Assembly (NCBI GenBank): GCA_903813345.2
Contig: CAIIXF020000001.1
Location: 9,424,001-9,488,000, forward strand
Direction of reading: 5' to 3'
Source: Owenia fusiformis
Lineage: Eukaryota
DNA length: 64,000 nucleotides
The notes beneath the pieces were generated by a model that had not been told where the DNA came from, made no database searches, and worked only from the letters and a program-made list of their open reading frames with translations. Of the stretch, positions 1 through 64,000 are shown in pieces. Each line of letters starts with the position of its first letter. Position 1 is the first letter of the stretch. A program made the translations under genes and the position numbers.

Positions 1-2270
1 CTGAAAAAGCCAACCTTTTCATGAACCTTTTCTCTGGCAAATATCACCATGATGAGCTTCATGGTGATATGGTCTTTCCTAATTTTCCAAAAAGGTGCAA
101 TCAAGAAATTGACAATATTACGACAACACCTGATGAAATAAATAAAATCATACAGTCTCTTGAACGTGACAAAGCATGCGGTCTTGATGGAATAAATAAC
201 AGAATGGTGAAAATTGCCTCAGCCACTCTATCAATCCAACTTTCTTCGCTTTTTAACTTTATTTTCCAAAAGTCAGAATTTCCTGACTGTTGGAAGTTGG
301 GAAATATTTCTCCAATTCATAAGAAATCTGACCGGTCATTCGTTGAAAACTATAGGCCGATAACATTATTAAGCACTTTCTCCAAAATTTTTGAAAAGGT
401 ACTCCATGCTAGAATCATGAAACACCTTATGGATAATGACCTCTTATACAAGTTTCAGTCAGGTTTTCTCCCAGGCCACAACACAGAACTTCAACTTTTA
501 GCAATAACTGACTATATTTATCATCAAATGGAACAAGGAAACTGTATTAACTCGGTATATCTCGACATTTCGGCTGCGTTTGATACCGTCCCGCATTCGC
601 TCTTAATACACAAAATGAAATCTTATGGAATTAACGGCAAAACAATTGATCTTTGTGATTCTTACCTGAGGAATAGAAAAGTTTGTGTATCAATCAATGA
701 CCAACATTCTAAATTCTCAGACAACAACTTCATAAACTCTGGTGTTCCTCAAGGCTCAGTAATAGGCCCCCTCATGTTCCTCATCTATATAAATGACCTC
801 CCAGACAACTTAGACTCTGAAGCATACATATATGCTGATGATACATCTCTATATTCATTTTTTCATCCATCAAATGCTCAAACAGATCAGATTCAAAATG
901 ATCTTAATAAAATTAATCTGTGGTCAAAGAAATGGTTCCTTAAATTCAAACCTTCCAAAAGTGCCCAAGTCATATTCCACTCAAACCGGATCAAAAACTT
1001 CCAAAAAACGCCACTTTATTTTGACGGAGAAGTCATTCCATGTAAAACTTCACACAAACATCTTGGATTTATCCTTGATGAAAATTTGACTTATGAAGAC
1101 CATATTAACTATCTTTCACGGAAAGTTCAAAAACTCCTTAATCCACTCAAGTATCTGTCAAATAGTGTAAGATCCAAACACCTTGAAACAATGTATAGCT
1201 CCTATGTAGCATCAAATTTTGACTACTGCAGTGCCTTGTATGGGTCTGCCTCATTAGCCCTATTAGCAAAACTTGACAAATTGCACTATCAAGCAGGTGT
1301 AATATGTGCAGGTGTTCTTCATGGCTCAGATACCTCCAAAGTTTTTCAATGCCTTAACTGGAAAACCCTTAGTCAAAGGAGAAATGAAAAAAATGTTCGG
1401 ATAATGTTCAAAATAAACAAAAGAAATGTAGCACAATATATATGCGACATATTTGACAAATATAAAAACCCAGCCACCAGACTACTGAGACATTCTATGC
1501 CTTACAATATTCCAACTAATGTTTCTATCAGACTCCTTAAAGCCCCTGTCTTAAATATTATAAAACAATGGAACAACCTTAGCCAACTTATAAGAGAATT
1601 ACCAACCATCTCTAGTTTTAAAAATGCTGTTCGGTCAACAATTCTCCCAAACATAAATTTCATTCCAACAACCAAGCTAAACTTAACAAGGTCAAATGAG
1701 AAGATTTTAAACAGACTTCGTGTCGATTTCTTTTTAAAAGAACACTTTTTCTCTCATAATTTTATTGGTGTAACCGACAACAAGTGTCCATGTGGATCCC
1801 CTGAAAATACTAAGCACTTTCTCCTTTCTTGCCCCCGCCATACTGATGATAGGACAAACATGATTACTGCACTTAGACAAAACAACCTTCTCTATGATGA
1901 GAACATCTACACCAACCGAAATGATCAAGTCAAATATCTCCTCTATGAAAATACCCTTAGCCGTGATTCACAAAACTTACTTCTTAACATTGTGCTCAAC
2001 TTTGTTAGATCATGTTACATTTACCCATTGAGAATCTAAAACTTGCCCAAACCTCCTGGACCAAAATATCCCCAACAACTAAGCAACTAAGCAATTAACA
2101 ACAAAACTTTTCAATAGTTTTATGCACTTTTTTTGTTTTATTATTACTTGCTTCTAAACTATATTTATGTTAAAGCGACCTGTAATGCCAAATGGCGATT
2201 GGTCTTGCTTACTTGTACTTTGTAAATTACTATGATTTAAGAATAATAAAATCATTAATAATAATAATAA
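1..2270 (+). mobile_element. 3' part of a CR1/L2-group non-LTR retrotransposon (LINE), inside an RNF32 intron, antisense to the gene
   Basis: Uninterrupted RT ORF open from the window edge; 3' UTR ends with AATAAA (~2246) and a (TAA)n tail (~2256-2270). Confidence 0.85.
21..2039 (+). CDS. LINE ORF2 reverse transcriptase with C-terminal Cys/His motif (5'-truncated by window)
   Basis: Motifs KACGLDGI, NYRPITLL, FQSGF, LDISAAFDTV, GVPQGSVIGP, YADD, HKHLG, C-terminal CPCG...HFLLSCP; frame continues upstream of 21 (EKANLF). Confidence 0.92.
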   Translation: MNLFSGKYHHDELHGDMVFPNFPKRCNQEIDNITTTPDEINKIIQSLERDKACGLDGINNRMVKIASATLSIQLSSLFNFIFQKSEFPDCWKLGNISPIHKKSDRSFVENYRPITLLSTFSKIFEKVLHARIMKHLMDNDLLYKFQSGFLPGHNTELQLLAITDYIYHQMEQGNCINSVYLDISAAFDTVPHSLLIHKMKSYGINGKTIDLCDSYLRNRKVCVSINDQHSKFSDNNFINSGVPQGSVIGPLMFLIYINDLPDNLDSEAYIYADDTSLYSFFHPSNAQTDQIQNDLNKINLWSKKWFLKFKPSKSAQVIFHSNRIKNFQKTPLYFDGEVIPCKTSHKHLGFILDENLTYEDHINYLSRKVQKLLNPLKYLSNSVRSKHLETMYSSYVASNFDYCSALYGSASLALLAKLDKLHYQAGVICAGVLHGSDTSKVFQCLNWKTLSQRRNEKNVRIMFKINKRNVAQYICDIFDKYKNPATRLLRHSMPYNIPTNVSIRLLKAPVLNIIKQWNNLSQLIRELPTISSFKNAVRSTILPNINFIPTTKLNLTRSNEKILNRLRVDFFLKEHFFSHNFIGVTDNKCPCGSPENTKHFLLSCPRHTDDRTNMITALRQNNLLYDENIYTNRNDQVKYLLYENTLSRDSQNLLLNIVLNFVRSCYIYPLRI

Positions 2271-2620
2271 TTGAGAAATAATGCAATACAATTTGTGATA
2301 GAGGATATGATGTTTATAAGTGGAAATTGAAAATCGTGACAATAAAAATAAATGCAACTTGATTCTAGTACAGTAAAACCTGTGTATAGTAAACATTTCT
2401 GAAGGAACACAGGTTTTAGTGTATGTCCGTGAATCTTTGAAGTGTACAATAAAACAGTTTCTTGATACAGCATAGAGTAATATAGAGAGAGTCATTTATA
2501 GCAGTACAGTAAAACCTAATACATGTTCACAGTTAAAAGCAGCCAAATGGCAATGAACATGTATGCCTGTATTTCAACATGATCCCATTTGATACCAATA
2601 TGGTCCCATTGGAGAAAATA

Positions 2621-2791
2621 CAGTGAAACCTGTAAAGAGGAACACCTCTAGAACTGAAACACCTCTGTTAGTGGAACACCTCTCCGAGATCAACTGGCTT
2701 ACTGTTAAATAAACCTCTACAAGGGGAACATCTCCCAAGTTGAACACTTTTTAGAAGTACCAAAGGTGTTCTGCTTGTACAGGTTTTACTG
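2621..2791. mobile_element. Tc1/mariner(pogo/Tigger)-type MITE
   Basis: TA|CAGTGAAACCTG ... CAGGTTTTACTG|TA; related copies or fragments at 2371-2421, ~7326-7418 and ~63280-63442. Confidence 0.7.
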
Positions 2792-3721
2792 TAGTTCATG
2801 TTTGAAATTTATTCAATTTAGCAGGCTTTACTGAAACTATAATTATATGGACAACAATATACCTACCAAATGATTCTTTAATTTCAGGAACTAAACATTG
2901 AAGAATGAATGAACATGATTAATACTTTCAATGTATTTTGGCTTTGTCAAGATGTCTGGAATGGCTTTGACAAGATTTATCAAAAACTTTTAAAATTGCT
3001 TCAAAAAGATAGCCATCCAAAAGTCAAATACTCTAGTAGCTCTAGAACTTGATACTGTTTTGAGGTTCGCAGTGCATATTCTTCCTACATGTTTCTTATT
3101 AGTCGAGAGAAATTTTACACAAATAGGAAGGGTAGGAGAATACATTTATTTTAATCATACTTATTTTGGCACATGATTTCAATTAGGCAACTTTACTATT
3201 TTAGACTTTTTGGTGAAGTTTTTTATTTTGGATTTATTAATTTCGCTTTCGCATTCCCAAAAAAGTAGGGGCCAAAATCTGCTTCTCCACACTTAAATTG
3301 GTCAATTAAAGTAACAAACAGGCATTACTGGGTATTATTCTTTTAATTTTGGGCCTATTTTCAAGAAATTGTGGAAATTTTATAGCCCCCCTCCAACTTG
3401 ATTTTCTGATCTGCCCATGTAATTCATCATTTAATTAATATTTATGCCAAAGATTTTTATTTTAGAATTTTTCTACTTTTGCACTTTACTTTTTGAAGTT
3501 TGCAGCTAAACTGTGAGACTGAAGTTTAATTCCTGAATGTTATCATTGGATAAAGGCCCCATGTAAACTATATAATATGTGAAATCATTCCTTTTTATAA
3601 AAATCATGAATTTGAGCTGAATAGCGTACATTTTTGCATTTCTTTTTTCATTCTATTTGGAAACCGCAACATCATGTGTTTTATTATATGTGTATGCATT
3701 CTCCATATTTAAATTTAGTAC

Positions 3722-18493
<14,772 letters not shown>

Positions 18494-18662
18494 CTTTTCT
18501 TCATATACTAATGTACACCATTTACAATCCTAGTCGGTCTTTATTATATACATGAAGTGGATATTGTTCTTTCAAAACGTCAACGAATTCGTCTCCATTT
18601 CCGAGCGACAGTAAACATAACAGGATCGGAGTGAATGCTTCTGAACTTCCGGGCTACAGTTT
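18494..18662. promoter_or_regulatory. Left remnant of a short divergent (RNF32 / METTL24-like) promoter
   Basis: CpG-containing stretch with ETS-type CTTCCGG just upstream of the inferred RNF32 ATG; a second TTCCGG lies at 30361-30366 across the transposon. Confidence 0.5.
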
Positions 18663-20063
18663 GGGACGTTTCGTTTTCCCCCTGATTGGACCCGCGATTA
18701 GAAAAGCCACATGGTTTATTTTCACATGATTTGACCCTTGGAAATGGAATAGTAATACCATGAAAGTTTGGTGTTTTACTCGAGAGATTTTAATGTGTAC
18801 ATATAAGTAAATATATTAATTATAAATATTGTCAAGGATAAGTCGCTGCATTATGTATTTGTGCAGAAAATACTAAAATTTTGAAACGGTTACGAGTTAA
18901 AATTTTAGAGTCGCCATTTTTTATTGAAATTTTCAAAGTCAAACTGCTAGTGCGATATATTCGTCCTGTACACGCAAATTCTGCAATATCTGTTGTCGGA
19001 AGACCTAACTTCGATATCTAGACATGTAACATTGGAAATAAAATCAGTTTGTATTTAGTTTTTTAGATTTGTAATCTAGAACTACAGTAGTCTAACAATG
19101 TCTAGAATAATATTTTCCACAAAAAATCATAAATTTCAATTTTATGCATAGGCCTATATAGGAATTGAATATACTGTATGAAGCATATTTCTAATGTTAT
19201 TTCAGCTAAAATTGGGTTTCAATAAATCAGTAGAGAGCCTAGACACATCATGCCATGAGGTCAGACCATTAGGATTTTCTCTAGCTCCCTAACGATTTGG
19301 ACCACAAGGCGGGACCACACCTGGCATCGGGACAAGTAGAATTGACCGAAATAAATATCTCCACTGCCCTCCACTCTGTGTACCAAGGAAAAAGAGAGTG
19401 AGGACCCTGTCGAAAAGTTTTGTAATGTATAACTGTTTCGTATGAATCGGTGTCGGTGAAGGTCATAATGTCTGTTTCGTATGAAACGGTGAAGGTCATA
19501 TTGCATTGGGACAAATTTGTCTTGTCCAAAGTTGGCCCCTGTAGGCTACACATGTAACTCAGTATATGCAAACTTTCTTTGCTCCATGTATGATGTCTAT
19601 ATTATCTCTTCTACTCCCTTACTTCTATTTGTTTAGTGGCTTTAATTTGTCAAATCTCTGTGACAGAATTGCCATCCTCTTAATCTATAAGTATTAGTCT
19701 ATCATAGGGGTCGCCTCATTGGTCTAAATCCCATTCATCCAAATCCCAATAGTCTGATTTCCATTGGTCTGAACTTAATTTTAATATCAAGATAAAGATG
19801 CAAGAAATGTATGAACATGGAATACATCACATTGATGTGTGTTTATTGAATAACATACATGTAGATTATCCATTTAGCCATGCTTATTCAAAATATTACA
19901 TTTCGCTTTTCTTGTGGTTGCCGTACTCCCTACATGCCAATCTGCACTTAGGGGATTAACATCATTCGAATAGATTAGGTAAATGGAATTGAATGTAGGT
20001 TTTAGATAGGTTGAGCTAAAATCGTATATTAAGTCTTTCTGTCATGATATTTAAATTTAAACA

Positions 20064-21314
20064 CTGTACTCCAGATAATTTTCATTTGGATTTTGTTTGA
20101 TTTTGTTTCGCAGAAAAATAATCTTCGCAAATTTCCCATTTTAAGACTGAGGTGCAAGTAATTGTATATCGTACCTTATACCACTCGAAGTCCAATTACA
20201 GTTGTATAACATGGGTCTATAACAACGATATACAGTGGGGAGTGGTATATCGTCATCGTATACAACTCCTCCGTATACACTCCAGCATATACCACTGTAG
20301 AAGTGCATTCTGGGAACTAATGAATAAAAAATATCATGAAAATTTTCATGATTTCCTAGAATCAAGTGACGTCATAAATGGTTCCGGCATGATTTGCTAG
20401 AATCAAGTGACGTCATAAATGGTTTGAGATCAACATCAGCATTATTGAGTTGGCTATGGGATATTTTTATGGTTTTTAATTGTTATGATTGTGTTCGAAT
20501 CAACTGTAATTAAACTTAGAGTGGCATAATAAGATTATATAATGGTTCATTCTGTATATCGTGCATTTTATACTCTCGTGAGAATATAATATATTCACTC
20601 GTTCGCTACGCTCACTTGTGAATATATCATATACTCACTCGAGTATAAACACGATATACAGAAAGAACCATTATATAACCTCATATTATACCACTCTAAG
20701 TCTGATTACAGTTGTATAACACGGGTCTATAACAACGATATACAGTGGAGAGTGGTATATCGTCATCGTATACAACTCCTCCGTATACACTCCAGCGTAT
20801 ACCACTGTAGAAGTGCATTCTGGGAACTAATGAATATTGACTGAAGAACGAGGTGTATGTTTTGTTACACATGATTTCCTAGAATCAAGTGACGTCATAA
20901 ATGGTTCCCATATGATTTGCTAGAATCAAGTGACGTCATAAATGGATCGATATCAACATCGGCATTACTGAGTTGGCTATGGGATATTTTTATGGTTTTT
21001 ATAATTGTTATGATTGTGTTTGAATCAACTGTAATTGAACTTAGAGTGGCATAATAAGATTATATAATGGTTCATTCTGTATATCGTGCATTTTATACTC
21101 TCGTGAGAATATAATATATACAGAATGAACCATTATATAACCTCATAATATCCAAATATATTGGGTAGGTGTAATTACTGTACATAGGGTAACTTAGTTT
21201 ACAGAGCTTGAGGATTCGGAGAATATGAAATTGAAACTTGTGAAATAGTGCCACGAAATTGTGATTTCTCAAAATTTGCAGAATTAAAACTTGCTAAATT
21301 GACCAGGAGTACAG
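20064..21314. mobile_element. Degenerate CTGTA...TACAG MITE interrupted by a hairpin-element dimer
   Basis: CTGTACTCCAGATAATTT at 20064 versus AAATTGACCAGGAGTACAG|TA ending at 21314. Confidence 0.5.
20176..21150. repeat. Head-to-tail dimer (~510-bp unit) of a double-inverted-repeat element
   Basis: Unit 1 20176-20685, unit 2 20686-~21150; each has an IR pair (TTATACCACTC..ATTACAGTTG / CAACTGTAAT..GAGTGGCATAA) and a long terminal hairpin, partly deleted in unit 2. Confidence 0.8.
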
Positions 21315-21959
21315 TATTGAAATTTAAATATCATATCAACAATTGTTAATTTTAGGATCATTAGGTTTCTGACCAAAGGGATTTGGACAATTGATATTCG
21401 GACCATTTATTTGGCCTATTACCTTTAAGATTTAATTATTTTCATTGATCATACCTTCAAAGGTGTGATTAGAGGAACAATAATAAACAATACACTTTTG
21501 ATTTTTCCAAACATTGGAATCATCTCTCAAAGTTCTGGGATATAATCACATGGGATTATCTGATGTTTTAATTGATCCTACCTTCAAAGATAGTATTAGA
21601 TTAGCAAAAAAACAATTTCTATTGATTTTTACAAACATTGGAATTACATAGTTCTGGAGTCTAATGTTTTCAATGATGAGACATCTTAATAAGATTATAA
21701 TATAATGATATGATACCTTCAAAGGTGTTTGAATATAGTTATAGCATCCAATAAGATTGCTTGAAATGTAGGAGTGTTCAATTACAACCAATGAGCTTTC
21801 TCTTGAACATCTTTAAAATACCATCAAATCTTAGTTTTATCAGATGAAGCGAGATACTTGTTCTTGGTAACATATATTGCTGAATCTTACTCTACAAATC
21901 GAACAGAAGCAAAATCATCATTTGATTAATTATTATTGAAAATCGATACACTAGTTGAA

Positions 21960-24900
21960 ATGGCTACTCTGATTGTGGGTGACAGTCAGTTGAAATATGT
22001 TCAAAAGTTTTTCGATGTGGATGAAGCAGTAGTTCTTTCTTATAGTGGTTGCAAAATTGAAGATTTACTTGAAAAGGTATCGGATATCCTTCCATCTTTC
22101 GACAACATCATTTACCATGTTGGGACTAACAATTCCAGCAATGAAACTGTCACCCAAATTATGAGAAAGTTTCAAAAACTAGTTTTCAGTACATTGTCTA
22201 AACAGTTTTGTCATGTTTATGTTTCGGGGATTCTGCCACGTGCTAGGAGCCATTTCCCAAAGGAGACATGCAGCAGATGCCAGAGGTACAGAGAAGAATG
22301 CAGAGTACATCCATCAGATGAGGCGCTTTACAACATGAACACTACTGCAAGGATGGTAAACCTGCTCCTCAGACATTACTGTGGTGAAACACCCCGTGTA
22401 ACATATATTCCACATATTGATTTTGCCAAACATGGCAAAATAGTACGTGGGATGTTGAGCCGGGATGGTCACCATATTAATGCCCGGGGACAGGCTGTTT
22501 TATGTCATAACTTATTTTCAGCTGTCAGTACTGTTAAATCTACCATTGGCTTAACCAAGGGTAACAGTGTTAAGGTGCCATCTGGCTCTGACCTGTCTAG
22601 TTCTGGTAGCAGTACTGCCCCGTTACGTAACTCTGTTACTTCGCGGGACAGTGCGACTACTGGAGCGAAAGACAGTGGACGAACCAGTGGTGTTAGGAGT
22701 TCCCCTGGCTTAACCAAGGGTAACATTGTTAAGGTGCCATCTGGCTCTGACCTGTCTAGTTCCGGTAGCAGTACTGCCCCGTTACGTAACTCTGTTACTT
22801 CGCGGGACAGTGCGACTACTGGAGCGAAAGACAGTGGACGAACCAATGGTGTTAGGCGTTCCCCTGGCTTAACCAAGGGTAACATTGTTAAGGTGCCATC
22901 TGGCTCTGACCTGTCTGGTTCCGGTAGCAGTACTGCCCCGTTACGTAACTCTGTTACTTCGCGGGACAGTGCGACTACTGGAGCAAAAGACAGTGGACGA
23001 ACCAATGGTGTTAGGCGTTCCCCTGGCTTAACCAAGGGTAACATTGTTAAGGTGCCATCTGGCTCTGACCTGTCTGGTTCCGGTAGCAGTACTGCCCCGT
23101 TAAGTAACCCTGTTACTTCGCAGGACAGTGCGACTACTGGAGCAAAAGACAGTGGACAAACCAATGGTGTTAGGAGTTCCCCTGGCTTAACCAAGGGTAA
23201 CATTGTTAAGGTGCCATCTGGCTCTGACCTGTCTGGTCCCGGTAGCAGTACTGCCCCATTACGTAACTCTGTTACTTCACGGGACAGTGCGACTACTGGA
23301 GCAAAAGACAGTGGACGAACCAGTGGTGTTAGGCGTTCCCCTGGCTTAACCAAGGGTAACATTGTTAAGGTGCCATCTGGCTCTGACCTGTCTGGTTCCG
23401 GTAGCAGTACTGCCCCGTTAAGTAACTCTGTTACTTCACGGGACAGTGCGACTACTGGAGCGAAAGACAGTGGACGAACCAATGGTGTTAGGCGTTCCCC
23501 TGGCTTAACCAAGGGTAACATTGTTAAGGTGCCATCTGGCTCTGACCTGTCTGGTTCTGGTAGCAGTACTGCCCCGTTACGTAACTCTGTTACTTCACGG
23601 GACAGTGCGACTACCGGAGTGCAAGACAGTGGACGAACCAGTGGTGTTAGCCGTTCCCCTGGCTTAACCAAGGGTAACATTGTTAAGGTGCCATCTGGCT
23701 CTGACCTGTCTGGTTCCGGTAGCAGTACTGCCCCGTTACGTAACTCTGTTACTTCACGGGACAGTGCGACTACTGGAGCGAAAGACAGTGGACGAACCAA
23801 TGGTGTTAGGCGTTCCCCTGGCTTAACCAAAGGTAACATTGTTAAGGTGCCATCTGGCTCTGACCTGTCTGGTTCCGGTAGCAGTACTGCCCCGTTACGT
23901 AACTCTGTTACTTCGCGGGACAGTGCGACTACTGGAGCAAAAGACAGTGGACGAACCAATGGTGTTAGGCGTTCCCCTGGCTTAACCAAGGGTAACATTG
24001 TTAAGGTGCCATCTGGCTCTGACCTGTCTGGTTCCGGTAGCAGTACTGCCCCGTTAAGTAACCCTGTTACTTCGCAGGACAGTGCGACTACTGGAGCAAA
24101 AGACAGTGGACAAACCAATGGTGTTAGGAGTTCCCCTGGCTTAACCAAGGGTAACATTGTTAAGGTGCCATCTGGCTCTGACCTGTCTGGTCCCGGTAGC
24201 AGTACTGCCCCATTACGTAACTCTGTTACTTCACGGGACAGTGCGACTACTGGAGCAAAAGACAGTGGACGAACCAGTGGTGTTAGGCGTTCCCCTGGCT
24301 TAACCAAGGGTAACATTGTTAAGGTGCCATCTGGCTCTGACCTGTCTGGTTCCGGTAGCAGTACTGCCCCGTTAAGTAACTCTGTTACTTCACGGGACAG
24401 TGCGACTACTGGAGCGAAAGACAGTGGACGAACCAATGGTGTTAGGCGTTCCCCTGGCTTAACCAAGGGTAACATTGTTAAGGTGCCATCTGGCTCTGAC
24501 CTGTCTGGTTCTGGTAGCAGTACTGCCCCGTTACGTAACTCTGTTACTTCACGGGACAGTGCGACTACCGGAGTGCAAGACAGTGGACGAACCAGTGGTG
24601 TTAGCCGTTCCCCTGGCTTAACCAAGGGTAACATTGTTAAGGTGCCATCTGGCTCTGACCTGTCTGGTTCCGGTAGCAGTACTGCCCCGTTACGTAACTC
24701 TGTTACTTCACGGGACAGTGCGACTACTGGAGCGAAAGACAGTGGACGAACCAATGGTGTTAGGCGTTCCCCTGGCTTAACCAAGGGTAACATTGTTAAG
24801 GTGCCATCTGGCTCTGACCTGTCTGGTTCCGGTAGCAGAACTGCCCCGTTACGTAACTCTGTTACTTCGCGGGACAGTGCGACTACTGGAGCAAAAGACA

Positions 24901-25868
24901 GTGGACGAACCAATGGTGTTAGGCGTTCCCCTGGCTTAACCAAGGGTAACATTGTTAAGGTGCCATCTGGCTCTGACCTGTCTGGTCCCGGTAGCAGTAC
25001 TGCCCCGTTACGTAACTCTGTTACTTCACGGGACAGTGCGACTACCGGAGCGAAAGACAGTGGACGAACCAGTGGTGTTAGGCGTTCCCCTGGCTTAACC
25101 AAGGGTAACATTGTTAAGGTGCCATCTTTCTCTGACCTGTCTAGTTCCGGTAGCAGTACTGCCCCGTTACGTAACTCTGTTACTTCGCGGGACAGTGCAA
25201 CTACTGGAGCAAAAGACAGTGAATGGGTCAGTGGTGTTAATGTCCCTCTTTATTCACAGGTGGGTGGTGGTGATGGTAAATCCATTGTTGTTGCAAATGA
25301 AAATATTCCATGGTCTACCAATAGATATGCCAGTTTTCTTTCTAGCGTTGATAACTCTCTCTTATCAACTAAACCTCCCATTAAACCCCGTGCAGGTGAT
25401 ATATACATATTCAACAGGGATCAGATCTTTGAAAAGGATTGGCGTTGTGATGGGTACTCATGGTCCAATAGAGGATCAGATCCAAGGGCATGTATAACTA
25501 AAACAGCTTTCAACATAAAAGTAATGGGGAAAGATGGAAAACCTCTTAAAAAGGGATCATCGCAGTTTCGAAAATTTGAAATTTCACTCATATCAAATAA
25601 AACATTTGTTTTGGTACATTATCTTGGGGATGAAAAATTGTATATACCACTGGCACATGGTAACAGTAAAAATAAGGAAATTGAATTTCGAAGAACAAAA
25701 CCTTCAGTACTTAATGATATCAAATCCCATTCTAGCAATGTTCCAAATGCTGTTTATCAGGATCTTTTGGCTTCTAATACTGTAGGCACAGAACAGGGCA
25801 TAGGTAATCCAAGGAACTTGCGCCAAGTTCAGCGCCATTTGCACAACTTTAAGAAAGAAAAAATGTAA
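21960..25868 (+). CDS. MULE polyprotein, N-terminal half: SGNH/GDSL hydrolase, 17 x 53-aa Ser/Gly/Thr repeat, CG-1/WRKY-GCM1-like putative DNA-binding segment
   Basis: SGNH blocks IVGDS, YSG, HVGTNN, VSGILPR, RDGHH; repeat array; DWRCDGYSW...LVHYLGD...HGNSK...RRTKPS...PRNLRQV. ATG at 21960 (track start 21936 is TTG). Confidence 0.8.
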   Translation: MATLIVGDSQLKYVQKFFDVDEAVVLSYSGCKIEDLLEKVSDILPSFDNIIYHVGTNNSSNETVTQIMRKFQKLVFSTLSKQFCHVYVSGILPRARSHFPKETCSRCQRYREECRVHPSDEALYNMNTTARMVNLLLRHYCGETPRVTYIPHIDFAKHGKIVRGMLSRDGHHINARGQAVLCHNLFSAVSTVKSTIGLTKGNSVKVPSGSDLSSSGSSTAPLRNSVTSRDSATTGAKDSGRTSGVRSSPGLTKGNIVKVPSGSDLSSSGSSTAPLRNSVTSRDSATTGAKDSGRTNGVRRSPGLTKGNIVKVPSGSDLSGSGSSTAPLRNSVTSRDSATTGAKDSGRTNGVRRSPGLTKGNIVKVPSGSDLSGSGSSTAPLSNPVTSQDSATTGAKDSGQTNGVRSSPGLTKGNIVKVPSGSDLSGPGSSTAPLRNSVTSRDSATTGAKDSGRTSGVRRSPGLTKGNIVKVPSGSDLSGSGSSTAPLSNSVTSRDSATTGAKDSGRTNGVRRSPGLTKGNIVKVPSGSDLSGSGSSTAPLRNSVTSRDSATTGVQDSGRTSGVSRSPGLTKGNIVKVPSGSDLSGSGSSTAPLRNSVTSRDSATTGAKDSGRTNGVRRSPGLTKGNIVKVPSGSDLSGSGSSTAPLRNSVTSRDSATTGAKDSGRTNGVRRSPGLTKGNIVKVPSGSDLSGSGSSTAPLSNPVTSQDSATTGAKDSGQTNGVRSSPGLTKGNIVKVPSGSDLSGPGSSTAPLRNSVTSRDSATTGAKDSGRTSGVRRSPGLTKGNIVKVPSGSDLSGSGSSTAPLSNSVTSRDSATTGAKDSGRTNGVRRSPGLTKGNIVKVPSGSDLSGSGSSTAPLRNSVTSRDSATTGVQDSGRTSGVSRSPGLTKGNIVKVPSGSDLSGSGSSTAPLRNSVTSRDSATTGAKDSGRTNGVRRSPGLTKGNIVKVPSGSDLSGSGSRTAPLRNSVTSRDSATTGAKDSGRTNGVRRSPGLTKGNIVKVPSGSDLSGPGSSTAPLRNSVTSRDSATTGAKDSGRTSGVRRSPGLTKGNIVKVPSFSDLSSSGSSTAPLRNSVTSRDSATTGAKDSEWVSGVNVPLYSQVGGGDGKSIVVANENIPWSTNRYASFLSSVDNSLLSTKPPIKPRAGDIYIFNRDQIFEKDWRCDGYSWSNRGSDPRACITKTAFNIKVMGKDGKPLKKGSSQFRKFEISLISNKTFVLVHYLGDEKLYIPLAHGNSKNKEIEFRRTKPSVLNDIKSHSSNVPNAVYQDLLASNTVGTEQGIGNPRNLRQVQRHLHNFKKEKM
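22548..25240 (+). repeat. 159-bp in-frame minisatellite, ~17 copies
   Basis: GGCTTAACCAAGGGTAAC recurs at exact 159-bp spacing from 22548 to 25092. Confidence 0.97.
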
Positions 25869-28655
25869 GGCAAAGATGCAGTTTATAATTTGATAGAATT
25901 AGCATATCACCTTGAAGGTTACATAATGAATGTTGACGTATATCCTAATTTGCTATGCTGTGTAGGTCTTAATACCACATTCTCCGAACTTTCAGATATA
26001 CTTTCAATTCAAAAAACCACCGAAATTCCTTTTTACATGAACTATGATTCGACTTATAATTTAGGCGACTTTTGGATTTCTCCCTTAACATTTCGACATA
26101 TTTTGTACAAAGGCAACAAAATTATACCTTTGGCCTATGTTATTCATGAAAAAAAAGATCAGAAATACCACGAGCGTTTTTTCTCAATTTTAAAAGATCA
26201 AATTCCTGCTCTTGGTAAACAAAAAAATATCCCAATAGTCATTGATAGAGAACGTGGTATAAAGAATGCCCTGGTGAATACAGGAATGTTCTCTGTGTTA
26301 CACTGCTGGAACCACATTATTAGCGATGTGAAACGCTGGCTGATAGGTCATGGTGCAACATCTGATGATATTACTGTATACATCTCCCAGGTTAGAAGTT
26401 TGCTGAAGGCTTGTAATTTAGAAGAATTTGAAGATCTGGAAGAAAAATTCTTTCCTCAATGGAGTCAAGCTATGATAGAATACTTTAGGGCTCATATTAG
26501 GTCAGACATTTTGAACCATTCTGTTCGTTGGGTGTTAGAGGGACATAACATGTACAATCCTTTCTCGGGTGTTACAAACAATAGTGCTGAATCTCATAAT
26601 GCAGTTTTGAAAAGACTACAAGAATGTAAACAAGCTCCCATTGATCAAATGGTTCTTGCGTTATATTTTCTACAAAATTCTTACCAGGCAGAGTGTCTCA
26701 GAGGTAGAGCGGGGATTGGAAATTACTTGCTTTTGCCTGAATTTTCGAATTGTTCAATTCCAATTGATGAATTAGTAATGCCAAATCATATATACAAATC
26801 TGAAGACATAATTGAAATGATTAAAAACAATAGGTGTTATGTTGAGGAAATAGGTTCAAATAGTCAGGAAGTTCAGTCTAATGAAAGTGAAGTCCAGCAG
26901 TTAAATAGTCCTAGCAATAGTGTAAATGATATTAACAATGAAAGTGTAGAGAAGCTCCAAACATCTCAGTTGACAAAATGTGATATTCCTGATAATCAAA
27001 TACAGGCAGAAATAAGCCAAATTCCTGTAGAGGAACTGTCAAATCAATGTCAATCACCAATGTCTCCCCATTCAGTTAATGATACTGTGTTAGGCTCAAA
27101 CGAACCAGTCAAGTTAGAAAGTAATGATATAATAAAGAGTCAAAACAATAGCAAACAATCAATGTCTCAAGTAGCTATGGCCAAAGCAGTTATCGATTCA
27201 AATGGTGTTAAACATATCCCGGAGATGGGTTGCTTTATTGTCCGTGGAATCAGAGAGGAAAAATATGCAGTTACTATTCATCCAAAAGAAAAGTGTCAGT
27301 GTCCTTCAACAAATACTTGTTACCATATAATTGCAGTGAAACTTTCCTTAGGTCAGACGTTAAATGATAATAAAAGAATTAAGAACTTAACAGTATTACG
27401 TAAAAATAGTAGAAAAAGGTCAGCAAAAAAAATAGGTGGAAAAAAGCCCAAACCCAGTGATTTTGATATAATTCCAGCCCCTGACTCATCTGTTGCTAAT
27501 ATTACTATGAATGAAAGTGATTTTAATGAACATATTTCCATTAATGATATTGCTACTTCAACCCCTAAATTAAAAACTAATCTTTGCAACTCAGAAATCA
27601 AATCAATATTAAAATCTCCTCGCATTCGTAAATCAAGCCAATCTAGAAAACGATTAAGATTTGAACAGTCCGAGCCAGTTGTGAATGATACAAACATTAA
27701 AAGAATGAAAACCCTTGTTGATAATTTAGTTGAAAATCATGATGAAATTTCAAATAGTTTAATCAATGAAATGGCCAGTCATGATAATTTAAGTAATAAA
27801 TCAGATGTTCAATTAAAATGTGAAAATAGTAAAGATAGTAATGAAATGGAAAAAAATGAAATTCAATCAGTCGACAAAGGTGCAGATAATATTAACTTTC
27901 TTAAAACTCAACATTCTGAACTTATTCTTAATCCAAAGGGATGGTTAGATGACCAGATAATTAATGCAGCTCAGTCAGTTCTAATGGGACAATTTGAAAA
28001 TATTTCAGGATTCCAATTAACAAACTATGCTCCCATTTATGTAGCAAATAAAAATATGTTCACTTGGTGTACTCCAATGATTTCAACTAATGGTCCTTCT
28101 GTGCAGATTCATCATAATGGCAATTCTCATTGGGTAACTTCAATTCAAGATTCTGATGGCAAAGTATATTTATTAGATAGCTTAAATAAAAAAGACATTA
28201 ACAGTAGCTTACAAATTCAATTAACTCAGATTTATAAACCAGATAGGGTAAACCATTTTGATGTTATTATTCCAGCTGTTCAAAAACAAAATAATGGTTA
28301 TGATTGTGGCCTCTTCTCTATTGCATTTATGACTGAGCTTTGCTTCAATGGGTTCAATGGGACAAGTAGAGTCGTATTTGAAGAAAAAGAAATGAGATCA
28401 CATTTGGTATCCTGTTTAACAGAGAAAAAAATTCTTCCCTTTCCAAAACAGACTAAGAAAAAATTAAAATTATCCAAAGTTGCCACATCAACATTCCAAG
28501 TAAGTTGTTTTTGTCCATGTGGCCAAGCTGATGTAGTACAAGATATGGTTGGCTGTGAGTTTGTGAGTAAAAAGCATGAATGTCAAACATGGTATCATAA
28601 AAAATGTTCTAAGCTTAAGAAAGTTTCAAAGAAGATGTATTGTCCTAATCATTAA
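25869..28655 (+). CDS. MULE polyprotein, C-terminal half: DDE transposase, SWIM finger, Ulp1/C48-type protease, PHD finger (same frame as the upstream ORF, after one TAA)
   Basis: YDSTYNLGDF (D1), VIDRERG (D2), HCWNH (CxxH), TNNSAESHN (E); SWIM CQCPSTNTCYH; Ulp1 WLDDQIIN, NSHW, LLDS, QNNGYDCGLF; PHD CPC...MVGCE...CQTWYHKKC...YCP. Confidence 0.88.
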   Translation, partial: GKDAVYNLIELAYHLEGYIMNVDVYPNLLCCVGLNTTFSELSDILSIQKTTEIPFYMNYDSTYNLGDFWISPLTFRHILYKGNKIIPLAYVIHEKKDQKYHERFFSILKDQIPALGKQKNIPIVIDRERGIKNALVNTGMFSVLHCWNHIISDVKRWLIGHGATSDDITVYISQVRSLLKACNLEEFEDLEEKFFPQWSQAMIEYFRAHIRSDILNHSVRWVLEGHNMYNPFSGVTNNSAESHNAVLKRLQECKQAPIDQMVLALYFLQNSYQAECLRGRAGIGNYLLLPEFSNCSIPIDELVMPNHIYKSEDIIEMIKNNRCYVEEIGSNSQEVQSNESEVQQLNSPSNSVNDINNESVEKLQTSQLTKCDIPDNQIQAEISQIPVEELSNQCQSPMSPHSVNDTVLGSNEPVKLESNDIIKSQNNSKQSMSQVAMAKAVIDSNGVKHIPEMGCFIVRGIREEKYAVTIHPKEKCQCPSTNTCYHIIAVKLSLGQTLNDNKRIKNLTVLRKNSRKRSAKKIGGKKPKPSDFDIIPAPDSSVANITMNESDFNEHISINDIATSTPKLKTNLCNSEIKSILKSPRIRKSSQSRKRLRFEQSEPVVNDTNIKRMKTLVDNLVENHDEISNSLINEMASHDNLSNKSDVQLKCENSKDSNEMEKNEIQSVDKGADNINFLKTQHSELILNPKGWLDDQIINAAQSVLMGQFENISGFQLTNYAPIYVANKNMFTWCTPMISTNGPSVQIHHNGNSHWVTSIQDSDGKVYLLDSLNKKDINSSLQIQLTQIYKPDRVNHFDVIIPAVQKQNNGYDCGLFSIAFMTELCFNGFNGTSRVVFEEKEMRSHLVSCLTEKKILPFPKQTKKKLKLSKVATSTFQVSCFCPCGQADVVQDMVGCEFVSKKHECQTWYHKKCSKLKKVSKKMYCPNH

Positions 28656-29681
28656 TTGATAGTAGGCATGCTCATATAAGTAGGTTGGCAGGTTACATAG
28701 ATGTATTTTAAAATTTTTGAATTTAGATTTTAGTATGTTTGGCAATGATGTATTATAATATGTAATCTATGTAGATCTCGGTGGATTTTAACATTGTGTA
28801 TATTTTTAAGTGTATTTTGCAATCCTGTATCTATAATGTATGTATTTATGTATAATGTACATGTACATGTATGTATATTTTGAATAAATCATGAAATGCT
28901 AATAATATGTTTTGTTTAATAATTTGTAATATGTTGGTTAACATGAACTTTTAATCAGTAACATTTTCAGTAGAGTTCAGCTGATGAGATCTGAATTGAT
29001 CGAAAGAAAAACTTGATGCATACTTTATCAACAAAAATAAGAAACTTATAAACAAGCAAGAATTTCATTTCAAATAGCCTATGATCTTAAATAGGCTACT
29101 TTATCAATGAAAGCATCATGTTTTTCTCCTGAACAAGACTGCATATTTGAAATGCATGAGGCAGTTTGATTCCATAATGGACCTTTAATTTACAAACTCA
29201 AGTGTATTATTAGAGAGACAAAACTCATATGAATTCATTATAATTTTCCAAAGAATAATCAAGCACAATGTATACAAAACTGAACTAAGAAATGTTAGAT
29301 GAAGCATATTATCTAGGTGGCAAATGACTGACTGATATAGGTGGTCTGTGTGTTATTCAAGCCACTCTGTATTCCTTTAGTTTTTTGCTTTTTTAACCTG
29401 GAAACTCATCATGCAGCAAAAAACCATGAAGCATGGTAGCACGGTGTGGGCGAATACAAAGCTGAACTAAGAAATAGATGAAGCATATTACCAAGGTGGC
29501 AAATGAAGGATTGGTATGGATGACCTTATGATTCATACAATAGGACTTCAGGTGTTCATGTGTTAGGTGGTGTTCATATACGTGAAAGGAGTCAATCTTC
29601 CTAGCCTATTATTTGCTCTTAGATCCTGGGCACCATCAGTCATATTAGCGAGAACTTCTGGAATGGGTGTGGTGAGGAATG

Positions 29682-29773
29682 GATATATCTTACTTCCTGC
29701 GAAAGCTATTTGGATTATATAATAGCATAAGTTTCAAAATCTAACATGGCTCTCGAAGTGAGTAAGATATATC
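29682..29773. repeat. Small palindromic element
   Basis: GATATATCTTACT ... AGTAAGATATATC inverted termini. Confidence 0.55.
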
Positions 29774-30377
29774 ATATTCAATGTAATAAATAAATAGTAT
29801 TGAAGCACATATCTATGTTACATAATAAAAGCAATCTTGGCACTATATCTAAGAAAATCTTGATAAAGGCTATGAACTCTGAATCACTATCAATAGATGG
29901 CAGCACTAATCAAGTAGGCTAAGTTGAAAATTTCCATGATAATTTGACTTGTTTTTGATAAGCTGTTTTTAGGTAATAAACTTGAAGATATGGGAATTAT
30001 TTTTGCTTTATATTTCAAAGTTAGATGTATTTTTAACATTTCAAATTATTAGATGTTATAAATTGGGATATTTTATGAGGAATTGATCCTTTTTTCCAAC
30101 GCCGACCAAGGGTCTAATCCAGGGTTTTGAAAAAAATTGAAGAAAATACGGTACGTTTGGTGACAGTTTTCTAAGACATCTGGATATATTTTCCTCAAAC
30201 CTTCAGATATTATTAAAGATAGAAATGTAATCTGTATGGAGAAGACAAAATTTATTCGAAAAAAGTACATTTTCAATATAAAAAACGCATTTGTTTTCGA
30301 TATAAACCAAGGGTTTAATCAGGGGTCAGAATCAGGGGTAAAACGAAAGGACCCTACAGTTTCCGGTTCTGAAAGAA

Positions 30378-33300
30378 ATGAAAAGTTTCAGATGTTTTCA
30401 AAGTAGAGTTATTATTACGGTTATTGCTGCTGTTGCTATTATAGATGCGATTGTATTTTTATATGTGGGTAAGTGTATGTAGCCTTAGAATACCATAGAG
30501 ATACAAGATATTTATTTTTTCCTGGTATTGATGTAGACTAGTATAGTCTGTTATGATGTACTACTTTCCTGTGGAAATTGCAGTGAAATATTTTGCACAA
30601 AATTATCAATTTGAGGAACCATTTCTTCAATAAAATAAACATAACAAAATTTCAATTAAATAGTAAGGTACAATTAAATGCAATAAAAAGTAACACAGCA
30701 TATTGCCAAGTGGAAATAAGGCTAGTTGAGGTAACAAATGTGCAATAATTAGTGCAGAGGGGTCATTCAACGATCATGGACCAGTGTCAAAATATATTTA
30801 AGTTTGGATATTTCATCAAGACTAACATCTATTTTTATTATCTACAAAGAAACCCCCTAGATAAACATTATTTTAGCTGATATTCCTCTTGAAACATGGT
30901 GGATCTTAAAAATATAAAAGTGGAAGTCCCCTTTTTGAAGCTTTGAACTGAATTTACACTTCTTAAAGTAACTTTCTATCATTTCATCTAAAAATTAAAA
31001 CCCTTGGAAATACTAAATATGGTTTGAGTGCCATATATAAAAATTTATTTTAGAAATATTGTGGATCAAAATGAAAAAAAAACAAAAATAAAGAATAAAA
31101 ACATATTCCACCCTTGGGATTTGAACCCAGATCTCTTGAAATAAAAGTCTGGTAGAGCCCAAAGCTATAACCACTACACCACAGTGCCAGAGCTTTCTGA
31201 AGGAAGAAATTCTTTATGTATAATTATGGACGAAAAAAGTCTTATTTACATGCTTAAATTTCTTAAAAATGATCAGCATTACTACTAATAATAACATTTT
31301 GCATGTCTGAGTAAGTATTTTGATGTACATTTAGGATAAATGTTGTTTTATTCAGTTTTCATTTTGGGTATGACTTCCTGTCAAAACAGTGTTAAAAATG
31401 CAGGGCTCAACAAAAATTTTCAATTAGAAAATGATATATATCCTTTGATCAGCTGTTTTTGGCACCTGAACTCATCCTACTAGAAAGGTAAGAGCATTTT
31501 CTTGAGACATATGGCTCGAAATCTCAAATTTCTCCTTCTAAGTCTTAGAAAGACACTTTAATGCTGAATTTGATAATTTATCCATACATTTTAAGAAAAT
31601 AGGTACGTCAAAGAAGATGTTAAACCAAATGTTGCCTTGATAGCTCAGAAAAAATGAAAAAACTTTCCTATTTTCTCTACAGTCCTTATTGCACAGTCAG
31701 AGAGAATGTTTCTGGCAAAATTCTGGGACTTCAAATACTTTTAAGTTGGGAAACCGGAAGTGCTTACCTTTTTTAATTCCCGAATCTCTCCGAAATTAGC
31801 TCATCTTGGTGACTGTAAATTGCACAGCTGTATTCAATGGAGTCTTGTCATATTCGATCAGCCTCAATTTTAAAGTGTATATTTTATTTTCAACGTGATT
31901 TCATCGTTTTTTGTCGACTGGTAAGAAAACGCCGGGCAAATGGCAAGATGGATGACTTTTGACCTGACCTTGACCGATGGTGATCACGTCATCAATATTA
32001 CCAAGATGGCGGTTTCAAAATTTCTAAAATCGCTTCAAATAATATTATGTTAATTCCTAGCGAGTAAAGATATCTCTTAGTTTGCTATTTCACAATAAGA
32101 TAACGAAATGTGTAAGGAATTCGTATTTATCAATTATTATTATCAGGTATTCGTAAACTGAAGATTTATCAAAATGAAGCTATTGATGCCCCCTTGTTTA
32201 TAAACAAGAAAATATGCAAATTAGCTAATTTTCTTGTTTATAAACAAGGGGGCGTCAATGGCTTCATTTTGATATATGTATCATTAGAATTGGACAGATA
32301 ACAGGCGTTCTATGATCTGAAAGGTGATCTCTGATTTATTGATTATATTTTAAATGGTTGCTATGGAAACGGGTGTTTTTGCAATTTTTGCCCCAAATTC
32401 AAACTTAGGTACAAGTGGATTTGAAATGCTGAAGTCCTTAGCTTTACAACGATACCTCATTTGTCCTTTTCCCCTTCGTGTATATTAATCACAATTTTCA
32501 GACCTCCATTCTACTAGCCTAATTGTCAAATGGAAATAAAGCTAGTTGAAGTAACAAATTGCAAATTAATTTTACCCAATCGACCATTTTGAATAGCACT
32601 TCCTATGTAAACAAATATCTATAATTACCAAACTTTAACATAGGTGCCTTATAGTCTGAATATAATTCAGACTAAACAGGATATAGTCTAGGGGTAGACT
32701 ACATGTACTTACCACTTCCAATAGTATGCGATCAGATAACTGGGGTTGTCACCTTACTTGAAGCTTGTAGAGTTTTATAGTTTCATACTGAACAGGTCAG
32801 AATGTAATCGCAATCAGGTCACCTAATTTCATTCATTAATATAATTACATAATATATTTTAGTGAACAAAAGTGATGCTTCAACACAGAAGCAAACCAAA
32901 ACAATAGAATATAGTGATAAGGACAATACTAAGGATGTTCTCCAACATGATGTGTTTGAGACAAAACGCTTTGTAGCAGAAGTGGCAGGACGTGGTAGTC
33001 TTGATGAAGAGGCAGATAGATTACTATCATACATCAGTACAAACCAGGTACGAATAACTGATATATTTAATACATTATGGCCAATCATAGAGACTTAAAG
33101 GTTAATTTCTAATGGTAGTGATGTTAAATTTTCCATCTGATGTGCGTTCAGCTGAACCAATAGGTGCCAGAATAAAGTGTTGAAATTATTTTTTATATTT
33201 AGTAAATGACTATACATTCACATACATGATTTTGTCATAGGGGTAGAATCAATGAATAAATAATGGATATTGTACATTTAAAACATATGTATGGGCAAAT

Positions 33301-34452
33301 TGTAAACACTATGAATGTAGAATAACATGTTTTTAATAGGTGAAATGTGAAAATCTGAAAAGGATGGGCCATGCTGGTGAAGGAGGCTGGGTGATTTGTG
33401 TTGATGCAGACCTAGGATTTAGTGGGCCACCCTGTACTGTGCTATCATTTGGTATTGGAGATGACTGGTCATTTGATAAAGATATGGCGAAGCAAGGATG
33501 TAAAGTACATGCATTTGATCCAAGGTTAGCTTATTTCCACCAAAATCTTTTATAAATATATGTCTAAGTAAAGGTTTTGCAGTAAACCATACTTGACAGT
33601 CACATTGCATGTTTAGATGACTCTGCGATGAAAAGCACAAAGTGCATCATTTGCAAAATAATACAAGCTCATATAAATCATACATCGAATCAATGAAACA
33701 GTTCAACATATTCTTTTTATTCATTGTCTCTCATTTTGTTTGTGTCCTTTCAAAAATAAGCTGATTATTAGATAAAATGTAAGTGTTCTCAAGAGTAAAA
33801 CATTTGCATTAACAATAAAACCAATTATTTTTAGCATAAATCAATTGACCCATAAGGAAGACAACAATCTGTACTTCTACAACTTAGGCCTGGCTGGGAA
33901 GAATTCATTTAAAACTGACACAAAGGACATCAATCATCCAACATGGCGCTTACTCACACTCTCAGGAATTATGCAGACTTTGAAAATAGAAAAGGTACAG
34001 TACCTCACATTGTATAATTTTTTAGTCTAGCCTATATTGATACCACTTTTCTGATTGTAATAAAGAAATACATAGACACGGATAAAAACTATGACACAAA
34101 TCTGCAATTTTATTTCCAGGAAAAAATTGCAGTTTTAAAAATAGACATTGAAGGTATGGAATGGGAATCTTTGCGCACTATGCTGAGCGAAGGGACTTTG
34201 CAATATGTGAAACAGCTAGTTTTAGAAATACACATTGGTGCAGGTGATTTAGACAGTGTAAATAATGAACTTTTAAGGGAACATTATTCAGACCTCAAAT
34301 GGTTGGAGTCTCAGGGATTTAACGTTTTTAATACAAGAAAAAACCCTGTCAGTCATAAGGTATATCTAGGAAGTAAGTATTTGACACATGCCTGTTGTTT
34401 TGAGTTAAGTTGGGTGAATACTAGATTCAATGACTGGTGGGGTATTACTTGA
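30378..34452 (+). CDS. METTL24: METTL24-like (Methyltransf_22) methyltransferase with N-terminal signal anchor; exons 30378-30468, 32863-33047, 33340-33524, 33835-33994, 34120-34452
   Basis: Phase-consistent GT-AG exons; hydrophobic VIITVIAAVAIIDAIVFLYV; motifs GEGGWVIC, CTVLSFGIGDDWSFD, CKVHAFDPS, LKIDIEGMEW, VKQLVLEIH, CCFELSWVN. May be a paralogue rather than the strict orthologue. Confidence 0.85.
31107..31188 (-). pseudogene. tRNA-derived sequence (pseudo-tRNA or SINE head)
   Basis: Minus strand carries an A box TGGTGTAGTGG and a B box GGTTCAAATCC; anticodon arm is not canonical. Confidence 0.55.
32167..32274. repeat. ~108-bp near-perfect hairpin
   Basis: TATCAAAATGAAGCTATTGATGCCCCCTTGTTTATAAACAAGAAAAT / ATTTTCTTGTTTATAAACAAGGGGGCGTCAATGGCTTCATTTTGATA. 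Confidence 0.85.
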
Positions 34453-36261
34453 ATGGACCACGAGTCATTTAATATTCCAGATATATGCAGAATTTAAGTG
34501 CCTTCGAGTGTCTCAGACACTGATCATGCTAGGAGATTTTAAAGCCTAGAGGTTGTGAGCTACCTGTTATTGCTTGTTTAACATTCCATAAAACAAATGA
34601 AAATGTTATAAATTAGCCTATAGCAACCCACAGAACTAAATTATTTACTGTGTTGAAATTAAAAATTCGATATCAGTATAGGCTACAAGATGATAAAGAC
34701 ACAAAAGTGTCATATAATGTTTCAGATGTAATTTGAGGCTCACCAATACTAAGAGTTGAAATTAAAAATTATAATGTTAGCTTTGCAGACACATTGAATA
34801 ATGATTTTAAAAATATCTAAAAGATAGATGTCACTTTTGTGTTCAAATACAATGTCCCAAAAAGATATGTGTGGTGAAATTATTTCAGATTCAAAGTGCT
34901 GATTTCTCTCAAATAATAAACTATAAAGAATTGAACACAATATTGTTAAAATCTACAATTTTCTTAGCAAAAACTAATTTATGAATCTTTATGAATCAGA
35001 ATAAGAGATAACATGCAGCATTTTCAAACAGCCCAAAATTGTTTCAATAATAGGATATTCTAAAATCTAAACAAGTCAAAAATCCATCTGTATCATGTAC
35101 ATGATATAGGAGCTCGTCAGAATTTTGAGCTCTACATAATATTTATGTTCTTCAAACGTTAAGCAATAGGATAATTTACCTGTGAACAAACAAAATATTT
35201 TAAATAAATTAAAAAAAAGTTATGTTGTATAGCTCATAGTGTGAATGTTTGATCCAATAGAATAACAATACAAAACAAACAATTTATAATTCATCTTTTT
35301 ATTCTCTTGGTGTAAAGTAGCATTTTTACAAAAGTAACAAGATGCATTTTACTGCATATATCAGAATATATTATAGAAAACTACAAAAACATACTATTCT
35401 ACATGTATGGTACATGTACTGTGTAATAAGCTACCTACATTCACAGTGATGTTTGTAATGTCTGTATTTACATATATATCATAATGTACAATTTAATATT
35501 AAGGTCCAGCCTTACACAAAGTTTAAATAGTTAACAAATACATACTAATTGAGTAACATAAATATTATATGATAATTATATAGTTCTGTAGATGGTACAA
35601 AAGTGTGTATACTGTACAAAAGTAAAAAACATTATAAAATAAATGTACAGTTGAACAATATTGCTAGTGTATGTTATTGTGACAAATGTCACTAAAGTAA
35701 TAATATCATATGATATATTGTACATTTTGTAGACTATTCGGCTTAGTGGATTGGAATTTGGCAATTTATATCTACATATGAGAGAATGTTTACATAAGAG
35801 TGCAAACAGTTTGTTCATACAAAACACATTTAAATGTATACATATACTTGTATAACAGGTATAAAGGATAACATTCTTGAATATATAGAATTACAGTAAA
35901 CCTACACTAAAACTGAATTGCATCCAACTTACAAAATAGTCATTTTGATGTCATGGTAGCCTAGATTAGAATTCTATCACTGAATCCTCTGCTCCAACCA
36001 ACTTGTGTAGAAACAGTATGAGTGAGGTACATACCATACTACTGGTTCAAAATATGATTTACAATATAGTGTTTCAGGAAAGTAGAGACCAGCTCCTCCT
36101 TTAACAGTTAAAGCCATCAAAATGTTAATTCAATGATGCAGCGTGAACCACATTTCCAATGTTCATTTAATGTAATAGTAATTTGGTTGTTTTACCCTTG
36201 CATTGTGCTTTCAAAGTTGGTCCTCTCTTGATTTCCCATATTTAATCGTGTTATGTTAATT

Positions 36262-39200
36262 TCATCGTGTACACATTCCATCTTTCACTGTGTAACCAGA
36301 TTTACAAACTGGACAGGGCCTATAACAAACAGAATATATATAGAGAGAATAATTATGTCCTGTGTACTTTTAGAAATCTATTTACCTACTTCAAACCAGG
36401 GATTAAACCTTACTCTTATTTGTTATACGAGGGATGATCTGAAAGTAATGGACACTTCTTTTACTATTATCACTTATGTGTTTAATATATTTAATTCCTT
36501 TATCAATGTATCCTTGGTTTGAAAACATTATATTATGAAAGTGCAGAAATATTTAAATGCAGCAAAAACTGCCCAGATATAAATATGTAAGCAACCATAA
36601 AATGCTGGATATTTTAGTTGGAAATTAGGGTTGATCGAGGTAAATTATCACTGGTAAAAAATCAAAAGGATATCCCTATACTAGTATACATTATGATATA
36701 AGTCTGTATAAAAAGCCTTCACATACTAGTGATCACCCCTCGTATACATGTATGCACTATTTTTCTTTTACCAATTTAATATTTGGAGTTGAAAGTTGTT
36801 TTATTTTAATTACACTATTTCGCTCCTTACCTGTTACAGGGTGGATACCATGGGAAATATGAGCATATAAATGTAATATCTCTAGCAGCCTGGCAGTCAT
36901 TTGTTTGAGGACATTGTTGGAAATTGCAATGCTCGATGTCTGTTTCTCGACTAAAACAAAATATTTTTTATTTATATTTTCACTTGTTCCAATTCAACAT
37001 TCATCATCCAATTGATTGTTTACAGCATTTTAATTTTTATTACTATTAGCTCAATTTTCCATAAGTGATTACTTTTCTGCTCTGTTAGCTTTGTAAAAGA
37101 TTATAAGATCATCAGACGTTTCAAACGTTTTAACTTACAAGTTCAATCCCTTGGTAACATCTCTCATGCTCTGTTTAAGAATATTATTACGGTACCGGTG
37201 TCGTTTACCAAAAGCACCACAACTCTCTGAACATTGAGACCAGTCACTCCATTGTGAGTACTTGGGAACTGAAATATGAAAAACGTAATGATAGTCAATT
37301 CGTTTTCAAGAACCTCATTATTTTACTCCCTCATTAACTTGACTGACTTGCTCATATTTTGTTATTTTGACTCCTGATAAATATATATTCTTGAGCAGTT
37401 ATGAAACAAAGCTATAAAATACCTTCACACTTCTTGATCTGAGGGTTGAATAAAGCTCTTTTACAACAGATGGGTTCTTCTTTTGTACATGGATATGGAA
37501 TGACTTTCCAGACGACCTCGTTGTTTATATAATCGTCTTCATATCTGTAGCACGTTGTATTCACGGTAACGTTGCAACGAGGCTGGATCGTACCAGGAAC
37601 AAGCGCATCTGAGCAACCGCCGCAACCTAATCATACATGTATATAAAAACATATAGTGAAAAAGCAATTATATCACAATAAAAAATCAAATTTTACGCCT
37701 TCTGTGTATTTAATAGAACCACACGCCAAAATGACTGGAAATAATTTTTCATCACATACCAAAGATGCATCTTGATCCAGTAAACCCTAGTGGACAATGG
37801 CACTTGAAGTTGGTATTATGGTTGATTGGTTCACACTCGCCACCATTGAAACAAGGATTGTTATCACATGGATTGGTACTCTCAGTGCTACAGTTCTTTC
37901 CCGTGAATCCTTCAGGACAGTTACACGTGTAGTCATTGATTCCATCAATACACACACCGCCATTGTTACAAGGTAGATCCTCACATTCATTGATGTTTTC
38001 TGAAATATAATATTCATCATTAGTCTTCTTCAAGACCCCTGATAAGGGAGTAAGGGTCCAGGGTCTTGGAGCAAGACTTATTCATCATGTAACATTTTAT
38101 CAAAGGTCTTTGACTTGGATGGGGTTGATCATCAGTTTAGCCTGTGCATGTTCAGTTCTTTAAATCTAAGGACTTACCAGCATAAACTAAAGCTTGGAAT
38201 CCACGTCTTCTAAATGAACTGGATGTGAAGTTAGACCTAAGAATAACCATCATTTGGTTTGTAGTAGCACTCAATGGCTCCAGTGGTGTTGAATAACAGC
38301 AAAATCTAAATAGAATAAAAACAGGAAAACAGATTATCCAAAAATCTTAATAAGTACAACTATAAAATGGGACATGACAAAGGGATACATTAGATATAGA
38401 AAAGCCTTGGATTATGAAACGAACAAAAAGAAATTCTAAAAATATCTAGTTTGACAAACTAACCAAATTTTACATCTAGGATTGATGTCCCCATCCTTCC
38501 TTGTAACTTTACCCAATCTATTATAAACCTACCTTGGGCCCGGTAGACCGAGATGTTTCTCTTTGCGTATTTCAACCCAATGGAAGCATGCATTCCCAAG
38601 ACTAGAATCTACACAGTACAAGCCAAATGCACCAGTAAAGGTCAAAACTGGTCGGTAGCCTACAGGTGTCTCAAACAGCCAGTTGCACCCCACATTATTG
38701 TCATAGTGTCCAGGATTATTATAACCAGGTGATCTGATGAATTTTTGAAAGCCTGGTTCCAGCAATATTTTCCCTCCACACTGTGCTGAAATCCAATATT
38801 GTTTTATGTAAAGTCATGTTGATTAACATTATACAAATAGTGACTGCCCTTGAGGGCAATAGTGTAAATTATTTCCCCGAGGGAATATCCTCTACAATGT
38901 ACTATTCCCGGAGCCGCAGGCTGAGGGAATAGTATATTGTAGAGGATATTCCCAAGGGGAAATCATTTAAACTATTGCTCGAAATTAGGCAGTCACTATT
39001 TGTTTTATTATATACCCTATACTGACTCTTGTCCCGTTTCCTCTGCGAAGGCCAAAAAGGCTTAGAAAGCCCCCTCCCCGGGTCCATTGTTAGCATTATA
39101 AGCTGTGACGTCATCAGATGCTCAACAGAAATTTTTGCCTCGGAGACTCTCACTTGACAAATTCAATCGCGTTTAACACGCGGAATAGATTATCATAACA

Positions 39201-42200
39201 CTTGAAATTACACTGACGTATTGAGCTTAGGGAACTTTATACACGTTGCTTATATTGTATCGTTCACGCACGTCTGTCATGGTGAACGGAGTTGATTTGT
39301 GTTTGTGCTCATCCTCCATGCATTTTTCTGTTTTTCGTCTGCGCAGTGATGATGAGCAGACGTTTCCAAGGGTAATAGAACTTGCAATTGTGACGTCAGC
39401 GGGCAATAGTTCAAATGTATATTCCCGCTGACGTCACATTTGAGGGAATATAACTTTCCGAGGGAAATAGTAAATCTATTTCGGAACACGTGACTAGGTA
39501 TTGACCAATCAGGATTAGAGTTACATATTGGGTATATAATAATATATATTGTTTTAGAACTGATTGCGCAAGAGGCTTTGTCTATAACTTAAAATTCAAA
39601 GAAACAACTTCTTGTATAAGTATTTTAATACACATGATGGTTTCTGTTCGACAAGTTTCACCTAAAATGGTTAGCAGGCATCAAACCCATATTACGTTTT
39701 TGAAAAGATGTTTAAATCAGTCCCACTTATCTCACCATTTATAGATGACTGTAGTTGTTCACAATGTGTCCCAGCCCAACCGTCGGGGCACCTACATCTG
39801 TCACACTTAAGGGGATCTTGATAGCCACCATGCTGACAATGTTCACGCAAAGGAGTCTTGCATTTACCTGAAAGTTATGTATGATATTACAGCCCGCATT
39901 TATGTAGAAATAAATGAATAGAGGCGCGACATTTTCATTCATTAATTTCATATTTGATCATATATCTTTTAAGTATTTTTTTCAAATATAAAAAGGGCAG
40001 GTTGACTTGTTTATTGAAAAGATTGCTTCGAACATTTTAGACTTTCTCAGTATATTCTTTGTGGTGTCACCTTATAATACGAAGGCGGTGTCGGTTATTG
40101 GTCTATTTGTATTTGTAACTACTTCTTCCATGTACCAAAATAAATATATCTACAGCTTACAGTTATTTCAATTGTTTGTGGCCCAAGTATTTTAATTATT
40201 TTATCGTACCGTAAAAACAAATATTGAACTTGTTCAAGCTACCACAATGGACAATGCAAAATAATTAACATACCCTTGCAATATGCCATATTTGCCAGCT
40301 TCACATCAAGAAAGGAAAGACCAGTTCTCTGGCCGATGGTATTTTGGTATAGAGGATCTTTGGTTTTCAAGGTGTATCCGTAGTTTTTAGAAAACGCCTT
40401 GGATGAGTAGTGCATTGCGGAGCTAAGGTCATATTCTACACCTGAATAAAACATACGATATTTTTGAAATAAACAACATGTTTATGTTATTTTGGCAAGG
40501 ATAAGCAACATTGAAAAGATCCTTGATAAAGGTGCTCTGTCCTTTGTATGAAAACCAATGTCCCCAACTTTCTTATTAGATTCATCAGACGAATGACAAT
40601 AAACTTAAACAGAAACAGAAATGTTCTATTTATAATAAAATTCATCACCAACCTAAATCCTCAATTGATCCAGCCCATAGCTTCATGAACTGACTTTGGT
40701 AACCATTCTTGATATTATCATTGATCACTTCAACATAGGTGTCTCTATCAGTCCGTGCTTGTTCATGCCAGAATCCTATTGCATGTCCTATTTCATGAGC
40801 GATTGTTCCATGCTAAAATCAACAAAAAGTTGAAAGTTGACTCAAAACTCTAGTTTTTAAAAATTAATACACAGGATCAAGAATAGTGACCAAATTCTTT
40901 AATTTCAGATTTGTTTCAACGGTCATTGATTATTTCACATATAGGACATATCTTCTGTAACACATCTATGATAAACCTTCATTTTGTTAATCCTCAATCG
41001 GATGCTGAGTTTAAAGATTTTTTGAAATTAAGATATTATGGAAGACGTCTGTTCTGGATGTAGTCTCGATTCTCCTGAATATCTTATATTTCATAGTTAC
41101 TGTGATAATCAATCGTTTTTAAAACTAAATGTTAAGAACACGACAAATACACTTAAAGTATTGAATAAAAAGAACATTATCTATTTACCTATTCAATAAA
41201 TAATTATATTTATCGACAAATATAAAAAAATTATTCAGAATTCAAACAAATATTTGTAAAGAAAGAATTTCACTTGAACAATTGAAATCTCTCAACTTCA
41301 GAAATGCAATTGAACTTCTCTGACATGAACTTTAACAATACGAGAACCGTGACACAAGTTTCAAACCTTTTAGGCCTACATATATCTGGTATTTTTAATT
41401 GAATCATTGTGAATTTAATCGACTTGCATTTTGGCATGTTAAAAAAAATAAGTGAATAAAATTGAATCTTTTCAACTTCAGTGATTGGTTTTATGCACAA
41501 GCTAAACAGTAAAGGTTTCAATGGAATACTTAACCAGCATGCTAGGTGGTAATACAGTCACAAACTTTGATTTGTTTTGGTACTTTCATTGAACATACTT
41601 ACCCAGGTGATGCAGTTTGACGCTAAATTAATTTGTTGAGGAACGATATAGGCCTGTCTTCCGATATAAGAATAGCATCTGAAAAGGAAACAGGTAGATT
41701 TGTGTTAAGGACACTTCTTTGAGACAACATAAAATATACCTTTCACAACAGTTTCATTTAGCTTCTTTAAAAGAAAGCTTCATCTACAATCTACCTTATG
41801 CACTAGGTCTGACATTCAAGGAACATGATGTACAGGGTGTAAAACTGTTTATGGACACTCTGTGCAATAGATTAAGAGGTTAAACCAGTATAACATGTTT
41901 CATTGAAATTGTTATGTTAAATTGATTACTCTAATTTGTCAAAACCTAGTTCCAAAAGGATTGACTTAACAAGGCATACGTTTGGAAAACTGATTGGTTT
42001 AATGTAACCTAAGGGGAATCAATATTCAAGACATACCCCGACAGTTTAGTGAATATGATATGAGGCTCATTGACTGGCTCCATCGTGGGGACCTCTTCGA
42101 ATTCTAGACAAGTCATTGCTTCCCAGTCGACAATAGCTGCTCGTATGGCTGCCCTCTGAGATTCAGCTAGAAATATAGCAAATTTTAAGATGCTATAACA

Positions 42201-43913
42201 GTTGAACTGAATGTGTAATTCCACAAGAAGAAGATTTGTATTCGAAAAGATTAATGGTAAGAATTACTATCAGTACTTACAATGCATGCCATCAAACTTG
42301 TATCGAATTGGAAATGGCCATTTTGCCAATGGAAATCCATTGTCAAAAGGCTGAATCTTTCTTTTCTTTCTACTATAAGGATCGGGCATTAGGCTTATGA
42401 GGTAGTCCACCTGTTCAGGTGTCAGCAGAATGTCATCGTCCATCAAGTAGGATCCCTCAGGCACTGGGTCAGACTGTAAGAATTGCTATATATGTAAGTA
42501 ATTGGACACATAGTTGCTCATTGTTAAATAGAAGAGATTAAGGGTAGAGGCAATATTTTCAAAAACAATCAAATGCTTTCCTTTAAATTCCAACTGTGCT
42601 TTCAGAAAATAAAATTGACATATCTGATCTAGTATAAAATTTAAATATATAAAATACAGAAATGTCCTGATTCATTAAAATTGAAATAGGTACACCAGAG
42701 AACCTTAAAATCTTGGGATTATCTCGAAATAATGTGAGAACTGTTTGACCTTTGAAAATAGACATGGAACGATTAGTTTAAAAAAAATATTGTAAAATTG
42801 CGTCTTTTCGAAGCTTCTCCAATTGTCCCAAGTCCCATGTATTATAAAAAGATAATAAATTATAATACATCAATAAAAGATACCACAAAACGCACATCAT
42901 AGAATTTGTGCCAGAACATATAACAGAACATATAACATAGAAGACTCACTAAAAATTAAAAGTAGATTACAATAACGAAAATGTTTTTTAAACTAATTAT
43001 AATCGACCCCCAAAACATGCGCATGCAGTAATATACATTAAAGAAAAAGAAACATGAGAAATAGCTATCCGTCATCGAGAACACCTAGTCGTCTAATTGG
43101 GTTTCAACATGCAAAGTAAGTTGACCGTGCATAATAAATTAATCGTACAGATAAAAAGAACACAGTAGAGTATGAACAGCAATACCTTTACCCCTGATCC
43201 CTTAATATATGTAGTATTCATATATACAAAATACTCACTGGTAATGTACTATTTTTATTTTTAAACACTTTGCATTTCTTTTTTCTTTGCCTTTTGCATT
43301 TTCGTTGTTGTTTTCTTAATTTTTTTCTCTTAAGCTTTTGTTTCCTTTTTGGTATAGTTGCCCCCTTGTTGGGATCAAGCCCCAAATGTTGCAGCTTGTA
43401 AAAAAAATTTAAATTTGTTTCCCAGTGCCACCTATTTACTCCATAATGGGTCGCATGGCATTGCTCAAATAGAAAGTATATTAAACCTTAAGTGTTGATG
43501 TTATGTGAATGTTTAAAGTAGACACATACTGTAAATATGTTCGTGTCCTACTCTATCCTCTGTACCTTCACATCTTGCTAGCAATGCTTTTCAGTTAAAT
43601 GGATCTTATGTTGTAAAAAAACGAATATTTCATTTTTCTCAAAGAATCAATTATCAGACCATATACCCGAAGATCGGGCGAATAAAAATATGCATGTATA
43701 CAACTGACTTACCACTTGTCCTTGTGGCGGCGGGACATCACTGATGAAGGTTTTATAATACTTGTCTTGTAGTTGTTTCATTTTTTCTACAACAACCCCC
43801 CATATTTCTTTAGTTTGGCCATGGCTTTCGTACCACTCCTCAGCTGTCATGTTCCCAGGTCGCCATATTTCTGGTACCCTTTCCCTGATCTGTCTCTTTG
43901 GTAAGGCTACAGC
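36262..43913 (-). CDS. Astacin (M12A) metalloprotease: pro-astacin-EGF-CUB-EGF-EGF-Cys-rich-TSP1 (SpAN/BP10/NAS-like). Exons 43713-43913, 42281-42473, 42037-42166, 41603-41678, 40653-40812, 40274-40441, 39736-39867, 38533-38785, 38178-38305, 37760-37999, 37423-37626, 37139-37268, 36831-36950, 36262-36319; signal-peptide exon not located
   Basis: LMDDDILLT propeptide, RKKR furin site, [12 protein letters not shown] zinc motif, SAMHY Met-turn, CUB (IRSPGY...CNW), EGFs, [12 protein letters not shown]; splice phases are consistent. Confidence 0.9.
38833..39543. mobile_element. Non-autonomous double-inverted-repeat element in an astacin intron (reverse orientation relative to 4676-5092)
   Basis: Long hairpin 38833-39003 (loop GGAGCCGCAGGCTGAGG), then IR pair ATTATATACCC (~39007) / GGGTATATAAT (~39530-39540) with CCAATCAG near the end. 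Confidence 0.65.
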
Positions 43914-46900
43914 CTCCAAAAAAGAAAAATAATATATTGTAACAGAATTGTGATGAAAAATTCATAACTTTAAAAGCATAGTACAACTTTAAAAGGTCTT
44001 TCGCTTCTTGCTTCGAGGATGATAAGAATATCTATTTCAATATTTTGTTTTAGCTTTTTAGAAAGCTAAATCCACATGGTAATTAGTAATAGTAACTAAT
44101 TTCAAGGCATTGGGATATGTAGACAGGACATGGGGATTGGAGAAGAAAATAATACGGAACCCCCACAAATCATATAAACCACACTGAACCAATATAAAGT
44201 TTCAACTAGTTCACAAAAGGATCATGCTGACAGTTTTTTTTATCATTTATTGAACTTATCTATACGCTTGGACTTACGTGGAAATTAGTCCGTGACTAAC
44301 GTTTTTTCCTCAGAGTCTATCATGTCTATGGCGGCTTCATTTATATCTTTTAAGTGAACACGACAATCTATTTTGCCTAGAATAGCCCTGTGGTTAAAGT
44401 AGGAGGAGATGTTGATCTTTGGAGATTGGTAATGTAAATACCAATAGTCGTGATCAGGGAATGCCAAACACACTTGATCCAGGGTTCTTGGTGTGTCAGA
44501 GATGTCAGGGTAATTTTTAAATTTATTATCTTAGGATAAATGTTGAGGTCACTATTTATCAAGGGGTTTGACCCGACTATACATTTTTATTTACTTGATC
44601 CATTTGAAGTTGAAAACGAACATCATACCTTTATGAAATTTGGCACTGAACAAATAGTGGTAACAATTTTGGAATTTTATGACCCCATGCCTGTGTAGGT
44701 AATTTCGAATAACAACTCAAAATATTACAAATAAACCACAGCATGTCTAATTTTCTAATTTATTTGACAGTTCAGTTCAAGAATTTGAAATGTTATATTA
44801 AGTTTACTCAGTTATCCCAGAGATACTTGAAATGTTAAGTTCAACAACTGGGTACATATATTGTAAACGCGCAACAGGGGGAGTTAAAGGAAGCAGGGAA
44901 ACCCTATAAACTTCGTCAACTACAAATATGACACATTTTTGACCCAAATTGTTATTTGAAAATATAATATAAAATTTATCGAATTATTCAGGATCATTTT
45001 GGCATTCTCGCCTCTGAGTTGTGTAGGATCATGTGTGCAATGAAACCCATCATATCGTGTGCTTTCTGCATTTTACATATTACGACAGGACTATGAGTCA
45101 TTATTCAATTAGGACTCATTTGAATTATTTATCAATAACTATCAGCATGTGTGGCATCATCTAATGATCAAATGTGTGTTATAGCACGGGTGTGGCCAAT
45201 TGCCACTTGAAAATTGCAATATGTGTTTGAGCTGTATTGATGCTGAGGGAAGATAACATTGGTAATCAGTGATTAACTAATCGGTGACATTAACATTTTG
45301 ATTATCATATATTAATTCGTTGTCAATATCGGTTGTATCTGAGACTAACAAAAAATATGTTAGTCTCAGGTTGTTTGTAGCGTGGTATTTTGTGCTTTTT
45401 AAAAAGCTTATTTGTTTTCAATTCAATGGCCCAGGACATGACTGTTTCAACCATCTCACGATATGGTAATATAGAGGAAGAATCAATCAATTTTTGTGTA
45501 TGTCGGAGTAACTTAAAAAATCATCAAGTGATTTAATGACTGTACTTGACACTTTGTGGTTTGAATTAACAATGACAATTATTGCAAATATAAAAGACGC
45601 ACTTGAATTCAGTCTCAGGTCAAACTTATCATTTTGCTTTTATCCTGGGATTCGTGATTCAATTAAAACATCTCAATAAGGTATATGTCTTTCATGTATA
45701 AAAACGAGCTAAGTCCATTGTGATTGACTCACGAAGGTGGGAATATATAAGTGACACGGCCAGGTAATTGGATTCCCAAAAAACGAAATGAAAGTCAAAG
45801 AGCAAACCCTGAGAGAATCAGGATGTATTTTTAGCTGACTCATACAGTTTACATGATCATAAAATCCTTACTACAAACGACTTTGAATATACTTATTTCT
45901 CATCTAAGTGATGTTTGAATATGAACCAAAGTAAATGCAGCCTTTATTCCTAATTATTATGTGCACGATAAGTAATAAACTATGTACACCTACATAAGAC
46001 CTACTTTATACTACTTAGTTTAGCCCAAATGTCTATATTCTTGCTTAAGCATATAATATATTTAAACGTCAGTTTTTTGGCAATGTGTTCTTTCCCAAAC
46101 CATTATTTAATTATATATATTTACTACTTATGTTTTTGACAATGAACCTGAACCTGCTGCGGCCATTGCTAACATGTGTTAAACAAAAATAATCAATATA
46201 TTTTTACTATATTTTCAAATTATTATGAAAGAATATTAAACAGTTTATTGATTGAAGGCGAAGCATTTAGTCGTATCTACAATGTAGTATCGGTTTTAAT
46301 TGTTACTATTACCACTCATTGTAGTGCGAGTTAAATTTCCTACATTTTCCTTGTAATAAATGAGATTTCGACAAGGTTAATTCCTTGTAACTTTTCAAAT
46401 TGAACCTTTAATTACTAAAGGAAGATAAGTCACAACATGTACCCAGGTTGTCAAAAAGACAAGTCCTGTTTGCCATCCTATACAGGAGTATAAAACTATC
46501 TACAAACATTCAGTTACAACCGCAAAAACTAAAACATATATGTTCCTGCAAAAAAGTGTCACATGGCCTAAAAATGAATCGTGACACTTAACCACAATTT
46601 TTATTTTGAATAGTTTCATATTTATATATTTTACCAAATCAATAAAGGTAATACAACGTTTGCAGATGTGTTATAAAGAGATTTGGGATCAATGTTCGTG
46701 TCCAGCTGACTGTTAATATGCGAATTGAATGTATCCTTTATGTTCTGGATTATTATCGTCGTGTTAAATTTTCATTGCCATTGATTATACTCCCGTATTC
46801 ATCTGAAGTCATTCACATTATACAATAAGTTATTAATTAAAAGCTCACTTTTCTGAAATTTGTATATTGTTTAAAATTATTTCTCATTTGAATGAGGTAT

Positions 46901-49900
46901 TAAACTCCTTTGGCAGATGCTGAACATTTCCCTTAAAATGGTAAGACGCACAACAATCTTCATATTAATAATTTAATAAATACATACAATAAAAAAATTA
47001 ATCTTTCTGCAAAACAATACTTTTTTACTTTTGTCATCAAAATAGCTAGCCATGAGTCCTGTGGGTCAGGGAACGCAGAACATTTGGTTCACAATCACAG
47101 ATAGAGTTATGAACCTATACTAATTTGATCAATCAGAAAGTCCACATTGCCCTTTATGTCTATCTTGATCCATCAAAGTATGCCATATGACTGAAGGTCT
47201 AATGGGACACTGGTTTAATAGTTTGCATGATGCCCCCAATAACACTGGACTGTGTTTGTACTTGTATGTAAATGCAATAACAATGATGTGTAAAATATAC
47301 TCACAACTACAATTATTTGGCACAGAAGGATGAAAGTCGTTCCTTCCCGGAGTAATCTCATCACGGTGGTCATCATTGTATGGTATCACAGGCAATGAGC
47401 AGAAGCTTTGTGCATGTAGGCTCAAACTCTTCACTATTGGTCTCTGATCATTCGTCGCGCTGTGTTTTTCGGGTTTTTAAGGTAATAGGCAATGATCCAT
47501 TCAATGTCGCAGCTCAAAACTAACTTATCTTGATTTGACCAAACATGAAAGCTGTATATTTAAATTGAACTTGTATGAGTTCTTAAATTTGGTTATTTCA
47601 TATTTAAATTCTACGATCAATGACGATATTTTTAAGCAGCAGGTATTGGCTGATATCCCACAATAAAATCGATCTCGACATGCACGATAACTGGATTTAA
47701 CTAAGCAGTGGTTTTCAATACTCCTTATATGGTTGGTAAATGATTCATGATAAATCAAAGTGCTGTATTAACTCTCATGCTCACAAACACACAAAAATCA
47801 TTCACTTAAAAAACGTTTAGACATGCATATTCAATATAAAATCGGTCTTTAAGTAAGTCTATATTTCTATAGGTATATGGATAGACAGTGGTAAAGAGGT
47901 CGCGGGCAACTAACTGACTCATGAAGATTCTCTTATTAATGAAGAACAGAAAGAATGAGAGTGTAATGAAAAAGATGGCATCCCGTTCAAATTAGTCGAT
48001 AAACAAGAGACAAATATTGGCATCATCAAAATCAGCACAAACCCCAGGAGGTTTCTTCTTTTGAAATAATGCAGCATAACATTACTTTGGCTTTGGACAT
48101 ATGTCAAGATAATAATCTAGATGCTGAATTAAGATGTTCTATAAAATATCAAGTTATGGGAATCAATGGGTTAACAGCAAAGGGGAACCCCAAGTATTAT
48201 CTCGATTCAAGATTGTTCAGGCTTAACATTTAATAGTGTGGTTCCGTCATTTATGTCATCATTATTGCGCCATTATATTAAAACATGTCCAATTTCCTTT
48301 TTTCTGTGCACGTTCAAATTTTCGTTTTCTTGAAATAAGTAAATGTCAACATGTCAAAGGACCGTGGTCATAAAAAATATACATGCACCAAAATGAATAA
48401 TCCATCGAAAGGTCTTTAAATCACATGACATGTCAATATTGTGTGAATTGCTTAGACTAAATTCTATATTTAAAGTAAACAATACACACTTCCAAATTAC
48501 CAACAAATTCAAGGTCATCTTTTCAAGAGAAAATACATTAAAAAAAAGTAGCGACTGAGTGGGATTAATGTAGGAGTGATGGGCCATAATTAAAGTGTTG
48601 TAACCTACACAATTATGAAATATTATCCCAATCTCAAATTACCATGGCGACCCTCACTATGAAAAGGATATAGGTTCACACACAAATATCTACATCCGAC
48701 AAGGAAACATTACTTATTTTTAAGAAAAAACATTTTGTTAATTCAATTGTCATGGTTCGTTGATATGCCGTGAGACATGAACGTCCAAGGGGTATTCCCA
48801 ACCACTGGTGATGCATACAAACATGACGATATCGGTGACAAAGTGAAAGTAAAACATGTGGTCAGGAAAGGGATCGGTAGAAAAGTGGGTATTTGCTGAT
48901 TCCTATTTTTAGAACATTAGTCGAAAACATCAATCTTATCATCAATAAAGTGATTTCTCACAATTGAAATTATGAATGGGAAAATTTGTCCAATAATGTT
49001 AAACACAAACAATCAAGACCAATATCCACCACAATAACCATCGATAAATTACATCTTAGCTCAAAGTACCATGCAAACATCCCCGAGAGAGTGTAAAATT
49101 CACGTCTGTGTACTAAATCCACCACCAGCACGTACAATAAACAATTGTATGTGCTTAAAAGAAGAAACAAGACGCACATGTAAATTCATTCTTCAAATCT
49201 TCAAATTTTGCGACCAGTTATCTAAATTATATAAATTATGCAATCCATTTCCACAAAATATTAAGCTTATCCCAAAATATTAAGCTTATCCCAAAATGCC
49301 TGCCTTGAAAACCTAGCTAAAGCATGCCCAAAACCTAACCAGTTTTTGAAATCATACCAAGAAACATCCCTATAAGATGGCAAAACAATTGAAATACGGA
49401 ACGATTTACTTTGAAACGCATAATTATAAACAAGAATTTGTTCAAACAATTTCATGATGGAAAATCAAACTGACAACGTTAAGATTTACCTAGCATACCA
49501 AAAATCTAATCGGTTCTTCAAACACCCCTTCACTACAAACATCAAGCAATGAACCCACCTTCCAGACAAATTGAACACAATATGGCACCCAAGGATGCGA
49601 TAAAAAATATTTCGTGTTACAAAAACTTACAAAAACAATTGTCACTCGTTTCAAAAATATGAAGTTGTACTAAAATAAATGTTTCGTGACATTTATGTTT
49701 GGCCGTATGTTATAGTTCTGCAAATATAAGCAGCTACGTCAGTTGACGTATAAATAAAGAAATCAAAAAGTTATAATCTACTCCAAGTGCAATTTAAATG
49801 TACACAAAGTTTGAATTTGGCGCTTGATCATTTTAGACTGACTCATTTTCTTCCTGGGTTTAGAGGGAGATGGATAAACGCGAGCGCACCTATACGACAA

Positions 49901-51164
49901 GTCAAGTTCATATATCTACTAAGCGCATAAGTATCGGATGTGTTGGGTTAATCGTGAACGAACATAATGATACATGGACCAAGTTTTCGAATATTGGCAA
50001 CCCGAGGTTCGAAGATCACAAACGAGCCACAGAGTCATTCCACCTGTAACACAGGCATTGCTGAGCTATCAAAAATGTTCATAATGAAAATATTTTGGGA
50101 AGTTCACCTAGATACAGTTTATATCATCTATATCCTCTGTACCAAATGTTATATTCATTGACTTGAAAATGTACTTGAATTTATTTAATCATAAATGTTT
50201 ATAGTGACATTGTACCTTTGATAAAAAATATTCAAATGTGTTTAAAATGTCGCGTATGCCTTAAAATGTCAATAAAAGCGTCATGAATGCAAACAAAATA
50301 TAAAGGCCAATGCATATTGGAACTAAACTTAATAAAATGGCGACTTTGCGTATATGATCAAAACTCTTTAGTCGAGCGTTAAGAATACCCAACTTATCTC
50401 CTCGCACTAAATCCCAAAATACATAGATATATTGGAGTGCATGACCACTGTCACTTGTCCGTAACAAGGAAGTAATAAAAGTGACATAAAATCTAATTAT
50501 AATTCAAATTAAGTATAATGATAAAGCAGCAAAGTCAATTTCCGAGTATATATATAATAGCCTTGGGTCAATATGATCAAGCTGCTTATTATTTGTTTTC
50601 AATGGAAATAAAAAAAGTACAAAGTAAATTGAGTGTGCCATGGATATGGACGTGTGATAGCCAGAGGGGTTGATCGTTTTAGTCACTATCATTTCTTTAA
50701 ATGATTTGGCACGACTATGGCTTTATTTGTGGTTAAATTTCTGGCAAATCGGAACCAAATATGATATTTTCTGAAATAATTCTTTGTAAAGCATAATGTA
50801 ACTATGAAATATGAATTTCTCAACTTAAAATTGAAATTCTCAACTTCAATAGAATTTATGCTATAATCTTAAATAAATTATCCATGAGCCTATCCTTTGT
50901 GTTAACATAAATCAATCGGCAGGAAATGGAAATGGATTTTGATTTATGTATTAACGACCTTGGATTCCCAGGAAAGCCAAGCATGACTCATGTTTTTCTA
51001 AAAAGTTAACGGTAATTTTGACATGGGTCATACAAATCGCAGTTAATGTACATCATTTTGTTAAAGAACATGGGTTTTCTATTAGAAGCCTATCGGCGCG
51101 GAACTACAGTGCGCATGGCAGACAGGAAAGCAAAACTTAAATTAAAAAATTAATGACACATCCT

Positions 51165-51290
51165 ACCTTGACGTCATCTTGACCTAAACCCAGTTAGGAA
51201 ATCGCTGATGTGATTGGTGGATACATCGCTCACTTTTAATCAGATGGGATCTATAAAAGTAATCGTAGAAATGAGAAGTTTCATTAAACA
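51165..51290 (+). promoter_or_regulatory. Putative core promoter of the + strand astacin gene
   Basis: CRE TGACGTCA (~51169), GATTGG/CCAAT (~51212), TATAAAA (51252-51258) and Inr-like TCATT about 30 bp downstream. Confidence 0.5.
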
Positions 51291-51476
51291 GAGAAGCACC
51301 AGTCGACTACAGAACACTGCGTACCTGTAACATTACAAAGGAAGATCTAAAAATAATACAATACTCAAAAGATACCACAACTGAACAACAACAAGCAACA
51401 ATAAGCAATAACTACAACAGATTCGCAACTACTTGAATAATATCGGGATAAGATCTAGTCGACAAGCAGAAAACAA

Positions 51477-54400
51477 ATGATGAATTCTGTATTTACAATT
51501 GCAACTTTATATGCACTATTTGCAGTATTTCTTCAACAGTCTCAGGTGAGTGATTTGAGAATTCACGAGTGCTTTTTCATTTAATTATATTTTATTAATT
51601 GTTCAGCAATATAATTTAAGTTAGTAGTATTATATTATTTATATTTGTAATAGTAGTTTTGTCGTTTTAAAATGAATGATCATACCAGGCATATACGTGG
51701 TATGGAATCTTGGAATGAGGAAGAGCTTAAGTTTCACAATCTGTCTTATCTGTAGCTCTTCCCAATTGTTTCTCTTATTTTAATTTTGGAAACAAGGCGT
51801 CAGTTTGAAATAAAAAATGTCCTTTAATGTATGTTCCCTCTTATTTCTTTATTTGTAATAGAAAGGCGAAATCTATTTTCTAAATATTTTGTTATTGACA
51901 CTTGTGGTCACAAATGATTTAGTGCCGCAGAACACAAAAATGAAAGGCAAGATAAATAGAAGGACGTTTCTAATCAGTTATCTAAGGTAACGTTATTAAA
52001 ATAACTTCAGTATCAATTATCTACTGAAATATTTCAATGATTCTGTAAAAATCAAAAAAATCTGCTTTTGGCAAATATCACTGATTACAGGATGCCAAAA
52101 TCTGATAAGATTTTTCTTTGGAAGGTTGATTATGAATAGTATATCATGCGAATGTTGGCAGCATAAAAGACGCTAGGGGATGCGCGATAATAAAATATGT
52201 AAAGTATATTTGTCCCGATCTGTCAACTGATAACAACAAGTGTTCTAATATACACAGGCGCCTATTCATCTCAATTTTAACCAACGTTTTATTTTCTAAT
52301 CATTTTATTTACCTAGATGATAGTTTTCACAATTACAAGCCTCTAGGTATTATTGTTCCATTTGTCATATATTTTCGATGTCTTGGACAAATGCCTAGAT
52401 GTCCATAGTTTCTCATTAGGTAATCTTTATACAGTTTGTGTGCACAGTTGAACATAATGTCTATTAGTTTAGATAATAAAACAAAATTCTAAATCGTTGA
52501 TATAATATATTACATCATAATGATGGGTGTCACCACGAACGTTTACTAATACCCTTAGCTTTGATCACGAGGCAGGGTCCTTGATATGACTATTTCTTTT
52601 GTTAAGGCTTACTCATATTTTTGTTTCGATATTGTTCAGGTCCTTTACAATAGACCCTCAATAACTGCATTGTAAAAGAGTGGTATCGTGACCGTCCAGG
52701 ACACCGGGAACTGCGCCAAATATACTCACGACTCATTAAACAAAAATAGTGAATCATAAACACACACTGACATATTTTAATTGAATACAATTGTACAATA
52801 TTTTGACCTGTTTTGTGATCCTTTTTAACAATAAAAATGCTTCTATTTTTTTTAATGACATGTTGTAATGGTGGATTCTTAGCTTCGAATCACAGAGAAT
52901 AACGCCGTCTGTATGCATGCTCTTACAATTTTCTTTATCATTTGTCAGAGTGTTCCTATCCAGTCATCTACAAGTACTCAAGCGACAACTAGTGATGGAA
53001 CGCAGGAAAATGTTTCTCTTTGGCAACCACCGAACAATAGAAGTTTAGAGGAGTGGCTCCAGAACAATGGACAACCTGAGGAAGAGTGGAAGAAGGTGCA
53101 AGAAATGATGCAGCAAATCCAACAGATGAACTGTCTGAAAAATGGAGGATGCCCTGCTTCAGACGCCCCTTCTGTAAGTACTATTGAAGAATATAAAGCC
53201 CCGGGTATAAAGCACTAATGCGGATCATGTATTCATCTTATATGTTTTCCAAGTTTTAGTTTCTTATTACAGAGAAATAATCAAGTACATAATGATCATA
53301 CATACATGACTTATATCTGTAGTTTTCATGAATATGTGTTTTCAGTATTCACTTACACATTAAAAACCTCAATTTTTAGGAAATAACCGATGGTGAATCT
53401 TCAATGTCAGACCTGATGGATGATGACATTATATTGACCATCGAGCAAGCTCAATTCATACTGGAGCAAATGCAATCTAGGAAGAAAAGGAAAGTTCATA
53501 GTTTTGATCGTTTCCCAACAAAGAAGTGGTCAACAAGGGAGCCAATAAAATACAAGTTCGATGGACAACACAGTAAGTATTTACCTATAAATACAAATCC
53601 AGTTATCTGTGAAATCACTAAATGTCTTTAAAAATCAAAATATCATGGAATGAATGAGTCAATGACAAAATATTTATTTTACGTTTTCAGCTGTTTTTGA
53701 GCTAACGAAGATCAAAGGTGCTTTATCACATTGGGAAGAGCAGACCTGTTTGACTTTCCAAGAAGTATCAAGAAACGAGATTGTGTCAGGGTCCCATATA
53801 ATCTTCACCAAACACCGTGGATGTTCGTCATTCTATGGAAGACAAGAGAGGATTGTACCTCAGCCCGTTAGCTTAACAGCAGCCTGTATCGGATGGGTAA
53901 GTTGACATAGTATGTACATTACATGATGTTCAAATAAATAAGTAGCCACGTCCAAATATATTGCAATAATCTACCCTCGGAGTAGCAATCACCAAACATC
54001 CATCTTGCTCTATCAAACTTTGGACATATTGATTGATTGATCAATAGAACGTTGTAATTGAGTGCGACTCGGAGCTGGGACCATCATAATCCAACATCTA
54101 TGTTCGTCTCAGCTCGGAAGAAGCACGTCAGCATCATACATCTAAATTAAATTTTCTAAAATCGTTGTAGTTTGGTACCATGGCACATGAGATTGGTCAC
54201 GCTATAGGATTCTGGCATGAACACGCTCGACCAGACCGTGATGACCACATCAAAGTTATGTACAACAATATCAGAAACGGACGACAGTCTCAGTTTATCA
54301 AACAAAACTGGCTCAACACAGACAGCTATGGAGTTGGTTATGACTTGGGATCTGCTATGCATTATCATTCTAGGGCATTTACAGCAACTGGACAGAACAC

Positions 54401-57396
54401 AATAGAGACCATAAATCCCTTGTACAAGAACACAATTGGGCAACGAGTTGCATTATCATTTGCTGATGTCAAAGTTGCCAACCTCGCATATTGTGCAGGT
54501 AGGAATATAAATTATAGTCTATGTTTCAGCTTTTAGAAAGCGTTATTCCACAAGCAAAAATAACACGATAAGCTATATATGTAGATTACCATTGTATTGA
54601 TACATCTGATCTCATTACAGATAAATGTCATCGTGGATTATCACAGCAGTGCCAGCACGGGGGATACCAGGACCCCAAGGCATGTGATAGATGTAGGTGT
54701 GCTGATGGATGGACAGGAAAGTACTGTGAAGATTTGGCTCCACCTAAAGAAGGTAAATATGATACTCAGAAAATATTGTGTACTTACAATGTTCAGTTTA
54801 TAAAACCAGTGCAAAACATTTATGAATATTACATGTGTCAGCATCGACATGACAGTTATCATGGTGAACATTGTGAATTCCAGCAAAGTGTGGCGGAGTG
54901 TTGTTCGCAGAAACTGAAAATACAATGACCCAGAGTATTCAGTCACCAGGCTACAATGACGGCAAATACGAAAATGGACAGGAATGCAACTGGCTTATTC
55001 AGGTAAACACCTATAAGATTTCTAATAGAAAGAACAGGGTAATTGACCCTATTTCTTCAATAGATAATAGGAAAATGGCATACTGAATGAAACTGTCCAA
55101 AATTAAGTATGACGTATACCTTAGTTAAATCGTTGTCAGTGAAGATGAAGAAAAATTAATTTTATTTCATACTTACATTTTCAGGCACCTGCTGGTTCAC
55201 GAGTTGTGTTGTACTTTGTGGATACATTTGGGGTATACTGTACACAGCCCTCGGTAGGAAACGCATGTTTCCACTGGGTTGAAGTAAAATACAAAAACAA
55301 TAAGGAGCAAACTGGACCTAGGTAGGTGACTTAACTTAAAATACACAATAAATGGAAAATGATCAAAACTCTTGTTTAATATAAGCTATAAATCAATAGT
55401 TTTTAACAAACAGATATATTCTACGTTACATGAAAATTGTTTGTCAGAACGAATTTGTGTATTTAATTCTATATATTGTTTTTAGATTCTGTTGCTACTC
55501 AACTCCAAGTGATCGAGTGACGTCTGAAGGCAATGAGATGCAAGTACTCTTCAGAGCCAACCATACTGCATCTAGATATAAGAGGAAAGGCTTCAAGGCT
55601 AGATACTACGCTGAACCAATAAATGAATGTGAGAGTTCACCTTGTACACATGGAGGACAATGTGTCGATGGTGTCAATGAATACACTTGCAAATGCCCAA
55701 AAGGATTCGGAGGAAAGAATTGTGAAAAGGAAATCGGTAATTAAAGTTATGTTAAAAATATACTTCAACCATCAATTGATTCAGGAACACATATATGATG
55801 CTCAAATATTATGCTGTATCTTACATGACTTGTTTTCTTTGATTTTAGAAACAGATATCTGCTTTGAGAAATGCATGAATGGAGGTACGTGTAAAGAATC
55901 AGAAAATGACGCTGAAGAATCTTTCAAGTGCTTGTGCACAAAGGGATTTACAGGACCAACATGCGAAATAGGTAAGAACAACTGAATGTGCTTGTGAATG
56001 TTTGACTACGCTTTTGTTTGAATGGAATGTGCATGATTTTTAGGCATTGGATATTCACGTATCGACCATTTTGTCAACTCATGTCACGGTTCTTGCACGT
56101 ACATGTACCATGCTTGGTTTTTAATGGTGAAAGTATATATCTTCTGTTTCATCACTTCAAAATTTGCCTCAGAAATCATTGATAATGATATTATGAACTA
56201 CTATTGTATCTCCTGCAACACTCATTTTACATTGGCATCTTGGTATCTCCTCTTTACTTTGAATCTCGTCATATCACTGCAATGTTTATTAATTTAGTAT
56301 AATTGTATACTGATGTGGACTACTGATTTGTATATTTTGCATGAGTATGTAGATATACACACACTACTAATGGTATAAAGCATCGTTTTACATCTGCATC
56401 GTGCATACGTACTATTTGAGATCACGTAGATATTTGAAATACTTACAAGCACAATAGTATAGTAAAATCAATACACCAGTGAAAAATTTGCCAAGATGCT
56501 AATGTAGAAGTGATGCTATTTATATTAAAGAACTAACTATGCATGACTTACCTTGAATTGTAACTTCTAGCATGCGGTGGTTGTTCATCAGATCCTGGGT
56601 CTATTCAACCCTCCTGTGGAGGGAGTTGCTGCAGGGGAGCTATGCTTGTATCTGGAGATAGATGTGAAGGTATTCTACATGTTTGAAACAAACTATTTTG
56701 AAATAAAACATTTTATTTGAAAGAAGCTTACTCCAATGGGTAAAATCTTTGAAACCCCATCATGATTTACGTAATGCACTTATTTTCACCCATGTATACA
56801 CTAAATTTGTCCAAAATGAAATACTAGTAGTGTTGGAAAATAAATTTTCAATTTGTAACATCTTTGTTAAAGAAATCATTGTCAAAATCTGCCAACTCAT
56901 TAACTAATGAAAATCTGTTGTCCGGTTTTTTAGTTGCTGTTACCTCAGATTGGAGCACGTGGAGTGACTGTAGCAATAAATGTGGAGGTTGTGGAATGAG
57001 ACGCCGAACACGTAAAATTACCACCAGTCTATTTTCCAAGGTCAATACAGAATCCACGTCATGTAATGCTCAGAGATGCCCAGCCACCGATGACTGTGAT
57101 TCCAAGAGAATATGTAGATTCTTCCCACGCTCACTGCAGTGTAGACGGTAAGGTTTAAATCTAGAAAAGATAGAACTTACATTATATTATGTCAGAATAG
57201 TAAAGGAATCACAATGGTCAAAATCTGAAAATAAATGCGCCTCTGGAACAATTATTCAAAAGAAGCGCATTAAAATATTTCACCGTGAAAACTTATCACG
57301 AATTCACGATTTATTTTCTTCAATTTTAGACCCTGTCCCAGATGTTGCCAAGGATACCATGAAGACAACAACGGAAACTGTGTACTCACTTTATAA
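51477..57396 (+). CDS. Astacin (M12A) metalloprotease paralogue: signal-pro-astacin-EGF-CUB-EGF-EGF-Cys-rich-TSP1. Exons 51477-51545, 52949-53173, 53380-53572, 53691-53896, 54171-54498, 54621-54752, 54884-55002, 55185-55321, 55486-55736, 55849-55971, 56571-56669, 56934-57147, 57330-57396
   Basis: Signal peptide [56 protein letters not shown], EGFs, [15 protein letters not shown]; all junctions GT-AG and in phase. Confidence 0.92.
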
Positions 57397-59662
57397 TATC
57401 CTAGCGTATGAGGTCGCGTCTAGGAAACAGCAAGGATGCCAAGGTATTGCAGTGATAGTCTGCAGACTGTGAAGGACATTAGTGATTGAAGCAATGTTTG
57501 CTTGTTCTTTGAAACCTCATGAAAGGTTAAGGAGTTCAAAGGAGTTGACTCTTGTCAATGGTTGAGAACGAATCAGTTGATGCGGCTTCATCACAGGGCC
57601 TCGAAAATAAAGAGGAAACAATTAACACTCAACAAGAGTTAATTAACAGTATACCCACAAAAGCATAAACCAAAGATTTCGATATTACTTAAATATCTAT
57701 CGCTAAGTCAGATTTGTGTTATCAGTGTTAACGTTTACAGGACAATATATTATTGCATGTTACTTATATATTGTTAACAACTGAATACTAGCAACTGCAA
57801 TTTGGCTTATTTACATATAAAATCAGTTTTTTCAGGCTGAATGTCTCAGGGACAACCACATTATCATCACAATATCATCTAATAATACCATATCACGTCT
57901 GCAATTTAAATTACATTATTTTGTTGAATCTTTATTCACGTGATTTAATCAATATTTCAACTATACAATGTTGATATCAAAATATAATTTTATATCAAAA
58001 GTCCCAGAATTTAATTTGACAATCAACAACCAGGTTATCTTGATTTCTATAACAGAACTTTTTTGTTTTGAACTGGCTGTGTATTTTATCAAAGTTTTCA
58101 CGTATACAAGACAATGGTATAAAAGAGAATACAATGCCATTACGAAACGTACCGTTATGTGCAACTACTTGTATGTACAAGTAGCCGTATCAAATTACGA
58201 AGCCTTTTTACAGCTATGGATTTTTTGAAAGTAATTGAACCAAAACCAAAGTGTTTTTGCAGACAGTTACGTTCTGCAAATTATATTACTATTATTGTTT
58301 TGATTGCAGTGTTTTATTTTCAAAAGTCTAAATATTATATAACTTTTGAATGCTATAATATAGCTTTTAATTTATTTTAACTGTACAATGCCGCTGTGTT
58401 GGCAATTTGGCTGGTCCATTGATTGTCGATCAAACGTAGTGACAAAATTGTAAATATATGCATCATTATATAAATATATTTTATTTAATATTTTTATGAC
58501 AAAATCAAACGGCCAAAGCTACATATCGTATTTAATTTATTAATTAATAACTTGTGTTATACACAGTTATATTATACTATATTTTATTAGACAATTATAA
58601 ATAAATTTTATATGCATCCCCATCATTCATATTTTTTGTTATTAGTGTTATGTTGCTCTTTGAATGAAGGATTTCCCACTTGTCATTCTGTACCAATCAG
58701 AGGTCGAGTTACAGTCATGTGCCATGATTTTTAAAAACATTAGTTGCTAGGTTACTGATAGAAATAATATCCTAATTTGTGTTTGATTATATTTCTGACT
58801 CATTTTTCTGTAGTATATTGTTGAGTAATATAATGGCATGCTCCAGAAATGTCAAAAGTCTGGACCGATCTGCACTTAAAACAAACCTTCAATAATTAAA
58901 ATGCTAAGAATTCTAACTTCACTGGTAAATCTATATGTGTTCCAAGTGTCTTACATCTTCGACTTCCAATGTTTGTTCACATACAGTATATATGTATGTA
59001 CATACATACATGTATATGACATATACATATTTCTGAACAAAGGTATACAGTCTTTACAGACAAACTTCTCAATCGTTCAGAACTAGAACGTGAATCGTAC
59101 AGTTGATCTAAACTTCTGTGTCAGGATAGTTCAATTTAAATGACTAGATCATTGTCTCTATAATACCTGGGGAGTACACAATACACAAGTTTCCTCCCAT
59201 AAATTTATAGTTCTTAGACTAATTAGGGACCAAACTTTATACATGATTCCTAACTTAGGAAAGGACTGTGCAGGCGCCCATTCCCTTTCAAAAAATGTTG
59301 TTTCATGCAACCATTTTTCCCTCCACAACATTAACTAGAACATATATACATATCCTCAATTCCACATTCGAGATGAAGGCAAAAATGGTCATAATTTTTC
59401 AATAGAAAGATGGAATAGTGGGGTTTGTTTACTAGTCAATAATAAAGGTTTTTCATATTCCTCTGCTGTAACTACTACTATGTCTGCTAGAAGTCTCATC
59501 CAAGTTGTCTTCCAAAAACAACCTTTTGAAATAAAGAAAAAAAATTTCGTGTGTTAAACGTTTATGAAGAATTACATGTAATAAAGTTACCGATAAAATA
59601 CTACGTATTCACAGTGGAAAAGTGGGTCAACCTGCAGCATAAAAATCAACAGAGAGTCGAAC

Positions 59663-62600
59663 ATGGGAACTGATAACGTAGAAAGTCATATTGAAAATGG
59701 TTCCAGTAAGAAAAACGAAAAGAGAATTGATAAGAACGTTAAGGCAAAACCTAAAGGATGTGGACAATGGTTTAACAAATACTTTTGCGAAGGTAGGTAA
59801 TCTATTTTTGTCTTTTTATCATTTTTTATTTTTATATATGCTACGTAATGCTTTTAAGGGTCTGATCTTTTGGAATCGTTTCTATGGATATGTTACGGAT
59901 GTCACCGACATGACCTATCCGCTCAATTCGTGGAGGAGAGCAGAAAACTGTTAAAGCCCAAATTTTCACTGACAAAAAAATTCACTATTTTGTCCATGTG
60001 AAATGTTTCATGGGCATTAAATTTCACTGTTTGAGGAAATATCCAATTGAGTTCAATGTTAAATCAAATATTCACTGTGCCTTTATTTTCACGGTCCAGC
60101 CTCTTTGACAGCGAAAATAGTGAAAATTAGGGCACCTTGAAAATTAGTGCTTTTTCAGTACTCGTCTATAGTGGAATTCCAATAATTGAAGTTTCCAAAA
60201 GGTACCGCACTGTTTTTTAAACATTTTCACATCTAAAATCAATGTAAAATTATGACATGAAATATTACCTTGAAATCGAAATTTTACATTCACACCCGTG
60301 GCCCCTGTTCACGGTTGACCCTACTCATTCAGAACAGACAGCTAGGCCTATTGATATAATTATGCCCCTTTTTGAAGGATGGTATTAAATGAAAACACTA
60401 TAATTGCTGCATCCCTGCTCAAAAATTATTAAAATTCATGAATTATAAAAGAGTTGAAGTAATACAAAAATATGGGTGTTTTGATCAACCCTACATACGT
60501 GTACTTTAGTTACCACCATACAGTACATACACGAATATATCATTGCAGCATTGTTTGGTTTGGAAAATACACAATTGCCTTTGAAATCTTCGTGGAAAAT
60601 GCATTTTAAAAAGAAGATTTTCATAGCATTTTAAACAGTTAAAATCTAGGTTAGGATTTTTGAGAAATAAATTTTGAGGCCAAGTAGATTAGACCAGTGT
60701 TTAGCATGCAATGGACTCTTAACCAGCCTAATGGTAAAATATTCTACTGTCAGGATGACTCTGGTAAAAAAACGATTAATTACCAAACATAAATGTTTTC
60801 TTTGACTGCCTAAGGCTTAGAAAATCTTAAAATGAATGAATGAATAGGGTAAAACTGGTATATATGTTATCGTTTCAAACTGACATAGCAACTTTATTAT
60901 AGGTATAGTATCAGAAGGGTAAATCTCTTGACAGTCTGATGGTTCCACAAAATCACAATATAAAATATAAATAGCGATTGGGTCCCTCGTATAATTGACT
61001 TGTGCTTAATTAATGGCAATAAAATCTGATAAAAAAAACAAGATATAAGTGAAACATTATAGATCAGCATTCTGATACTCATAACATCTTTCTGTTTCAC
61101 CTGAAACATGTCAGGACTGAGAAGAAATGAGATGTCGTGGTTTATCATGATAATAGATCAGTGTCAGTGGATCTGAGTACATCATTTCAATCGACTTGTA
61201 ACTTACATTCACTATTTGTAGGACAAGCACTAGAACATGTTGAAGAACTTCCTGTTGATGCCTCTATGGGCAGGAGGTTTCTGGTGAAATATAGACGCGC
61301 GATAGGGTTCCTCATTCCAACAGTCTTCTGTCTTGTTATATGGCTGGCTATAGCCATCAAAAAGAACCTCTGGCCTCTCTTTGTAGATAACTACTTCATG
61401 AGCATCACGATGATATTTGGATCCCTGATTGCAGGTATATGTATTACAGTAAATAGAGATAAATAAATGATGATATCGTGATTATAACAAAATTGTTATG
61501 TTTTTAGCTTAACACAACAAAATATCTGTTCTTATACTTTCCAAAAATATTTGGGAGCGGAATTCATATTCGTTCATCATGTGCATATGCTGATAAACTG
61601 TACTTTGTTGAATCAACACTGCCATCTTTCGGTGTTTCAGGGATGACAAGTGAAGGAGCTGCAGCTATCGCATTTCCTGTGATGACACTCGCTTTCAAGA
61701 TATCTCCAAATGTTGCCAGAGATTTTGCCTTAACCAGCCAAAGCTGCGGTATGTCTGCAGCGACCTTCACAATTCTGTGGATGCGGGTTAAATTGGAATG
61801 GACAGCCATTATTGTGTGTTCTGTCGGAGGTATGTTTGGTGTTATCATCGGCCTTGAAGTAATAGATGGCGTCCTGACTCCCCCACAGAAGAAATTCATA
61901 TTCGTTTCGATATGGTTTTCTTTTGGATTCGCACTGTTTCTATTGAACCGTTATAGACACAGGCGCACTTTTGAGGTGATTCCCTATATGAATCCTTGGA
62001 AGATCCTCGTTCTGTTGCTGACTGGGTTCATAGGTGGGATATTTACATCCATAGCAGCGAGTGGAGTGGACATTTGCACGTTTAGTATTCTCACCCTCGT
62101 GTTTCGAGTCTCTGAGAAAACAGCTACTCCTACTTCTGTAATACTGATGGCTGGAAATGCACTGTTCGCATTCTTCTGGAGAGATGTGATGCAGGAGGGG
62201 ATACACCAAGATGCCTGGAGTTATTTGGCAGTAACGGCTGAGATTGTAGTAGTCGGGGCTCCACTGGGCTCTGTCATTGGCACCCATTTCCATCGGCTTG
62301 TCCTGGCTGGTTTTGTGTACATCATCGGTACTGCTGCGCTGATAGGTGCCTTTGCAATTGTAAGGCCACTGGCACCTGCACTTGTTGGTCTTTCTGTTGG
62401 AATTATTGTCGGAGCTTTCATTGTATTCGTTTGTCTGACACGTGCAGGTCAGATGCTGTTATCCTCTGTGGAGGAACAGGAGAATAATGATCTAAAGAAG
62501 AATGAAGATCCGCTGGAGAACATGGACAACAAGAACGAACACAACGAAGTAGACACAACCATAGAACCCACTGGAGGAAATACCAATAACTCATTTCAAG

Positions 62601-62686
62601 ATCTATACATATACAGTAAAACCTGCGAACAGGGAATGCTCTTCGGACTGGAGGAAAGTTTCCTTGTTCAGAGGTTTTCCCTATAG
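59663..62686 (+). CDS. TauE/SafE (sulfite exporter)-like multi-pass membrane protein; exons 59663-59792, 61222-61434, 61641-62686
   Basis: Spliced frame WFNKYFCEGQALE...MIFGSLIAGMTSEGAAAIAFPVMTL...QSCGM...GFIGGIFTSIAASGVDIC...ATPTSV...VVGAPLGS; many hydrophobic helices in two similar halves. Confidence 0.8.
59948..60158. mobile_element. Degenerate CTGT...CAG|TA MITE in intron 1 of the TauE-like gene
   Basis: CTGTTAAAGCCCAAATTTTCA ... TGAAAATTAGTGCTTTTTCAG|TA with repeated TTTCAC/GTGAAA motifs. Confidence 0.5.
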
Positions 62687-64000
62687 AGAGGGGCCGCACT
62701 TTCAGCAAACTCAGAATTGCCGAATAAGCATTTTTTGTTTATATTTGGGCATTAATTGATTTTACCAATGCCAACTCCATACTTGGTTGCTAGACCTTGT
62801 TGTGACATCTTGGAAGATGTATGAAGGTCTCCCACCTCCCTCCTTTAGCTGAGGGTAAGGAGCATTCTCCCAATGTTGATTTTAGCCGCTGCTGCTGGCG
62901 TATGATGATGTTTAGTTGTAATTATTGATAGATTTGGCTCAACATGACACATTACTTATCTGTTATCTCCATAAAACAATTGTGTCAATCCCTAGATTAT
63001 CACAACTGATTTGATGTAATTATGTTTGTTGAAAGGACGAATTAGTGTCATGATAATTAGTAACAAACAGATTAGTATTAGTTTTAAAATATATCAGGGT
63101 AATTAACAGTGGGTGGGATGCTACATCTTGTAAACAATTGGCTTATCTTAATTTCAATCATATTAATCCAAGCTTTTTAGAATCAGATATTGGCTTAAGA
63201 CTTTCACACCTCTGAAATATAATGGAATATACAGGGTCACCAATATTCCATTTTCCTTGTTCACAGGTGAATTTTCATAATTTGCCCCAAAAAGTGTTCC
63301 TTGTTCCCTGTTCACAGGTTTTCCCTACAGAGAGGGTCCGTTAACATGTAAGTCAATGGAAAAATATTTGGTTCTTTTGAAAAGCATTCCTTGTTCATAG
63401 GTTTTCCCTACAGAGAGGTATTCCATCGGACAGGTTTTACTGTAATTACATCATATCTATCAGAGGATATTGATTCCTTGGATCAATAAGCGTGTAATAG
63501 TTATCATGGAGTCTCCAAGGTTGCCAGGAGATATCTGAATTTTGAATAAGGTTTATTTTAACATACAAGTTGACGCGAAAGCAAAGTTGTTGCAGTACTT
63601 ACATGAGTAGGGGGACAATGGTTGACTTTTCATAGATCATTTGATTTTAAGAGTTACCACAAAGGAAGTTGGAGCTGAATTCTCCCTATCTAGTTCAACC
63701 AACTATAGCCACCATTTATCAGCTTGAGATTGCTTAGGTAAAACTAAATTTCCACATCAAAATAACATCATAAAGGATAACATTTCATAAAAAAATCTGT
63801 CTTTATTTCCATAAAAAATATCTACACTTTATACACATATTTACATTGTATATATTGTCATAATATACATCACTTATATACACCTCTCCCATAACATTGC
63901 ATACTTTTGAGATAGGCCAAGTCCATAATACTGAAATTAGTTGTATTTAAATATAAAAATCCATATACCATTGTCTGTTCTTTTGGTAGTTGGAAGCAAA

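What the first reader, a model, noticed from the sequence alone, without database searches (positions are those of the whole stretch)
18663..30354. Complete 11.7-kb Mutator-like transposon encoding a ~2,230-aa multi-enzyme polyprotein (SGNH-repeat-DBD-DDE-SWIM-Ulp1-PHD)
Seen in the sequence: TIRs, an 8/9-bp TSD and a single reading frame 21960-28655. Established: D-D-CxxH-E plus SWIM defines MULE transposases, and some MULEs carry Ulp1 proteases or PHD fingers. Inference: I do not recognise this full combination, with a serine hydrolase and a ~900-aa repeat linker fused in front, as a described architecture. It may be a new MULE lineage with three catalytic activities (esterase, transposase, cysteine protease).
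Basis: partly seen in the sequence, partly recalled or inferred. Interest (0 to 1): 0.88.

Follow-up and report, generated by a model that had tools for sequence, protein, structure and literature searches.

The report
Mutator-like transposon carrying an esterase domain
This is a young, low-copy Mutator-like DNA transposon of the worm Owenia fusiformis whose transposase gene starts with a retrotransposon-type esterase domain, a fusion also seen in a clam, so it looks like a new variant of a known transposon kind rather than a new kind.

Summary
There are imperfect ~38-bp TIRs, an exact 9-bp TSD and one 2,231-codon frame broken by a single TAA.

The core (CG-1-like DNA-binding domain, DDE with CxxH, SWIM, Ulp1, PHD) belongs to a very large animal MULE family: 6,223 representative proteins at E<=1e-3. 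Ulp1/PHD-bearing Mutator transposases of hydra and lancelet are already in print.

The new part is the N-terminal SGNH esterase:
- All catalytic blocks are intact.
- The best solved match is the zebrafish LINE ORF1p esterase 4c1b (profile E 4.5e-9).
- It is not a one-off capture. A Mercenaria mercenaria protein and an unnamed ENA protein have the same SGNH, S/T-rich linker, DBD, DDE order.
- It is absent from the 150 best representatives and from 79 metagenome loci.

The ~900-aa "repeat linker" is a recent in-frame 159-bp x 17 minisatellite expansion, not a family trait.

This copy is defective: one premature stop and a nested 972-bp repeat insertion. Sense RNA reads cover the ORF at low depth.

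Verdict: a new variant of a known kind, of moderate interest. "Polyprotein" and enzymatic activity are not shown.

The parts
18654..18662 (.). left target-site duplication CTACAGTTT
   Evidence: read directly; identical to 30354-30362
18663..18700 (+). 5' terminal inverted repeat (~38 bp, imperfect)
   Evidence: a DNA-run contig (X2 record 2) begins exactly at 18663 (table 8)
18733..18741 (+). subterminal motif GACCCTTGG, inward-facing; its only other copy in the window is at 30106-30114 on the minus strand. Candidate transposase-binding site (inference).
   Evidence: 2 matches, 0.20 expected, 3 of 100 shuffles reach 2 (weak); one search also shows GATT..ACCC motifs in both ends
20176..21147 (.). 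nested insertion of a high-copy palindromic MITE-like repeat (two ~510-bp units), not part of the element proper
   Evidence: direct and inverted repeats; depth 84-122 per direction in DNA reads against about 1-2 in the ORF; an X2 contig joins 20175 to 21148, skipping 972 bp (tables 2, 5)
21960..28655 (+). single transposase reading frame, 2,231 codons, interrupted by one TAA
21960..22544 (+). N-terminal SGNH (GDSL-type) esterase domain. Ser9 (GDS), Gly30, Asn57 (GTNN) and Asp169/His172 (DGHH) are conserved with the Mercenaria homologue.
   Evidence: Pfam Lipase_GDSL_2 E 0.006, below cut-off; Atlas features 0.95 to GDSL clusters; invariant columns; AF2 model pTM 0.60 with 89 Foldseek PDB hits at E<=1e-3, those listed nearly all SGNH/GDSL-type; 3-sequence profile against PDB, best 4c1b at E 4.5e-9
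22547..25221 (+). in-frame minisatellite, 159 bp x 16.8 (53-aa S/T/G-rich units), 52.6% GC, with a 6-unit higher-order duplication
25290..25865 (+). DNA-binding domain shared with the family; matches Pfam CG-1 at 25338-25625
   Evidence: CG-1 E 3.4e-6, 27.2 bits against cut-off 23.5; this segment found in 80 of the 150 best relatives
25866..25868 (+). premature TAA stop inside the frame, at a variable position just before the DDE domain
   Evidence: No frame-preserving intron fits: candidate GT..AG spans are 11, 17, 32 and 38 nt (my reading)
25890..26860 (+). MULE DDE catalytic domain: D at 26046, D at 26244, CWNH at 26304-26315, E at 26589
   Evidence: Pfam MULE E 2.6e-4, 21.8 bits, below cut-off 27.6; D276, D342, C362, H365 and E457 invariant in 7 sequences; found in 135 of the 150 best relatives
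27270..27350 (+). SWIM-type zinc finger (CxC...CxH)
   Evidence: Pfam SWIM E 0.046, below cut-off; this segment found in 85 of the 150 best relatives
27924..28394 (+). Ulp1/SENP-type C48 cysteine protease domain with His, Asp, Gln and Cys aligned to SENP8
   Evidence: Pfam Peptidase_C48 E 2.2e-6, 28.1 bits against cut-off 20.7; PDB 2bkq SENP8 E 0.0039
28512..28640 (+). C-terminal PHD-like zinc finger
   Evidence: zf-HC5HC2H_2 E 0.0055 and PHD E 0.21, both below cut-off; relatives P0014 and P0036 exceed the PHD cut-off
28884..28889 (+). AATAAA, candidate polyadenylation signal about 230 nt after the stop
   Evidence: sense RNA depth falls after 28707 (table 2)
29682..29766 (.). short high-copy repeat inside the 3' arm, absent from one contig of a DNA run
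   Evidence: inverted repeat I13; joint 29681 to 29766 skips 84 bp (table 5)
30316..30353 (-). 3' terminal inverted repeat
30354..30362 (.). right target-site duplication CTACAGTTT

Best explanation
The stretch 18663-30353 is one copy of a young, low-copy Mutator-like (MULE) cut-and-paste DNA transposon of the annelid Owenia fusiformis.

Its single gene encodes a transposase of the widespread animal type: CG-1-like DNA-binding domain, DDE(CxxH), SWIM, Ulp1 protease, PHD. In a sublineage shared at least with a bivalve, this protein has gained an N-terminal SGNH esterase of the kind found in LINE ORF1 proteins. An S/T-rich disordered linker joins the esterase to the rest. In Owenia that linker has been inflated to about 900 aa by a recent in-frame expansion of a 159-bp minisatellite.

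Shown: element boundaries, domain order, conserved catalytic residues, homologous fusions in other species, and sense transcription.

Inferred:
- The DBD binds subterminal GATT..GACCC-type motifs.
- The DDE domain excises the element and reinserts it with a 9-bp duplication.
- Ulp1 and PHD act on SUMO/NEDD8-modified and chromatin targets.
- The esterase is an accessory lipid- or acetyl-ester-directed module, as proposed for LINE ORF1p esterases.

This particular copy cannot make the full protein. It has a TAA before the DDE domain and a nested repeat insertion in its 5' arm.
For: TIRs and TSD.

Family membership:
- 6,223 representatives at E<=1e-3 and 290 at E<=1e-30.
- Segments found among the best 150: DDE 135, SWIM 85, DBD 80, Ulp1 35, PHD 10.
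- DDE and CxxH residues are invariant in 7 sequences.
- The Ulp1 catalytic residues align to SENP8.

SGNH domain:
- Blocks I, II, III and V are invariant between Owenia and Mercenaria.
- BLASTP of the Owenia domain against P0167 residues 3-183 gives E 1e-14, end to end.
- The profile against PDB gives 4c1b (ZfL2-1 ORF1p esterase) at E 4.5e-9. The next hit is at 2.3e-5.
- The model with pTM 0.60 gives 89 PDB hits at E<=1e-3. Nearly all listed are SGNH/GDSL-type folds (esterases, PAF-AH, O-acetyltransferase domains), apart from a few designed scaffolds.

Same order in other species:
- P0167 (Mercenaria, 821 aa) scores Lipase_GDSL_2 E 3e-7 and MULE E 2.3e-8.
- P0057 (ENA) has the C-terminal half of SGNH (E 1.5e-9), then a linker, DBD and DDE, in one protein.
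- One clade holding the three SGNH bearers is not rejected (AU p 0.42).

Other Owenia copy. Adjacent gene models CAH1789726.1 (SGNH + repeats, 99% identical) and CAH1789725.1 (DDE-SWIM, 98%) lie on one 39.8-Mb contig. CAH1789979.1 (Ulp1-PHD, 97%) lies elsewhere on it.

Reads:
- Per-contig depth in DNA run X2 is 98 over SGNH and 88-124 over DBD/DDE, against 63 for the flank.
- Two stranded RNA runs give reads almost only with the first mate on the minus strand, which means plus-sense RNA. Depth is 0.2-1 over SGNH and 0.5-4 over DDE-Ulp1.
- An in-frame 3-nt insertion variant (behind 27826) is present in RNA and DNA reads.
Against: - The window protein's own Pfam scores for Lipase_GDSL_2, MULE, SWIM and PHD are all below the curated cut-offs. 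Membership rests on relatives, profiles and motifs.
- SGNH is absent from 150 of 150 best representatives. It is also absent from 79 of 79 metagenome loci, best E 0.24.
- On the DBD+DDE tree the three bearers need at least 2 changes, and P0057 lies outside the 16-row clade that holds Owenia and Mercenaria.
- Only one of three plus-strand frames of the repeat is open, so an accidental in-frame link has roughly a 1 in 9 chance (my estimate).
- Variation among repeat units is close to neutral: pN/pS 0.67, with variable columns 6, 5 and 8 by codon position.
- No read or contig was shown to span SGNH to DBD.
- RNA depth is very low.
- P0167 is a computed gene model.
- Whether the stop at 25866 is shared by other copies was not visible.
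- No enzymatic activity was tested.
Confidence: 0.75

Rival explanations
1. The SGNH part is a captured fragment (Pack-MULE style), for example from a LINE ORF1. It happens to be in frame through a stop-free GC-rich minisatellite, and it is not a functional part of the transposase.
For: - MULEs are known for capturing gene fragments (PMC6431247, passages read).
- The best solved match of the domain is a LINE ORF1p esterase.
- GC of SGNH is 0.405 and of the repeat 0.526, against 0.28-0.37 in the rest of the ORF.
- Repeat variation is near neutral.
- SGNH was not found in most relatives.
Against: - The same N-terminal SGNH-linker-DBD-DDE order, starting at residue 1-4, is present in Mercenaria (38% identity in DBD-DDE, 28% in SGNH) and in the ENA protein P0057. 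The fusion is therefore old and retained.
- All catalytic residues are kept between the two full domains.
- The frame starts with ATG at the first residue of the domain.
Confidence: 0.12
2. The family belongs to the Rehavkus group (PHD-bearing, minisatellite-carrying relatives of MULEs known from annelids and insects) rather than to canonical Mutator. On this reading the architecture is already catalogued in Repbase.
For: Dupeyron et al. 2019 (PMC6446971, passages read) describe Rehavkus as follows: hosts Arthropoda and Annelida, 9-bp TSD, TIR 26-400 bp, one ORF, PHD finger, minisatellite. This element has a 9-bp TSD, 38-bp TIRs, one ORF, a PHD-like finger and a minisatellite, in an annelid.
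Against: - The Rehavkus minisatellite lies before the 3' TIR. Here none is found in 28656-30354, and the array lies inside the ORF.
- Relatives exceed the Pfam MULE cut-off: P0036 36.0, P0167 34.8 and P0014 33.2 bits.
- SWIM and Ulp1 are not listed for Rehavkus in that table.
- No Rehavkus sequence was available for comparison.
Confidence: 0.1
3. It is a domesticated host gene rather than a transposon.
For: Copy number is low. Sense transcription is seen. Owenia has a clearly non-TE protein that reuses the same DBD with BTB and C2H2 domains (P0056).
Against: - TIRs and an exact TSD.
- A premature stop in this copy.
- A nested insertion that is absent from another individual's contigs.
- At least two loci at 97-99% identity on one chromosome-scale contig.
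- A contig break exactly at the TIR start.
Confidence: 0.03

Closest known systems
Animal MuDR/MULE transposons with a C-terminal Ulp1 (and PHD) domain: hydra and lancelet MuDR families of Repbase Reports, as cited in Bao, Kapitonov and Jurka 2010 (PMC2836005)
   Same: DDE transposase of Mutator type followed by a Ulp1 C48 protease and a PHD finger in one ORF. TIRs and a 9-bp TSD. Relatives with this order are abundant.
   Different: The passages read mention no N-terminal SGNH esterase. The Repbase sequences themselves could not be compared.
SGNH esterase (ES) domain of LINE ORF1 proteins, CR1/L2, RTEX and Penelope-like elements (ZfL2-1 ORF1p, PDB 4c1b; Schneider et al. 2013, PMC3905857)
   Same: It is the best solved sequence match of the domain (E 0.024 for the single sequence, 4.5e-9 for the profile). 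The GDS, G, GxN(D/N) and DGxH blocks are shared. In both cases the esterase is an accessory enzyme of a mobile element.
   Different: There it sits in ORF1 of an RNA-copied element, with a coiled coil. Here it is fused to the N-terminus of a DDE transposase of a DNA transposon. By fold, PAF-AH Ib and bacterial GDSL esterases score as well or better than 4c1b, which ranks 14.
Plant KI-MULEs / Ulp1-carrying MULEs (Hoen et al. 2006 and van Leeuwen et al. 2007, seen only as references in PMC2836005)
   Same: A Mutator-type element carrying a Ulp1-like protease.
   Different: Plant lineage, with no SGNH. From recall, not from a call, the protease is usually a separate ORF there.
Rehavkus elements (Repbase; described in PMC6446971)
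   Same: Annelid host, 9-bp TSD, one ORF, PHD finger, a minisatellite.
   Different: The minisatellite position differs (inside the ORF, not before the 3' TIR). SWIM, Ulp1 and SGNH are not listed for Rehavkus. Sequence relationship untested.
Terminons, giant Penelope-like retroelements of rotifers with GDSL esterase ORFs (Arkhipova and Yushenova 2019, PMC6431247)
   Same: A mobile element with a GDSL/SGNH accessory enzyme.
   Different: A retroelement, with the esterase as a separate ORF and no DDE transposase.

Membership tests
Mutator/MULE superfamily | DDE catalytic triad with a C/DxxH motif shortly after the second D | tested here: met
   D276, D342, C362-x-x-H365 and E457 (numbered from 25221) are invariant in a 7-sequence alignment
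Mutator/MULE superfamily | Match to the Pfam MULE transposase domain (PF10551) above the curated cut-off | tested here: inconclusive
   Window protein 21.8 bits against 27.6. Homologues reach 36.0 (P0036), 34.8 (P0167) and 33.2 (P0014) bits.
Mutator/MULE superfamily | TIRs flanked by an 8-11-bp (typically 9-bp) target-site duplication | tested here: met
   About 38-bp imperfect TIRs. CTACAGTTT 9/9, or TACAGTTT 8/8 with the boundary shifted by one base.
Mutator/MULE superfamily | SWIM zinc finger after the catalytic domain (many but not all MULEs) | tested here: inconclusive
   Pfam SWIM 13.7 bits against 19.6. A CxC...CxH pattern is present. The homologous segment occurs in 85 of the 150 best relatives, and P0088 scores 22.6 bits.
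Ulp1/SENP (peptidase C48) | Pfam PF02902 above cut-off, with the catalytic His-Asp-(Gln)-Cys | tested here: met
   28.1 bits against 20.7. SHW, LDS and QNNGYDCG align to the SENP8 catalytic positions. Activity not tested.
SGNH/GDSL hydrolase superfamily | Conserved blocks I (GDS, Ser nucleophile), II (Gly), III (GxN) and V (DxxH) | tested here: met
   S9, G30, N57, D169 and H172 are invariant with P0167. In Mercenaria the block I Asp is replaced by His.
SGNH/GDSL hydrolase superfamily | Flavodoxin-like fold with five parallel strands and a significant match to known members | tested here: met
   The model (pLDDT 62.6, pTM 0.60) has five strands. There are 89 Foldseek PDB hits at E<=1e-3; nearly all listed are SGNH/GDSL-type folds, TMq up to 0.65. 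Profile against 4c1b E 4.5e-9. Pfam Lipase_GDSL_2 is below cut-off: 17.5 bits (window) and 31.6 bits (P0167) against 32.9.
SGNH/GDSL hydrolase superfamily | Esterase activity | not testable with these tools
   Needs an enzyme assay.
Rehavkus group | Minisatellite just before the 3' TIR | tested here: not met
   TRF finds no array in 28656-30354; the only large array is inside the ORF. Feature as described in PMC6446971.
Rehavkus group | Transposase sequence groups with Repbase Rehavkus references | not testable with these tools
   No Repbase sequences available; supplements closed.
Pack-MULE (non-autonomous, gene-fragment-carrying MULE) | Carries captured host fragments and lacks its own transposase | tested here: not met
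   A full transposase frame is present.

The most novel reading that the evidence does not exclude
A lophotrochozoan lineage of Ulp1/PHD-type Mutator transposons has made a retrotransposon-type SGNH esterase an integral N-terminal domain of its DDE transposase. This would be the first class II (DNA) transposon with this accessory enzyme.

A close relative carries an N-terminal extension with a weak NADAR match instead (P0154, E 7e-7, below cut-off). Together these suggest a swappable 'accessory hydrolase slot' in front of the DNA-binding domain.

Independent recruitment of the same esterase type by LINEs, Penelope-like elements and a DNA transposon would imply that the enzyme serves a step common to all of them, such as membrane or nuclear-envelope passage or germline targeting, rather than RNA packaging.
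Probability: 0.45. Interest if true: 0.68.

Novelty: new variant of a known kind. Interest (0 to 1): 0.55.

Why it matters
SGNH esterases are a long-standing puzzle in LINE ORF1 proteins, Penelope-like elements and Terminons. Their substrate and their role in mobility are unknown (PMC3905857, PMC6431247).

Finding the same type of domain fused to a cut-and-paste DDE transposase, and conserved between an annelid and a bivalve, separates the esterase from any RNA-based step. It offers a simpler system for asking what the enzyme does for a mobile element: one protein and a DNA intermediate.

It also shows that the large animal Ulp1/PHD MULE family has a variable N-terminal module. It gives a worked example of an in-frame coding minisatellite inflating a transposase linker about 17-fold.

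For genome annotation, it explains two adjacent 'partial' gene models in the Owenia proteome as pieces of one transposon gene.

Tried and rejected
- The repeat finder (seed 10) did not list the TIR pair. The ends had to be read directly.
- The window's own genome is not held, so genomic copies with these TIRs could not be collected and no copy consensus or insertion-age estimate was made.
- Word-based search with the SGNH domain found no protein at 'near' lengths (0 of 74 candidates). At 'longer' lengths it found only the Owenia model P0151 (1 of 459).
- Single-sequence AlphaFold of the SGNH domain was unusable (pLDDT 38.4) and was not searched.
- The run listing gave 'no RNA holder listed' among indexed runs. 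This says nothing about expression. The raw RNA runs were laid instead.
- The metagenome scan found 394 relatives, 79 loci kept, none with SGNH. Many of those contigs are short, and they are 27-39% identical, so absence is weak evidence.
- An intron that would remove the TAA was considered. The GT at 25865 with downstream AGs gives 11, 17, 32 or 38 nt, none frame-preserving, and no RNA joint within the ORF was listed (75 joints not shown). Rejected.
- pN/pS among repeat units (0.67) does not decide whether the repeat is under protein-level selection.
- Joints 21142 to 28826 and 21154 to 29689 in X2 could be deletion derivatives. Both ends lie in high-copy nested repeats, so they were not used.
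- Small ORFs in the non-coding arms have no Pfam match worth noting: 6 ORFs, best Flocculin E 0.013.
- Earlier findings of this scan: nothing by place, sequence or words.
- Kapitonov and Jurka 2003 on esterase and PHD in CR1-like elements is not held. Only its title was seen, in a reference list.
- My own slips: a wrong frame, a size limit and a script error. Each was corrected in the next call.

Full report
**Observation.**
The window is AT-rich (about 33% GC) and full of repeats.

Reading the two ends directly shows imperfect terminal inverted repeats. They start at 18663 (GGGACGTTTCGTTTTCCCCCTGATT...) and, on the other strand, at 30353/30354 (GG(G)TCCTTTCGTTTTACCCCTGATT...). By my count on the alignment, about 31 of the first 38 columns match.

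The 19-nt core occurs exactly twice in 64 kb, once at each end in inverted orientation. The chance expectation is 0.05, and 0 of 100 shuffles reach two. The repeat finder with a 10-nt seed missed the pair.

The flanks carry CTACAGTTT at 18654-18662 and 30354-30362. This is an exact 9-bp duplication if the element ends at 30353.

A contig of a DNA run begins exactly at 18663 (table 8). This fits a real element boundary.

**Reading frame.**
- One frame runs from ATG 21960 to the stop at 28653-28655. It is interrupted only by TAA at 25866-25868.
- No frame-preserving intron fits around that stop. Homologues have ordinary, variable residues at that position. I read it as a simple nonsense mutation in this copy.
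- The small ORFs in the 3.3-kb 5' arm and the 1.7-kb 3' arm have no family match.
- An AATAAA lies about 230 nt after the stop.

**Host.**
- No genome is held for the window.
- Three NCBI proteins named Owenia fusiformis are 97-100% identical to parts of the frame:
  - CAH1789726.1: SGNH plus repeats, partial.
  - CAH1789725.1: DDE to SWIM, partial.
  - CAH1789979.1: Ulp1-PHD, partial.
- All three lie on one 39.8-Mb contig. The first two have adjacent accession numbers, so they are probably one locus split into two gene models. The third is another locus.
- These proteins differ from the window at several residues. The variant that distinguishes CAH1789726.1 (A>G at 22290) is the only allele seen in all four runs laid.
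- So the window copy is a different allele, copy or assembly, and the family is young (97-99% identity between copies).

**The core is a known kind.**
- The part after the repeat (1,144 aa, X at the stop) finds 6,223 representative proteins at E<=1e-3 and 290 at E<=1e-30.
- I cut the window protein into segments and searched the 150 best hits. DDE is found in 135, SWIM in 85, the DBD in 80, Ulp1 in 35, the PHD part in 10, and SGNH and the repeat in none.
- Named members come from Pinctada, Crassostrea, Mercenaria, Mactra, Capitella, Owenia and a fish, Paramormyrops.
- In a 7-sequence alignment the two Asp, the CWNH motif and the Glu are invariant.
- The Ulp1 part exceeds the Pfam cut-off. It aligns to SENP8 with His, Asp, Gln and Cys in place.
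- Bao et al. 2010 (PMC2836005; passages read) state that Ulp1 is encoded in Mutator transposons of hydra and lancelet, and they align Ulp1 and PHD of Mutator transposases.
- So DBD-DDE-SWIM-Ulp1-PHD is not new.

**The esterase domain.**
Evidence on the window protein alone is weak:
- Lipase_GDSL_2 E 0.006 and OSK E 0.068, both below cut-off.
- A language-model match of 0.95 to GDSL clusters.
- PDB best hit 4c1b at E 0.024.

The decisive result came from the third homology search. The Mercenaria mercenaria protein XP_053406440.1 (P0167, 821 aa) is 38% identical over the DBD-DDE and carries precomputed Pfam MULE and Lipase_GDSL_2. My own scan confirms this, at E 2.3e-8 and 3e-7.

The two N-terminal domains are homologous:
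- P0167 residues 3-183 align end to end with the Owenia domain (E 1e-14, 28% identity).
- Ser9, Gly30, Asn57, Asp169 and His172 are invariant.

A two-sequence HMM searched against all 209 proteins fetched so far found a third bearer. P0057 (ENA, unnamed organism) begins with the C-terminal half of the domain including DGLH (E 1.5e-9). It continues through a ~140-aa linker into DBD and DDE.

With the three sequences as a profile:
- The best solved match is the esterase of the zebrafish ZfL2-1 LINE ORF1p (4c1b, E 4.5e-9). The next hit is at 2.3e-5 and PAF-AH at about 1e-3.
- An AlphaFold model from three sequences (pLDDT 62.6, pTM 0.60) has five parallel strands between helices.
- That model gives 89 PDB hits at E<=1e-3. 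Nearly all listed are SGNH/GDSL-type folds, apart from a few designed scaffolds. PAF-AH reaches TMq 0.63-0.65, and 4c1b is at rank 14.
- The Atlas model of P0167 agrees.

The domain is therefore an SGNH hydrolase, closest in sequence to retrotransposon ORF1p esterases.

**How widespread is the fusion?**
- It is absent from the 150 best representatives.
- It is absent from 79 metagenome loci, kept from 394 relatives.
- On a DBD+DDE tree of 49 rows, Owenia and Mercenaria fall in one supported 16-row clade (SH-aLRT 98) whose inner branching is unresolved. P0057 lies outside it, in a polytomy. The trait needs at least two changes.
- A tree holding the three together is only 2.4 log-likelihood units worse and is not rejected (AU p 0.42).
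- Rows entered the tree only if the DBD covered 120 or more query residues and the DDE covered 270 or more. P0057 was admitted despite its truncated DDE.
- Absence in other rows is soft. Many are ORF calls on short contigs.
- A 90%-identity relative of P0002, P0154 (1,814 aa), has an N-terminal extension with a weak NADAR match (E 7e-7, below cut-off). This hints that the N-terminus of this family is a variable slot.

**The repeat.**
- The array has 16.8 units of 159 bp, 96% alike. The units are in frame as 53 S/T/G-rich residues, at 52.6% GC against about 33% elsewhere.
- Units 3-8 recur as units 9-14, so a 6-unit block was duplicated.
- Variation is nearly neutral (pN/pS 0.67).
- The Mercenaria and ENA proteins have 110-140-aa non-repetitive S/T/P-rich linkers in the same place.
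- The '~900-aa repeat linker' is thus a recent, probably length-variable expansion of a disordered linker. It is not an architectural feature.

**Copy number and expression.**
- In Logan contigs of DNA run X2, per-contig depth is:

| Region | Depth |
|---|---|
| Flank | 63 |
| 5' arm | 173-204 |
| SGNH | 98 |
| DBD/DDE | 88-124 |
| 3' part | 224-316 |

- This means a few copies at most, with SGNH and transposase at similar depth. The ends are somewhat more frequent, which may reflect deletion derivatives. The tool warns that such depths are rough.
- Raw DNA reads (X24) give about 0.3-4 over the ORF.
- One contig joins 20175 to 21148. The 972 bp between them reach depth 84-122 per direction. 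This is a nested high-copy MITE-like insertion specific to the window copy.
- Two stranded RNA runs give reads over the ORF almost only with the first mate on the minus strand, which means plus-sense RNA. Depth is 0.2-1 over SGNH and 0.5-4 over DDE-Ulp1, and it falls after 28707.
- No intron inside the ORF was among the joints listed (75 not shown).
- An in-frame 3-nt insertion variant is present in both RNA and DNA reads.

**Mechanism.**
- Shown: the anatomy and the conserved residues.
- Inferred from what is known of MULEs: the N-terminal DBD recognises the subterminal motifs (GATT..GACCC, with GACCCTTGG facing inward at both ends). The DDE domain cuts and reinserts the element with a 9-bp duplication.
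- Ulp1 and PHD probably couple the transposase to SUMO/NEDD8-modified and chromatin targets, as Bao et al. 2010 proposed.
- For the esterase the only experimental analogue is ZfL2-1 ORF1p. [quoted passage not shown]
- I therefore favour an accessory lipid- or acetyl-ester-directed role. This is speculation.

**Novelty.**
- Two full-text searches returned no paper describing an SGNH/GDSL domain in a Mutator or other DDE DNA transposon. One search found 59 papers, 20 listed. One search found 3 papers.
- The listed cases are LINE ORF1p, Terminons, and a Helitron that captured an SGNH gene.
- Repbase and Repbase Reports are outside the library, and the supplementary tables of PMC6446971 were closed. 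A catalogued entry cannot be excluded.
- Rehavkus elements (annelids and insects, PHD, minisatellite) are a possible classification. Their hallmark minisatellite position is not met, and no sequence was available for comparison.
- I rate this as a new variant of a known kind. It is of moderate interest because it puts a retroelement-type esterase into a DNA transposase.

Noticed in passing
P0056 (Owenia fusiformis protein, 806 aa; not in the window): BTB/POZ, C2H2 fingers and two copies of the same CG-1-like DBD as this transposon, with no DDE domain. It looks like a host transcription factor built from the MULE DNA-binding domain.
   Followed up: partly
P0146 (Capitella teleta ELT95607.1, 1,394 aa): Six tandem copies of the family's DBD segment and no DDE. 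UniRef names it a 'CG-1 domain-containing protein'.
   Followed up: no
window 25338-25625 and relatives: The family's DBD exceeds the Pfam cut-off for CG-1, the CAMTA DNA-binding domain. Scores: 27.2 bits in the window, 28.5 P0057, 36.2 P0075, 51.9 P0056, 24.2 P0168, 26.8 P0174. P0057 also has a weak WRKY hit and P0075 a FLYWCH hit. This suggests CG-1 is related to MULE DNA-binding domains.
   Followed up: partly
P0154 (1,814 aa, same 90% cluster as P0002): An N-terminal extension of about 550 aa with a weak NADAR match (E 7e-7, 30 bits against cut-off 35.1) in front of DBD-DDE-...-PHD.
   Followed up: no
window 20176-21147: Two tandem ~510-bp palindromic units of a very high-copy repeat nested in the element's 5' arm. 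It is abundantly represented in RNA reads (about 110-126 per direction) and absent from another individual's contig.
   Followed up: partly
window 3-2039; 9162-9809 and 12976-15774: LINE fragments: a reverse transcriptase ORF running off the window start, and an endonuclease ORF plus a 932-aa RT ORF with zf-RVT. No ORF1 esterase was found anywhere else in the window.
   Followed up: partly
window 10778-12816: A satellite-like array with units spaced about 134-148 bp, 14-20 copies. It lies between the LINE endonuclease and RT ORFs.
   Followed up: no
window 17500-17966 and 30576-31042: Very high-copy repeats just outside the element. DNA read depth is about 70 and about 970 per direction, against about 1 in the ORF.
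   Followed up: no
window 61508-62686: A 392-aa open frame matching TauE/SafE sulfite exporter (E 5e-12), probably an exon-rich host gene or a single-exon gene.
   Followed up: no
window 18434-18900: RNA reads of the opposite orientation (first mate on plus, about 5 per run) over the 5' TIR and flank. This may be an antisense or read-in transcript.
   Followed up: no
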